A program made the position numbers and the translations under genes. Under the pieces are notes generated by a model, which saw only the letters and a program-made list of their open reading frames with translations, was not told the origin of the DNA and made no database searches. A stretch of DNA of 64,000 nt from Actinomycetota bacterium. Lineage in GTDB: Bacteria > Actinomycetota > Acidimicrobiia > Acidimicrobiales > Ilumatobacteraceae. The stretch spans positions 523 to 64,522 of the forward strand of contig CAUJEE010000124.1 in the NCBI GenBank assembly GCA_963169215.1, in the 5' to 3' direction. Below are positions 1 through 64,000 of the stretch, piece after piece (the stretch's first letter is position 1; every line of letters starts with the position of its first letter).

Positions 1-2
1 TG

Positions 3-2486
3 GCCCCGATAGGTATCGCCACCGGCAAGCACTTCGCCGTCACCACCACCGAAGGCACGCCCGACGAGGGCACACTCGCCACCCTTGCCCGCAGTTTGTT
101 GTCGAACTCGGTGATCGAACGGTGGGCGCCCACACCGATCGCGCCCTCCTTCGTCGACACGCAGGCCACCGCCGAGAGCAGCGTCGACCACGTCGCCATC
201 GTCGGCCTCGACGACGAAGCCTTGCAGGCGCTCAACCGCGAGCGCGGCCTGTCACTCGATCTCGCCGAACTGCACACAGTGGCCGCGTTCTACCGCACCG
301 CCGGGCGCGAGCCCACCGACGTCGAGTTGGAGACACTCGCCCAGACCTGGAGCGAGCACTGCGCGCACAAGACCTTCCGCGCGCGCATCGTCACCACCGA
401 TGGAACCGAGATCGCACCTCTGCTGCAGCAGTTGCGCGATTGCACGACCGAGATCGCGGCGCCGTTCGTGCGTAGCGCGTTCGTCGGCAATGCCGGCATC
501 GTCAGCAACACACCAGGAGTGACGCTGGCGATCAAGGCCGAGACGCACAACCACCCCTCCGCGATCGAGCCCTTCGGCGGTGCCAACACCGGGGTCGGCG
601 GTGTGATCCGCGCCGTGATGGGCACGGCCCACGACCCGATCGCGGTGACCGACATCCTGTGCTTCGGCCCCACCGACCTACCCGCCGACGAGCTGCCCGC
701 CGGCGTGCTGCATCCACGCCTGATCGAGTCGGGGGTGATCGCCGGCATCGCCGACTACGGCAACAAGATCGGGCTGCCGACGGTGGCCGGGGCGGTGCTG
801 TACGACCCGGGCTACACCGCCAATCCGCTGGTGTACGCCGGCTGTCTGGGCGTGGCCGACGACGCGCCCGCGCTGCCCGGCCCGCAGCCCGGCGACCTGG
901 TGGTGGTGATCGGCGGACGTACCGGGCGCGACGGCCTGCGCGGTGCCACCTTCTCTAGTGCGACGATGGATGCCACCACCGGCGACGTCGCCGGCGCGAG
1001 CGTGCAGATCGGCGACCCGATCGTCGAGAAGCTGGTGATCGACGCGATGCGCGAGTGCCTCGGGCTGTACCACGCAGTGACCGACTGCGGCGCGGGCGGG
1101 CTGTCGAGCGCGGTCGGCGAGATGGCCGAAGGTGTCGGCGCGGAGGTCGATGTAGCCCTCGCGCCGCTCAAGTACCCAGGTCTGCGGCCGTGGGAGGTGT
1201 GGCTCAGCGAGGCCCAAGAGCGGATGGTGTTCGCCGTGCCACCCGCGAACTGGGCGGCGATGCAGGCGATGTGCGCCCGCCACGGGGTGGAGGCGGTGAG
1301 CCTCGGCACCTTCACCGGCGACGGCGTGCTGCGTGTGCGCGCCGGCGCGCTGGAGGTGCTCGAACTCGACACACACTTCCTCCACGACGGCCGCCCGCAG
1401 CGGGTGATGACCGCCGAGATGCCCGCGCCATACCGCGGCGACCCTGCCCTGCCCGAGTGCGCCGATCTGGCGGCAACCCTGCTGGCGTTGCTCGCGCACC
1501 CCGACATCCGCTCCAAGGAAGCCGTCATCCGCCGCTACGACCACGAGATCCGCGGCGCCACCGTCGTGCGCCCGCTCGTCGGCGAACACCACGACGGGCA
1601 CGCCGACGGCGTGGTGCTCGCCCGCCCCACCGACACCAATGGTGTGGCGCTCGGCATCGGCGTGAATCCGTGGTACGGAGTCACCGACCCCGAGCGCATG
1701 GCCCACGCGGTGATCGACGAGGCAATCCGCAACGTCGTCGCCGTCGGCGCCGACCCCGATCTGGTGTCGCTGCTCGACAACTTCAGCTGGGGCGACCCGC
1801 GCCGAGCCAGCACCCTCGGCGCGCTGGTGGCCGCGGTCGAGGGCTGCTGTGCCGCGGCCCGCGCTCACAGCGCCCCGTTCGTCAGCGGCAAGGACAGCCT
1901 CAACAACGAGTACCTGGGCCGCGACGGGCAGCGCCACGCGGTGCCACCCACGCTGGTGATCACCGCCCTCGCCCACGTGCCCGACGCCGGGCGGACGATC
2001 ACCCCCGACCTGAAGGCGGCCGGCAACGTGTTGTTGCTCGTCGGCGCCACCGCCCCCGAGTTCGCCGGCAGCCACTTCGCGCTGATCGCCGCCACACCAG
2101 CGCCGGCGGTGGTGCCCGCGCCCGATTCGCAGGCACCGGCCCGCTACCGCCGCCTCCACGCGGCGATGAACCGCGACCTGGTGCGCTCGTGCCACGACCT
2201 CAGCGAAGGCGGACTGGCAGTGGCACTGGCGGAGATGGCCATCGCCGGCGACCTGGGGGCGACGATCACCCACCTGCCTCATCCGCACCTGACCACGGCA
2301 TGGTTCGCCGAGTCGACCGGGCGCTTGCTGGTGGAGGTCGACCCAGCCGACGTGGATGCTTTCGTGACCGCGATGGACGGCGACGCGTTCGTGCTCGGCA
2401 CGGTGCAGGCCGTAGCGACACTGGTGATCGACGGCGTGGAGATTGCGCTCGCCGATCTGCGCCAGGCGTGGAAGGGCGCCCGATGA
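3..2486 (+). CDS. purL: FGAM synthetase subunit PurL with an in-frame N-terminal PurS-like segment (5' end lies outside the window)
   Basis: The frame is open from base 3. GKHFAVTTTEG...LARSLLSNSVIERW resembles a PurS C-terminus. It runs without a stop into PurL motifs TWSEHCAHKTF, GGVIRAVMG and DCGAGGLSSAVGEMA. Stop is TGA 2484-2486. Confidence 0.9.
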   Translation, partial: APIGIATGKHFAVTTTEGTPDEGTLATLARSLLSNSVIERWAPTPIAPSFVDTQATAESSVDHVAIVGLDDEALQALNRERGLSLDLAELHTVAAFYRTAGREPTDVELETLAQTWSEHCAHKTFRARIVTTDGTEIAPLLQQLRDCTTEIAAPFVRSAFVGNAGIVSNTPGVTLAIKAETHNHPSAIEPFGGANTGVGGVIRAVMGTAHDPIAVTDILCFGPTDLPADELPAGVLHPRLIESGVIAGIADYGNKIGLPTVAGAVLYDPGYTANPLVYAGCLGVADDAPALPGPQPGDLVVVIGGRTGRDGLRGATFSSATMDATTGDVAGASVQIGDPIVEKLVIDAMRECLGLYHAVTDCGAGGLSSAVGEMAEGVGAEVDVALAPLKYPGLRPWEVWLSEAQERMVFAVPPANWAAMQAMCARHGVEAVSLGTFTGDGVLRVRAGALEVLELDTHFLHDGRPQRVMTAEMPAPYRGDPALPECADLAATLLALLAHPDIRSKEAVIRRYDHEIRGATVVRPLVGEHHDGHADGVVLARPTDTNGVALGIGVNPWYGVTDPERMAHAVIDEAIRNVVAVGADPDLVSLLDNFSWGDPRRASTLGALVAAVEGCCAAARAHSAPFVSGKDSLNNEYLGRDGQRHAVPPTLVITALAHVPDAGRTITPDLKAAGNVLLLVGATAPEFAGSHFALIAATPAPAVVPAPDSQAPARYRRLHAAMNRDLVRSCHDLSEGGLAVALAEMAIAGDLGATITHLPHPHLTTAWFAESTGRLLVEVDPADVDAFVTAMDGDAFVLGTVQAVATLVIDGVEIALADLRQAWKGAR

Positions 2487-3196
2487 GCACCCCGCCGGCG
2501 ATCGTGCTCGCCGCTCCCGGCACCAACCGCGACCACGACGTCGCCCACGCGCTCGAACTGGCCGGCGCCGCGCCACGCATCGTGCTGCTCGCCGAGTTGC
2601 TGGCCGACCCAGGGCTGTTGCGCGACGCGCAACTGCTGGTGCTGGCCGGGGGCTTCAGCTACGCCGACGCGCTCGGTGCCGGGCGGATGTGGTCGCTGCG
2701 CCTCGCCCACGGGGCCGGCGACGAACTGAACGCCTTCGTCGCCGCGGGCAAGCCGGTGATCGGCATCTGCAACGGCTTCCAGGCACTGACGAGCATGGGC
2801 ATCCTGCCCGGCGCGCTGGCCCACAACGCGAGCGGGCACTTCCAGTGCGAGTGGGTGAAATTGGCGGTGCCTGCCAGCAGGTGTGTGTGGACCGCCGACA
2901 TCGACCCGATCGAGTGCCCCATCGCCCACGGCGAGGGTCGGTACGTGCACCCCGATCCGGCCGCGTTGGCCGCGGCCGGACTGGTGGCCCTCACCTATGC
3001 CGACCACAACCCCAACGGATCGGTGGCGGAGATCGCCGGGGTGTGCGACGCAAGTGGGGTGGTGCTCGGGCTGATGCCACACCCGGAGAACCACGTCATC
3101 GCCCGCCAGCACCCACGTCACGGGCGCGGCACCCACCGCGGCCTCGGTCTGGCCTTGTTCGAACAGGGCGTGCGCCACGCCCGGCAGGTGGGATGA
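2483..3196 (+). CDS. purQ: FGAM synthetase glutamine amidotransferase subunit PurQ
   Basis: ATG 2483 overlaps the purL stop (ATGA). Motifs: MSTPPAIVLAAPGTNRDHDV, nucleophile motif GICNGFQAL, and MPHPE. Confidence 0.9.
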   Translation: MSTPPAIVLAAPGTNRDHDVAHALELAGAAPRIVLLAELLADPGLLRDAQLLVLAGGFSYADALGAGRMWSLRLAHGAGDELNAFVAAGKPVIGICNGFQALTSMGILPGALAHNASGHFQCEWVKLAVPASRCVWTADIDPIECPIAHGEGRYVHPDPAALAAAGLVALTYADHNPNGSVAEIAGVCDASGVVLGLMPHPENHVIARQHPRHGRGTHRGLGLALFEQGVRHARQVG

Positions 3197-4179
3197 TGGG
3201 CACGTTGCCCCAGCGCCTACCACGCCCGCTGCCCGACCCGTTCGTCGACGTCGACCTGCCGCTCGCCGACCGACGCGACGGGAAAGTGCGCGTGAGTTAC
3301 ACACTGCCGGTCGACGAGGCACTCGGCCCGCGCCGGCTGTTCGTCACCACCGACCGGCTGAGCGCGTTCGATCGCATCATCGCCGGCGTGCCCTACAAGG
3401 GGCAGGTGCTCAACCAGTTGGCCGCGTGGTGGTTCGAGCACACCGCCGACATCGTGCCCAACCATGTGCTCGCGGTGCCCGACCCCAACCTGCTCGTCGC
3501 CCGCGCCGGCACACCGCTCCCGGTGGAGGTGGTCGTGCGCGGCCACATCACCGGAGTCACCTCCACCTCGCTGTGGCGCCAGTACGCCGACGGGGCGCGG
3601 GTGATCTACGGACACCGCTTCCCCGACGGGCTGCAGAAGAACTCGCCACTCACCGAGGCGCTGGTCACTCCCACCACCAAGGCCCACGGTGGTGCTCACG
3701 ACGAGCCGATCACCGTCGCGGAAGTGGTGCAACAGGGTTTGGTGCGCTCCGACGTGTGGGAGCAAGTGGTCGCGGCCGCGCTGGCGCTGTTCGAGCGCGG
3801 TCGGCAGATCGCCACCGCGGCCGGATTGATCCTGGCCGACACCAAGTACGAGTTCGGTATCGACGCCAGCGGCGCGGTGATGCTGATCGACGAGATGCAC
3901 ACGCCCGACTCGTCGCGCTACTGGGTGGCGACCACCTACGAAGAGCGGATCACCGCCGGCGACGAGCCGGAGAGTCTCGACAAAGAGGTTGTGCGTCGCG
4001 CCCTGCTCGACGCGGGCTACACCGGCCATGGCGATCCTCCGACGCTGCCCGTCGAGGTGTGGGCGGCGACCGCCGAGCGCTACGTGCAGGCCTACGAGAC
4101 GATCACCGCCAACCAGTTCGTGCCCGGCAGCTACCCGGTCGCACCCCGCATCACGGAGGCATTGCACCATGTTCGCTGA
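3193..4179 (+). CDS. purC: SAICAR synthetase (long form)
   Basis: ATG 3193 overlaps the purQ stop. Motifs: LFVTTDRLSAFD, GHITGVTSTSLW, LADTKYEFG. Confidence 0.9.
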   Translation: MMGTLPQRLPRPLPDPFVDVDLPLADRRDGKVRVSYTLPVDEALGPRRLFVTTDRLSAFDRIIAGVPYKGQVLNQLAAWWFEHTADIVPNHVLAVPDPNLLVARAGTPLPVEVVVRGHITGVTSTSLWRQYADGARVIYGHRFPDGLQKNSPLTEALVTPTTKAHGGAHDEPITVAEVVQQGLVRSDVWEQVVAAALALFERGRQIATAAGLILADTKYEFGIDASGAVMLIDEMHTPDSSRYWVATTYEERITAGDEPESLDKEVVRRALLDAGYTGHGDPPTLPVEVWAATAERYVQAYETITANQFVPGSYPVAPRITEALHHVR

Positions 4180-5623
4180 CGACTGCTCACCTACCGCCGG
4201 CGACGACACACCGCGGGAGGAATGCGGCGTGTTCGCCGTATCGACACCGCACGGCGAGGGAATCGCGCAGATCGCCTTCTTCGGGTTGTTCGCCTTGCAG
4301 CACCGCGGCCAGGAGGCTGCGGGCATAGCCGTCAGCGATGGCAGCCGGGTGCGCATGCACAAGGAGTCGGGGCTGGTGTCGAACGTGTTCACGCCGGTGA
4401 CGATGGCTCAGTTGAGCGGCTACCACGCCATCGGCCACACCCGCTACAGCACCACCGGCGCCAACGTGCACCGCAACATCCAACCGTTCCTGGTCGAGAC
4501 GATGCACGGCCCGCTGGCCGTGGCCCACAACGGCAACCTGGTGAACGCCGGCGCGCTGCGCGACGAACTGCTGGCCAAGGGGTTCGGCCTCACCGCCACC
4601 AGCGACACCGAGGTGCTCACGCTGATGCTCGCTGCCTCGGGCGGTCGCACCTGGGAGGATCGCCTCGAGCGCACGCTGCCCGCGTGGAAGGGCGCCTACT
4701 CGCTGGTGGTGCTCACCGGCGACAGAGTGATCGCTGTGCGCGACCCGTGGGGATTCCGCCCGCTGTCGGTGGGCCGCCTGCCCCACGGTGGCCACGCAAT
4801 TGCCTCCGAGACGTGCGCGCTGAGCACCCTCGGCTGTCGCGACATCAGCGAGGTGCAGCCCGGCGAGATTGTCACCCTGCAGGGTGGCGAGATCGAGCGC
4901 CGACAAGCACTGACGCCGGCGGTCACCGCGGCGCGATGCACGTTCGAGTTCGTCTACTTCAGCCGCCCCGACAGCGTGTGGGCCGGACGCAACGTGCACC
5001 ACGTGCGCCAACGGCTGGGCGAGCAGTTGGCGATCGAGTCGGCGGTGGATGCCGATGTGGTCATTCCCGTGCCCGACAGCAGTATCCCCGCGGCAATCGG
5101 CTACAGCCGCCAGAGCGGTATCCCGCACAACGACGGGCTGATCAAGAACCGCTACATCGGCCGCACCTTCATCGAGCCGACACAAGACCTGCGCGACCGC
5201 GGCGTGGCGCTGAAGTTCAACGCGCTCGCGGAGAACCTGGCCGGCAAGCGGGTAGTGATGATCGACGACTCGTTGGTGCGCGGCACCACCGCGGGGCCGC
5301 TGGTGCGGCTGGTGCGCGAAGCAGGGGCCACCGAAGTGCACCTGCGCATCACCTGCCCGCCGATCACCCACCCGTGTCACTTCGGGGTCGACATGGGTCA
5401 CGACGGCGACCTGATGGCCGCCCGCCTGCAACTGGACGAGATCCGCGAGGTGATCGGTGCCGACTCGCTGGCCTTCTTGTCGCTGGAGGGCATGCACCGC
5501 GCGATCGAGCCGGAAGGCGATGGCTCGGGCGAGGGCTATTGCAGCGCCTGCTTCACCGGCAGTTACCCGATGGCGGTCAGCGAGGCGCCGCCCAAGCTGA
5601 GCTTCGAGGGCGCATTGCCGTGA
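4169..5623 (+). CDS. purF: Amidophosphoribosyltransferase
   Basis: ATG 4169 overlaps purC by 11 nt. A short propeptide precedes the Ntn nucleophile CGVFAV. PRTase motif VVMIDDSLVRGTT and C-terminal cysteines CSACFTG are present. Confidence 0.9.
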   Translation: MFADDCSPTAGDDTPREECGVFAVSTPHGEGIAQIAFFGLFALQHRGQEAAGIAVSDGSRVRMHKESGLVSNVFTPVTMAQLSGYHAIGHTRYSTTGANVHRNIQPFLVETMHGPLAVAHNGNLVNAGALRDELLAKGFGLTATSDTEVLTLMLAASGGRTWEDRLERTLPAWKGAYSLVVLTGDRVIAVRDPWGFRPLSVGRLPHGGHAIASETCALSTLGCRDISEVQPGEIVTLQGGEIERRQALTPAVTAARCTFEFVYFSRPDSVWAGRNVHHVRQRLGEQLAIESAVDADVVIPVPDSSIPAAIGYSRQSGIPHNDGLIKNRYIGRTFIEPTQDLRDRGVALKFNALAENLAGKRVVMIDDSLVRGTTAGPLVRLVREAGATEVHLRITCPPITHPCHFGVDMGHDGDLMAARLQLDEIREVIGADSLAFLSLEGMHRAIEPEGDGSGEGYCSACFTGSYPMAVSEAPPKLSFEGALP

Positions 5624-7797
5624 GGGTGATCGTCATCGGTTCCGGCGGTCGCGAAGCCGCGATCGCGTGGGCTTGTCGACGGCGCGGCCACCACGTCGAC
5701 GTGCTCGCCGACCTGCCCGCCCAACCGCAGGCCGATCTGGTGATCGTCGGCCCCGAGGCCGCACTGGTGGCCGGGGTGGCCGACCGCTGCGCAGCGATGC
5801 ACCTGCCGTGCTTCGGCCCCACTTCTGCCGTTGCTCGCCTGGAGAGCAGCAAGGGATTCACCCGCACGCTGGCCGCCACCCTCGGCCTGCCGTCGCCGGC
5901 GTTCCACCTGTCGTCGTCGGCCGAGGAAGCGATCCAGTGGTGGCGGAGCCTCGGGCGGCCGGTGGTGGTCAAGCTCGACGGACTGGCCGCGGGCAAGGGC
6001 GTGATCGTGCCCGACGACGACGAGCAAACGGTCAGCGCCATCCGTGAACTGGCCGCGCAGGGGCCGATCGTGGTGGAAGAACGGCTGAACGGCCCGGAGT
6101 GCAGCCTGATGGCGATGTGCGACGGCAAGGTCGCCCGCCCGTTGCCGATCGCCCAAGACCACAAGCGCATCGGTGAGGCCGACAGCGGCCCGAACACCGG
6201 CGGTATGGGTGCCTACGCCCCTGCGCCGGTGCCGTACGACGCTGACGAACTCACCGCCACTTTCATCCAGCCGGTGATCGACCATCTGCTCGCGGCGGGC
6301 GCCCCCTACGTGGGTGTGCTCTACGCCGGCCTGATGCTCACCGCCGACGGCCCTCGCCTGTTGGAATTCAACTGCCGCTTCGGCGACCCGGAGGCGCAAG
6401 CGGTACTGCCGCTGCTCGCCGACGATCTGGCCGAGTTGGCCCTCGCCTGCTGCGCGGGCGCGCTCGGCGAGCGGCGTATCGAAGCCCACGGCGCGGCGTG
6501 CACGGTGGTGGCCGCCGCCCCTGGGTACCCCGGCGCGCCACAAACCGGCGGGCGCATCGAGGGCGACCTGTCCGACTGGCCCGACGCGCTGGTGTTCCCG
6601 GCCGGCACCGACGGCACGGCGGTCACCGGTGGGCGCGTGCTGGCCGTCACCGGTCTGGGTAACGACATCGCCAGCGCGCGGGCGCATGCCTACCAGCGGA
6701 TGGGCGCCATCTCCTTCGACGGTATGCAGGTGCGCCGCGACATCGGCTGGCGAGCGGTAGGTGCCGAACTGCGCTCCTACGCCGCAGCCGGGGTCGACAT
6801 CGACGAGGGCAACCGCGCCGTGGCGCAGATGAAGGAGGCCGTCGAACGCACCCACGGGTCGGCGGTGCTGCGCGGTGTCGGCAGCTTCGGCGGGGTGATC
6901 AGCCTCGCCGGGCTGGCGACGATGGACGAGCCGCTGCTGGTCGCGTCGACCGACGGGGTGGGCACCAAGGTCGAACTGGCGGCGCGCCTCGGCAACTACC
7001 GCGGCGTGGGTGCCGACATCGTCAACCACTGCATCGACGATGTGCTCGTGCAAGGGGCGCGGCCGCTGTTCTTCCTCGACTACATCGCCGCCAGCCGGCT
7101 CGACGCCGATCAGGTGGCCGAGGTGGTGATCGGGGCGGCAGCCGCCTGCGAGGCCGCAGGGTGCGCACTGCTCGGCGGGGAGACGGCGGAGATGCCGGGC
7201 GTGTACCACGAAGGGGCGTTCGACATCGCCGGCACGATGGTGGGCGTCGTCGATCGCGCCCGTCTCTTGCCCCGCGACGACGTCGCCGCCGGTGATCTGC
7301 TGGTTGGGGTGGCCTCGAACGGGCCGCACACCAACGGCTACTCACTGCTGCGCAAGCTGTTCGCCTGGCTGCCGATGGACTCGGTGCCGCCCGGCTTCGA
7401 CTGCACGCTCGGGACGGCGCTGCTGCGCCCGCACCGCAGCTATCTGCCCGTGCTCGGCGAGGTGATCGACTCGGGCACGGTGAAGGCGCTGGCGCACATC
7501 ACCGGCGGCGGCCTGCCGGAAAACCTGCCCCGCATTCTGCCCGACGGCATCGACGCCCAGGTGCGCCTCCGTTCGTGGCCGGTGCCGCCGCTGTTCGGCC
7601 TCGTGCGTGAGGTGGCCGCGCTCGACACCCACGAGCTGTATCGCACGCTCAACATGGGCATCGGCATGGTGGTGGTGTGCTCCCCCGCCGACGTCGACCG
7701 CGTGCAGACGCTGATCCCCGAGCCGACCTGGGTGATCGGCGAGCTGGTGGCAGCCCCCGCCCACGCCGCCTCCGGTCAGGTCCACCTCCTCCCCTGA
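5620..7797 (+). CDS. purD-purM: Fused phosphoribosylamine-glycine ligase (PurD) and AIR synthetase (PurM), one 725-codon frame
   Basis: GTG 5620 overlaps the purF stop (GTGA). The PurD part runs VIVIGSGGREAAIAW ... GDPEAQAVLPLL ... VRRDIGWRA. It continues without a stop into PurM (SYAAAGVDIDEGN, STDGVGTKV, GGETAEMPGVY, HITGGGL). Confidence 0.85.
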   Translation: MRVIVIGSGGREAAIAWACRRRGHHVDVLADLPAQPQADLVIVGPEAALVAGVADRCAAMHLPCFGPTSAVARLESSKGFTRTLAATLGLPSPAFHLSSSAEEAIQWWRSLGRPVVVKLDGLAAGKGVIVPDDDEQTVSAIRELAAQGPIVVEERLNGPECSLMAMCDGKVARPLPIAQDHKRIGEADSGPNTGGMGAYAPAPVPYDADELTATFIQPVIDHLLAAGAPYVGVLYAGLMLTADGPRLLEFNCRFGDPEAQAVLPLLADDLAELALACCAGALGERRIEAHGAACTVVAAAPGYPGAPQTGGRIEGDLSDWPDALVFPAGTDGTAVTGGRVLAVTGLGNDIASARAHAYQRMGAISFDGMQVRRDIGWRAVGAELRSYAAAGVDIDEGNRAVAQMKEAVERTHGSAVLRGVGSFGGVISLAGLATMDEPLLVASTDGVGTKVELAARLGNYRGVGADIVNHCIDDVLVQGARPLFFLDYIAASRLDADQVAEVVIGAAAACEAAGCALLGGETAEMPGVYHEGAFDIAGTMVGVVDRARLLPRDDVAAGDLLVGVASNGPHTNGYSLLRKLFAWLPMDSVPPGFDCTLGTALLRPHRSYLPVLGEVIDSGTVKALAHITGGGLPENLPRILPDGIDAQVRLRSWPVPPLFGLVREVAALDTHELYRTLNMGIGMVVVCSPADVDRVQTLIPEPTWVIGELVAAPAHAASGQVHLLP

Positions 7798-7975
7798 CAG
7801 CCGCCCCCGCACAATGCCCGGGCCATCGGACCCGTCTGTGTCATGGCTGTGCCACGAGGGCCCGTGGTAGCGAGATGACACAGAGGCCGGAATGGGGCGG
7901 CCGAGGGGTGGGCGCGACTGACTTTTCGTCTACCCGTGCCGCGGGAAATGGGGCGGCCGCGTCTAGCGTCGAGTC

Positions 7976-8607
7976 ATGGAGTCGCGTTGTCGTCTGGTCG
8001 TGTTGGCATCGGGCAACGGCTCGAACGCCCAGGCGGTGATCGATGCCTGCAACACGGGCACACTGCCCGCCACCGTGGTGGCAGTGGTGAGCGACAAGGC
8101 CGATGCTCGCGCCCTCGCCCGCGCGGATGCAGCCGGCCTACCGGCGGTGCACGTCGGAAAGCGACCCGACGAGACGCGTGCCGACTACGACGCCCGCCTG
8201 GCCGACATCGTGAGCGGCTTCGACCCCGACTTCGTCGTGCTCGCCGGGTGGATGCGCATCCTCACCCTCAGCTTCCTCGGTTGGTTCCCGGGCATGGTGA
8301 TCAACCTGCACCCTGCACTCCCGGGCGAGTTCCCCGGCACGCTCGCCATCGAGCGCGCCTTTCGCGAGGCTCGCGAGGGCAGCCGGGACAGCACCGGAGT
8401 GATGGTGCACCTGGTGCCCGACGAAGGTGTCGACAGCGGGCCCGTGCTCGCGACGGCGAGAGTCGACATACTCCCCACCGACACACTCGACACCCTGTGC
8501 GAACGCATGCACGCGACCGAACACCACCTGCTGGTCGACACCCTCCACCGCCTGTGCGCAGAACGTCTCACCGAACGAACCTCGTCACCCCGAAATGGAG
8601 CCAAGGT

Positions 8608-8611
<4 letters not shown>
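7976..8611 (+). CDS. purN: GAR formyltransferase
   Basis: Motifs: [19 protein letters not shown] and [13 protein letters not shown]. The stop overlaps the guaB ATG. Confidence 0.9.
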
Positions 8612-10107
<1,496 letters not shown>

Positions 10108-10140
10108 GTGCGCTCGCGGGGCCGGCAGGCCCACGGCCCG

Positions 10141-11577
10141 TCAGGCCAGCTTCTCGACGAAGCCTTCCAGCTGGCGCAGGTTGCGGCACTCGTACACACC
10201 GTCGGTGTGCGCGCCGTAGTCGTTGACGATCGAGTCGCCGGTGTTCCAATAGCTCCGCGGCTCGGGGTTGAGCCAGTACACATGGCGGGCCTTGTGGCGC
10301 ATCTCCTTCACCACCCACGACTGGCTGGCGTGATAGTTGTTGCGCGCGTCACCGAGCAACAACACGGTGGTCTTCGGGCCAACGTCCTTCCCGAAGCGCT
10401 CCCAGAACACCTCGAAGGCATGGCCGTAGTCGCTGTGCCCGTCGACCCACACCACGTCGGCCTCGGTGTTGACGCGGTGGATGGCATTGGCCAGGTCTTC
10501 CTCGCCACGGAAGAAGTCGGTGACCTCATCGACCCCGTCGATGAACACGAACGAGCGCACCTTGGAGAACTGTCCCTGGATCGCGTACACGAGCATCAAC
10601 GTGAAGCGGGCGAAAGCGGCGACCGAGCCGCTGATGTCGGCCAGCACCATCAACTCCGGCTTGGCCGGGCGCGGGTACTTGAACTTCGGCTCGGCGGGCA
10701 CCCCGCCGTACGACAGCGAATGGCGCACGGTGCTGCGGAAGTCGAGCGGGCCACGACGCCCGTGCCGGCGCTTGCGGGCGAGGCGCGCGGCGAGTTTCCT
10801 GGTGAGCGGCTGCAGCGCCTTCTTCAGGTTCACCATCTCGTCGCGTGAGGCGTGCATGAACTCGACGTCCTCGGGCAGTGGCTTGCGCAGTGTCTTGGCC
10901 ATCGCCTCGGCACCGCGGTCGGCCACCAACCGGCGGCGGATCTCGGCCTCGATCTCCTGCTTGAACTTCTCGATGCGATCGTCGTACTCGTCGCGCTCGA
11001 GGCGCTCCTCCAACTCGGTGAGCTCGCCACCCACTTGTTGGCGACTGGCGTCCAACAGCTTCTCGAGCATGCCCTCGAGGTCGAGGTTGCGCAGCGTGCG
11101 GTACAGGTAGTAGGTGCCTCCCACCGGACGCCCCGGCTCCATGCCTGCGAAGCGCTGCACCGACTGGCGGGCAAGGGCGCGCATCATCGCCTGATCGCCG
11201 TTGAGCAGCGCCTGCATCAGCAGTTGCGCGATCTCCTCGGGGGTGAGCGCATCCATCGCCCCACCCTGGGTGGCCTGGCTCTGGCCCTGGCTCAGCTGCT
11301 CTTGCATCTCGCGCCACATCGCGTCGAGTTCGCTCTCGTCCTCGACCAGCTTGTACTGCGGCCCGCGCAGGCTGAAGTACACCTCGAACACCGTCTCGAA
11401 GGCGCGCCAGTGGGCGTTGTTCTTCACCAGCGTGGCCCCGAGCGCGTACTTGAACGCCTCGCGATCCTCGATCGGGATGTGCTGCACCGCCTCCATCGCG
11501 TCGAGGTTCTCGGTGAGCGACACCGGCAGACCGGCGGCGCGCAACTCGTTGACGAACCCGGCGAGCAGCTCGAGCAC
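10141..11577 (-). CDS. vWA-domain protein (CoxE-like partner of a MoxR ATPase)
   Basis: GTG 11577 lies just after the ATPase stop. N-terminus is VLELLAGFVNELRAAGLPVS. The C-terminal vWA domain has a MIDAS-like LADISGS. Confidence 0.8.
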   Translation of the reverse strand: MLELLAGFVNELRAAGLPVSLTENLDAMEAVQHIPIEDREAFKYALGATLVKNNAHWRAFETVFEVYFSLRGPQYKLVEDESELDAMWREMQEQLSQGQSQATQGGAMDALTPEEIAQLLMQALLNGDQAMMRALARQSVQRFAGMEPGRPVGGTYYLYRTLRNLDLEGMLEKLLDASRQQVGGELTELEERLERDEYDDRIEKFKQEIEAEIRRRLVADRGAEAMAKTLRKPLPEDVEFMHASRDEMVNLKKALQPLTRKLAARLARKRRHGRRGPLDFRSTVRHSLSYGGVPAEPKFKYPRPAKPELMVLADISGSVAAFARFTLMLVYAIQGQFSKVRSFVFIDGVDEVTDFFRGEEDLANAIHRVNTEADVVWVDGHSDYGHAFEVFWERFGKDVGPKTTVLLLGDARNNYHASQSWVVKEMRHKARHVYWLNPEPRSYWNTGDSIVNDYGAHTDGVYECRNLRQLEGFVEKLA

Positions 11578-11585
11578 GGTACGCC

Positions 11586-12452
11586 CTACTTGGTCGCCGA
11601 CAGCTCTTTGGCCGCCTTGGCGATGTCGGTCTGGTACTTGAGCAGGATGTGCAGCGTTTCTTTGGCCTGCTGGGCGTCGATGTGCTCGATCCCGAGCAGC
11701 ACCAGAGTGCGCGCCCAGTCGATCGTCTCGCTCACACTCGGCGCCTTCTTCAGGTCGAGCTGGCGGATGCTGCGCACGATGCGGGCGATCTGGTCGGCGA
11801 GGTTGTCGCTCACCTCGGGCACCTTGGTGAGCACGATCTGCTTCTCGCGGTCCATGTCGGGGTAGTCGACGTGCAGGTAGAGGCAACGGCGCTTGAGCGC
11901 CTCGCTCAGCTCGCGGGTGTTGTTGGAGGTGAGGAACACCAGCGGGATCTGCTTGGCAGTGATCGTGCCCAGCTCGGGGATCGACACCTGGTACTCGGAG
12001 AGGATCTCCAGCAGCAGCGCTTCTGTCTCGACCTCGACACGGTCGACCTCGTCGATCAACAGCACCACCGGGTCGTCGGCGCTGATCGCTTCCAGCAGCG
12101 GCCGGGTGAGCAGGAACTCGTCGCTGAAGATGTCATCGTGCACCTCGCTCCACGAGTCGCTCGCCCTGTCGGCTTGGATGCGCAGCAACTGCTTCTTGTA
12201 GTTCCACTCGTACAGCGCCTTCGACTCGTCGAGCCCCTCGTAACACTGCAGACGGATGAGCCGCGCGCCGGTGACCTCGGCGATGCTCTTGGCCAACTGC
12301 GTCTTGCCGGTGCCTGCCGGCCCCTCCACCAGCACCGGCTTGCCCAACCGGTCGGCGAGGAAGGCGACGCCGGCAATACCGTCGTCGGCCAGGTAGTGGA
12401 CGTCGCGCAGCCCGTCGCGGACCTGCTGGACGCTCTCGAAACGATGAGCCAT
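11586..12452 (-). CDS. MoxR/CoxD-type AAA+ ATPase
   Basis: Walker A GPAGTGKT and Walker B LLIDEVD. ATG 12452 (MAHRFES...) was preferred over the ORF-track start at 12524. Confidence 0.85.
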   Translation of the reverse strand: MAHRFESVQQVRDGLRDVHYLADDGIAGVAFLADRLGKPVLVEGPAGTGKTQLAKSIAEVTGARLIRLQCYEGLDESKALYEWNYKKQLLRIQADRASDSWSEVHDDIFSDEFLLTRPLLEAISADDPVVLLIDEVDRVEVETEALLLEILSEYQVSIPELGTITAKQIPLVFLTSNNTRELSEALKRRCLYLHVDYPDMDREKQIVLTKVPEVSDNLADQIARIVRSIRQLDLKKAPSVSETIDWARTLVLLGIEHIDAQQAKETLHILLKYQTDIAKAAKELSATK

Positions 12453-12554
12453 GCCGGGCACGCTATCGGTGGTGACGCGGCCGCATTCAATCGTGTCACC
12501 TGCGCGCCACGTGCCTCCGGGCACGACCGGTGGCTGGGGTACCCTTCACCCGTC

Positions 12555-14126
12555 GTGAGTGGCCTGTTGAAGTCGAACCTTGCCGTCGCCACCGGCACGG
12601 CGATGTCACGCATCACCGGGCTGGTGCGGGTGGCAGTGCTGGGGGCGGTACTCGGCGCCCCCAGTGCCCTGGCCGACGCCTACGACCTGGCCAACGGCAC
12701 GCCGAACATGATCTACGAACTGCTGGTGGGCGGCATCCTCAGCTCCAGCCTGGTGCCACTGTTCACCCGCCTGCACGAAGAACGCGACCGCGAGGGCACC
12801 AGTGCGGTGGTGACAGTGATGCTGATCGTCATCGCGGTCGTCACCGCGGCAGCGGTGCTGGCCGCGCCGCTGGTCTTCCGCCTCTACTCGCTGCTCACCT
12901 CGGCTGAAGTCGACGCCGGCCAGTACCGCGCCGTCGGCACACTGCTCACCCGCATCTTCCTCGTGCAGATCTTCTTCTACGGGCTCAACGCGCTGGCCAC
13001 GGCCTTGCTCAACTCGCGCAACCGCTTCTTCGCCGCAGCTTGGGTGCCCGCGCTGGCCAACGTGGTGACGATCGGGTCGCTGTTCCTGGTGGCAGGCGCG
13101 GCCGGGCACTCGCACCCGACGCTCGCCGACGTGCTCGACAACAGTCGCCTGCGCTGGGTGCTCGGTGGTGGGGCCACGATCGGCATCGTGGTGATGGCCG
13201 TCGCCTTGCTGCCCTCGCTGGCGGCAGCACGTGTGCGCCTGCGTTTCAAGCCCGACTTCCGTCATCCGGCGGTCAAGCGGCTGCGCTCGCTGTCGGGGTG
13301 GGCGCTCGGTTTCGTGGTCGCCAATCAGGTGGCCATCGTCGTCGTGCGCAACCTGCTGCGCGGCGGCAGTGGCTCGGTGTTCTCCTACTCGCGGGCATAT
13401 CTGTGGTTCGTCCTCCCCCACGGGCTGCTGGCCGTGTCGATCGCCACCACCTTCCTGCCCGACATGACCAGGTCGATCACGCGCAAGGACAAAGAGCAGA
13501 TGATTCGCCAGTCGGCACTGGGTGTGCGGCTGATAGCGCTGGTGACGATGCCCGCTGCCTTCGGGCTGTTCGTGCTCCGCCGCCCGATCATCGGCGCGGC
13601 TTTCGAGCACGGTGGAGTCACGCCCGCCGACGCGCTGGAGACCTCACGCGCGCTGGCCGGCTTCGCGCTCGGCCTGGCCGGATTCTCCGTCTACCTGTTC
13701 GTGATCCGTGTGTTCTACGCGCATCAGGATGCTCGCAGCCCGTTCATGATCAACCTTGTCGAGAACGCAATCAACATCGCCCTGGCGGTGGTGCTCGCCG
13801 ACCGCTTCGGTGTGCTCGGCCTCGGCGCGGCCTTCGCCGCGGCGTACGTCGTGTCGGCGCTGTGGAGCCTGCAGGTTCTGTCGTACAAGGTGCCCGGCTA
13901 CCCGCTGCGGCACACCTTCGCCGGGTTGTACCGCATGTTCCTCGCCGCGGCGATCATGGCCCAAGCGGTGTGGCTGGTGGCCCGCCTGGTGGGCGGCAAC
14001 ACGGGCATTGATGCTTTGCTGCGCATCGGCGTGGGCACGGCCACCGGGATCGTCGTCTACCTGTGCGTGCTGCTCGCGATGCGCGCCCCGGAAGTCGGCG
14101 AATTACGCAGCCGCCTGGGGCGCTAG
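12555..14126 (+). CDS. murJ: Lipid II flippase MurJ/MviN
   Basis: GTG 12555 gives VSGLLKSNLAVATGTAMSRITGL, a typical MurJ N-terminus. The protein is polytopic throughout. Confidence 0.85.
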   Translation: MSGLLKSNLAVATGTAMSRITGLVRVAVLGAVLGAPSALADAYDLANGTPNMIYELLVGGILSSSLVPLFTRLHEERDREGTSAVVTVMLIVIAVVTAAAVLAAPLVFRLYSLLTSAEVDAGQYRAVGTLLTRIFLVQIFFYGLNALATALLNSRNRFFAAAWVPALANVVTIGSLFLVAGAAGHSHPTLADVLDNSRLRWVLGGGATIGIVVMAVALLPSLAAARVRLRFKPDFRHPAVKRLRSLSGWALGFVVANQVAIVVVRNLLRGGSGSVFSYSRAYLWFVLPHGLLAVSIATTFLPDMTRSITRKDKEQMIRQSALGVRLIALVTMPAAFGLFVLRRPIIGAAFEHGGVTPADALETSRALAGFALGLAGFSVYLFVIRVFYAHQDARSPFMINLVENAINIALAVVLADRFGVLGLGAAFAAAYVVSALWSLQVLSYKVPGYPLRHTFAGLYRMFLAAAIMAQAVWLVARLVGGNTGIDALLRIGVGTATGIVVYLCVLLAMRAPEVGELRSRLGR

Positions 14127-15217
14127 ACGAGCACGAGCAGGTCGTCGCGGTGGATCGCCTCGTGGGCCACGCCTGCGGGCAGGTCGGGCGAGCGGCGGCC
14201 CCTCACCTCGCGCAACTGCCCGGCGTCGATGAGGGCGATGCCGCGGGCAATGGCCGCGCCGCTCGCGTCGCGCACCTCCACCACGTCACCCTCCTCGAAT
14301 TCACCGTCGACCGCGACAATGCCGGCGGGCAACAGCGAGGTGCCGCGCTCGAGCAGCGCTCGCCGTGCGCCGTCGTCGACCACCACCGCCCCCTCGATGT
14401 TGGTGGCGAAGCCGATCCACAGCTTGCGCGCCGGCAGGTTGCGGCTGCTGGCCAGGAAGGTGGTACCCACCGAACGACCGGCGACGGCGTCGACCAGCAC
14501 GTTCGGCCGGGAGGCCTTGGCGATCACTGCCTGAACGCCCGACCAGGAAGCCATCCGCGCTGCGGCCAACTTGGAAGCCATCCCGCCGCTGCCGCGTCTG
14601 CTTCCCGAGGTCGTCGCCGCCACCGACAACAGCGGGTCGTCGGCGGCCACCTGCTCGACGAGAGCCGCTGACGGATCGGTGCGCGGATCGGCTGTGTACA
14701 GGCCGGGCGTGTCGGTGAGCAGCACCAGCATGTCGGCCGCGATGTTGTGGGCCACCAGCGTGGCTATGCGGTCGTTGTCGCCGTAGCGGATCTCGTCGCT
14801 GGCGACGGCGTCGTTCTCGTTGACGATCGGGATGCACCCCAACTCGAGCAGGCGCACCAGCGTCTGGCGGGCATGCAGGTACTGGCGGCGATCGACGAAG
14901 TCGTGAGGCACCAGCAACACCTGCGCGGCCACCAACCCGTGACGGGCGAGCGAGCGGTTGTAGGTCTCCATCAGCCGGCTCTGCCCGGCCGCCGAGATCG
15001 CCTGCAGTGTGATGACGTCGGTGGGGCGGCTGGCCAGCCCGAGCGCGGCCACCCCGGCTGACACCGCGCCGCTGCTGACCAGCACCACTTCGTGGCCCGC
15101 GGTACGCAGCGCAGCCAGTTGATCGCACACTGCGTCGATCACGGTGGTGTCGATGACGCCCAGTTGATCGGTGAGCGAGGAAGTGCCGATCTTGGCGACG
15201 ACGCGCACGTCAGACAT
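14123..15217 (-). CDS. proB: Glutamate 5-kinase
   Basis: MSDVRVVAKIGTSSLT, an amino-acid kinase fold, and a C-terminal PUA-like part. Its stop shares CTAG with the murJ stop. Confidence 0.9.
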   Translation of the reverse strand: MSDVRVVAKIGTSSLTDQLGVIDTTVIDAVCDQLAALRTAGHEVVLVSSGAVSAGVAALGLASRPTDVITLQAISAAGQSRLMETYNRSLARHGLVAAQVLLVPHDFVDRRQYLHARQTLVRLLELGCIPIVNENDAVASDEIRYGDNDRIATLVAHNIAADMLVLLTDTPGLYTADPRTDPSAALVEQVAADDPLLSVAATTSGSRRGSGGMASKLAAARMASWSGVQAVIAKASRPNVLVDAVAGRSVGTTFLASSRNLPARKLWIGFATNIEGAVVVDDGARRALLERGTSLLPAGIVAVDGEFEEGDVVEVRDASGAAIARGIALIDAGQLREVRGRRSPDLPAGVAHEAIHRDDLLVLV

Positions 15218-16445
15218 CCTCGTGGTATTCGAAGCTGAAGTCGGCGATCCACACCACGTCGCCGTCGGCCGCGCCGGCGCGGGTGAGCAGGCGGGGTACA
15301 CCGAGGCGCTTGAGCTGGTAGTCGATGTACGACAGTGCCTCCGGCGTAGACACGTCGTTCAGCGCGACGACGCGCTCGACCTGACGACCGACGAGGCGGA
15401 ACTCGCGATCGCCGAGGCGTTCGACGCGGGCCCCCTCCGCCTGCGGACGAATGATCACGATGCCCTCGTCCACCGGTTGTTCGGAGCGTGCTCCGGCCAC
15501 CAGCCGGGCCATCCGCCCCACCAACTCGCGCACACCCTGGTTGGTGACGGCAGAGATCTGCTCGCCGTCCCAGTCGTACACCGCCGAATCGCTCTTGGTA
15601 CCAACCACCAGACGCGGCCGGTCGAGCAGCTCCGGCCGGTAGCGCTCTAGCTCGCGCAACAGCACGTCCTGCTGTTCCTGCGGCGACACACCGTCGATCG
15701 CGGCCAGGTCGACCATGATGCACATCACCCGCGCCCGCTCGATGTGACGCAGGAAGCGATGGCCCAGCCCCTTGCCCTCGCTGGCCCCCTCGATCAGGCC
15801 GGGGATGTCGGCGACGACGAACTCGGCGTCGTCGAGGCGCACCACCCCGAGATGCGGCTCGAGGGTGGTGAACGGGTAGTCGGCGATCTTCGGTTTGGCG
15901 GCGCTGATGACGCTGATCAGCGTGCTCTTGCCGACGTTGGGGAACCCCACCAGGGCGACATCGGCCATCAGCTTCAGTTCGAGCTTGAGCCACTGCTCCT
16001 CGCCGTGCTCGCCCTGCTCGGCGAAGGTGGGGGCGCGGCGGCGGTTGGAGAGAAACTTGGCGTTGCCCCGCCCGCCACGCCCGCCGGCCGCGGCCATCCA
16101 ACGGTCGCCGTGGTTGGCCAGGTCGGCGTACAACTCGCCGGTGTACATGTTGGTGACGACCGTGCCCTCCGGCACGAACACCTCCAGGTCGGCACCACGC
16201 TTGCCGTGCTGATCCTTACCCGATCCGTGGGTGCCGTCGGCCGCCCGGCGGTGCGGGTGATCGCGGAACGCGAGCAGTGAGGCCACGTTGCGAGTGGCAA
16301 CCAGCCACACGTCACCACCCTTGCCCCCATCGCCACCGTTTGGTCCGCCGAAGGCCACCGGGCCTTCGCGGCGGAACGACACGCAGCCGGCACCGCCGTC
16401 GCCACCGCGCACGTTCAGTTGGGCCTCGTCGACGAACCCGCTCAT
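15210..16445 (-). CDS. obg: GTPase Obg/CgtA
   Basis: MSGFVDEAQLNVRGGDGGAGCVSFRRE, then G motifs GFPNVGKST, DIPGLIEGAS and TKSD. ATG 16445. Confidence 0.92.
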   Translation of the reverse strand: MSGFVDEAQLNVRGGDGGAGCVSFRREGPVAFGGPNGGDGGKGGDVWLVATRNVASLLAFRDHPHRRAADGTHGSGKDQHGKRGADLEVFVPEGTVVTNMYTGELYADLANHGDRWMAAAGGRGGRGNAKFLSNRRRAPTFAEQGEHGEEQWLKLELKLMADVALVGFPNVGKSTLISVISAAKPKIADYPFTTLEPHLGVVRLDDAEFVVADIPGLIEGASEGKGLGHRFLRHIERARVMCIMVDLAAIDGVSPQEQQDVLLRELERYRPELLDRPRLVVGTKSDSAVYDWDGEQISAVTNQGVRELVGRMARLVAGARSEQPVDEGIVIIRPQAEGARVERLGDREFRLVGRQVERVVALNDVSTPEALSYIDYQLKRLGVPRLLTRAGAADGDVVWIADFSFEYHEDV

Positions 16446-16502
16446 AGGTCTAACGAGGCTACCGCCGCGCCTGCGGTGAGGATCACGGGTACCCTCGCAG
16501 CG

Positions 16503-17633
16503 ATGGGTGGTACGCACGAGCACGAGCCAGACGCGAGGCCACGTACGGAGGTATGGGTAGGCACGATGGCCGGGGCGCCCGCCGCCGAGGGAGTGGTTCA
16601 CGCTCACCGCAACGCTCCTCCTCCGCCCGTGGCCCCTGCGCTGCGCGAGCGCGGGGCCCGCGAGGACAGCGAGGACGCGCTGCTCACCGCCGGGGCGACG
16701 CGAGCACGCGGGGCGGGAAGGCGGGCGATCGACGAGCAGCCCGATCCGCTGCGCACGTGCTTCGAACGCGACCGCGATCGCATCCTCCATGCCGCCGCCT
16801 TCCGCCGGCTGGCGGGCAAGACGCAGGTGTTCGTGTTCCCGGCCGACCATCAGCGCACACGTCTCACCCACGCGCTGGAAGTCGCACAGGTGGCCACCGC
16901 CATCGCCCGTGCCACCGGTCTGAACGTCACCCTCACCGAGGCGATCGCCCTCGGTCACGACTGCGGCCACGGTCCCGGCGGGCACGCCAGCGAGGACGCG
17001 TTCGACCTGTACATCCCCGAGGGCTACAACCACGCGATCTGGGGTGCCGACGTGGTGCTCGCCCCACTCAACCTGTGCCTGGAGACGCTCGACGGCATCC
17101 GCAACCACTCGTGGTCGCTACCCACCCCGTCGACCCCGGAGGGCGCGGTGGTGAGCTGGGCCGACCGCATCGCCTACAGCTGCCACGACCTCGAGGATGC
17201 AGTGCATGCCGGCATCGTCGGCGTCGACGATCTCCCCGACGAAGTGGTGGCCACGCTCGGCACCACCAGGGCCAGCCAGCTCGGCCGCTTGATCGGCGCG
17301 GTCGTGGGCTGCATCGCCGAGCGGGGTGTGGTGGGGATGGACGCCACCACCGCCGCCGCCCTGGCCGCGCTGCGGCGCTTCAACTACGACCGCATCTACA
17401 TGCGCGCCGAGTCGGTCGCACAGGGCGAGGCGGTGATCAGGGTGTTGCGCGCGCTGGTCGAGTTCTATGCCGCCGGCCCGCAGGCGTTGCCCGAGCAGGC
17501 ACGCGGCGACGACCCCGTGCGCGACGCGGTCACCTACGTGGCCGGGATGACCGACCGCTTCGCCTTCGAGCGGGCGACGCAGCTACTCGACTGGCCCCAC
17601 GACCAGCTCCCCAAAGGAATCGACCGCGCCTAG
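16503..17633 (+). CDS. dgt: dGTPase-like HD-domain triphosphohydrolase
   Basis: Motifs: FERDRDRILH, RTRLTHALEVAQV, GHDCGHGPGGHA. The start is uncertain (16503 or 16566); 16419 would overlap the divergent obg start. Confidence 0.8.
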   Translation: MGGTHEHEPDARPRTEVWVGTMAGAPAAEGVVHAHRNAPPPPVAPALRERGAREDSEDALLTAGATRARGAGRRAIDEQPDPLRTCFERDRDRILHAAAFRRLAGKTQVFVFPADHQRTRLTHALEVAQVATAIARATGLNVTLTEAIALGHDCGHGPGGHASEDAFDLYIPEGYNHAIWGADVVLAPLNLCLETLDGIRNHSWSLPTPSTPEGAVVSWADRIAYSCHDLEDAVHAGIVGVDDLPDEVVATLGTTRASQLGRLIGAVVGCIAERGVVGMDATTAAALAALRRFNYDRIYMRAESVAQGEAVIRVLRALVEFYAAGPQALPEQARGDDPVRDAVTYVAGMTDRFAFERATQLLDWPHDQLPKGIDRA

Positions 17634-17657
17634 CGCGCGTACGAGAGAGCCCGAGGC

Positions 17658-17912
17658 TTACGCCGAGGGAAGGACATCGACGACTTTGCGTCCCTTGCGG
17701 TGGCCGAACTGGACGGTGCCCTCGGCGAGCGAGAAGAGCGTGTCGTCGCCACCGATGCCGACGTTCTGGCCGGGGTGGAACTTGGTGCCGCGCTGGCGCA
17801 CGATGATCGTGCCCGCGTTCACCTTGCTGCCGCCGAACACCTTCACGCCGAGGCGTTGGGCGTTGGAGTCGCGGCCGTTGCGGGTTGAACCGCCACCTTT
17901 GGTCTTCGACAT
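17658..17912 (-). CDS. rpmA: 50S ribosomal protein L27
   Basis: [28 protein letters not shown]... Confidence 0.97.
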
Positions 17913-17918
17913 GGTCGC

Positions 17919-18230
17919 TCAGCCCTTCTTGATCGAAGTGATCTCGACGACGTGGTACTTCTGGCGATGGCCGTACCGACGCCGTTGGTTGGTGCGCCGC
18001 TTGTAGGTGAAACCGTCGATCTTCGGGCCGCTGGCCATACCCACCACCTTGGCCTTCACCGAGGCGCCCTTCAGCTGGGCAGGGGTGGCGAGGACGGTGT
18101 CACCGTCGACGACCAGGACCGGGGTGAGCGAAACCTCCTCGCCCTGCTCGGCAGCGAGCAGTTCGACGTGAAGTTGCTGACCCTCGGTGACGCGGGACTG
18201 TTTCCCGCCGGAGGCGATCACGGCATACAT
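17919..18230 (-). CDS. rplU: 50S ribosomal protein L21
   Basis: MYAVIASGGKQSRVTEGQ...KRRTNQRRRYGHRQ. Confidence 0.97.
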   Translation of the reverse strand: MYAVIASGGKQSRVTEGQQLHVELLAAEQGEEVSLTPVLVVDGDTVLATPAQLKGASVKAKVVGMASGPKIDGFTYKRRTNQRRRYGHRQKYHVVEITSIKKG

Positions 18231-18288
18231 AGCGTCCCGATACTAGCGCCCGGCGGCTGCATTCCCACCGTGGGGAATGCCCCGGCGG

Positions 18289-20229
18289 TCACTCGAACAG
18301 GGAGAAATCGACCTGCACGCCGCGCCCCTCGCAGCTGGGGCATTGGTCGGCGAAGTGCACCAGCAGTCCTTCGCCGATGCGCTTGCGGGTCATCTCCACC
18401 AGGCCCAGCTCGCTGATCTCGAACACCTGCGTGCGGGTCTTGTCGCGGGCCAGGGCAGCCCGGAACGCGTCGAGCACCCGACGGCGGTTCTCCTTGATCT
18501 CCATGTCGATGAAGTCGATCACCACGATGCCGCCGATGTCACGCAGGCGCAGCTGCTTGGCCACCTCCTCGGCTGCCTCCAGGTTGTTGCGGAACACGGT
18601 CTCCTCGAGGTTCGTCGAGCCGACGTTCTTGCCGGTGTTGACATCGATCACCGTCAGTGCCTCGGTGTGCTCGATGATCAGCGATCCGCCGCTCGGCAGC
18701 CACACCTTGCGATCGAGGGCCTTCTGCAGCTGCTCGTGGATGTGGAACCGCTCGAACAGGGGCAACCCGTCCTCGGCCGCGTCGTAGTACTCGATGCGGT
18801 CGGCCAGTTCGGGGTTGAAGGCCGCGACGTAGCTGCTCACCTCGCCATGGAGGGCGACATCATCGATCACCACGCCGCGATAGTCGGCGTTGAACTCCTC
18901 GCGGATCACGCGTACCGCGAGCTCGGGCTCGCGGTACAGCAGCGTCGGCCCATTGGCCTTCTTCGCCTTGGCGTCGATCGCGGCCCACTGGTCGAGCAGG
19001 CGAGTCATGTCGGCACGCAACTCGTGTTCGGTGGCATGCTCGGCCGCGGTGCGCACGATCAGCCCATGCTCGGCCGGCTTGACCCGGTCGAGGATGTTGC
19101 GCAGCCGCTTGCGCACGTCGTCGGGCAGGCGCTTGGAGATTCCGTAGGTCTTGCTGTTGGGGATGAGCACGACGAAGCGGCCGGGCAGCGACACCTCCTG
19201 GGTGAGTCGCGCTCCCTTCGCGCCGATCGGATTCTTCGTCACCTGGCACACGATCAGTTGCCGCGAGCGCAGCATCTGTTCGATGCGCGGCTCTTTCACC
19301 TTCTCGACGATGTCCTCCTGCTCGTACTGCACGTCGCCTCGGTACAGCACGGCATTCTTCGGCGTGCCGATGTCGACGAAGGCAGCCTCCATGCCCGGCA
19401 ACACGTTCTGCACCTTGCCGAGATAGATGTTGCCGTGGATCTGGGCCACGTCGTCGGCCGGTCGGCTGACGTAGTGCTCGATCAGGCTGCGCCCTTCGAG
19501 CACGGCCACCTGGGTGAGATTCGGTCGCACCTGCACACACATCAGGTAGCGGCCGAGAGGCCGCCCGTTGCGCTCGCGCCCGCGCCGCCGCTCGAGCACA
19601 TCGGCATCGAGTTCTTCATGCCCCTGCCCCTGACGCTGGCCGCCGGCAGCACCCTTGCCTCCCCGGCCCTTGCCACCGCGGCGGCGCTTCTTCTTCGCCG
19701 GCTCACCCTCGCTGTGCTCGCCACCACCCTGTCCGGCGCGACCTTGCGTATCGCGACGCTCGCCACCGCGGTTGCCTCCGTCGCTTGTGGCCCGCCCGGA
19801 TACGGGGGGAGGTGCCGGGCGGGTGTCGCCGATCTGTGGCCGGCGCACCACCGCGTCGGCCGCGGCGGCAGGCGACGGACGCCCTTCACCGATCCGCTCC
19901 GGAAGCTCCGGCGTGCGCTCGTCGTCGTCCAGTTCGTCGTCGTCGTCCAGTTCGTCGTCGTCGATCTCGCTGTCGGGGTCGGCTCCGTCGGCGCTCGCCC
20001 CACCGCCGCCCGCACCCGGTCGCTTGCGATTGCGCCCTCCGCGCGACCCGCGACGGCGCTTGCGGTTCGCCGGCCGGACCGTGGGCTGGCCGATCTGCTC
20101 GGTGCCGTCATCGACGGTCACGTCGGCGGCGGTACCGTCGACGTTCTGGCCGGCAATGGCGGCGTGGTCAGGCTGAGCACCGTCCGGCGCAGCGGTGTCT
20201 CGGAGAATGTCCTGTCGTGATTCGTCCAC
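18289..20229 (-). CDS. rne: RNase E/G family endoribonuclease with a ~215-aa low-complexity N-terminal extension
   Basis: S1 domain plus catalytic core (GNIYLGKVQNVLPGMEAAFVDIG, VVIDFIDM), with C-terminal CPSCEGRG. The N-terminus is rich in Arg, Gly, Asp and Glu. Confidence 0.9.
   Translation of the reverse strand: MDESRQDILRDTAAPDGAQPDHAAIAGQNVDGTAADVTVDDGTEQIGQPTVRPANRKRRRGSRGGRNRKRPGAGGGGASADGADPDSEIDDDELDDDDELDDDERTPELPERIGEGRPSPAAAADAVVRRPQIGDTRPAPPPVSGRATSDGGNRGGERRDTQGRAGQGGGEHSEGEPAKKKRRRGGKGRGGKGAAGGQRQGQGHEELDADVLERRRGRERNGRPLGRYLMCVQVRPNLTQVAVLEGRSLIEHYVSRPADDVAQIHGNIYLGKVQNVLPGMEAAFVDIGTPKNAVLYRGDVQYEQEDIVEKVKEPRIEQMLRSRQLIVCQVTKNPIGAKGARLTQEVSLPGRFVVLIPNSKTYGISKRLPDDVRKRLRNILDRVKPAEHGLIVRTAAEHATEHELRADMTRLLDQWAAIDAKAKKANGPTLLYREPELAVRVIREEFNADYRGVVIDDVALHGEVSSYVAAFNPELADRIEYYDAAEDGLPLFERFHIHEQLQKALDRKVWLPSGGSLIIEHTEALTVIDVNTGKNVGSTNLEETVFRNNLEAAEEVAKQLRLRDIGGIVVIDFIDMEIKENRRRVLDAFRAALARDKTRTQVFEISELGLVEMTRKRIGEGLLVHFADQCPSCEGRGVQVDFSLFE
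19919..19963 (-). repeat. In-frame imperfect tandem repeat (15-18 nt units) encoding DDDELDDDDELDDDE in the RNase E N-terminal tail
   Basis: The plus strand reads cgtcgtcgtccagtt / cgtcgtcgtcgtccagtt / cgtcgtcgtcg. Confidence 0.7.
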
Positions 20230-20244
20230 TTGCTTCGTCCCTTC

Positions 20245-20964
20245 TCATGCGCACTCCGCGTGGGGGGGCGCGGCGATGGCCTCCGCCAGGATCTCCTGAC
20301 GGCCACCATTGCGTTCGATCCATTGGTGTGTACGCAGCACTCGCCCGGCCAGGTCGACCGGGTCGAGTGTGGGAAACAGCGCGCCGACCAGTTCGGTCGG
20401 CCGCAGGCTCCTCCCGCTGTTGGCCAGCACCGCGCACAGGTGCGGCCGGGGGTCGTCGGCCGCAGCAGCGACCGACAGATCTTCGATGCAGCGGCGCACG
20501 TCGTCGGTGCTGCGCTGGCCCTTGCGTTCGCGCTCGACCAGCAGCATGGGCACAGCCAGCGTGCTGTCGACCGCCGCTTGCGCCGCGGCCATCGAGACGC
20601 CGCTCAACGCGACCTGCCATGTGCAGGCGACGACATCCTCCTGCAGCGACGGGCTGCCCGGCTCGATCGGCGCCACGCACACGACTCCGTAGCCCAACGG
20701 CAGCGCGCCGGTCAGGCGATCGTGCACCTGCGCGGCATCGAGATCGACGCCCTCGGCCAGCTCGAAGTCGAGGTACTCGGCGAGGCTCTCCCCGCCCGTG
20801 GGCAGCGCGAGCCCGAACGACATCTTCGGCCGCGGGGTGAATCCGCCCGAGTAGGCGAGGCCGATACCTGCCTTGCGCACCGCCCGCTCGAAGTGGTTGG
20901 CGGTATCGCGATGGCTGGTGAAGCGGATCTTGCCCAGCTTGCTGTAGCGCACGCGTAGCTTCAT
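20245..20964 (-). CDS. Radical-SAM-linked protein (DUF2344 / TIGR03936-like)
   Basis: MKLRVRYSKLGKIRFTSHRD...GFTPRPKMSF. ATG 20964 overlaps the stop of the upstream radical SAM gene (ATGA). Confidence 0.75.
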   Translation of the reverse strand: MKLRVRYSKLGKIRFTSHRDTANHFERAVRKAGIGLAYSGGFTPRPKMSFGLALPTGGESLAEYLDFELAEGVDLDAAQVHDRLTGALPLGYGVVCVAPIEPGSPSLQEDVVACTWQVALSGVSMAAAQAAVDSTLAVPMLLVERERKGQRSTDDVRRCIEDLSVAAAADDPRPHLCAVLANSGRSLRPTELVGALFPTLDPVDLAGRVLRTHQWIERNGGRQEILAEAIAAPPHAECA

Positions 20965-22901
20965 CGTGTCACCGCCGCGTGGACCGCTACCGCGGAACGC
21001 AACTGCACCGGCGACTCGTGCCCGTGGCTGAGATCCTGCCCCGTACCCTGGCTGCCGCCGGCGGGCGCCACGTTGGAAGCCACCATGTGCTCGAGTCCGT
21101 AGCCGGTGCACACGCCGCAGTCGTAGCAGGGCGTCCAACGGCAGTCGTCCTGACCGTGTTCGGAGAGGGCCTCTTGCCAGTCGAGCCACAGGAAGTCCTT
21201 GTGCAGACCGGCGCTCAGGTGATCCCACGGGAGTACCTCGTGCTCGTCGCGATGGCGCGTCACATACCACTCGAGCGACAACCCCTCGGCGGCCATCGCT
21301 TCTTCCCAGCGGGCGACGCAGAAGAACTCGCTCCACTCCTGGAACACCCCACCGGCCCGCCACACCCGCTCGATGACCGCACCGATGCGACGATCGCCAC
21401 GCGAGGTGATGCCCTCGGCAAGAGTGGCCAGTGGGTCGTGCCACTTCACGTTCACACCCTTGGCCTTCTGCGCGGCATCGCGTACCAACCCGATCTTGCG
21501 CCGCAACTCCCCCGCAGCGTTCTGCCCGAACCATTGGAATGGGGTGTGCGCCTTGGGCACGAAGCCACCCAAGCTGACGGTGACACTGGCGCGATTGGTG
21601 TACTTGCGCCCGACGCGCACGCAGTTGCGGGCCATGTCGACAATGCCGTACGTGTCGGGATCCGTCTCGGTGGGCAGGCCGGTGAGGAAGTACAGCTTCA
21701 TCCGGTGCCAGCCCTGGCTGAAGGCCGAATCGACCGCCGAGTAGAGGTCGTCCTCGGTGATCCGCTTGTTGATCACCTGGCGCAGTCGCCAGCTTCCCGC
21801 TTCCGGGGCGAAGGTGAGCCCGCTGCGCCGCCCGCCGGCGACGCGACCGGCGAGGCCGACGGTGAACGCGTCGACGCGCAGCGACGGCAGGCTGATCGTG
21901 GCCTGGTCGCCACAGAGCGCGGGATCGAGCGAATCGAGCAAGCCGTCGATGCCGCTGAAGTCGGCCGTCGACAGCGACGTCAGGCTCACCTCGGCGTGCC
22001 CGGTGGCGCTCAGGCCCGAACCGACCAGGCCGCGCACCTGCTCGGCCGGCCGCTCGCGCACGGGGCGGGTCACCATCCCGGCCTGACAGAAGCGGCAACC
22101 TCGCGTACAGCCGCGGAAGACCTCCACCTCGGTGAGCGGAACGAGTGGCCGTTTGGGGTAGGCCCACTCGCCCAGATCGGCAACGGCGCGCTTGTGCACC
22201 ATTGCCGGAACGTCGGGATAGAGCGGCGTCACCGCCATCAGCGCCGCACCGTCGTACTCGACGTCGTACAGCGAGGGCACGTACACCCCGGGGATGTGCG
22301 CCAGCGCGCGCAGCACCGCCTCGCGGCTGCCAGGCGTGCGCCCGGTGGCCTTCCACTCGCGCACCACGGTGGTGATCTCGGCCACCACCTCCTCACCCTC
22401 ACCGAGCACAGCCAGGTCGATGAAGTCGGCCAGCGGCTCGGGATTGAACGCGCAGTGGCCACCCACCACCACCAGCGGATGCTCGGGGCGCCGTGCGTCG
22501 GCGCGCACCGGTACACCGGCAAGGTCGATCATGTTCAGCACGTTGGTGTAGACCAGCTCGGCCGACAGGTTGAACGCGAGCAAGTCGAAGTCGCCGGCGG
22601 CGCGGTGGGTGTCGACGGAGAACAGAGGCACGCCCCGCCCGCGCAACAACTCTTCCAGGTCGTTCCAGGGCGCGTAGACGCGTTCAGCGACAGAGTCGTC
22701 GCGTTCGTTGAGAATTTCGTAGAGGATCTGCAGCCCCTGGTTGGGCAAGCCAATTTCGTACGTGTCGGGGTAGGCGAGCAGCCAGGACACCTTCCCCGGG
22801 CCATACCGGGGAGTCGCGGCGCCGTCCTCGCACCCGATGTAGCGGGCAGGCTTTTGCACCCGAGCCAGGAGCGGTTCGACCCGCGCCCAGAGAGAGTTCA
22901 T
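20961..22901 (-). CDS. Radical SAM protein with an N-terminal B12-binding-like domain (TIGR03960-like)
   Basis: CxxxCxxC motif GCTRGCRFCQAG. ATG 22901 (MNSLWARVEPLLARVQKPARYIG) was preferred. Confidence 0.8.
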   Translation of the reverse strand: MNSLWARVEPLLARVQKPARYIGCEDGAATPRYGPGKVSWLLAYPDTYEIGLPNQGLQILYEILNERDDSVAERVYAPWNDLEELLRGRGVPLFSVDTHRAAGDFDLLAFNLSAELVYTNVLNMIDLAGVPVRADARRPEHPLVVVGGHCAFNPEPLADFIDLAVLGEGEEVVAEITTVVREWKATGRTPGSREAVLRALAHIPGVYVPSLYDVEYDGAALMAVTPLYPDVPAMVHKRAVADLGEWAYPKRPLVPLTEVEVFRGCTRGCRFCQAGMVTRPVRERPAEQVRGLVGSGLSATGHAEVSLTSLSTADFSGIDGLLDSLDPALCGDQATISLPSLRVDAFTVGLAGRVAGGRRSGLTFAPEAGSWRLRQVINKRITEDDLYSAVDSAFSQGWHRMKLYFLTGLPTETDPDTYGIVDMARNCVRVGRKYTNRASVTVSLGGFVPKAHTPFQWFGQNAAGELRRKIGLVRDAAQKAKGVNVKWHDPLATLAEGITSRGDRRIGAVIERVWRAGGVFQEWSEFFCVARWEEAMAAEGLSLEWYVTRHRDEHEVLPWDHLSAGLHKDFLWLDWQEALSEHGQDDCRWTPCYDCGVCTGYGLEHMVASNVAPAGGSQGTGQDLSHGHESPVQLRSAVAVHAAVTR

Positions 22902-22991
22902 GTTTGCCGAAAGTTTACTCCACCTAACAGCCGATTGCCCGGATCCGCGATATCCACCCCATCCCACTATGTGAGATGGGGGCGGGCGGTG

Positions 22992-23339
22992 CTAGAGGTA
23001 GAGGCCGGTGTTGGTCTCGATGCGGCTGGCGGCCACGGCATGGATATCGCGTTCGCGCAACATGATGTAGTCGCTGCCGCCGACCTCCACCTCGTAGCGG
23101 TCGTCGGGGCTGAACAGCACCCGATCACCGATCTCGGCACTGCGCACGTTCTGGCCGACAGCCACCACCTCGGCCCAAACCAGACGCTTGGAGATCTGGG
23201 CGGTGGCGGGGATGAGGATTCCGCCGGTCGAAAGACGCTCGCCGTCTTTTTCCGGGATGCGCACGAGCAGGCGGTCGTTGAGCATCTTGATCGGGAGCTT
23301 CTCGTCCTCGCTGGCCACGACACGGCAGGGTACCGTCAT
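22992..23339 (-). CDS. GroES/Cpn10-fold paralogue with a C-terminal extension ending GLYL
   Basis: KMLNDRLLVRIPEKDGERLSTGGILIPATAQ...VVAVGQNV...GDRVLFSPDD..YIMLRERDIHAV, then ASRIETNTGLYL-stop. The start is uncertain (23339, about 23320, or 23285). Confidence 0.75.
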   Translation of the reverse strand: MTVPCRVVASEDEKLPIKMLNDRLLVRIPEKDGERLSTGGILIPATAQISKRLVWAEVVAVGQNVRSAEIGDRVLFSPDDRYEVEVGGSDYIMLRERDIHAVAASRIETNTGLYL

Positions 23340-23376
23340 GGGTGAGGCTCGCCCACCGGCCAGCGAAAGGACCACC

Positions 23377-23898
23377 GTGCGCAATCGCGTCGTCGCCATC
23401 ACCCTCCTCCTGTCCGCCGCGGCAGCCTGCTCGGCCGGAGGCTCGGACACCTCCGCCACCACCGCCGCGCCGGGGCTGCTCACCACTCCCTCGTACGACT
23501 TCGGCCCCACCACCACCTTCATGCCCGACTGCGCGCCGATGCCGTCGCCGGCCGAGCTGGGGGCGATCCTCGGGCTACCCCTCGACGACGGAATCGTCAT
23601 CGCCACCGGCACTTGCGAATTCCGCGGTCTCAACGATCAGAACCGGGTGGTGACGCTGTCGCTGCTGACCGATCCTGTCGACATCGCCAACTTCAACGAC
23701 CTGGTGGCATCGGTCGGCACCACTGCGCCGCTGAACGATCCCGCCGCGCCGACGGCGATGATCGGCCCCAACCATCAAGTCCTCGCCATCACCGACCGGG
23801 GCATCTATGGAGTCGTGACACAGGTGAACGACAGCACACCGCAGGAGCAGTACGCGCTATCGGCGGCCGTGCTGGCGGCTTGGCTGGCGATGGGCTGA
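23377..23898 (+). CDS. Lipoprotein of unknown function
   Basis: Signal peptide and lipobox VRNRVVAITLLLSAAAAC. GTG 23377 is preferred. ATG 23338 would share a CATG with the divergent gene. Confidence 0.6.
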   Translation: MRNRVVAITLLLSAAAACSAGGSDTSATTAAPGLLTTPSYDFGPTTTFMPDCAPMPSPAELGAILGLPLDDGIVIATGTCEFRGLNDQNRVVTLSLLTDPVDIANFNDLVASVGTTAPLNDPAAPTAMIGPNHQVLAITDRGIYGVVTQVNDSTPQEQYALSAAVLAAWLAMG

Positions 23899-24894
23899 TC
23901 AGCCGCGGCGTCGCGCTCGCCGCTCGCCGGGCTCGGCGCTGCTCGGCACAGAGTTGGTGAGCGGACCCACCTCGGCCACGATGCGATCTACAGTCGGCGG
24001 CTCGCCCCGCTCGTGCGTGTCGATCGCGACCCGCATCACCGCGAGATGTTCGGGACTAGTGCCACAGCAGCCGCCGACGATCCGCGCCCCGGCGTCGACC
24101 GCCAGCGCCGCGTACTTGCCCATCAGCTCGGGTGTGCCGGAATAGACCACCTCTGTGCCCACGAACTGCGGCACTCCACAGTTGCCCTTGCTGACCAACG
24201 CGATCGACGATCCGGCCATCTCCAGCAGGCTGACCAGGATGTCGCTCGCGCCCACACCGCAGTTGGCGCCGATCGCCAACGGTGCCTGCGGCTCGACGTC
24301 GAAGACGCGCTCGAGGTGCGATGGGAGCAGGCCCATCATCGTGCGCCCGGCGGTGTCGAACGAACAGGTCGCGACGTAGGGCATCCCCTCGGCGATCGCG
24401 GCCGTCGCGGCCGCGTGCAGTTCTTCCACCGCCGACATGGTCTCGATCCAGGCCACGTCGGCACCGCCGTCGCGCAGCCCGCGTATCTGCTCGCGGAACG
24501 ACTCGACAGCTACCTCGTGGGTGAGCGCGCCCAACGGCTCGAACAGTTCGCCAGTGGGCCCCACGCTGCCGGCAACCACCACCGGGCGCGACGCGGCATC
24601 GGCCACCTCACGGGCCAACTCGGCCGCGCGGCGGGCCAGTTCGTAGGTGCGCGACTCTGCTTTGTGCAGCTTGAGCCGTTGCGGATTGCAGCCGAAGGTG
24701 TTGGTGAGGATGATGTCGGCACCGGCCTCGACGAACCGACGATGCAGGTCTTGCACCCGATCGGGGTGGTCGACCGTCCAGAACTCGGGCGGGTCGCCCG
24801 AGCCGAGGCCGGCGGCGAAGTAGTTGGTGCCGGTGGCACCGTCGGCCAGCAGCGGGCGACCGGTGGCAAGCAGATCGGAGAGCGTCGAACGCAT
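23899..24894 (-). CDS. Homocysteine S-methyltransferase-domain protein (stand-alone MetH N-domain/BHMT-like)
   Basis: LLADGATGTN, with Zn-ligand motifs NCGVG and GGCCGTSPEH. ATG 24894. Confidence 0.8.
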   Translation of the reverse strand: MRSTLSDLLATGRPLLADGATGTNYFAAGLGSGDPPEFWTVDHPDRVQDLHRRFVEAGADIILTNTFGCNPQRLKLHKAESRTYELARRAAELAREVADAASRPVVVAGSVGPTGELFEPLGALTHEVAVESFREQIRGLRDGGADVAWIETMSAVEELHAAATAAIAEGMPYVATCSFDTAGRTMMGLLPSHLERVFDVEPQAPLAIGANCGVGASDILVSLLEMAGSSIALVSKGNCGVPQFVGTEVVYSGTPELMGKYAALAVDAGARIVGGCCGTSPEHLAVMRVAIDTHERGEPPTVDRIVAEVGPLTNSVPSSAEPGERRARRRG

Positions 24895-24917
24895 CTTGAA
24901 CAGGCTACCGACGCTGC

Positions 24918-25904
24918 TCAGAGCACCGCGTGCTCGATGCGCTCCATCACTTCCGGGGTGAGCAGTTCGATCACCTCGTGGGCAGCGAAGTTCTCCATCA
25001 CCTGCGATGCCCTGCTGGCACCCGTGATCACCGTCGACACGTGCGGGTTCTTGGCGCACCAGGCGATCGCCAGTTGCGCCATGGTGCAGTCGAGTTCGGC
25101 CGCGATCGGGCGCAACTTCTCCACCTTGGCCAGCGCCGCGCCGTCGGTGAGCCGTTCGGCCATCCACTCGTAGCCGGGAAGCGCACCACGGCTGTCGGCA
25201 GGCACGCCGGTGGCGTACTTGCCGGTGAGCAGGCCAGAGGCGAGAGGACTCCAGATGGTGGTGCCGAGGCCGATGTCGTCGTACAGGCGGGCGTACTCGA
25301 TCTCGACCCGCTCGCGATGCAGCAGATTGTACTGCGGCTGCTCCATCACCGGCTTGTGCAGGTGGTGCCGCTCGGCGATCTCCCACGCGCCGCGGATCTC
25401 GTCGGCCGACCACTCGCTGGTGCCCCAGTACAGCGCCTTGCCGCTGGCGACGATGTCGCTCATCGCCCACACCGTCTCCTCCAGCGGAGTGTGCGGGTCG
25501 GGGCGGTGGCAGTAGATCAGGTCGAGGAAGTCGAGCCCGAAGCGCTCGAGCGAACCGTCGACGGCCTGCAGCAGGTACTTGCGGTTGAGCGTGTTGCGCA
25601 TGTTCTGCACGTTGCCGCTGATGCCCCAGAAGAACTTGCTGCTCACCACGTAGCTGTTGCGCTCCCAGCCGAGGGCGCGCAAGGCGCGGCCCATCTGCGC
25701 CTCGCTGCCGCCGCCGGCATAGGCCTCGGCGTTGTCGAAGAAGTTGCACCCCGCGTCGCGCGCAGCTTGCATGCACTCGATTGCAGGCTCGTCGCCCAGT
25801 TGGTTGTCGAAGGTCACCCAGCTACCGAAGGAGAGCACGCTCACCTTCAGGCCGGATCGCCCGAGGCGCCGGTAGGTCATCTGCTTGCTGCTCATGCTCC
25901 CCAA
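24918..25904 (-). CDS. Aldo/keto reductase (Kv-beta-subunit-like)
   Basis: [29 protein letters not shown], and a typical AKR length. Confidence 0.85.
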
Positions 25905-25943
25905 CCTACGGCACTGAAGCCACGATCGGGTGCGGGAGCTGGA

Positions 25944-26828
25944 TCAACCGCTGCGGCGCAGGGCAGCGAGGGCGCGCACGCCCTGCGGGCCGACTCCGCA
26001 GCAGCCGCCGATCAGCCGCGCTCCAGCAGCCAGCCATGTCGGCACCAACCCCGGGATCTCCTCACCGCCGGTGGGTCCCACCCAGCAGTCGTGCTCCGCG
26101 TCCCACGCCGCGCCATGGTTGGGATAGACCACGAGCGGGGTCGCGAGCGGCAACGCCGACAGCGAACGCAGCAACGGCGCGACGTACCGCGGTGCCGTGC
26201 AGTTGACTCCCACGGCCGTCACCTGCCCGGCCACCCGCTCCGCGGCATCGGCGAACATGTCGCCGCTGCAGGTGTGCCGGTCGTCGGAACAGGTGAATGC
26301 CACCCAGGCCGGCGCGCTCGACCGGTTGCGCAACTCCTCGACCACGATCTCGGCCTCGGCCGCCGACGGCATGGTCTCGATCGCGAACACATCGGGCTCG
26401 GTGTCGACCAACACCGCCAACCGCTCGCGATGGAAGGCCCGCACCTCGGCCCACGAAGCCTCGTAGCGGCCGCCGTACTCGCTGCCGTCGCCGAGGCAGG
26501 CGCCGTAGGGCCCCACCGAGCAGGCCACCACGTCGGCGCCGGCAGCACGCGCGAGACCGGTGGTAGCGGCCAGCAGCCGATGGGCCTGCTTCGCCTCCAC
26601 ACCCGCGGCCATGAACCCGGGCACACTCGCTTGGTAGCTGGCAGTGATCACCACGTCGGCGCCGGCTTCGACGTACAGTCGGTGAGCGGCTGTGATCACC
26701 TGTGGGCGGTCGATCAACGTGGCCGCGGTCCACAGCAAGCCGGCGGGGCGCTCACCCAACTGTTCGAGCGCGGTCGACAGGCCGCCGTCGATCACCGTGA
26801 ACGGCTCGCGCAGCAACGTGCCGATCAT
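25944..26828 (-). CDS. mmuM: Homocysteine S-methyltransferase (MmuM/YagD type)
   Basis: [28 protein letters not shown]. Confidence 0.85.
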
Positions 26829-27601
26829 GCCGGACGCACTTCGATTCCCGCCGCACTCATCGCCGCCTTTGCCTCGGCGATGGTGTACTCGCCGAAGTGG
26901 AAGATGCTCGCTGCCAGCACGCCGGTGGCTCCGCCAGCCGTGATCCCCTCCACCATGTGCTGCAGCGTACCCACCCCGCCGCTGGCGATCACCGGAACGC
27001 CCACCGCGGCGGTGATGGCCCTGGTGAGAGCGAGATCGAAACCCTCCTTGGTGCCGTCGCGATCCATCGACGTGAGCAGCACTTCACCCGCCCCGAGGCG
27101 GGTCGCCTCGGCTGCCCACCGGACGGCGTCGATGCCCGTGGGTGTGCGCCCGCCGTGGAGGTAAACCTCGAACCCGCTCTCGATCTGCGCCGAGGGCGCG
27201 GTGCTCTTGGCATCGATCGCGCACACGCAGCACTGCGCGCCGAACTCGGCCGCGATCTCGCCGATCAGCGCCGGACGCTGCACCGCAGCGGTGTTCACCG
27301 ACACCTTGTCGGCCCCGGCGCGCAGCATCCGGCGAGCGTCGTCGACGGTGCGGATGCCTCCGCCGACGGTGAACGGGATGAACACCTGCTCGGCGGTGCG
27401 GCGCACCACATCGGCCATCGTCTCGCGGGCGTCGCTCGACGCGGTGATGTCGAGAAACACCAGCTCGTCGGCGCCCTCCGCGTCGTACCGTCGGGCGAGC
27501 TCCACCGGGTCGCCGGCGTCGCGCAGGCCGACGAAGTTGACGCCCTTCACCACCCGACCGGCGGTGACGTCGAGACAGGGAATCACACGCGCGACCATCA
27601 C
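26825..27601 (-). CDS. hisF: Imidazole glycerol phosphate synthase cyclase subunit
   Basis: [28 protein letters not shown]. It has 4-nt overlaps with both neighbours. Confidence 0.95.
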
Positions 27602-28326
27602 TTGGCGAGCACCTCCAAGGCCTCCAGCGCCTCGGCAACGGTGAAGCGGCCCTCGTACAGCGCCTTGCCGGTGATCGCGCCGGCGACACCGGGCACCCCC
27701 GCCAGCGCGCGCAGATCGGCAAGTGAGGCGATGCCCCCGCTGGCGATCACCGGCACGGCGGTGGCCGCCGCGGCGGCAGCGAGACCATCGACGTCGGGCC
27801 CGGTGAGCATGCCGTCGCGGGCGATGTCGGTGATCACGAACGCGGCCGCGGTCGGGAACCAGCCGAGAGCGTCGCGCAACTGCACGCCCGAGCCCTCCGT
27901 CCAGCCATGCACGGCGACCTCGCCATTGCGGTGGTCGAGACCGACGGCCACCGCCACCACCGCCGACACGGCGGCCACCAGCGACGGATCGGCCACCGCC
28001 GCCGACCCCATCACCACTCGGGCAACGCCCACCTCGGCCAGCGCCTGCGCATCGGGGAGCGAGCGCACCCCGCCCCCGGTCTGCACCGCGGCCCGGCCGC
28101 GCAACGCGGCCGCGATCGCCGCCACCACCGGGCGATTGCGCGGCGAGCCGCTGCGCGCCGCGTCGAGATCTACCACGTGCACCCAGCGGGCACCTGCGGC
28201 GGCGAACGACTGGGCCACGGCCACCGGATCGGTGCCGTAGGTGGTCTGCTGTTCGTAGTCGCCCTGGCGCAGCCGCACCACCTGGCCGTCAAGCAGGTCG
28301 ATCGCCGGGTACAGCTCGAGGGTCAT
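27598..28326 (-). CDS. hisA: ProFAR isomerase HisA (possibly the bifunctional PriA type; cannot be decided here)
   Basis: [19 protein letters not shown]..., [14 protein letters not shown] 28326. Confidence 0.9.
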
Positions 28327-28961
28327 GAGTGACCGCCGACGACACCGACGAAGTTGCGCAGCAACGCCAGCCCGTCGCGACCCGACTTCTCCGGGTGGAA
28401 CTGGGTGGCGAACACGTTGCCACGGCGGAAGGCGGCGTTCACCGTGCCGCCGTAGTCGCACGTGGCGGCCACAACTGCGGGATCCGCCGGGACCCCATGC
28501 AGCGAGTGCACGAAGTACATCCACGGCTGCGCGCCGAGGCCGCCGAACAACGGGTCGACGGGGGTGTTCAACGCAAGCTGGTTCCACTGCATCTGCGGGC
28601 GGGGGAGTCGATCACCAAGCCATGTCACCGTGCCTTCGATCACGCCCAGACCGCGTTCGGAGGCATCTTCCTCGCTGGTCGAGAACAGCATCTGCATCCC
28701 CACGCACACCCCGAGGAACGGACGACCCGACTCGACCGCGGTGTGCACCACCTCCTCCAACCCGGCCGCGCGCAGGGCCTGCATGCAAGCCCCGAACGCA
28801 CCGACCCCGGGCAACACCACAGCGGCGGCGGCAGCCACCAGACCAGGGTCGGCGGTAAGACGCGCGTCGGCGCCACACACCTCCAAGGCCTTCTGCGCCG
28901 ACCGCAGGTTGCCGATGCCGTAATCGAACACGGCCACCAGCGGCCCGGCGACTGCGGTCAC
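28323..28961 (-). CDS. hisH: Imidazole glycerol phosphate synthase glutaminase subunit
   Basis: GTG 28961 overlaps the hisB stop (GTGA). Motifs: VAVFDYGIGNLRSA, GVCVGMQML, FHPEKS. Confidence 0.9.
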   Translation of the reverse strand: MTAVAGPLVAVFDYGIGNLRSAQKALEVCGADARLTADPGLVAAAAAVVLPGVGAFGACMQALRAAGLEEVVHTAVESGRPFLGVCVGMQMLFSTSEEDASERGLGVIEGTVTWLGDRLPRPQMQWNQLALNTPVDPLFGGLGAQPWMYFVHSLHGVPADPAVVAATCDYGGTVNAAFRRGNVFATQFHPEKSGRDGLALLRNFVGVVGGHS

Positions 28962-29548
28962 AGCACACCCTTGGTCGACGGCACTGCCGTGCCCTCGATG
29001 CGCACCGCGTCGCGCAGACAACGGGCCAGTCCCTTGAACGCAGCCTCGATGATGTGATGCACGTTCACCCCGTGGCACAAGCGCATGTGGAGGGTGATGC
29101 CCGCGGCGTTGGCGAACGAACTGAACGCGTGCTCGGCCAGTTGCGGGTCGAACGGCGGGTTGCCGAGCGGCAGCACCTCGGGCATCGGCACGTTCCACAC
29201 CACGTGCGCGCGGCCGGACAGATCGAGCGCCACTTCCACCAGCGCCTCGTCGAGCGGGAACAGCCCGCTGGCGAAACGGCGCACCCCGGCCTTGTCGCCC
29301 AGCGCTTCGCGGAACGCCTCGCCGAGAGCGATCCCGACATCCTCGACGGTGTGGTGGGTGTCGATGTGCAGGTCGCCCGTGGCGCGGATGCGCAGGTCGA
29401 AGCCGCCGTGCTTGCCGAGCTGTTCGAGCATGTGGTCGTAGAACGGGATGCCGGTCGACACCTCCGCCGTACCGCTGCCGTCGATCTCGAGCGACACATC
29501 GACCGCAGTCTCTTTGGTGTTGCGCTGGCGTTGCGCCGAACGACTCAT
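28958..29548 (-). CDS. hisB: Imidazoleglycerol-phosphate dehydratase
   Basis: NTKETAVDVSLEIDG, DTHHTVEDVGIALG, HHIIEA. ATG 29548. Confidence 0.95.
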   Translation of the reverse strand: MSRSAQRQRNTKETAVDVSLEIDGSGTAEVSTGIPFYDHMLEQLGKHGGFDLRIRATGDLHIDTHHTVEDVGIALGEAFREALGDKAGVRRFASGLFPLDEALVEVALDLSGRAHVVWNVPMPEVLPLGNPPFDPQLAEHAFSSFANAAGITLHMRLCHGVNVHHIIEAAFKGLARCLRDAVRIEGTAVPSTKGVL

Positions 29549-30606
29549 GACACGACCTCCTCCAGCGCGCCCAAGAACGCGTCGTTTTCCGCGGGGGTTC
29601 CCACCGTCACCCGCAAGCAATCGGCGAGGCGCGGCCAGCCCGAGCAGTCGCGCACCAGCACGTCGCGCGCGAGCAGCCCCTTCCACACCTCGCTGCCACC
29701 GTGCGAACGCGGCCGGAAGAGCACGAAGTTGGCCCCGCTGGGGAACACGTCGATCGCCAGGCGACCCATCGCGGTCGAGATGCGCTCGCGCTCGCTGACG
29801 ATGTGCCGCACGCGGGCCTCCATCTCGTCGACGTGCGCCAGCGCGAGCCGACCGGCGATCTGCTTGGCGGTGTCGAGGTGATAGGGCAACACCACCTTCT
29901 CCAGTTCGGCCACCAGCCACTGCGGACCCACCAGGTACCCCAACCGGGCAGCCGCCAGCGACCAGGTCTTGGAGAAGGTGCGGGTGACCACCAGCGGAAC
30001 CTCGTCGTCGACGAGACCGAGCGCCGACCAGGGGGCGAACTGGCCGTAGGCCTCGTCGACCACCAGCAGCCCGGGCACCTCGGCGAGCAGCCGGCGAACG
30101 TTGGCCTCCGGCTCGACCAGGCCGGTCGGGTTGTTCGGCGAGCAGAGGAAGGTGACCACAGGCTGCGCCGTGCTCAACACCCGGCTCACCTCGGCCAGAT
30201 CGAGGGAGAAGTCGGCGGCGCGCTCACCCTCCACGACGGTTGCCCCGGTGACCCGGGCGATCTGCCCGTGCAGTTGGTAGCTGGGCTCGAAGGTGGCAAC
30301 CGTGCGCCCCGCGCCGGCGAAGGTGAGCAGCAGCGTCTGCAGCACCTCGTTGCTGCCGTTGGCCGCGAACACCTGCTCGCGACGCACCCCATGCAGCGCG
30401 GCGATGCCGTCGCGCAGCCGGGTTGCCATGCGGTCGGGATAACGCTGCCACTCGACCCGCGACACCTCTGCTGCGTACGCGTCGCGCCATGCCGCCGGCG
30501 GGGGGAACGGCGACTCGTTGGTGTTGAGCCGCACACCCACGCTCACCTGCGGCGAGTGATAGCCCTCCAGCGCGCGCACGTCGGGCCGAACGGGAACGCG
30601 AGTCAC
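29545..30606 (-). CDS. hisC: Histidinol-phosphate aminotransferase
   Basis: NTNESPFPPP and the PLP-lysine region TFSKTWSLAAARLGY. GTG 30606. Confidence 0.9.
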   Translation of the reverse strand: MTRVPVRPDVRALEGYHSPQVSVGVRLNTNESPFPPPAAWRDAYAAEVSRVEWQRYPDRMATRLRDGIAALHGVRREQVFAANGSNEVLQTLLLTFAGAGRTVATFEPSYQLHGQIARVTGATVVEGERAADFSLDLAEVSRVLSTAQPVVTFLCSPNNPTGLVEPEANVRRLLAEVPGLLVVDEAYGQFAPWSALGLVDDEVPLVVTRTFSKTWSLAAARLGYLVGPQWLVAELEKVVLPYHLDTAKQIAGRLALAHVDEMEARVRHIVSERERISTAMGRLAIDVFPSGANFVLFRPRSHGGSEVWKGLLARDVLVRDCSGWPRLADCLRVTVGTPAENDAFLGALEEVVS

Positions 30607-30677
30607 GTCGTCACGTTACCGATCTGCACCTGTCGGCCACGGCTGCATTCGCGTGAGCAGTGCGACACACTGGGGTG

Positions 30678-30878
30678 ATGCCCACCGACCCGACAGCCCA
30701 CCTGCAGGTGATCGCCGACCATGTCGCCCGCTACCACGACGAGGTGGCCGAGATGGTGCCGGTGCAGCAGGCCGCGCAACGCGACGACGTGGCCACCGCG
30801 TTGGTTGAGGCTGAGCGCGCGCTGCGCACCGCAGCCCGGCTGTTGCGTCGGGCGGCCAAACTCACGACCGCCGGCTGA
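30678..30878 (+). CDS. Small helical hypothetical protein (weak call)
   Basis: The ORF MPTDPTAHLQVIADHVARYHDEVAEM... has sensible composition, but I recognise no family. The start could be 30660. Confidence 0.35.
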   Translation: MPTDPTAHLQVIADHVARYHDEVAEMVPVQQAAQRDDVATALVEAERALRTAARLLRRAAKLTTAG

Positions 30879-30921
30879 ACCCGCGAGACCACTCAGAGTG
30901 ACAAGTTCCGAGGCTCTCGTC

Positions 30922-30983
30922 GGATCGCCGAAGGGCCGGTGATGCAGTCGCATCACAGACACCCGGCCCGCCGAAGCGATCGC
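30922..30983. other. Long three-tier imperfect palindrome (about 62 nt)
   Basis: Nested arms are GATCGC/GCGATC, GGGCCGG/CCGGCCC and GTGATGC-AGTC-GCATCAC. CGCCGAAG occurs on both flanks. Confidence 0.6.
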
Positions 30984-30994
30984 TGAACCTGCCG

Positions 30995-31093
30995 GAAAAC
31001 GCAGCGACGGCCCTTTGCAGGGCCGTCGCTCGGCGACACCAGGCGGCGGATCCCGGCGTCGCTCGCAAACCAGGTGGCGGGAACCTGGTTGGT
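30995..31093 (-). ncRNA. Candidate ~100-nt sRNA with two C-rich-loop hairpins and an intrinsic terminator (6C-like architecture)
   Basis: The minus strand carries TTGCAT, a 16-nt spacer, and TATAGT. Hairpin 1 is AACCAGGU[UCCCGCC]ACCUGGUU. Hairpin 2 is GCGACGCCGGG[AUCCGCCG]CCUGGUGUCGC. The terminator is GCGACGGCCC-UGCAAA-GGGCCGUCGC followed by UGCGUUUU. Confidence 0.55.
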
Positions 31094-31099
31094 AGGCTC

Positions 31100-31127
31100 A
31101 CTATACACCGTCGAGCGCAGGATGCAA
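31100..31127 (-). promoter_or_regulatory. Sigma-70-type promoter for the candidate sRNA
   Basis: -35 TTGCAT (31127-31122), a 16-nt spacer, -10 TATAGT (31105-31100). It is AT-rich against the GC-rich background. Confidence 0.55.
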
Positions 31128-31171
31128 CTCGTCACTGTGCGTGGTGGCGCGGCCGATATTTATTGCTGCTG

Positions 31172-31816
31172 TCAACACGCGTGAGCCGATGGGCACAGGT
31201 CGACCAGCCCACAATCGCCGCAGCGTGGGGACCGCGCGAAGCACACCCGGCGTCCGTGCAGGATGGTGCGCAGGCTGAAGTCGCCCCACCCGCGTGCAGG
31301 CAACAACGCGCAGAGAGTGGCCTCCACCTTCACCGGGTCGTCGTCGTCGGTCAGCTGCCAACGCCGGGCCAGTCGCCCGACGTGGGTGTCGACCGGCAGG
31401 CCGGGCAGCCCGAAGGCAACACTGCGCACCACGTTGCCCGTCTTGCGTCCCACTCCTGGCAGCGTGACCAGCTCGTCGAGCTTGCTCGGCACCTCTCCAC
31501 CGAAGCGGGCGAGCAATTGCTCGGCCATGCCGATCAGGTTGCGCGCCTTGCTCTGGTAGAAGCCGGTCGAGCGGATGATCGCCTCCAACTCGTCGGGCAC
31601 CGCCGCCGCCAGCGCGGCTGGATCGGGATAGCGGGCGAACAGCGACGGCGTCACCATGTTCACGCGAGCGTCGGTGCACTGCGCCGACAGGATCGTCGCG
31701 GCCAACAGCTCGAACGGTGAACGGTGATCGAGTTCGCACAACGCCGTCGGGTACTCGTCCGCCAGGCGGGCGGCAAGCGCCCGCGCCCGACCCTTGGGTG
31801 TGCGCGGTCCGGCCAT
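31172..31816 (-). CDS. nth: Endonuclease III
   Basis: HhH-GPD motif LPGVGRKTGNVV and Fe-S cysteines CFARSPRCGDCGLVDLC. Confidence 0.93.
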   Translation of the reverse strand: MAGPRTPKGRARALAARLADEYPTALCELDHRSPFELLAATILSAQCTDARVNMVTPSLFARYPDPAALAAAVPDELEAIIRSTGFYQSKARNLIGMAEQLLARFGGEVPSKLDELVTLPGVGRKTGNVVRSVAFGLPGLPVDTHVGRLARRWQLTDDDDPVKVEATLCALLPARGWGDFSLRTILHGRRVCFARSPRCGDCGLVDLCPSAHAC

Positions 31817-31860
31817 CCCACCCGAGCCTAGGTGCTCGGGCCGCCGTTAGCCTCGGGGCC

Positions 31861-32775
31861 ATGGTGCGCGTGCACACCACAAGGCAACTCGAGGACGAGC
31901 AACACGACCGCGTGCTCGCCTTCCTCGACGCGGCGCACACGCTCGACTGCGCCCGGCTCGACGACCACTTGCGAGTCGATCTCGCGCAAGGGCCCCGCGA
32001 GGGCTTCGTCGCCGCCCTGGCCGAAGACGACACCGGCACTCTCGTCGGTTACGGACAGGCGTCGGTGGGCAACGCCGGTTACGTGATCGACGCGATCGTG
32101 TGGTCGCTGTACGAGGGCGACCCCGACGAAGCCACCTCCTCGATGCTGGCCGCGCTGCTCGGCGAGCTGCCGCCCGAGGCCGCGGTCAGCTGGTGGGCGC
32201 ACCCCGAGTCGCACGAGCTCGCCGCCCAACTCGGCCTGCAACCCGATCGCCGCTTGTTGATGATGCAGCACACCCTGCCCGCCGGCCTCACCGCCGAGAT
32301 CGAAGTTCGCCCGTTCCGTTCAGGTGTCGACGAACAGGCGTGGCTGGCGGTGAACAATGCCGCGTTCGCGGAGCACGGCGAACAGGGTGGCTGGGACCTG
32401 GCCACGCTGCGCCAGCGCGAGGCCGAGGCGTGGTTCGATCCCGACGGATTCCTGCTCCACGAGCGTGATGGCCGTCTCGCCGGGTTCTGCTGGGTGAAGT
32501 TGCACCACCCGACACAGGAGCGGCACTGCGCCCCGGGCGAGCAGATCGTCGGTGAGATCTACGTCATCGCCGTGCACCCCGACTTTCACGGCCTGGGTCT
32601 CGGCCGACAGCTCACGGTGGCCGGCATGAACCACATGGAGGCCGAGGGCGCGACCTCGGCGATGCTGTACGTCGACGCGGCCAACACCGCCGCCGTTGGT
32701 CTCTATCGTTCGCTGGGATTCGGCACCGCCCACGAAGAACAGTCGTATCGTCGCCCGCCGAGGAGGAACACTTGA
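31861..32775 (+). CDS. mshD: Mycothiol synthase (double GNAT)
   Basis: WLAVNNAAFAEHGEQGGW, EIYVIAVHPDFHGLGLG, AMLYVDAANTAAVGLYRSLGF. Confidence 0.8.
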   Translation: MVRVHTTRQLEDEQHDRVLAFLDAAHTLDCARLDDHLRVDLAQGPREGFVAALAEDDTGTLVGYGQASVGNAGYVIDAIVWSLYEGDPDEATSSMLAALLGELPPEAAVSWWAHPESHELAAQLGLQPDRRLLMMQHTLPAGLTAEIEVRPFRSGVDEQAWLAVNNAAFAEHGEQGGWDLATLRQREAEAWFDPDGFLLHERDGRLAGFCWVKLHHPTQERHCAPGEQIVGEIYVIAVHPDFHGLGLGRQLTVAGMNHMEAEGATSAMLYVDAANTAAVGLYRSLGFGTAHEEQSYRRPPRRNT

Positions 32776-34610
32776 CCACCACCGAAGACCCAACACCCGC
32801 TGCGCCGCTCGACGACGAGCTGCCCCGCTGGAGTGTGGCCGACGTGCACGAGTCGCTGGAAGCGCGCTCGTTCCGCGAGGCGATGGAACTGCACCAGGCG
32901 AGCACCGCCAGGCTTGAGGCGCTGTTCGAACAGCACGGCATCCGCGCCATCACGCCGCGCGCCGTGACCGCCGACGACGGACGCCATGCCGACGAAGCAC
33001 TGCGGGCGCTCAACGAATTCAACGGCCACAGCGACATCACCGAGGCGACGATCTACGCCTTCCTCACCACCGACACCTTCGACGAGAAGGCGGAGGCGAC
33101 GATGGGTGAGTTCTCGATGACCAGCGCCCGCGTGCGCCCACTGGTGGCCCGCCTGGCCGAGTGGGTAAAGGCCCTCGGGGTCGATGCGCTGGCCACGGTG
33201 AGCACCGAGGTGGCCGAGCACCACGGACCGCTGGAGCGGCTCGCGGCCCGCGCCGAGCACCAGATGAGCGAGGGCGAGGAGGGCTTGTACGCCGAGCTGG
33301 CCACCACCGGGTCGGCGGCGTGGGAGCAGTTGCAGGGCATCGTCACCTCGCAGCTCACCGCCACCGTGCCGATGCCCGACGGCACCACCCCGGAGATGCC
33401 GATGGCGGCCATCCGCGGCCTCGCCTCACACGCCGACGCGGCGGTACGCAAGGCGGCCTACGACGCCGAGATGCAGGCCTGGCCGCAGGTGGCCGCGGTC
33501 TGTGCCGCGGCGATGAACGGGGTGAAGGGTGAGGCCAACATCGTCAACGCCCGCCGCGGGTGGGCATCACCGCTCGACGCGTCGCTGTTCGCCAACAGCG
33601 TGACCCGCGCGACGTTCGACGCGATGCAGCAGGCGGTCACCGATTCGCTGCCCGACTTCCGCGCCTGGATGCGCGCCAAGGCCCGCCTCCACGGCGATGG
33701 GGACACGCTGCCGTGGTGGTCGCTTTCGGCCCCACTGCCTTTCGCCCCCGCGCAGGTGTCGTGGGCAGAGGGGCTGGAGATCGTGCGCCGCGCCTTCGCC
33801 TCCTTCGGTGGGCCGCTCGCCGGTCTCGTCGATCGTGCCGTCGACGGTCGCTGGATCGACGCCGGCCCACGCGCGGGCAAGGTGGGCGGCGCGTTCTGCA
33901 TGCCGTTCGTCGACGACCGCTCGCTGGTGCTGTTGAACTGGAGCGGCAGCGTCGACTCGGCGCAGACCACGGCCCACGAGCTAGGCCACGCCTATCACAA
34001 CACCCAACTCGCCCACCGCACACCGTTGCAGCGCGCGGTGCCGATGACCCTGGCCGAGACGGCGAGCATCTTCTGCGAAACGCTGGTGGTCGAGGAGGGC
34101 CTGCGTCGCCTCGAGGGCCGCGACCGACTGGCCCTGCTCGACGTCGATCTGCAGGGTTCACTACAGGTGGTGGTCGACATCCGCTCGCGGTTCATCTTCG
34201 AGAGCGACGTGTTCGATCGCCGCCAGCGGCGCACGCTGGGTGTGAGCGAGCTCAACGAGATGATGCTCACCGCACAGGCCGAGGCCTACGGCGACGGGCT
34301 GCTGCAGAGCTCGGCGCACCCCCACATGTGGGTGCTCAAGCCGCACTACTACGGCTCGAACTTCTACAACTGGCCCTACACCTACGGGTTGTTGTTCGGC
34401 CTCGGCCTGTTCGCCAAGTACGAGGAAGATCCCGATCGCTTCCGCATGCATTACGACGACGCGTTGTCGCGGGCGGGGATGAACACCGCCGAGGAGTTGG
34501 GCGCTGTGTTCGGCTTCGACGTCACCGACGTCGGCTTCTGGACGGCCAGTCTCGACGTCATCCGCCGGCGGATGCACGCCTACGGCACGCTGGCTGCCGA
34601 GGTGGCCTGA
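32772..34610 (+). CDS. M3-family oligoendopeptidase (PepF-like)
   Basis: Zinc motif TAHELGHAYHN. TTG 32772 overlaps the mshD stop. Confidence 0.85.
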   Translation: MTTTEDPTPAAPLDDELPRWSVADVHESLEARSFREAMELHQASTARLEALFEQHGIRAITPRAVTADDGRHADEALRALNEFNGHSDITEATIYAFLTTDTFDEKAEATMGEFSMTSARVRPLVARLAEWVKALGVDALATVSTEVAEHHGPLERLAARAEHQMSEGEEGLYAELATTGSAAWEQLQGIVTSQLTATVPMPDGTTPEMPMAAIRGLASHADAAVRKAAYDAEMQAWPQVAAVCAAAMNGVKGEANIVNARRGWASPLDASLFANSVTRATFDAMQQAVTDSLPDFRAWMRAKARLHGDGDTLPWWSLSAPLPFAPAQVSWAEGLEIVRRAFASFGGPLAGLVDRAVDGRWIDAGPRAGKVGGAFCMPFVDDRSLVLLNWSGSVDSAQTTAHELGHAYHNTQLAHRTPLQRAVPMTLAETASIFCETLVVEEGLRRLEGRDRLALLDVDLQGSLQVVVDIRSRFIFESDVFDRRQRRTLGVSELNEMMLTAQAEAYGDGLLQSSAHPHMWVLKPHYYGSNFYNWPYTYGLLFGLGLFAKYEEDPDRFRMHYDDALSRAGMNTAEELGAVFGFDVTDVGFWTASLDVIRRRMHAYGTLAAEVA

Positions 34611-34615
34611 CGCCG

Positions 34616-35686
34616 ATGACCACCACTGCCGCCAGCCTCTACGCGGTCAGCCGCGACGAGCTGTCGGCGTGCCTCAGCGGCGAGCCGCGCTACCGCCTCG
34701 ACCAGGTGTGGGCCGGGCTGTACACGCAGTTGGCCGCGCCCGGCGACATCACCAATGTGCCCAAGGCGCTGCGCGAGCGGCTGGCCGCCGAGTTGCCCAC
34801 CGCGTTGACCGAGGTGACCAGGCAGGTGAGCGACCGCGGCGACACGGTGAAGTTCCTGTGGGAATTGGTCGACGGGCACCGCATCGAGACGGTGCTGATG
34901 GTGTACCCCGACCGGGTGACCGTGTGCATCAGCAGTCAGGCCGGGTGTGCGATGGGTTGCGGTTTCTGCGCCACCGGTCAGGGTGGCTTCCAGCGCCATC
35001 TCGACGTCGGCGAGATCGTCGAGCAGGTCGTGCGCGCCGGCCGCGAGGCGCGGGCGATGGGGCGGCGCCTGGCCAACGTGGTGTACATGGGCATGGGCGA
35101 ACCACTGGCCAACGAGGTCGCGGTGTGGGCCAGCATCGAGCGCCTGCACGAGGCGGTGGGGCTGTCGGCCCGCCACCTGACGATCAGCACCGTCGGCCTG
35201 GTGCCCGGCATCCGCACCCTGGCCACCAGGCCGTTGCCGGTGAATCTCGCCGTGTCGTTGCACGCGGCCAACGACCGCCTGCGCGACGAGTTGGTGCCGA
35301 TCAATCGCCGCTACCCGCTCGACGAGCTGATCACAGCCTGCCGCGACTACCTGCGCGCCAAGGGGCGCCGGCTGAGTTTCGAGTGGGCGTTGATCGACGG
35401 CGTAAACGACCGCGCCCGCGACGCTGCCGAGCTGGCCAAGCTGTGCCGCCGCCTGCCGCTGCCCGCGCACGTCAATCTGATCCCGCTCAACCCCACCGAG
35501 GGCTACCCCACTGTGGGGTCGCCGCCGGCGCGCGTGCACGAGTTCCATCGTCTCCTCACCGACCTGGGGGTGAACGCAACCGTGCGTCGTAACCGCGGCA
35601 CCGACATCGATGCCGCCTGCGGACAGCTGGCCGCCGGGCGACCGGTGACGGTCCGGCGCGAGCGCCCACAGTCGACACCGAGCTAG
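34616..35686 (+). CDS. rlmN: 23S rRNA/tRNA A-C2 methyltransferase RlmN (radical SAM)
   Basis: CAMGCGFCATG and the C-terminal DAACGQL. ATG 34616. Confidence 0.9.
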   Translation: MTTTAASLYAVSRDELSACLSGEPRYRLDQVWAGLYTQLAAPGDITNVPKALRERLAAELPTALTEVTRQVSDRGDTVKFLWELVDGHRIETVLMVYPDRVTVCISSQAGCAMGCGFCATGQGGFQRHLDVGEIVEQVVRAGREARAMGRRLANVVYMGMGEPLANEVAVWASIERLHEAVGLSARHLTISTVGLVPGIRTLATRPLPVNLAVSLHAANDRLRDELVPINRRYPLDELITACRDYLRAKGRRLSFEWALIDGVNDRARDAAELAKLCRRLPLPAHVNLIPLNPTEGYPTVGSPPARVHEFHRLLTDLGVNATVRRNRGTDIDAACGQLAAGRPVTVRRERPQSTPS

Positions 35687-35721
35687 TCGAGACGGCTGGG
35701 GCCGGCCTGATCAGGCGCGAC

Positions 35722-36852
35722 TCAGCCGGGCGGCGCCGGGCAGTGTGCCAGCAGGGTGAGGTAGGGGTTCACCGCGTCGCCGTTACCAGGGTGGATCTCG
35801 AAGTGCAGGTGGTAGGTGCTGGCGTTGCCGGTCATCCCCACGTAGCCGAGTATCTCGCCCTTGGTCACCTTGCCGACCGCGCCCCAACTGTCGAGGTGCG
35901 CGTAGTAGTAGTAGTTGCCGTCAGTGCCCAGCAGGCTGACGGTGTTGCCGCCGAGTTCGTTCACCTTCGGCTTGGCCACGCCGTCGACCACCGCCAGCAG
36001 TGGTGTGCCCTGAGCGGCGATCACATCGGTGCCGTAATGCACCCTGCCGCCAGGACGAGGAGCCAGCCAGGTGTCGGCGAAGCCGACGTTGGCCGAACCG
36101 GTGGGGCACAGCCAGTCGACGCCGGCCCAGTTGCGCTGCACCGAGCTGGCCCGGCCCCCACTGCCCGTGGTGCCGCCGGATGCCGCCGGCTCGGACGCGC
36201 TGCGCGAGCTCTTGGTGGTCGCCGCCGCGGCACGCGCTGCCGCTTCCGCCTCGCGCCTTTGCTGCTCGGCCAGTGCCTTGCGCACCGCCTCGTCCTTCAA
36301 TCGCTGTTTCTCCACCTGCTTGAGGTGTTCGACCTCGGCCTCGGCCGTCTCGCGCAGCTTCACCAATCTGGCCTGCAGGTCTTCGGTGCGGCGCTGCTGG
36401 GCGGTGAGCGCGCGGCGCTTGTAGTCGAGGTCGCTGTTCAGCGCATCGAAGTCGTCGAACTGGTCGGTGGAGGTGTCGTTCACCACTTCCGACAGGGCGC
36501 GCACCTGCAACTCCTGCATCGGCGTGTCGAACCCGGTGAGCAGCGGTAGGTCGATGCCCGTGCTGAGTGTGAAGCGCCGCACCGCCGCCTGTTGCACGAG
36601 ATTGCGCAGGTCGTCGACCTGGCGTTCGAGCACGTCAACCTCGGCCGCGATCCGCGCCTGTTCGGCGCCCAACTCCTGCAACTCGCCCTCGGCCCGGAAG
36701 TACGCGTCGGCGGCGTCGTTGGCTCGGTCGCGGGCGGCGGCGATCTCGCGTGCGGCCTGCTCGGCGGCGCTGTCGTCGGCCACGGCAGTGCGCGCGGGGA
36801 GCAGCGGGGCCGCCACGCAGAGCGTGAGCGCGAGTGCGGTGAGCGTGCGCAC
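35722..36852 (-). CDS. Secreted coiled-coil M23/LytM metallopeptidase
   Basis: Signal peptide MRTLTALALTLCVAAPLL, a long heptad-rich region, then HYGTDV and HLHFEIH. Confidence 0.85.
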   Translation of the reverse strand: MRTLTALALTLCVAAPLLPARTAVADDSAAEQAAREIAAARDRANDAADAYFRAEGELQELGAEQARIAAEVDVLERQVDDLRNLVQQAAVRRFTLSTGIDLPLLTGFDTPMQELQVRALSEVVNDTSTDQFDDFDALNSDLDYKRRALTAQQRRTEDLQARLVKLRETAEAEVEHLKQVEKQRLKDEAVRKALAEQQRREAEAAARAAAATTKSSRSASEPAASGGTTGSGGRASSVQRNWAGVDWLCPTGSANVGFADTWLAPRPGGRVHYGTDVIAAQGTPLLAVVDGVAKPKVNELGGNTVSLLGTDGNYYYYAHLDSWGAVGKVTKGEILGYVGMTGNASTYHLHFEIHPGNGDAVNPYLTLLAHCPAPPG

Positions 36853-36901
36853 GTGAACAAGCCTAACCGATGTTGCAGTCGCGTTACACCGCGCGCAGGG
36901 G

Positions 36902-37720
36902 GTGCGACACGCCTATCGTGACCGGCCGATGGCCGATCCGCTGGTTCTCTCCGGGGTAAGTTTCGTGCGCGACGGGCGTGCCGTCCTCGCCCCCCTCGAC
37001 TGGCGCGTGCGCGACGGTGAGCGATGGCTGGTGGTGGGCGCCAACGGGTCGGGCAAGACCACCCTGCTGCGCATCGCCGCGCTCTACGAGCATCCTTCCA
37101 GCGGCGAGGTCGACGTGCTCGGCGAGCGGTTGGGACACACCGACATCCGCGTGCTGCGCCGGCGCGTCGGCTACCTGTCGGCCGCCTTCGCCGCCCAGTT
37201 GCGGCCGCAGCTGCGCTGCCTCGACGTGGTGATGACCGCTCGCTACGCAGCACTCGAGCCGTGGTGGCACCGCTACTCCGCCGCCGACGAGCAACGCGCC
37301 CACGAGTGCCTGCAACGCATGGGGGTCGACTGGCTGGCCGAGCGCACGCTGGGCACGGTGTCGTCCGGCGAGCAGCAACGCGTGCTGCTGGCGCGCACGC
37401 TGATGAACGAGCCCGGCCTGCTGCTGCTCGACGAACCGAGCGCGCGGCTCGATCTCGGTGGCCGCGAGCAGTTGGTGCAGGCGCTGGCCGAACTGACCCT
37501 CGACTCCACCGCGCCGCCGCTGGTGCTGGTGACCCACCACCTCGACGAGGTGCCCGCGGGCATGACCCATGTACTGATGCTGCGCGACGGGCAGGTGGTT
37601 GCCGCCGGGCCGATCGACGAGTGGCTCACTGCCGCCACGCTCAGCGACTGCTTCGGGCTGCCGTTGCACCTCGAGCGGCGCGCCGATGGGCGCTACGGCG
37701 CGTGGTACCGCGCCGACTGA
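36902..37720 (+). CDS. Stand-alone ABC ATP-binding protein
   Basis: Walker A GANGSGKTT, signature SSGEQQRV, Walker B LLLLDEP. No permease is adjacent. The start may be 36929. Confidence 0.85.
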   Translation: MRHAYRDRPMADPLVLSGVSFVRDGRAVLAPLDWRVRDGERWLVVGANGSGKTTLLRIAALYEHPSSGEVDVLGERLGHTDIRVLRRRVGYLSAAFAAQLRPQLRCLDVVMTARYAALEPWWHRYSAADEQRAHECLQRMGVDWLAERTLGTVSSGEQQRVLLARTLMNEPGLLLLDEPSARLDLGGREQLVQALAELTLDSTAPPLVLVTHHLDEVPAGMTHVLMLRDGQVVAAGPIDEWLTAATLSDCFGLPLHLERRADGRYGAWYRAD

Positions 37721-37742
37721 CGGCTGACGCGCACAGAGGCGA

Positions 37743-38192
37743 TCAGTCGGCGGCGGTGGCCAGTTGCACCAGGCGCTCGCGGCCCGCGCTGATCTGTTCG
37801 GCGAGCACCTTCTCCAGCACTCCCCCGGTCCACAGGCCACCGCCGTAGTGCAGGTGCATCTCCAGCCGGGTGCGCCCGCCGTATTCGCCCAGATCGGCGG
37901 AGAGCACCCACGGGCTGTGGCGACGGCCGTCGACCTCGGCCCGCTCGAACACCACCCGCCCGACGGCCTGGTCGTGCACGGTGCGCCGCATGCGCAGCCG
38001 CTTGCTGCGCGCGAACGGGCCGACGCGGGCGCGCAGTTCGACGTCCCACTGCGGGTTGCCGTCGTCGGCCGGAGGCAGCGGATCGGCGCGATGCACGAGA
38101 TCGACCCACGACGGGTAGCGGGCCAGGTCGTCGACGAAGCGGAACAACGTGTCGGCGGCGCAGTCGGCGTCGAGCACGGCATGCACATCCAT
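37743..38192 (-). CDS. SRPBCC (START/polyketide-cyclase-like) family protein
   Basis: The size and the pattern DDLARYPSWVDLV...RTRLEMHLHYGGG match this family. ATG 38192 was preferred. Confidence 0.5.
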   Translation of the reverse strand: MDVHAVLDADCAADTLFRFVDDLARYPSWVDLVHRADPLPPADDGNPQWDVELRARVGPFARSKRLRMRRTVHDQAVGRVVFERAEVDGRRHSPWVLSADLGEYGGRTRLEMHLHYGGGLWTGGVLEKVLAEQISAGRERLVQLATAAD

Positions 38193-38318
38193 TCCCGCCA
38201 GTATCGCCGATTCACCGCTTGCCGCACAGCTGTCGCGCTGGCGCGCACTCTCCACCACGGATCGCTCACAGATCGATCACATCTGTCGGTGATCATCCGC
38301 TTGTCAGGATCCCAACCG

Positions 38319-38726
38319 ATGGAGGACACCCCGATGGACACAACCCCCACCCGCCACCGTCTGCGCCGACTGGCCATCTCTGTCGCCGGCATCGCGGTGG
38401 TTGCCGGCCTCGGCTTCGGCGGCGTCGCTTCCGCCGCCGGCGAGGACGACACCAGCGGCGAGCGCCCGGCAGCCACCGCTCGCGTGAGCAACGAGGAGCG
38501 CTGCGAGAAGGCAGAGGCAATCCTCGCCCGGGCCGACGCCCTGCTGGCCAAGATCGCCGACTTCGAAGCGCGGCTGGCCGAGCTGAAGGAGAAGGCGATC
38601 GAGGCCGGCCGCGAAGAGCTCGTCGAGCGCATCGACCAGTGGCTGGCCCGTCTTGCGGCCCTCACCGACAAGATCGAGACTCGCATCGCGCGGGTCGAGG
38701 CCTGGGTCGGCGAACACTGCGACTGA
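38319..38726 (+). CDS. Small exported or membrane-anchored helical protein
   Basis: RHRLRRLAISVAGIAVVAGLGFGGVASA signal or anchor, then about 90 aa of amphipathic helix bracketed by two Cys residues (ERCEKAE...GEHCD). Confidence 0.55.
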   Translation: MEDTPMDTTPTRHRLRRLAISVAGIAVVAGLGFGGVASAAGEDDTSGERPAATARVSNEERCEKAEAILARADALLAKIADFEARLAELKEKAIEAGREELVERIDQWLARLAALTDKIETRIARVEAWVGEHCD

Positions 38727-38742
38727 ACCCGTAGACAACCCT

Positions 38743-38780
38743 CGCCGGCGGCGCCCACCCCCCGGTGGGCGCCGCCGGCG
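38743..38780. terminator. Perfect 17-bp stem / 4-nt loop hairpin between convergent genes (bidirectional terminator candidate, no U tract)
   Basis: cgccggcggcgcccacc-cccc-ggtgggcgccgccggcg. Confidence 0.6.
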
Positions 38781-38787
38781 CGTGTGG

Positions 38788-39357
38788 TCAGGAAGCAGAG
38801 CCGGTGGGTGGGCCACCCGCGTCGGCGGCGTTCGCGCCGCGGGCCTTCTTACCGGCAGGCGGCGACTGACCGCGGAACGCCCGCGACAACAGAGGCGAGC
38901 GAGCCTGCAGCAACCCGTCGAGGTCGTCGTTCTCGTCGAACTTCGGCCGCCACGGCGAGAACGGCGTCGGGTCGACCGGTTCAGCGCTGCCCTGGCCGTC
39001 TGGTGCCGGTGTCGGGCGCGACTGCTCGGTGGGCACCAGTTCCAGCTGGCCGGTGTCGTCACCGCTCGCCTGACGGCGCGGACGACGACGGCGCGCCTTG
39101 GCCGGAGTAGGTGTTGCCGCAGCCTTCGTCGCGGACTCGGCGCGAAACAGTGGCGGAGCCGCTTCGCGTCGGTCTTCAAGCGACCAACCGCGGGGCACCA
39201 CCATCGCATCGGCATGTTGCCGGCACAGCGCCCCCACCCGCGCCGCCAGCGCCTCGTCGTACGCGTCGAGCCACACGGTGAGCGTGGTGGAGGACATGCC
39301 GTACAGCACCTCCGCCGGCTGCGTGCAGCCGGGCCGTTCGCAGTGCGACGCCATCAT
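38788..39357 (-). CDS. DUF3499-like actinobacterial protein
   Basis: MMASHCERPGCTQPAEV...LCRQHADAMVVPRGW, followed by a Pro/Arg-rich tail. Confidence 0.6.
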   Translation of the reverse strand: MMASHCERPGCTQPAEVLYGMSSTTLTVWLDAYDEALAARVGALCRQHADAMVVPRGWSLEDRREAAPPLFRAESATKAAATPTPAKARRRRPRRQASGDDTGQLELVPTEQSRPTPAPDGQGSAEPVDPTPFSPWRPKFDENDDLDGLLQARSPLLSRAFRGQSPPAGKKARGANAADAGGPPTGSAS

Positions 39358-39406
39358 CGCGAACCTACTCTGCACCCGCCCAGCCGGGCGCCGCGGGTTG
39401 CAGCCG

Positions 39407-40315
39407 CTACGCGTCGGGATCGCCGGCGGCGAGACGCTCGAAGTAGGTGCGCAGCGTAGTGGTGCCGAGCGGCGGGCCGACACCGTCGACCTCGCCCGCG
39501 ACGACGATGAACTCGGCCAGGTCGCCGATCTGCTTGGAGAGGCGGCGCAGCACCCGCACCAATCCGCGGGCGACGCGCATCGACACCACCGTGATCTTCA
39601 CCCGCTTGCCCACGACGGCGAACGCCAACTCGGCCGCCTCGCGTTGGGTCATCACTTCCGGCCCTCCGGCCACAACCTCCACGCTGCTGCGCTCCACTGC
39701 GTCGACGCAGATCGTGGCCAGGTCGCGGCCGTGAATCGGGCTCATCCGGTTGCTGCCGTCACCCACCAGGAACACCCGGCCGCGTCGGGCCATGGTGAGC
39801 AGCGCGCCCATGTCGGAGAAGTAGCCGCAGGGACGAATGATGCGGTGCTCGAGGCCAGAGGCACGCAGCTCGGCCACCACCGCCTCGTGTGCCCTGGTGA
39901 TCGCCAGATCGGCCAGCGCGGCGTCACTGGCGCCTTGCAGCGAGACGTACTCGAACAGCTGCACGTCGGCTGCCGTGGCCAGGTCGATCAACGTCTTGTT
40001 GCACTGGTGATCTACCTGCTCGAAGGTCAACCGGTCGCGCTGGCGCGAGATGCCCACGCTGGAGAACACGATGTCGATCCCGTCCATCACGCCCGCGAGC
40101 GTGGCGGGCTTGGTCAGCTCGCCGACAAACACCTCGTCGACATCGTCCACCCCGATGGCGGGCGCGGTGAACGGGCCGCGGGCGCGCAACCGCTCCTCGC
40201 TGCGCGTGAGGGCGCGTACCCAATAGCCACGCGCCTTGAACTCCCGCACGACGAACTTGCCCACATAGCCGGTCGCCCCGGCCACCAGCACTCGCCTGCC
40301 GCCGGTTTCGTCCAC
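39407..40315 (-). CDS. NAD(P)-binding atypical SDR / NmrA-like protein
   Basis: Rossmann motif VLVAGATGYVGKFV. Confidence 0.75.
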   Translation of the reverse strand: MDETGGRRVLVAGATGYVGKFVVREFKARGYWVRALTRSEERLRARGPFTAPAIGVDDVDEVFVGELTKPATLAGVMDGIDIVFSSVGISRQRDRLTFEQVDHQCNKTLIDLATAADVQLFEYVSLQGASDAALADLAITRAHEAVVAELRASGLEHRIIRPCGYFSDMGALLTMARRGRVFLVGDGSNRMSPIHGRDLATICVDAVERSSVEVVAGGPEVMTQREAAELAFAVVGKRVKITVVSMRVARGLVRVLRRLSKQIGDLAEFIVVAGEVDGVGPPLGTTTLRTYFERLAAGDPDA

Positions 40316-40479
40316 GGCACGACCCTACGCCGCCGGCAGACGGGCCACAGCACCACTACGCCCCGCGCCGCCCCCAGAGCGCCCCTGTCCATGGGCGCGA
40401 TTCCTCCCAGACGCTGGGGGCAATCGCACCCGTGGGCGCGGAGTCCATCGAGTGCGGGATCAATCGCGCCCAATACTGT

Positions 40480-40555
40480 TGGTGGGCGCAGAGGGACTCG
40501 AACCCCCGACATCTTCCTTGTAAGGGAAGCGCTCTACCAGCTGAGCTATACGCCC
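40480..40555 (-). tRNA. tRNA-Val (anticodon UAC), CCA encoded
   Basis: Minus strand: GGGCGTATAGCTCAGCTGGTAGAGCGCTTCCCTTACAAGGAAGATGTCGGGGGTTCGAGTCCCTCTGCGCCCACCA. It folds as a cloverleaf with loop CTTACAA. Confidence 0.9.
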
Positions 40556-40595
40556 GCGGACGGGACAATCAGGCTACCCGCCCGCGCTGGGCGCG

Positions 40596-41351
40596 CTACT
40601 CGGCGCGGGCTGCGAGCAGCGCGGCGAGCAACTCGGGAGTGGCCGCGGCCACGGGGGTGCGACGGGCGGCGTGCTCGAGCACCATCAGGTCGCGGCCGTG
40701 CAGGTCGGCGACCGCGCCGCCGGCCTCCTGCACGATGAGCGCGCCGGCCATGTAGTCCCACGGGCCGTGGGCCTCCACGTCGAAGTCGACATAGCCGTCG
40801 AGCGTGCCTGCGGCCACCTGACACAAGTCGAGCGCGACCGCGCCGAAGATGCGCGACTGGCAGGCCGCGAACGGGCGTGAGGGCAGCGCATTGAGTCCGA
40901 CCAGTGCCTCGGACATGTCGCGGCAACCCGAAGGCCGCAACTCCGACCCACCGCCCAACAGCGCCCCGTCACCGCGCCAGGCGCCTGCGCCGCGCACGGC
41001 CCACCACCGCTCGCCAGTGGCCTGGTTGGCCACCAGCGCCGCCTGCGCCCCGTCGGCGCCCACCCAGCACAGCGAGGTGCCAAACCACGGCACACCGCGG
41101 CTGGCGTTGGTGCTGCCGTCGATCGGGTCAACGACGATCGCATCCACGCCGGCACCCGGCTGCCATCCGCTCTCCTCCGACAGCACACCCAGCCCGGCGC
41201 GCCGGATCACCCCGATCGCGGCCTCGTCGGCCACCAGATCGAGCGCGTACTGCCCCTCGCGCTGCCCCGACGGCCCAAAGTCGCGTACCTCGCGGAAGGC
41301 CGTGGCCACTGCGTCGGCGATCTCGTGCAGCAGGCGCAGGCGGTCGTCCAT
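40596..41351 (-). CDS. Inositol monophosphatase family protein (IMPase, HisN or CysQ type undetermined)
   Basis: DPIDGSTN and WDYMAGALIVQEAGG. ATG 41351. Confidence 0.8.
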   Translation of the reverse strand: MDDRLRLLHEIADAVATAFREVRDFGPSGQREGQYALDLVADEAAIGVIRRAGLGVLSEESGWQPGAGVDAIVVDPIDGSTNASRGVPWFGTSLCWVGADGAQAALVANQATGERWWAVRGAGAWRGDGALLGGGSELRPSGCRDMSEALVGLNALPSRPFAACQSRIFGAVALDLCQVAAGTLDGYVDFDVEAHGPWDYMAGALIVQEAGGAVADLHGRDLMVLEHAARRTPVAAATPELLAALLAARAE

Positions 41352-41393
41352 CACCCACACACGGTAATCTCGACGTCGTCGGCATCCACCTGC

Positions 41394-41448
41394 GCCGAAC
41401 CAGCCGAACCAAGCCGAACCAAGCCGAACCAAGCCCAACCAACCGAAA
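41394..41448. repeat. Tandem 10-bp repeat GCCGAACCAA, about 5.5 copies
   Basis: gccgaacca gccgaaccaa gccgaaccaa gccgaaccaa gcccaaccaa ccgaa, lying in the 111-nt divergent intergenic region. Confidence 0.9.
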
Positions 41449-41462
41449 GGGGCCGACCAGCC

Positions 41463-42029
41463 GTGGCAGTAATCGACGTCGCCGGATTCGTGGCCGACCT
41501 CAAGGGCCACGCGGTCGATCACGGCTTCCACGTGCACGACGAGCGGCACTTCGTCGAGACCTACTCGCTGCGCCAACTGTGGGAGGTCGACCTGCACCCG
41601 GAGGAGGCCTGCAACGGCCCGATCGACTTGCACCTGTCGCTGGAGGTCGACCCGCGGGCGCTGCTCGGGTTCGAGGACGAGGTGCTCAAGCTCGACGACC
41701 CGGAGGACGACCCGCCCACCGGGTTCACCTTCCCGCTGATCTTCACTTGGACCCTGCCCCCGCTGCCCCACCCGCCCGACCTGTTGGTGCTGGCCACCGA
41801 ACTGGCCGGCGTCGGCGGCGTCGGGTTGCCGCTGGAGGTGTCGGCGATCGACTCGTTCGCCAGCGTCACCGACGCCCCCGAGCGCAGCCTGTCGATCGTC
41901 GCCCGCATACCCGTCGATCTCGCCGACGTGTACCTCGCCGAGGACAAAGCCTTCTGCGACACTCTCGACCGCTGCCGCGAGGCCAGCCTGTTCCTGCTCG
42001 ACCGTGCCGGCCACTGGCTCGGTGAATGA
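41463..42029 (+). CDS. Hypothetical protein (188 aa), family not recognised
   Basis: GTG 41463 lies 10 nt after GAAAGGGG. The protein is acidic and Pro-rich with coding-like composition. Its stop overlaps the next ATG. Confidence 0.55.
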   Translation: MAVIDVAGFVADLKGHAVDHGFHVHDERHFVETYSLRQLWEVDLHPEEACNGPIDLHLSLEVDPRALLGFEDEVLKLDDPEDDPPTGFTFPLIFTWTLPPLPHPPDLLVLATELAGVGGVGLPLEVSAIDSFASVTDAPERSLSIVARIPVDLADVYLAEDKAFCDTLDRCREASLFLLDRAGHWLGE

Positions 42030-42319
42030 AAGGGCGCGAGATGCGCGTGCGTGAACTGATCGACATCCTCAAGGACCAACCACCCGACGCCGAGGTAGAG
42101 CTGGCGGTGGTGGCACCGGTGACCGACGACGACGACGACGAGATCACCGTCGACCGCTACGGCATCGACGGCATGCTGCCCTGGCACGACGAGGACGACG
42201 ACGGCAACGACGAAGAGTTGGTGATCTGGCTGGTGGGTGGCGAGGCCGACGACGTGGAGGCCTTCCTCGACGCGATCGAGCACCAAGGCCCAGGAGCCGA
42301 CAACAGCCTCGGAGCCTGA
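42026..42319 (+). CDS. Small, very acidic hypothetical protein (97 aa)
   Basis: ATG 42026 overlaps the upstream stop (ATGA). Sequence: MRVRELIDILKDQPPDAEVELAVV...DDDDDE...DEDDDGNDEE. Confidence 0.5.
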   Translation: MKGREMRVRELIDILKDQPPDAEVELAVVAPVTDDDDDEITVDRYGIDGMLPWHDEDDDGNDEELVIWLVGGEADDVEAFLDAIEHQGPGADNSLGA

Positions 42320-42360
42320 CCCCGTCGGAGCACTCCCGGCGCTGCCGACGCGCTCTGTGC

Positions 42361-42990
42361 TCAGGGCCGCCGGGCGTAGAAGGCGAAGCCGAACACCTCG
42401 AAGGCGCGCGCCTTCTCCTCGCCTTGGGCGCCGCCGAACGTGTCGACCGGTGGGCCGATCTTCACGTCGGTGAAGCCAATCTCTTCGAGCATCTTCTGCC
42501 AGCCCTCACGGGGCAGCCCGCCGGCAATTCAACCGGTCCACAGGTCGACGTCGCGTATCGCCTCCTCGGGCACCGGACGGCCGTTGGCGATGTCGGCGAA
42601 CTGCAGCGTGCCCCCTGGACGCAGCACTCGGAACACCTCTCCCAGCGTGGCGGCTTTGTCGGCGCAGAGGTTGAACACGCCGTTGGAGATCACCACGTCG
42701 GCCCAGCCATCTTCCACCGGCAGCTCCTCGGCGTAGCCCTCGCGGAAGTCGACGTGGGAGAACTCGAGGTGGATGGCCGTGGCCCGCGACTTCTCGAGCA
42801 TCTCCGGTGTCATGTCGACCCCCACCACCGCCCCGTCGCGCCCCACCGCCAGCGCTGCGACGAACGAGTCGAAGCCGGCACCCGAGCCGACGTCGACCAC
42901 CCGTTCGCCGGTGAGCAGCGCTCGCAGCGAGAACGGATTGCCGACGCCGGCGAAGGATTCGACTGCCCGGTCGGGCAGCCTGTCCACCAC
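42361..42990 (-). CDS. ArsM-like class I SAM methyltransferase interrupted by one in-frame TGA (42529-42531); candidate selenocysteine codon, otherwise a pseudogene
   Basis: VVDVGSGAGFD, VGVDMTPEML, VLRPGGTLQF, ...DVDLWTG-TGA-IAGGLPREGWQKMLEEIGFTDVKIG...FGFAFYARRP-stop. The start is uncertain (GTG 42990 or CTG 43026). Confidence 0.7.
42496..42516 (-). other. SECIS-like hairpin downstream of the in-frame UGA
   Basis: CUGCC-CC-GUGA-GG-GCU-GGCAG. The loop G and U fall at +23/+24 counted from the U of UGA. Confidence 0.4.
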
Positions 42991-43029
42991 AGCCGGGTCG
43001 TACCCGAGGATCGCCGCCGCGCTCAGTGA

Positions 43030-44460
43030 TCAGGCGTCGAGCACGCTGGCCGCGGGCAGCAGGGTGACGTCGAAGAAGGCGAAGAACTCCTTGGCCGACT
43101 TGCGCAGATAGCGGTAGGTGTTGCTACCCATCCGCCGGTCGAGGAACACCGGCTGCAGCGAGCCATCGGCGTTGTGCACGAAGGTGAAGAAGTTGGGCCA
43201 GGTGCCATTGATGTCGAGCTGCACCGCCTTGACGCAGCCGACGTTGATCAACGACTGCGCCATCTGCCCGGCATCGACCTTGCCCACCAGCAGGTAGGCG
43301 AGGCGTCCGTCGCCCAGTTCGCACACCGCCGAGCGGTTGACGTACACCTCGCGGCCGTAGTCGGCACCCCACCACACATCCCTGGTGGATTCGGCGCCCA
43401 CCATCGACACGCCACCATCGACCATCAGCTTCAGGTTCTGGCGAATACTCACCCACGAGCCGTCGTCGACGATCTCGCGCCCGAGTTCGCCGATCACCAT
43501 CTTGCCGTCGCGACCGATGGCGATCGTCGCCTCACCGACGAGCAGTGGCTTGAGCACCTGCCCCTCGGTCACATACCCGCCGCGGATGTGCTCGAAGCGA
43601 AAGCCGCTGTTCATCGCCACCACCAATGAGGCGTAGAGCTCGGTGGGCACGTGGTCGTCGCGCGTCCAACTGCCGCCAGGCTCCTCGTCGCCGTTGAACA
43701 TCGCCGCGCGCAGGTAGGTCTGGTCGATCACCGCCATCGATGCCACCACGCCTCCCGCGGCCGGGAAGGGGCGGATGCTCGTCGCCCACACCGCTGGTTG
43801 GCCACCGGCGGTGGCGATCGCGGTCCACTGCCCCTCGCCCGCGAGGGCGGGGGCGAACCAGGTGGGCAGCGGCGCGGGGGCCGCTGGCACGGGGATGGTG
43901 GTCGGTGGTGGGGCGGTGGACTCGGGAGGTTCGGGGTTGGCCGGGGTGGTGGTCGTAGTGGTGCGGGCGGTCAGCTCGTCGTCGAGCGACAACTCGTCAG
44001 CCGGTTCCACCGAGGGGGGTTGGTCGTAGGTCTGCGCCTCCAGCCAGTCGATGATCGGCCCGTACCCGTGGTCGCGACCCCAGGTGGCCATCCGCTGCTG
44101 CAACGGGTCGGCGGTGTTGTGGCGAGTGACGTACAACAACAGCGACGTGGCGTTCCACAAGCCGAACGCGACGACGAGCGCGCCCGCCACCACCCAACCC
44201 GTGCGCCGCTGCCTGGCCGACGACACGCCAGCCGAGCCTTGCCCAAGCCTGTGCCGCGACAGGGTCACCGCCAGCGCCGCCATCGCGAGCAGCGCCCCGG
44301 TGGCCAGTGCTCCCAGACCTCCGGTCAGCCACATGCCCCAGATCGCGGTGGCCGTCAGCCCGACGAGCAGCGTCAGCGACACCCATGGGCGCAGCCGCCG
44401 AGCGGCTCGGCGCAGCGCAGGCATCGACTCGTTCGCGGCGCGCGCGGGCGGGCTGGTCAT
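43030..44460 (-). CDS. Membrane-anchored phosphodiester glycosidase family protein (DUF2233/NAGPA-like)
   Basis: N-terminal TM segments and a Thr/Pro linker, then IRQNLKLMVDGG...RSAVCELGDGRLAYLLVG...AVQLDINGTW. The start at 44460 is preferred because 44550 would overlap sodA. Confidence 0.7.
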   Translation of the reverse strand: MTSPPARAANESMPALRRAARRLRPWVSLTLLVGLTATAIWGMWLTGGLGALATGALLAMAALAVTLSRHRLGQGSAGVSSARQRRTGWVVAGALVVAFGLWNATSLLLYVTRHNTADPLQQRMATWGRDHGYGPIIDWLEAQTYDQPPSVEPADELSLDDELTARTTTTTTPANPEPPESTAPPPTTIPVPAAPAPLPTWFAPALAGEGQWTAIATAGGQPAVWATSIRPFPAAGGVVASMAVIDQTYLRAAMFNGDEEPGGSWTRDDHVPTELYASLVVAMNSGFRFEHIRGGYVTEGQVLKPLLVGEATIAIGRDGKMVIGELGREIVDDGSWVSIRQNLKLMVDGGVSMVGAESTRDVWWGADYGREVYVNRSAVCELGDGRLAYLLVGKVDAGQMAQSLINVGCVKAVQLDINGTWPNFFTFVHNADGSLQPVFLDRRMGSNTYRYLRKSAKEFFAFFDVTLLPAASVLDA

Positions 44461-44497
44461 CGGCCCGATGCTAGGTGCACGCCTCGGCCGGGTGGGC

Positions 44498-45100
44498 TCA
44501 GCCGCGCCTCGCGGCGGCGAGCCGGGCCGCCACGTTGCCCCAGTCGACAATCGTCCACAGCGCTTCCACGTAGTCGGCCTTCACGTTCTTGTACTGCAGG
44601 TAGAAGGCGTGCTCCCAGATGTCGAACACCAGCAGCGGGGTGGTGCTCGGCGAGTGGTTGGCCTGGTGATCCTGGATCTGCTCCACCAACAGTCGCCCGC
44701 TGAGCGAGTCGTAGGAGAGCGCGCCCCATCCAGAGCCCTGCACGGTGTTGGTCGCCGCAGTGAGGTGCGCGCGAAACTTCTCGAAGCCACCGAAGTCGCG
44801 GTCGATCGCCTCGCCCAACGCCCCCTCTGGCCGGTCGCCGCCATCGGGTGAGAGGTTGGTCCAGTAGATCGAGTGCAGCGTGTGCCCGGCGAGATGGAAG
44901 GCAAGCGTCTTCTCCAGGCCGACGATCGAACCGTAGGAGCCGGCCTCGCGAGCCTCGGCCAGTTGCTCGAGCACGGTGTTCGCGCCGGTGACGTAGGCGT
45001 TGTGGTGCTTTCCATGGTGCAGCTCGATGATCGACCCGCTGATCGCCGGTTCGAGCGCCGAGTAGTCGTAGGGCAGATCGGGGAGTGTGTAGACAGCCAT
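44498..45100 (-). CDS. sodA: Fe/Mn superoxide dismutase
   Basis: [33 protein letters not shown]. Confidence 0.95.
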
Positions 45101-45165
45101 GCAGGAATCGTACCGGCGGGCGGCATGCCCGCCGGTCAGGTGGTTGACGGCCGCTGGCTTTCGCG

Positions 45166-45238
45166 TGGGGCGGGTGGGGATCGAACCCACGACCGAGGGA
45201 TTATGAGTCCCCTGCTCTGACCACTGAGCTACCGCCCC
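45166..45238 (-). tRNA. tRNA with CAU anticodon (elongator Met, or Ile2 if lysidinylated); CCA not encoded
   Basis: Minus strand: GGGGCGGTAGCTCAGTGGTCAGAGCAGGGGACTCATAATCCCTCGGTCGTGGGTTCGATCCCCACCCGCCCCA. Confidence 0.85.
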
Positions 45239-45337
45239 GAAGCGGTTGACGACAGGCTCACGATACGGCCTGGCACAGACCCGACACAGACCCGACCGTG
45301 AACGGCGAACGGCCCGCACTGGGCGGGCCGCCGGCGC

Positions 45338-45413
45338 TGGCTCCGAGAGCAGGGCTCGAACCTGCGACCCGCTGATTAACAGTCAGCTGCTCTGCCAACT
45401 GAGCTATCTCGGA
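45338..45413 (-). tRNA. tRNA-Asn (GUU), CCA encoded
   Basis: Minus strand: TCCGAGATAGCTCAGTTGGCAGAGCAGCTGACTGTTAATCAGCGGGTCGCAGGTTCGAGCCCTGCTCTCGGAGCCA. Confidence 0.9.
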
Positions 45414-45444
45414 AAGGCAACCAGAGGATAGCAACCGGCCGCGA

Positions 45445-46716
45445 TCACTCCTCCTCCAAAAACTCCTTCAGCCGCTGGCTGCGCATCGGGTGGCGCAGCT
45501 TGGCGAGGGTCTTGGCCTCGATCTGGCGGATGCGCTCCCGGGTGACGCCGAACTCCTTGCCGACATCCTCCAGCGTGCGCGCCTGGCCGTCGTCGAGGCC
45601 GAAGCGCATGCGCACGATCTCCTGCTCGCGCTCGCTCAACTCGCCCAGCGCCTCCTCCACCGCCTGGGTGAGCATGCGCTTGGTGGCCATGTCGGCGGGG
45701 GCGTCGGCCGACAGGTCTTCGATGAAGTCGGCCAGGTTCGAGTCGTCCTCCTCCCCCACCGGCGAATCGAGCGACAGCGGGTCTTGGCTGATGCGCAGTA
45801 TCTCGCGCACCCGCTCGAGGGTTATCCCACAGCGGTCGGCCAGCTCCTCCAGCGTCGGCTCACGCTCGAGCTCCTGGTGCATCTGGCGCTGCGTGCGTAG
45901 CACGCGGTTCATGCTCTCCACCATGTGTACCGGAATGCGGATGGTGCGCGCCTGGTCGGCGATGCTGCGCGTGATCGCCTGACGGATCCACCACGTGGCG
46001 TAGGTCGAGAACTTGAACCCCTTCGTGTGGTCGAACTTGTCGACCGCCCGCATCAGGCCGAGGTTGCCTTCCTGGATCAGGTCGAGGAACTGCATGCCGC
46101 GACCGCTGTAGCGCTTGGCGATGCTCACCACCAACCGCAGGTTGGCCTGGATCAGTTCGCTCTTGGCCCGCTGGCCGGCACCCACCGTGCGCAACAACCG
46201 TCTCTGCCCGGCAGCGTCGATCGCGGCCCCCTCGTGCACTGTGTCGAGCACCACTGCCGCCCGGTTGCCGTCGTCGATCGCCTGCGCCAGCCGCCGCTCG
46301 TCCTCGGCGGTGAGCAGGTCGACCCGCCCGATCTCCTTCAAGTACATGCGCACCGTGTCGTTGGTGCCCATGTCGTGGCGGTCGGCGTTCATCCGCTCGG
46401 CGCGTCGGCGGCGTCGACGGGCCAGGAGGCCGTCGGTCTCCTCCACCGCATCGGGGCGATCGACTCCCGCGGGCGGGGTCTCCTCGGGCAGTTCGTCGAC
46501 GCGCTCGTCGATGGCGACGCCGAGACCGGCCAGCACGTGCTGCACCTCCAGCAAGACCTCGCTGGTGAGCTCGACCTTGCGCAGCACGTGGGCGATCGAT
46601 TCGGCGTGCAGCACTCCCCCGGCGACCCCGCGCTCGACCAACGCCTGCCACTCGTCGGCGTCGATCTCCGCGCAAGGTGGTGGCACGGTGCCCGCGTCGA
46701 ATGTGCCGTCGCTCAC
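45445..46716 (-). CDS. rpoD: Primary-type sigma-70 factor
   Basis: [55 protein letters not shown] 46716 lies 5 nt after the dnaG stop. Confidence 0.9.
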
Positions 46717-46721
46717 TCGCC

Positions 46722-48488
46722 TCACGCGTCTCCTTCTCCTGCCCGACCTGCCCCTTCCAGCCACCCTAGCAATGCCTCCGCGCTCGCATCTGCACGATCT
46801 GGCGTCTCGATGTCCTCCAACGCCAGGCGGGCCTCGCGGGCGGCGCGTAGCCGCTCGGCGTCGTCGGTGGACACCCCCTGCGCCAACCTGCGGCGCACCG
46901 CAGCGGCGATCAGATTGCGCGCCTCGATCACCGGCTCGGCGTCGACGTCGATCACCGACGCGCGCTCGATCAACTCGCGAGCTTCCGGGTCGGCCAACTC
47001 GAGCGCCTTGTCGATGTCGGGCCCGGCTTGTGAGATCGCGACGAATGCCCGGCGGGCGACATCGGTGGCGAACAGGTCCTCCACCAGCCACGGGGCGATG
47101 TCGTCCCAGCGCTGCAGCAGCATGGCGATGGCGACGAACTCGGCGTTCTCCGCGCTGCCCACGCGGCGCGGAGGTGCAACCCGCACCACGGGCGCCTTGG
47201 CACGTCGCTCGGCCAGCGCCACCAGGTCGCCGGGCGGCAAGCCGGTGTGGGTCGCCGCCTGCGCCGCGTAGAGCTTGCGCACCTCCAAGTTGGGGTGTTC
47301 GTTGATCACCGCCATCGCCTCGCCGGCCACCTGCGCCCTGTCCTCCGGCGACCGCAACTGGCGAGCATTGAGCACCCGGTTGAGGCGGAAGCCGAGGAAC
47401 GGCAAGGCGTGGTGCACGGCATCGGCCAGAGCGTCGGGATCGCTCACGCTGAGATCGCCCGGGTCCTTGCCCTGCGGGAAGCGGGCCACGCTGACGCGCA
47501 CCTGGTAGCGCTCTTCCCACTCGTAGAATCGCTGCGCAGCCCCCTGGCCCGCGGCGTCGGCATCGAAGGCCAGCACCACCTGGGTGGCATAGCGCTTCAA
47601 CAGTCGCACGTGGTCCTCCGTCAGCGCGGTGCCACAGGTGGCCACCGCCCGCTTCACGCCTGCGCGGTGGAACCCGATCACGTCGGTGTAGCCCTCGCAC
47701 ACCACCACCTGGTCGGCGGTGACGATGTCGTTCTTGGCCCAGTTCAGCCCGTAGAGCGTCTTCGATTTGGCGTAGATCGCCGTCTCCGACGAGTTCTTGT
47801 ACTTCGCCGGGTCGGTGCTGCCCGGCAGGATGCGCCCGCCGAAGGCGACGGCATCGTTGTTCTCGGTGAAGATCGGGAACATCACCCGCGCGCGGAAGGC
47901 GTCCTGCATCCGCCCGGCCTTGTTGGTGAAGCCCAACCCGGTGTCGCGCAGCAAGTCGGCGGCAACACCGAGGGCGGTGCACAGTGCATCCCAATCGTCG
48001 GGTGCCCAGCCCAACTTGAAGGTGCGTGCCGTCTCGCCCGCCAGGCCGCGCTTGCGCAGGTAGTCACGGGCCTCACGCGCGTCGGGAGAGTTGAGCAGCC
48101 GGTCGTGGTACCAGTCGACGGCGCCGGCCATCGCCGCCACCAATTGTCTGCGCCGCGCCCGCTGGCGATCGCCGGCGTCGCCCGTCGTGTGCCGCAACTC
48201 GATCCCCGCCCTGACCGCAAGGTTCTCGGCCGCGGTTACGAAGTCGACGTGCTCGACGTCCATCACGAACTTGAACACGTCGCCGCTCGCGTCGCACCCG
48301 AAGCACTTGTAGCGGCCCGTCTCGTCGCGCACGTTGAACGAGCCGGTGCGCTCGGCGTGGAAGGGGCACAACCCGACCCAGTTGCGCCCTACCCGGCGCA
48401 GGGCGACGTATTGCTGCACGACATCCGACAGCACCAGCGACGCCTTCAGCCGTTCGAGGTCTTCGTCGACGATCGCCATCGGCGCCAC
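46722..48488 (-). CDS. dnaG: DNA primase
   Basis: Zn finger [19 protein letters not shown], and TOPRIM motifs VVCEGYTDV and DADAAG. Confidence 0.93.
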
Positions 48489-48533
48489 CCTACTGGCGAC
48501 ATCCGACGGGTGGTCCCGCAGCCGTACGATCTG

Positions 48534-49592
48534 TCAGCCGCCGTCGTTGCCCGCCCCGCCAGCCTCGTCATCGCTGTGGCCGGCGACCGTCCAGTCGATC
48601 GTGTCGGGCGGAATCTCGATCGTGTCGGCGCCGCGATCGGCCTTCACCGAGAAGCCCACCGCCGCGAACAGCACCAGGGCGATCACCGTGAGCGAGAGCC
48701 AGGTAGGGATGTGATACCACTCGTGGATCACCATCTTGATGCCGACGAAGGCGAGGATGATTGCCAGGCCCTCCTGCAGGTAGCTGAACCTGGCGTGCAT
48801 GTCGGCGAGCAGGAAGTACAACGCGCGCAGACCGAGGATCGCGAAGGCGTTGGAGGCGAACACGATGAACTGTTCGTGGCTCACGGCCAACACGGCCGGC
48901 ACCGAGTCGACGGCGAACAGCACGTCGGTCATCTCGATCAGCAGCAACACGGCGAACAGCGGGGTGGCAAAGCGCTTGCCGTTCACCCGCGTGAACATCT
49001 TCTGCCCGTCGAGTTCGTCGTGCATCGGCACGAAGCGGTGCACCAACTTCAAGAACTTGCTCTTCGACGGATCGACGTGTTCGTCTTCGCTCACCACCAG
49101 TTTCACCGCGGTGAACAGCAAGAACGCACCGAACACGTAGAGCACCCAATCGAACTTCTCGATCAACGCGATGCCGGCGAAGATGAACACTGCGCGTAGC
49201 ACCAGCGCGCCGAAGATGCCCCAGAACAGCACCCTGTGCTGGTAGCGCGGCGGCACCGAGAAGTAGCTGAGGATCAGCGCCCACACGAACACGTTGTCGA
49301 TGCTGAGGCTCTTCTCGATGAGATAGCCGGAGTAGTACTCGCCCGCGGCGCTGCCACCGAAACCCCACCACACCGCCAGACCGAACAGCAGACCGACCGA
49401 GATCCACGCCGCCGACTCGATTGCGGCCTCGCGCACATGGACGTCGTGGCCCTCTTTGTGCACCACCAGCAGGTCGAGCAACAACAGCGCGCCGATCAGG
49501 GCGAGCAGGCCGATCCACCACGCGGCAGATACGTCGAGGTCGACGAAGCGACGCCCCGAGTCGGACTCGGCCAGCAGCAAGGTGGTGGGCAC
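48534..49592 (-). CDS. terC: TerC-family integral membrane protein
   Basis: YLIEKSLSIDNVFV, a second repeat MTDVLFAVDSVPAV, and a polytopic profile. Confidence 0.88.
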   Translation of the reverse strand: MPTTLLLAESDSGRRFVDLDVSAAWWIGLLALIGALLLLDLLVVHKEGHDVHVREAAIESAAWISVGLLFGLAVWWGFGGSAAGEYYSGYLIEKSLSIDNVFVWALILSYFSVPPRYQHRVLFWGIFGALVLRAVFIFAGIALIEKFDWVLYVFGAFLLFTAVKLVVSEDEHVDPSKSKFLKLVHRFVPMHDELDGQKMFTRVNGKRFATPLFAVLLLIEMTDVLFAVDSVPAVLAVSHEQFIVFASNAFAILGLRALYFLLADMHARFSYLQEGLAIILAFVGIKMVIHEWYHIPTWLSLTVIALVLFAAVGFSVKADRGADTIEIPPDTIDWTVAGHSDDEAGGAGNDGG

Positions 49593-49695
49593 AGCTCAGT
49601 CGCGTCCGCCCAGGCCGCGGGCGACCCCATAGGCTGATCCTTGTCGCGTTGCTACGTGCATGACGTTGACCTCACTTGCGCGATGCGGCTGATAT

Positions 49696-52350
<2,655 letters not shown>

Positions 52351-52414
52351 GGCGGGCAAGTCTACGGCGCAGCCGCGATTCGGGAGGGGTCGATCAGCCG
52401 TAGGCTCGTCGGCA

Positions 52415-53641
52415 GTGGCCACCCCCTCACCTGTACCGGCATTCAGAGTGTTCGGTTTCCCGGTGCATGTGCGCACCGGCTTCTTGTTGTTCATGGCCCT
52501 CGTGGTGTTGATCAACGGCACCGACATCGGCCTGTGGCTGGCGGGGTTCATGGCCTTGTTCACACTGGTGCACGAACTTGGGCATGCCTTCGCGGCCCGC
52601 GCCACCGGCGCGCAGGCCGAGATCGCGCTCGATTTCATGGCCGGTTACGCGGCCTTCGTGCCCACTCGCCCACTCGCCCGGTGGGAGCGGGCGGGCATCT
52701 CCCTGGCCGGTCCGGCGGCGCAGATCGTCATCGGCGGGGCGACTTACCTCGCGATGCACGGCGAGTGGTCGCTGCCCCAGGCCGACCAGCACCTGCAGAT
52801 CGCGGTGCTGTGGGCCGGGCCGGTGATCGGCGCGTTCAACCTGATCCCCGTGCTGCCCTTCGATGGCGGGAACATCCTCGAACAGTTGGTGTCGCTGTTC
52901 ACCCCCCACAACGCGCGGCGGGTGATGATCTGGTTCACCGTCGCTGTTGTCGGCTGTGCAGTGGTGTACTCGACGCTCAATCCCGCCTGGCGGCCGTACA
53001 CCATCTTCATGATCATCCCGCTGCTGTCGGTGGCGCAGATGCGCTCGCCCGCCCGCGACACGCAGAGTCGCGCCACCCAGCAGCAGATCGCGAGGGCGGA
53101 GGCACTCGCCTGGGCCACCGGCGACGTGAGCCGCTTCCCGGCCGGCGCGGTGCCGTCACCGTGGTTCCGCGCCCACCAGCAACTAACCCAAGGCAACGCC
53201 GCAGTCGCCCGCGACCTGCTGCTCGACGACCTGCGCGACGACGGCCCGGCCGACTGGTGGCCACCCGATGCCGCGCCACGCGAGGCGCTCGAGCAGGTGG
53301 CCGCGCTGCTACCGGCGTCGCTGCCGGTGCGCGGAGCCTTCCGTGCCTACGTGCTGGCCGACGTGCTGCTACGCGTCGGCCGCTACGAACAGGCTGCGGC
53401 CCACGCGGCCAAGGCCTACGGCAGCACCAACGCGCCGATGCACGCCATCCAGGTCGCCCGGGCCGCGGCGGCACTCGGCGACTCATCTGTAGCGCTCGGC
53501 TGGCTGCGTGCCGCGACGGGTGCCGTCGGCACCGGTCAGATCGCGCGCGAGGCGCTCATCACTGCGGTGGCCGCGGCACACGAGTTCGACGCGCTGCGCC
53601 ACGACGGCGAGTTCGTGCAAGCGCTCGCCGCCGCTCGCTGA
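52415..53641 (+). CDS. M50-family (site-2-protease-like) membrane metalloprotease with an Ala-rich soluble C-terminal half
   Basis: HELGHAFAA and NLIPVLPFDGG. Confidence 0.8.
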   Translation: MATPSPVPAFRVFGFPVHVRTGFLLFMALVVLINGTDIGLWLAGFMALFTLVHELGHAFAARATGAQAEIALDFMAGYAAFVPTRPLARWERAGISLAGPAAQIVIGGATYLAMHGEWSLPQADQHLQIAVLWAGPVIGAFNLIPVLPFDGGNILEQLVSLFTPHNARRVMIWFTVAVVGCAVVYSTLNPAWRPYTIFMIIPLLSVAQMRSPARDTQSRATQQQIARAEALAWATGDVSRFPAGAVPSPWFRAHQQLTQGNAAVARDLLLDDLRDDGPADWWPPDAAPREALEQVAALLPASLPVRGAFRAYVLADVLLRVGRYEQAAAHAAKAYGSTNAPMHAIQVARAAAALGDSSVALGWLRAATGAVGTGQIAREALITAVAAAHEFDALRHDGEFVQALAAAR

Positions 53642-53689
53642 CCCGACGCGAGCTGCCTCCCACCGCGGATCGCCTAGCGTCGACACCAC

Positions 53690-54391
53690 ATGGATACCCG
53701 CCCGCCCGCCACCCGTCGTCGCCCCCGCCAGGCGCGCGCCGCCGAGACCCGCCGGCGCCTGCTCGACACAGCCTTCCAGGCATTCGCGGCCAAGGGCTTC
53801 GACCGGGTGAACCTCGTCGACGACGTGCTCGAGCCTGCAGGCATCAGCATCGGCAGCTTCTACCATCAGTTCGCCGACAAGACCGAACTGCTCGGCGAGG
53901 TATTGGCCGAGGCCGCGGCGCGGCGGAGGGCGTTCATCGCCGGGCTCGGCAGCCTCGATCGCGGCGCCGACCTCGAGTCGGACGTGAGATCTGTGGTGGA
54001 GCGACTGTTCGACAGCCTCGAGACCGATGGCGCGGCCTGGCAGTTGCAGCGAGCGACGCGCATCGCCACCTCCGGCAGCGCCCGCCAGCTCGGTGCCAGC
54101 GAGCGCGACAAGTGGATCGAAGGTCTCGCGACGATGCTGGCTGCTTGGTACGGAGCACCCTCCTCCACCCGCCGGGCCGCGTCTGATCTGGTGATCACCT
54201 TCGCCCGTGGCCTGATCGCCGAGCATCTCGACACTCCCGTCGACAAGCGTCGCGATCGTGCGCAGTGGGCCACGGAAGCGACCGCGTTCATCGTCGGCGG
54301 GCTCGTTGCCATCCTCGGCGAGGCGACCCCCACGCCCGTCACCCACCCATCCCACAGTTCGCCGAAGGTGGGCCGGCTGCGATCGCGCTGA
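53690..54391 (+). CDS. TetR-family transcriptional regulator
   Basis: N-terminal HTH region RRRLLDTAFQAFAAKGFDRVNLVDDVLEPAGISIGSFYHQFADKTEL. Confidence 0.85.
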   Translation: MDTRPPATRRRPRQARAAETRRRLLDTAFQAFAAKGFDRVNLVDDVLEPAGISIGSFYHQFADKTELLGEVLAEAAARRRAFIAGLGSLDRGADLESDVRSVVERLFDSLETDGAAWQLQRATRIATSGSARQLGASERDKWIEGLATMLAAWYGAPSSTRRAASDLVITFARGLIAEHLDTPVDKRRDRAQWATEATAFIVGGLVAILGEATPTPVTHPSHSSPKVGRLRSR

Positions 54392-54420
54392 CTGTCGACC
54401 TTTCGACTGTGTTTTGCCTC

Positions 54421-54460
54421 TTGACGGGGCTCACAGGGTAATTAGAATTCAGATTCTAAT
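54421..54460 (+). promoter_or_regulatory. Promoter (TTGACG-16 nt-TAGAAT) overlapped by a perfect 8-4-8 inverted repeat ATTAGAAT-TCAG-ATTCTAAT (candidate TetR operator)
   Basis: -35 at 54421-54426 and -10 at 54443-54448. The inverted-repeat arms are at 54441-54448 and 54453-54460. This is a striking AT-rich island about 20 nt upstream of the SBP start. Confidence 0.65.
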
Positions 54461-54480
54461 CACGGAGCTTGGGGGGACAG

Positions 54481-56082
54481 ATGAGGGTGCAGGGACGACG
54501 CCTCGCAGGTTTGGCATTTTCGGCGTTGCTGCTGTCGCTGGCAGCGTGCGGCGGCGGCAGCAGCAGTGACGGGGCCACCGAGACCGAGCCGCGCAGCACG
54601 GTCACGATCAGCGACTCCCCCATGGTTACCGCCGGCGACACGACGCCCGCGACCGTGGCACCGCCCAGCGGGTCGATCACCGTCGGGGTAGCCACCGATC
54701 TGCAGACGCTCGATCCGCACCTCGCCCAACCGGCCCAGCTGCACTACCTCGACCTGGTGTACGACGCTCTCACCAAAGTGGGCACGAGCGGTGCCGTCGA
54801 ACCGAACCTCGCCTCCTCACTGACTTCCGACGACCTCACCACCTGGACCGCCACGATCGCCGACGGTGCGACCTTCTCCGATGGCACGCCGGTGGACGCA
54901 GCGGCGGTCGTCTATTCGCTGGACCGCGGCAAGGCGACCACCGAGAGCCCTTCGGCGCCGCTGTTCGCGCAGATCGACTCCGTCGAGGCAACCGACGATT
55001 CGACGGTGACGATCGTGCTCACCGCACCAAACGTCGCGTTTGCCCGCGACATGGCCGGCCTCGCAGGAATGATCGTCAATCCCGCGTCCGAAGGCTCCGA
55101 CCTCAGCCGCGCCCCGGCGGGTGCAGGTCCGTTCACATTCGACGCGTCGGGGTCGGTGGAAGGTTCGGAGTACAAGTACGACGCGCGCACCGACTACTGG
55201 GGCACCGGTGTCGGAGTCGAGCACGTGTCCCTCCAGTTGATCATCGACCCCTCCGCGCGGGTGAACGCGCTGGTGTCGGGGCAGATCGATATCGCGGCCG
55301 AGCTCGGCCCCGCCGATCAGACCAAGGTCGGCGATGCCGAGGTGGTGCTCGCCCCCACCAGCGAGCAGCTCTATATCCAGGTGATCGACTCCGACGGCAG
55401 CAAGGTGCCGGCGCTGGGCGATCCGCTTGTGCGTCAGGCGATGTCGTACGCGATCGATCGCGAGGGTGTCAACAAGGCGATCATGTTGGGCGGCGGCATC
55501 CCCACCACCGCGTGGTTCGCCGAGGGCTCGCCCTACTACCTGGCCGAGGTCGACGGCGTCGGCTACGACCTCGACAGGGCGCGCGAGCTCCTCGCCGACG
55601 CGGGCTACGCCGATGGGTTCGAGTTCGACACCCCCACGGTCGAGGCACTGCGTCCTGTCACCGAGGCCGTCGCCGGCTCGCTGGCCCAGATCGGCATCAA
55701 GATGAACATCAAGATGCAACAACCGGGAACACTCGGCCAGCAAGTGCGCGACGGGCAGTGGGCTGCCAGCCTCACCATCACCCGCGGCCAGACGCCGCCG
55801 GTGTTCTACTCTGAACGTCTCACCGCTGATGCCCCGTTCAACCCGTTCAACGCGCAGCGCACGACTGTCACCGATCTCGGCGAGCAAGCCCTGGCCGCGA
55901 CGACCGAGGCAGAGGCCGTGTCGCTGTGGGCGCAGGCCTATGCCGAAGCCGTCAAGCAGGGCTACATGATCGTCGTCGCCCACGTCACCACCGGGGCGGG
56001 GGTTGCCTCAGGGGTGAGCGGCGCGCAGGTGCTGTTCGGCTCGCTGATCCCCGACCTGCGCTCCGTTCGCGTAGACGGCTGA
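54481..56082 (+). CDS. ABC transporter substrate-binding lipoprotein, family 5 (peptide/nickel/opine type)
   Basis: MRVQGRRLAGLAFSALLLSLAAC lipobox, with a DppA/OppA-like body. Confidence 0.85.
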   Translation: MRVQGRRLAGLAFSALLLSLAACGGGSSSDGATETEPRSTVTISDSPMVTAGDTTPATVAPPSGSITVGVATDLQTLDPHLAQPAQLHYLDLVYDALTKVGTSGAVEPNLASSLTSDDLTTWTATIADGATFSDGTPVDAAAVVYSLDRGKATTESPSAPLFAQIDSVEATDDSTVTIVLTAPNVAFARDMAGLAGMIVNPASEGSDLSRAPAGAGPFTFDASGSVEGSEYKYDARTDYWGTGVGVEHVSLQLIIDPSARVNALVSGQIDIAAELGPADQTKVGDAEVVLAPTSEQLYIQVIDSDGSKVPALGDPLVRQAMSYAIDREGVNKAIMLGGGIPTTAWFAEGSPYYLAEVDGVGYDLDRARELLADAGYADGFEFDTPTVEALRPVTEAVAGSLAQIGIKMNIKMQQPGTLGQQVRDGQWAASLTITRGQTPPVFYSERLTADAPFNPFNAQRTTVTDLGEQALAATTEAEAVSLWAQAYAEAVKQGYMIVVAHVTTGAGVASGVSGAQVLFGSLIPDLRSVRVDG

Positions 56083-56137
56083 CAATGAGCGCACCCGCCA
56101 CGACGCAGGTCGGGTCGGGCGCCACGAGCGCGATCCG

Positions 56138-57082
56138 ATGCTGACCTTCATCCTCCGCCGGGTGTTGGCCGTGATCCCGCTCGTCGTCATCGCCACGGCG
56201 GCGACGTTCTTCATGCTGCAATTGTCCGACGTCGACCCGGCCGTGCTGCGCCTCGGCGACTCGGCCACCGAGGAGCAGTACGGCGAGGTGCGCGCCGAGC
56301 TGGGTACCGATCGGCCGGCTGTCGTGCAGTACGTCGACTGGCTGTCGCACGCCGCGCGCTTCGACTTCGGCGAGTCGTGGAAGCGGCCCGTACCGGTGAT
56401 GACAATGGTGCATCAACGCATGCCCGCCACTCTCTCGCTCACCCTCGGCGCAGTGCTGGTGACGATCCTCATCGGGCTGCCGCTCGGTATCGCGTCCGGC
56501 GTGCGCGCCGGCTCCACAGCCGACTCGGTGATCACCGCGACTGCATCGATCGGGCAGGCGATGCCCGCGTTCTGGACCGGCCTGCTGCTCGCCGCCTACG
56601 TCGCCATACCAACCGGATGGTTCCCAGCCACGGGTTTCGTCGGCCCGACCGCCTCTGTCGGTGATTGGGCACGCTCGATCATCCTGCCCTCGATCGCGCT
56701 CGGCATCAGTGGGGCCGCTGCCTTGGCGCGCCAGACCCGCGCTGCCGTTGCCGGCGTGCTGCGGCAGCCGTATGTGCGCACAGCTGTGTCGGTGGGGTAT
56801 TCGCGCCGGTCGATCCTCGGCTCGGACGTGTTGCGCAACGCGGCGATACCGATCGTCACCGTTCTCGGCGTGCAGGTCTCGCTGCTGCTCGGGGGCTCGC
56901 TGATCGTCGAGCAGGTCTTCGTCGTGCCCGGCCTCGGCTCTCTCGCGTTCAGCGCGATCCTGGAGAAAGACCTACCGGTGGTGCTCGCCGTCGTGACCGT
57001 CGCCGCGCTGCTGGTGACAGTCGTGCAACTGGCACTCGACGTGCTGTACGGCGCGCTCGACCCGCGGGTGAGGGTGCGATGA
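56138..57082 (+). CDS. ABC transporter permease (DppB-like)
   Basis: MLTFILRRVLAVIPLVVIAT..., an EAA-type loop, and 6 TM segments. Confidence 0.88.
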   Translation: MLTFILRRVLAVIPLVVIATAATFFMLQLSDVDPAVLRLGDSATEEQYGEVRAELGTDRPAVVQYVDWLSHAARFDFGESWKRPVPVMTMVHQRMPATLSLTLGAVLVTILIGLPLGIASGVRAGSTADSVITATASIGQAMPAFWTGLLLAAYVAIPTGWFPATGFVGPTASVGDWARSIILPSIALGISGAAALARQTRAAVAGVLRQPYVRTAVSVGYSRRSILGSDVLRNAAIPIVTVLGVQVSLLLGGSLIVEQVFVVPGLGSLAFSAILEKDLPVVLAVVTVAALLVTVVQLALDVLYGALDPRVRVR

Positions 57083-58959
57083 AGGCCGGGCGCGGCAGGC
57101 GCATCGTCATCGGTGTGGCCGCGTTCGAGGTGGCCGCAGTCATCGTGGCCGCCATCGCGTCGCCATGGGTCGGCAAGAACACCAGCCCGTCGACGCTCTC
57201 CGACAGCCTCGCCGAGCCGAGCTGGAACCATCTGCTCGGCGCCGACCAGCAGGGCCGCGACGTTCTGGTGCGCATCATCCAGGGGGCCCGCATCGCTTTG
57301 CTGGCGGCGACAGAGGCCACCTTGGTGGCCGTCCTCATCGGCATTCCGCTCGGCCTGCTGATCGGCTTTCGCGGCGGACGGGTCGATCTCGTCGCGATGC
57401 GCCTGATCGACAGCATCTCGTCGATCCCCGGCGTCGTGTTGGCGATCGCCCTCATCGCCACCCTCGGCACCGGGCTGTCGCGGTCGATGCTCGCCGTGGG
57501 TCTGGTGTTCTCGATGGTCATGGCGCGTATCGCTCGCGGGCAGGTGCTGGCCGAGCGCGAGCGGCAATACGTCGACGGCGCGCGGGTGGTCGGAGTGCGC
57601 AGGCGTGGCCTGCTGTTCGGGCATGTCCTCCCCAACGTCGCGCCCGCGCTGATCGTGCAGGCCACCCTCGTGTTCTCCGCGGCGATCGCGATCGAGGCCG
57701 GCCTGTCGTTCATCGGCCTGGGTGTGCAACCCCCCACCGCGAGCTGGGGCATCATGCTCGCCGACGCCCAGGACGTGAAGGAGATCAGCCCCTTCCAGTC
57801 GGTGCCACCCGGCGCGGCCATCCTGCTCACCGTGCTTGCGATCAACGTACTCGGCGACTTCCTGCAGGGATTGGTGGTCGGCAACCAGCGCAGCGGGGAG
57901 GGCACCGTCCTCGACGGAGTACGCGTACAGCGCTCCCCCGACGCCGCGCCTGCCCCCGCAGGGGCGTCGCTGGTGGTCGACACACTCGACGTCGCCTACC
58001 GCGGCCGCAACGGCACCATGGTCCGTGCGGTCGACGGAGCGACGCTGCACATCGGACGGGGCGAGGTGCTGGCCATCGTCGGTGAGAGCGGGTGCGGCAA
58101 GAGCAGCCTCGGATTGGGCATCGCCGGCCTGTTGGCACCACCGGCCACGATGCGGGCGCGATCGCTCCGGCTGGTGACCGACGACGGGGAGCACGAACTG
58201 GCTGACCTCGACCCTCGCGACACCAGTTGGCGCCGCCACGTCGCGGTCGTCTTCCAGGAGCCGGCGGCCAGCCTCAATCCGGTGCACAGCGTGGGGCATC
58301 ACCTCCGTCGTGCGCTGCGCCAGCGCGGAGTGGAACCGACGCAACGCGCCGAGCACGCCGAGCGCCTGCTGCGCCAGGTGCACATCGCCGACGCGCCAGA
58401 CGTGTTGCGACGCTACCCGCACCAGCTCTCCGGCGGCATGGCCCAGCGGGTGATGATCGCCCTCGCCCTCGCGCAGAGCCCGGCGGTGCTGGTGGCTGAC
58501 GAGCCGACCACCGCCCTCGACGTGACCGTGCAGGCCGAGATCCTGTCGTTGCTGCGCCAACTGTGCACCGACCTGCACCTGTCGGTCATGCTCATCACCC
58601 ACGACCTTGGCGTGGTGGCCGAACTCGCCGACCGGGTTGCGGTGATGTACGCGGGCCAGGTCGTCGAGACGGGGAGCGTGCTCGACGTCATCGCCACACC
58701 GCTGCATCCGTACACTGCGGCGCTGGCCGCATCGGTGCCGCGCAACGAAGCCGGCATCGGCATCCCCGAACCGCTCGAGGGCAACGTTCCCGAGCCGGGC
58801 CACTGGCCTGCCGGCTGCCGCTTCGCGCCGCGCTGTGTACACGCCGTCGAGGCGTGCCTCGCCGAATCGCCTGTCCTCGCCGGCACGGGTGGCCGCGCCT
58901 TCGCCTGCATCCGGGCCGCCGAGATCAACCTCGTCGGCGTCCCGCCGAGGCGATCATGA
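57079..58959 (+). CDS. Fused ABC permease (DppC-like) and ATP-binding (DppD-like) protein
   Basis: ATG 57079 overlaps the upstream stop. A permease half is followed by [29 protein letters not shown] and an oligopeptide C-terminal Cys motif. Confidence 0.85.
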
Positions 58960-59951
58960 CGACCACCGACGCTCTCGTGGCACTGCGCGGGGTGACGGTC
59001 ATCTTCCGCAGCACCGGCATCCTCGGCTCGCGCGGCGAACTGACAGCAGTGCGCGATGCCGACCTCACCATCGGCGCCGGCGAAACGGTCGGCCTGGTGG
59101 GCGAGTCGGGATCCGGCAAGACCACACTCGGTCGCGCCATCTTGGGACTGGTGCCGATGGAGCGGGGGACGATCCACGTCGCCGGCGAAGACCTGGCCAC
59201 GGTCGGCCAGCCGTTCCCGGCTCGTATCCGCCGCAAGGTGCAGGCGGTGTTCCAAGACCCGCTGCAGGCGCTCAACCCCCGCCACCGGGTGGAGCGCCTG
59301 GTGGCCGAGCCGCTGCGGATCCACACCGACCTGCGCGGCCGGCAACTGCAGGCGCGAGTAGTCGGCCTGCTCGAGCAGGTGGGGTTGTCGGCAGGTCTTC
59401 TGCGTCGACGCACCAACGAGTTGTCCGGCGGCCAGCGCCAGCGGGTGGCCATCGCCCGTGCGCTCGCCGTCGACCCGCAGGTGTTGGTGCTCGACGAAGC
59501 GGTGAGCGCGCTCGACGTCACCACCGGCGCGCAGATCATCAAGTTGCTCGAGCGTGTTCGTCCCGCGCAGGGCGCGACCCTGTTCATCTCCCACGACATC
59601 GCTCGCGTGCGCAGCGTGTGCAACCGGGTGGCAGTGATGTATCGCGGGCGCATAGTCGAGTTCGGCACCGCCGACGAGATCTGCGGCGACCCGCGACATC
59701 CCTACACACAGTTGCTGGTGGCATCGGTTCCCGACCCTCACCCGCATCGCGTCACCACCGTCGGCCGGGCGTCGTTCACAGTCGACCCGACGGCTCGCGC
59801 CGCTCCCGACGGCTGCCCGTTCGCCCCCCGCTGCCCCCACGCCGACGATCGCTGCGCGGTCTTCCCCGACCCCACCGTGCTCGGCACCCGCGTGGTGCGC
59901 TGCCACCACGTGGCCGACGTAACGACCCACCCGACGGAGGTACCGAGATGA
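58956..59951 (+). CDS. ABC ATP-binding protein (DppF-like)
   Basis: ATG 58956 overlaps the upstream stop. Motifs: [29 protein letters not shown]. Confidence 0.9.
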
Positions 59952-61234
59952 CCCGCGAGAGCACAGGCACCGGCGACAGCAACGAGGTGCTCACCGAGAT
60001 CGACCGCACCGACGATGCGCTGGCCGGCAGCAACCTGCTCGTCGACCTCGCCCCGGGTATCTTCGGTCAGCAGCAGGCGGGCTGGCTGGTGACCATCGAG
60101 ACCGACGAAGGGTTGGTGCAGATCGACACCGGCGATCAGGCGCAGGCATCGCTCGCCGCCATTCGCTCGCGCACCGATGCAGTGTTCACCGACATCGTCT
60201 TCAGCCACGGCCACCAGCGCTACAACCTCGCCTGCCGCGACTGGGTGCTCGACTGTGTGCGCACCAGTGGGCGGGTGCCGCGCGTGATCGCCCACGAGAA
60301 CGTGCCCCGTCGGCAACGTCGCTACCAGGAGTCGAGCGGACTGCAGAATCGCCTGCTGGAGCGTCAGTTCCGCTACCCGAAGGGCTCGTTGGAGGGTCGA
60401 CAGTTCCCCTTCACCACCCCTACCCACGTGTTCCGCGACACGTTCGTGATCGATGCACCCGGCCGGGTCATAGAGGTGCACCACGCACCGTCGGAAACCG
60501 ATGACGCGGTGGCCGTCTGGCTGCCCGGCGACAAGGTGTTGTACGGCGGGCCGGCGTGCATCCCGTTCTTCCCCAACGTCGGCAGCCCGCAACGACCGGT
60601 GCGCGACCCTGTGCGCTGGGCCGACACCCTCGACCGTCTCGCCGTCTTTCCGGCCGAGGTGCTGATCTGCGAGTTCGGCGATCCCGTCCGTGGCCACGAG
60701 CAGATCGCCGACTACCTCGCCTCGACCGCCGCGGCGTTGCGTTGGTGTCATCGCACGGTTGTGGAGTTGATGAACGAGGGGCGCAACATCGCCGAGATCG
60801 TCAACATCGTCGAGTTCCCCACAGAAGTATTCGACCGACCGTGGCTGGTGGAGGGCTACACCTCGCTCGAACACGTCCTACGTGACGTGTATCGCACCCA
60901 GTTCGGCTGGTGGGAAGACCTCAACCCCACGTCGCTGCACCCGGCTCATCCGACCGACGTGGCCCGCGAGTTGCGCGCGGCCGTTGCCGACCCGCAAGCA
61001 GTACTTGATCGCGCTCGCGCGCTGATGCAGGCAGGCCAAGTGCAACTCGCGCTCCACGTCGTCGACCTGCTTGCGCTCGGCGACGCTGCCGACGCGCCCA
61101 CGGCGCAGGCCAAGCAGTTGAAGGCCGAACTGTGTCGGGCCGCGGCGCTGGCGAATCCCTCGTACGTCACGCAGAGCCTGTACCTCAACGGCGCTGACGA
61201 ACTCGACCGGGCCGCGGTTGAGGGCGATCGATGA
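59948..61234 (+). CDS. MBL-fold alkyl/aryl-sulfatase-like protein (type III sulfatase family) with a degenerate metal motif
   Basis: ATG 59948 overlaps the upstream stop. SHGHQRY stands where the family has HSHxDH. An alkyl-sulfatase dimerisation-domain-like part follows: [21 protein letters not shown]...[14 protein letters not shown]. Confidence 0.65.
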
Positions 61235-63492
61235 CCGCCGGCAGCTCCCCGCACTTTCGCACCTGCCCGCTCTGTGAGGCCACCTGCGGCCTGCAGGTCG
61301 AGGTTGCCGATGGCGTGGTCACACGGATCCGCGGCGATCTCGATGACGTGTTCTCCAAGGGCTATCTGTGCCCCAAGGGCTCGACGCTGAAGGCCCTGCA
61401 CGACGATCCCGACCGCATCCGGACGCCGCTGCACAAGGTCGACGGCGAGTTCCGCCCGATCTCTTGGAGTGAGGCCCTCGCCCTGCTCGACGAGCGGCTG
61501 CGCCCGATCGTCGTCGAGCATGGGCCCGACTCGGTGGGCGTGTACAGCGGCAACCCGTGGTCGCACAACTACGAGACGATCATCTACACGTCGATGCTCT
61601 ACGGCGCGGTGGGCAAGAACCGTTTCGCCGCCGCGACCGTCGACCAGCGCCCGCGCGAGATCGTGTCGAGCGTGCACTTCGGAGTGCGCACTGCCTTCCC
61701 CGTGCCCGACATCGACCGCACCGACCTGTTGGTGCTGCTCGGCTCCGACCCGATCGAGTCGAACGGCAGCCTGGCCACAGCGCCCGACTGGCCGGGGCGG
61801 ATGGCGGCCATCCGCGAACGCGGCGGACGGGTGATCGTGATCGACCCGCGTCGCTCGAAGACCGCCGACGTGGCCGACGAACACATCCCGCTCGTGCCCG
61901 GCACCGACGCCGCACTGTTGGCCGGTGTCGCCAACGTGCTGTTCGCCGACGGGCTGGTCGCCCCCGGCGCGACCGGCGAACACGTCGACGGATTGGCCGA
62001 GGCCGCGGCCGCGCTCGCCCCGTTCACACCCGAATCCGTCGCTCCGTGGTGCGGCGTTGCCGCCTCGCGCATCCGCAGTCTCGCCCACGAGATCGCCGCC
62101 GCACCGAGCGCGGCAGTGCACGGTCGACTGGGCACCTGCCTGCAAGACCTGGCCACTCTCAGCGCGTGGCTGCTCGACGTGGTGAACATCGCCACCGGCA
62201 ACCTCGACCGGCCCGGCGGCGTGATGTTCGCGCGGCCCGCGGCGCTGGGCCTGAACACCTCCGGGCGCCCGGGGGTGGGCGCGGGCAGCGACTACGGCCT
62301 GGTGCGCAGCCGGGTGCGCGACCTGCCCGGCGCGTTCCAACAACTCCCGGCAGTGTGCATGGCCGAGGAGATCGAGACTCCCGGCGAGGGGCAGGTGCGC
62401 GCGCTGATCACCATCGCCGGCAACCCGGTGCTGTCGGTGCCCGACGGTGCCCGCCTCGCCCGCGCCCTCGACTCGCTCGACTTCATCGTGGCGGTCGACA
62501 TCTACCTCAACGAGACCACCCGCCACGCCGACCTCATCCTGCCGGCCCCGAGTGCCCTCCAGCGCAGCCACTACGACGTGGCCTACTACCAGTTCTCGGT
62601 GCGCAACATCGCCAACTACTCGCCGCCGATCCTGCCTCTCGCCGCCGACGAGGTGCCCGAGTGGCGCACCCTACTGGCGATAACCGGCATCCTCCAGGGG
62701 CAGGGTCGCGACGTCGACGTCGACGCGATGGACGACGGGCTGGCTGCGCTGTTCGCGCAGGTCGCGGTTGCCGACGAGCATGGCCCGGTGCACGGCCGCG
62801 GCGCAGGCGAACTGCTGGACGCGCTGCATCCTCTGCGCGGCCCGGAACGCATCCTCGACCTGGCCCTGCGCACCGGGCCTTACGGCGACGCCTTCGGCAC
62901 TCGTCCCGGCGGGCTCAGCCTGGCGCTGCTGCGTGATCATCCGCACGGCATCGACCTCGGCGCGCTGGTGCCGCGGATACCCGAGATGCTGCGCACTCCC
63001 ACCGGTCGTATCGACCTCGCCACCCCCGCGTTCGTGGGCGATCTCGACCGCTTGCGACAGCGCCTCACCGAGCCGCACCCGCCGCTGGTACTGATCGGGC
63101 GGCGGCATCTGCGCTCGAACAACTCGTGGCAGCACAACATCACCACGTTGGTGAAAGGCAAGGAACGCTGCACGTTGCTGGTGCACCCGGACGATGCCGC
63201 CCGCCGCGGTCTGCTCAACGGCAACCGCGCGGTGGTCACCTCCGCGGTGGCGAGCCTCGTCGTCCCGGTGGAAGTGACCGACAGGATGTTGCCCGGTGTG
63301 GTCAGCCTGCCCCACGGGTGGGGGCACGACCTACCGGGGACGGCCCTCACAGTGGCCAGCGCGCACGCGGGCGTGAACGCCAATCTGCTCGCCGGCACCG
63401 ATGCTGTCGACCCGTTGTCGGGCAACCCGCACCTGAACGGCGTACCGGTGGAACTGACGCCTGCGCCACCGAGCGAGGAGGAGCAGCCATGA
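61231..63492 (+). CDS. Cytoplasmic molybdopterin (MopB-family) oxidoreductase, substrate unknown
   Basis: ATG 61231 overlaps the upstream stop. An N-terminal 4Fe-4S motif CPLCEATCG...CPKG is present. No Tat signal. 753 aa. Confidence 0.8.
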   Translation: MTAGSSPHFRTCPLCEATCGLQVEVADGVVTRIRGDLDDVFSKGYLCPKGSTLKALHDDPDRIRTPLHKVDGEFRPISWSEALALLDERLRPIVVEHGPDSVGVYSGNPWSHNYETIIYTSMLYGAVGKNRFAAATVDQRPREIVSSVHFGVRTAFPVPDIDRTDLLVLLGSDPIESNGSLATAPDWPGRMAAIRERGGRVIVIDPRRSKTADVADEHIPLVPGTDAALLAGVANVLFADGLVAPGATGEHVDGLAEAAAALAPFTPESVAPWCGVAASRIRSLAHEIAAAPSAAVHGRLGTCLQDLATLSAWLLDVVNIATGNLDRPGGVMFARPAALGLNTSGRPGVGAGSDYGLVRSRVRDLPGAFQQLPAVCMAEEIETPGEGQVRALITIAGNPVLSVPDGARLARALDSLDFIVAVDIYLNETTRHADLILPAPSALQRSHYDVAYYQFSVRNIANYSPPILPLAADEVPEWRTLLAITGILQGQGRDVDVDAMDDGLAALFAQVAVADEHGPVHGRGAGELLDALHPLRGPERILDLALRTGPYGDAFGTRPGGLSLALLRDHPHGIDLGALVPRIPEMLRTPTGRIDLATPAFVGDLDRLRQRLTEPHPPLVLIGRRHLRSNNSWQHNITTLVKGKERCTLLVHPDDAARRGLLNGNRAVVTSAVASLVVPVEVTDRMLPGVVSLPHGWGHDLPGTALTVASAHAGVNANLLAGTDAVDPLSGNPHLNGVPVELTPAPPSEEEQP

Positions 63493-64000
63493 CCCTGCGC
63501 ACCTACCCCGAGGGGCAACCACACCCAGGGCCGATCGCTCGCTTCGCCGCCGACTCCGACCCCGCCTGGCCGGTGCCACCGGCGCCGCCGGAGGGGGCGC
63601 CGAACGTGGTGGTGGTGCTGTTCGACGATCTCGGCTTCGCGCAGCTGGGGTGCTTCGGCGGACTGGGCACAAGGATCAAGACCCCGCACATCGACCGCCT
63701 CGCATCCACCGGCCTGCGCTACCAGAACTTCCACACCACCGCGCTGTGCAGCCCCAGCCGAGCCGCGCTGCTCACCGGGCGCAACCACCACAGCGTGGGC
63801 ATCGCCACCATCACCGAACGCGCCACCGGCTTCCCCGGCTACAACGGGCGCATCCCCAAAGACGCGGCGATGCTGCCGGCAGTACTGCTCGAACACGGCT
63901 ACGCGACGATGGCCCTCGGCAAGTGGCACCTCACGCCCGACGAGCACATCACACCCGCCGGCCCGTTCGACCGCTTCCCGATTGCCCAGGGCTTCGAGCG
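63489..64000 (+). CDS. Cys-type (formylglycine) arylsulfatase, 3' end outside the window
   Basis: My own translation from ATG 63489 (overlapping the upstream stop) gives NVVVVLFDDLGF...TALCSPSRAALLTGRNHHSVG, which is the C-x-P-x-R signature. There is no signal peptide. This ORF is absent from the track because it has no stop within the window. Confidence 0.85.
   Translation, partial: MTLRTYPEGQPHPGPIARFAADSDPAWPVPPAPPEGAPNVVVVLFDDLGFAQLGCFGGLGTRIKTPHIDRLASTGLRYQNFHTTALCSPSRAALLTGRNHHSVGIATITERATGFPGYNGRIPKDAAMLPAVLLEHGYATMALGKWHLTPDEHITPAGPFDRFPIAQGFE

Follow-up and report, generated by a model that had tools for sequence, protein, structure and literature searches.

The in-frame TGA at residue 202 of an ArsM-like SAM methyltransferase is very probably a selenocysteine (Sec) codon with a SECIS-like hairpin behind it, as judged from conservation among the relatives of the gene. 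A sequence-only reading of the window (the whole 64-kb stretch of DNA that was analysed) had proposed a candidate selenoprotein at this locus. The proposal is supported by the codon found at this column in related loci, by a switch from TGA to TAG, by selection downstream of the codon, by frozen synonymous sites, and by covariation in the stem of the hairpin. It follows that a first-stage reading of raw sequence can find a real selenoprotein gene. The copy of the gene in the window is truncated, and the window itself therefore carries small biological weight.

The methyltransferase gene in the window

The minus-strand ORF at 42529–42990 begins with a GTG and ends in ...DVDLWTG, directly followed by the in-frame TGA (Table 1). 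Past this TGA, the same frame continues as IAGGLPREGWQKML...FYARRP for 55 codons up to a second TGA. In the minus-strand translation, the residues after the Sec codon start with IAGGLPREGWQKMLEEIGFTDVKIGPP and end with FYARRP (IAGGLPREGW...FYARRP). The ORF, the TGA after DVDLWTG, and the 55-codon continuation had all been described in the sequence-only reading and were confirmed on the sequence. The assignment to the class I SAM methyltransferases agrees with the Pfam domains found in the ORF, Methyltransf_31, Methyltransf_11, and Methyltransf_25 (Methyltransf_31 E = 7e-30). No obvious Shine-Dalgarno sequence was seen by eye in the window before the GTG.

Table 1. Features of the methyltransferase locus (positions in the window)
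Feature	Position	Strand	Basis or remark
ArsM-like SAM methyltransferase remnant	42361..43020	-	codons 39–257 and stop of the intact gene (L001, L082–L089)
GTG called as start (153-aa product P0001)	42988..42990	-	internal codon, Val49 in the intact gene
In-frame TGA, probable Sec codon (residue 202 in the intact protein)	42529..42531	-	codon column and ArsM alignment
SECIS-like element (nt +15 to +34, counted from the U of UGA)	42498..42517	-	synonymous freeze, RNAalifold, variant-B covariation
55 codons after the probable Sec codon, C-terminal part of the enzyme	42364..42528	-	conservation, synonymous-only differences
True stop codon TGA	42361..42363	-	frame reading
Deletion junction, ACTGAGC in place of 219 nt	43021..43027	-	same-species contig alignment
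Upstream gene, weakly NAGPA-like (phosphodiester glycosidase)	43030..44550	-	weak Pfam-level match

An open continuation of 55 codons is unremarkable on its own, having an estimated chance of ~0.3 at 69% G+C. As the folding energy of the hairpin is ordinary too, the significance of the observation must come from the comparison with relatives. TGA is the normal stop of 24 of the 31 Pfam-supported genes of the window, which argues that the genetic code is not reassigned. The other pairs of same-frame ORFs in the window that are split by one stop were rejected as ordinary adjacent genes. These pairs are L21/L27, a GroES-like and a radical-SAM-like gene, a homocysteine methyltransferase and an aldo-keto-reductase-like gene, and a TerC-like gene and DnaG, most of the names being taken from a reading of the translations. 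The window also encodes a molybdopterin oxidoreductase (61222–63492), which is uninterrupted, scores below all NCBIfam cutoffs, and is uninformative on Sec use.

The 5′ truncation of the window copy

In the JGI contig L001, the same gene has 48 extra N-terminal codons (product P0002), and at least 27 contigs from a large number of sequencing runs encode the 201-aa product exactly or nearly so. Eleven contigs from the same species or its sister lineage (L001 and L082–L091) have been aligned with the window. All eleven have the same neighbors, an intact 5′ end, and a 257-codon gene with an N-terminal part of 201 codons, and the window alone lacks 212 bp, seven nucleotides of unrelated filler having replaced 219 nt at the junction. 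The missing DNA spans the whole 5′ leader with the promoter region as well as the start codon and codons 1–37. With it, the family-invariant residues D8, L12, R13, K19, Y20, V23, P27, and H32-F-H-T-G-R37 have been lost, of which H32, F33, H34, and R37 are 100% conserved in the family. The TGA stop of the upstream gene (43030–43032) is in frame with the remnant, whose retained sequence starts 9 nt later. The sequence-only reading had expected a full-length protein of ~23 kDa; this figure has to be corrected to an estimated ~28 kDa for the intact protein of 257 aa.

Compared with the same-species contigs, the remnant shows 1–2 substitutions. One is H253Y, seen in the window alone, and the other a synonymous site at codon 235 that is polymorphic. 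It has 0–1 mismatches per 300 nt and lies in a block of near-zero divergence. The idea that the methyltransferase is unusually conserved relative to its flanks was rejected, since the binned divergence is a mosaic of 0% and 3–8% blocks throughout the region. The near-identity outside the lesion indicates either that the deletion is recent or that it is an assembly artefact. A recent real deletion is the somewhat favored explanation, in which case expression of the window copy as a functional enzyme is improbable; with its 5′ end lost, the locus probably makes no functional protein. The less probable explanation, though one of some weight, is that the gene is intact in the organism and that the 212-bp deletion arose during metagenome assembly or binning. 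The intact gene in all other checked contigs of the species, from many samples, and the absence of further decay in the almost identical remnant are in its favor. On the other hand, the junction is more than the simple collapse of a repeat, as it combines a 7-nt non-homologous filler with flanking substitutions, and such junctions are seldom invented by short-read assemblers. Strain-level indels are also common elsewhere in the same alignment.

Relationship to ArsM enzymes

The closest solved structures are ArsM enzymes, namely that of Chlamydomonas (5EVJ, E = 1e-29) and the Cyanidioschyzon 4FS8 group (~4e-26). The alignable part spans ~190–220 residues in 5EVJ and in 4FS8, 4FR0, and 4KW7, and covers the SAM motif GxGxG as well as the C-terminal Cys loop. 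By comparison with these structures, the protein of the window clade is missing the C-terminal domain of ArsM and is shorter by ~120 residues. In the alignment, the TGA column is matched by the Cys in ...L(L/Y)GEC(L)(A/G)GAL, the third As(III)-binding Cys, which is Cys224 in the usual CmArsM numbering. The placement of the TGA at a metalloid-binding Cys in the sequence-only reading is thus borne out by the Cys of 5EVJ and the 4FS8 group.

The other two catalytic cysteines of ArsM are located in the motifs GCGNP and SNCV and correspond to Cys72 and Cys174 of CmArsM, the latter an As(III) ligand. The GCGNP Cys is replaced with Val (GVGNP) in the window, as it is in all 109 matched homologues, in accordance with the sequence-only reading, which had noticed that it is missing. 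A second loss had escaped that reading: the SNCV Cys is replaced with Gly (SNGV) in the window and in all 115 matched homologues. At the same time, the C-terminal As(III)-binding position is retained as the TGA (Sec) codon. Eight residues before this column, a second Cys is present in 96 of 109 Cys forms, while the Sec forms mostly have Arg.

The NCBIfam model NF008823 ("arsenite methyltransferase") has a cutoff of 263 bits; the intact protein scores 212 bits and the Cys-form protein P0005 scores 233 bits, both below it. Over the methyltransferase domain, the best NCBIfam matches are NF041537 (239 bits), NF041536 (207 bits), and NF047649 (196 bits). Their cutoffs of 510, 575, and 460 bits, respectively, are far above these scores and place the protein outside these fusion families. 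Based on the alignment and the scores, the window protein is best described as ArsM-like and not as a certified ArsM.

The codon at the probable Sec position in related loci

The codon at the Sec column has been compared in 160 related loci from two collections, 80 loci from species-representative genomes (64–77% identity, tblastn) and 80 loci retrieved from metagenomes by means of a Cys-form query. The comparison of Cys with TGA in relatives, which the sequence-only reading had suggested, gave TGA in 148 loci, TGC in 10, and TAG in two. In the genome loci, the codon is TGA in 77, TAG in two, and TGC in one, and the tblastn alignment crosses the stop in all 80. The metagenome loci (n = 80), an independent set, have TGA in 71 and TGC in 9. 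The taxa of the genome loci include Acidimicrobiia, Egibacteraceae, Streptosporangiaceae, Pseudonocardia, Rhodospirillaceae, Hyphomicrobiales, Burkholderiales, and Binatia.

Both TAG loci (L052 and L070) belong to the Geodermatophilaceae, one to Modestobacter and one to Blastococcus. This is the family reported to have a tRNA-Sec whose anticodon is CUA, as well as TAG-coded selenoproteins (Mukai et al. 2016, as cited in Santesmasses et al. 2017, PMC5330540). The codon thus follows the variant tRNA-Sec anticodon, and for a change of stop identity in step with this anticodon, an explanation other than Sec is hard to find.

At the protein level, Cys is found at the Sec column in 109 of 110 full-length matches. 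The matches in the protein database are mostly 258-aa Cys forms; the database is rich in Cys forms because gene callers truncate the TGA forms. A protein of Blastococcus deserti (P0003) has Trp at this column (DLWTGWIAGG).

A SECIS-like hairpin downstream of the codon

The sequence downstream of the codon occurs in two variants. Variant A, that of the window, reads GGG CUG CCC CGU GNG GGC UGG and encodes G-L-P-R-(A/E/V)-G-W, and variant B reads GG(C/U) CUG CCG UGY GCA GGC UGG and encodes G-L-P-C-A-G-W. Synonymous codon usage has been measured in 44 variant-A sequences over 113 informative columns of four- or six-fold degeneracy, which have a median codon entropy of 1.43 bits. Entropies below 0.3 bits are found solely at codons 207–211 (+5 to +9 after the TGA; nt +16 to +30), and codon 206 is the next lowest (0.31).

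For 36 unique variant-A sequences, RNAalifold predicts a core of the pairs G18-C30, C19-G29, C20-G28, and C21-G27 closing the loop C22-G23-U24-G25-N26, numbered from the U of UGA. In the window, the core stem is formed by 42514–42511 with 42505–42502, and the apical loop C22 G23 U24 G25 A26 by 42510–42506, so that G23 and U24 are at 42509 and 42508. Position 26, inside the loop, varies between C, A, and U. A lower stem is possible, with G15-C34, C16-G33, and U17-G32 paired and U31 bulged. The window hairpin has just four G-C pairs and a weaker lower stem. The hairpin with G23/U24 in its loop that had been proposed from the window alone is retained, while the pairing proposed for it (CUGCC/GGCAG plus CC/GG) is not the best supported. 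The model of core and lower stem has an energy of −9.8 kcal/mol in the window, compared with −9.0 for the earlier pairing, and the means over all variant-A sequences are −9.6 and −6.7 kcal/mol, respectively.

Variant B is predicted to form a 7-bp stem (13–19 with 25–31) that closes a CGUGY loop. This stem is 93% paired, as opposed to 13–42% when the partners are slid. In 60 metagenome sequences, the pair 18-26 is G-C in 44 and U-A in 16 with no mismatches, a compensatory change, and the CGUGY loop is present in 59. Variants A and B have been realigned by codon register with MAFFT, and the stems of the two variants have been compared by eye, which is not a tool result. Viewed in this way, the identical CGUGY loop is displaced by 2 nt between the variants, and in three of the four inner stem pairs both bases differ (C-G/G-C, C-G/U-A, and G-C/C-G). 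When all 81 sequences are pooled, RNAalifold returns a weak mixed structure since two hairpin registers coexist, and the sequences were then split into variants A and B. Variant A is nearly invariant; as a result, the pairing there rests on conservation and on the analogy with variant B.

The Cys-form loci have not kept this element. In the 9 Cys-form metagenome loci, the hairpin stretch is not conserved, even as amino acids, and the sole Cys-form genome locus (L048) is without the hairpin sequence. The folding energy of the window hairpin is not distinguishable from that of dinucleotide shuffles (z = +0.31), 119 of 200 shuffles folding equally well. Of the five sequences folded, four, among them a Cys-form control, have z-scores of −0.18 to +0.55, and L056 has −1.40. 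Folding energy was dropped as evidence either way in this G+C-rich DNA.

The spacing of G23 and U24 had been likened to that of the E. coli fdhF SECIS, and the numbering indeed matches the fdhF SECIS sequence, which was verified in 5,413 genomes. In fdhF, U17, G23, and U24 matter for SelB binding. The present element resembles the fdhF SECIS in that a hairpin occurs soon after the UGA, with G23/U24 in the apical loop and U17 at a stem irregularity. It differs in its stem sequence, its 5-nt CGUGN loop, and, in the variant of the window, its shorter upper stem.

Probable translation past the codon and alternative explanations

The residues after the codon are conserved like the rest of the protein, with a mean top-residue frequency of 0.78 for residues 203–257 and 0.81 elsewhere. 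Comparing the L001 type with its sister lineage (L090 and L091) gives 7 synonymous and no non-synonymous differences over the 55 downstream codons, and nt 592–650 around the TGA show no change at all. This pattern indicates that purifying selection acts downstream of the TGA. The sequence-only reading had allowed for orthologues that truly end at this point; they do not, and coding conservation goes on beyond it.

Taken together, the UGA is aligned with Cys in homologues, coding conservation extends beyond it, and a hairpin with a conserved apical loop lies downstream. In intact copies, the ribosome would reach UGA-202. The hairpin located 15–34 nt after it, presenting G23/U24 in the CGUGN loop, would recruit SelB and Sec-tRNA(Sec). 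Following the established bacterial pathway, Sec would be inserted at position 202, and translation would proceed for 55 codons. None of selA, selB, selD, and tRNA-Sec was found within the 64-kb window, and no tRNA-Sec was found in the flanks of 60 related loci. We infer Sec decoding in the organism of the window from the selection pattern.

A second explanation for the conserved continuation is readthrough of the UGA by a near-cognate tRNA-Trp or tRNA-Cys, stimulated by the hairpin, which would place Trp or Cys at position 202. The Trp in the Blastococcus deserti protein would fit such a mechanism, as would the fact that the Sec machinery is not seen in the window. However, TAG replaces TGA exactly in the family whose tRNA-Sec reads UAG, a switch not predicted by Trp or Cys readthrough of UGA. 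Relatives with a sense codon have Cys, the usual partner of Sec, and the position of the hairpin and its G23/U24 loop fit a bacterial SECIS. In addition, PMC13188914 counts Sec proteins of the ArsM type, with the same UxxG motif, among those verified by experiment. Readthrough is therefore considered very unlikely.

The least probable explanation is that the TGA is a plain nonsense mutation in a decaying pseudogene, left open downstream because stops are rare in G+C-rich DNA: the 5′ deletion of the window copy, the ordinary odds of an open frame of this length, and the ordinary hairpin energy would agree with it, but the same TGA is shared by most of the loci across many bacterial lineages at 64–80% identity, purifying selection continues past it, and synonymous freezing and stem covariation directly follow the codon, an inheritance not expected of a nonsense mutation, so that on these comparisons this explanation stands refuted at the family level.

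Gene neighborhood and possible function

In the window, the gene is flanked by the weakly NAGPA-like gene on one side and by hypothetical genes on the other. Neighbors of the 80 genome loci have been counted by targeted tblastn, an all-against-all clustering of flanking ORFs being polluted by spurious antisense ORFs. An ArsR-type HTH-rhodanese fusion is present at 40 of these loci, in most cases as the immediate upstream gene of the same strand. A rhodanese-domain protein with a metallo-beta-lactamase fold and an MFS transporter are found at 30 loci each. This combination of genes resembles persulfide-responsive detoxification operons.

The rhodanese-rich neighborhood and the loss of two arsenic ligands suggest that a sulfur or selenium species, and not arsenite, may be the substrate. 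The substrate other than arsenic that the sequence-only reading had considered is a reasonable suggestion, as it fits the clade-wide loss of two of the three catalytic cysteines of ArsM. With these two cysteines absent, the single selenol at position 202 would most likely hold or activate the substrate beside SAM. The relatives may carry a four-gene module in which the Sec methyltransferase is joined by an ArsR-HTH-rhodanese sensor, an MFS transporter, and a persulfide-dioxygenase-like protein of the metallo-beta-lactamase-rhodanese type, and the hosts of this module may be aerobic soil and water Actinomycetota and Proteobacteria. As a tentative proposal, for which we would not claim even odds, the clade would not be an arsenic enzyme but a single-selenol methyltransferase for sulfide, persulfide, selenide, or methanethiol acting within this module.

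The H2S/methanethiol methyltransferases MddH and MddM1/M2 have been described as members of the UbiE or UbiG family, with 210 aa in MddM1 and 204 aa in MddM2. Compared by published descriptions, they show no established link to the present clade, and the MddH paper makes no mention of ArsM. The clade retains one of the three catalytic chalcogen residues of ArsM, as Sec, and it thus offers a tractable case for the study of a lone selenol in a SAM methyltransferase.

Comparison with known selenoproteins

Gene callers split the gene into a product of 153 or 201 aa and a spurious 43-aa ORF, and truncated mis-annotation was seen in the gene calls examined (P0001, P0002, P0121, and P0122). Sec is encoded in about 93% of the loci sampled. 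Since the Sec form far outnumbers the Cys form (148 versus 10), the protein is probably widely under-annotated, and its below-cutoff NCBIfam scores leave the Sec form unnamed. The kind of selenoprotein is already known, and the present clade is an under-annotated member of it with a reduced set of catalytic cysteines.

A Sec arsenite S-adenosylmethyltransferase (NF008823, motif UxxG, WP_011987699.1) is listed in Table 1 of PMC13188914 as experimentally verified, with Fomenko et al. 2007 (Science) as the reference. The Sec arsenite methyltransferase family has been reported in 39 organisms, a count that may include the present clade (Peng et al. 2016, PMC5029168). The clade shares with this known enzyme the fold, the position of the Sec (U-I-A-G fits UxxG), the presence of a single Sec, and a SECIS within the coding region. 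Unlike it, the clade falls under the NF008823 cutoff, has lost two catalytic cysteines, and has an invariant HFHTGR instead.

Haft and Tolstoy reportedly added three ArsM-fusion selenoproteins in 2025, namely ArsM/AhpD (NF041537), ArsM/DUF2284 (NF041536), and MTase/UXPK-star (NF047649). The same UxxG Sec site is found in the methyltransferase domain of these fusions. They carry a second domain and 2–3 Sec residues, whereas the protein of the window clade ends at 257 residues and has one Sec.

The Modestobacter and Blastococcus orthologues, with TAG at the Sec column and the same downstream hairpin, resemble the UAG-Sec system of the Geodermatophilaceae, and the switch from TGA to TAG in this family represents a clean natural control for the Sec assignment. 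The UAG-Sec set given in PMC5330540 consists of FDH, UGSC, and AhpC. The methyltransferase is not among these three, and the TAG form would extend this set, while the copy in the window uses TGA.

Cysteine residues around the Sec column

The Sec and Cys forms of the methyltransferase differ in more than the residue at the Sec column, the alignment position of the in-frame TGA. Among the Cys forms (protein matches P0004–P0120), 96 of 109 have an extra cysteine eight residues upstream, giving a CX8C arrangement, a position at which 83% of the Sec forms carry arginine. About 45% of the Sec forms of the genome set have a cysteine seven residues downstream (UIAGGLPC), and the codon of this cysteine also belongs to SECIS variant B.

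Gene neighbourhood and gene calling

In the flanks of the 80 related loci (L002–L081), an ArsR-HTH+rhodanese regulator has been found near the Sec methyltransferase in 40 cases, mostly immediately upstream, while a metallo-beta-lactamase+rhodanese protein and an MFS transporter are each found in 30. None of these three is present in the window. In the contigs with the intact gene, a spurious 43-aa gene (L001:873-1004, L082:3722-3853 and equivalents) has been called within the post-Sec part and the N-terminal part has been called as a 201-aa protein, so that the family seems to be systematically mis-annotated.

The lost 5' end and the rest of the window

The intact gene has a 5' leader (L001:100-230), absent from the window, with a -10-like hexamer TAAGAT and an inverted repeat CCGGGG(N16)CCCCGG shortly before the GTG start. 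The deletion has left the NAGPA-like gene upstream with its TGA stop in the frame of the methyltransferase remnant, 9 nt ahead of the retained sequence (stop and junction at 43021-43032). This shared frame, which would arise at random in one case out of three, is probably a coincidence.

Divergence of the window strain from the same-species contigs is mosaic. Against L082, blocks with 0 mismatches per 300 nt are interspersed with 3–8% blocks over 36000-46000, and this alternation suggests frequent recombination in the population. Neither the homocysteine S-methyltransferase nor the molybdopterin oxidoreductase of the window shows a recoded stop. The short-ORF runs, in which some ORFs are divided by single stops or frame changes, have no Pfam match; either small hypothetical genes or disrupted ones may lie behind them, and they are relevant to assembly quality.

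Coordinates of neighbour genes, other window genes and TAG codons
Feature	Position	Strand	Remark
Recurrent neighbour gene	L004:2330-2980		example
Recurrent neighbour gene	L027:2306-3001		example
Recurrent neighbour gene	L068:1938-3272		example
Recurrent neighbour gene	L009:1683-2993		example
Homocysteine S-methyltransferase	25944-27083	-	NF007020, cutoff exceeded
Molybdopterin oxidoreductase	61222-63492	+	uninterrupted; under all NCBIfam cutoffs
Short-ORF run	5577-7775	-	very high third-position G+C
Short-ORF run	8568-9584	-	very high third-position G+C
Short-ORF run	10430-11641	+	very high third-position G+C
Short-ORF run	34690-35310	-	very high third-position G+C
TAG replacing TGA, Sec column	L052:3601-3603		Modestobacter sp. 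DSM 44400
TAG replacing TGA, Sec column	L070:3601-3603		Blastococcus sp. CT_GayMR16

Stop-codon switch in Geodermatophilaceae

In two loci, L052 and L070, the Sec codon is TAG and is followed by a hairpin as in the TGA loci. The homologue from Blastococcus deserti (P0003, 260 aa) has tryptophan at the Sec column (DLWTGWIAGG), whose codon, TGG, would be a single step away from TAG. Judged from the protein sequence, this tryptophan may be a sense-codon rescue once Sec decoding was lost, or else may mark an inactive enzyme. The TAG selenoproteins that PMC5330540 gives for Geodermatophilaceae are FDH, UGSC and AhpC, the ArsM-like methyltransferase not being among them, and a tRNA-Sec(CUA) has been reported in this family (PMC5330540), with which the TAG at the Sec column of L052 and L070 fits.
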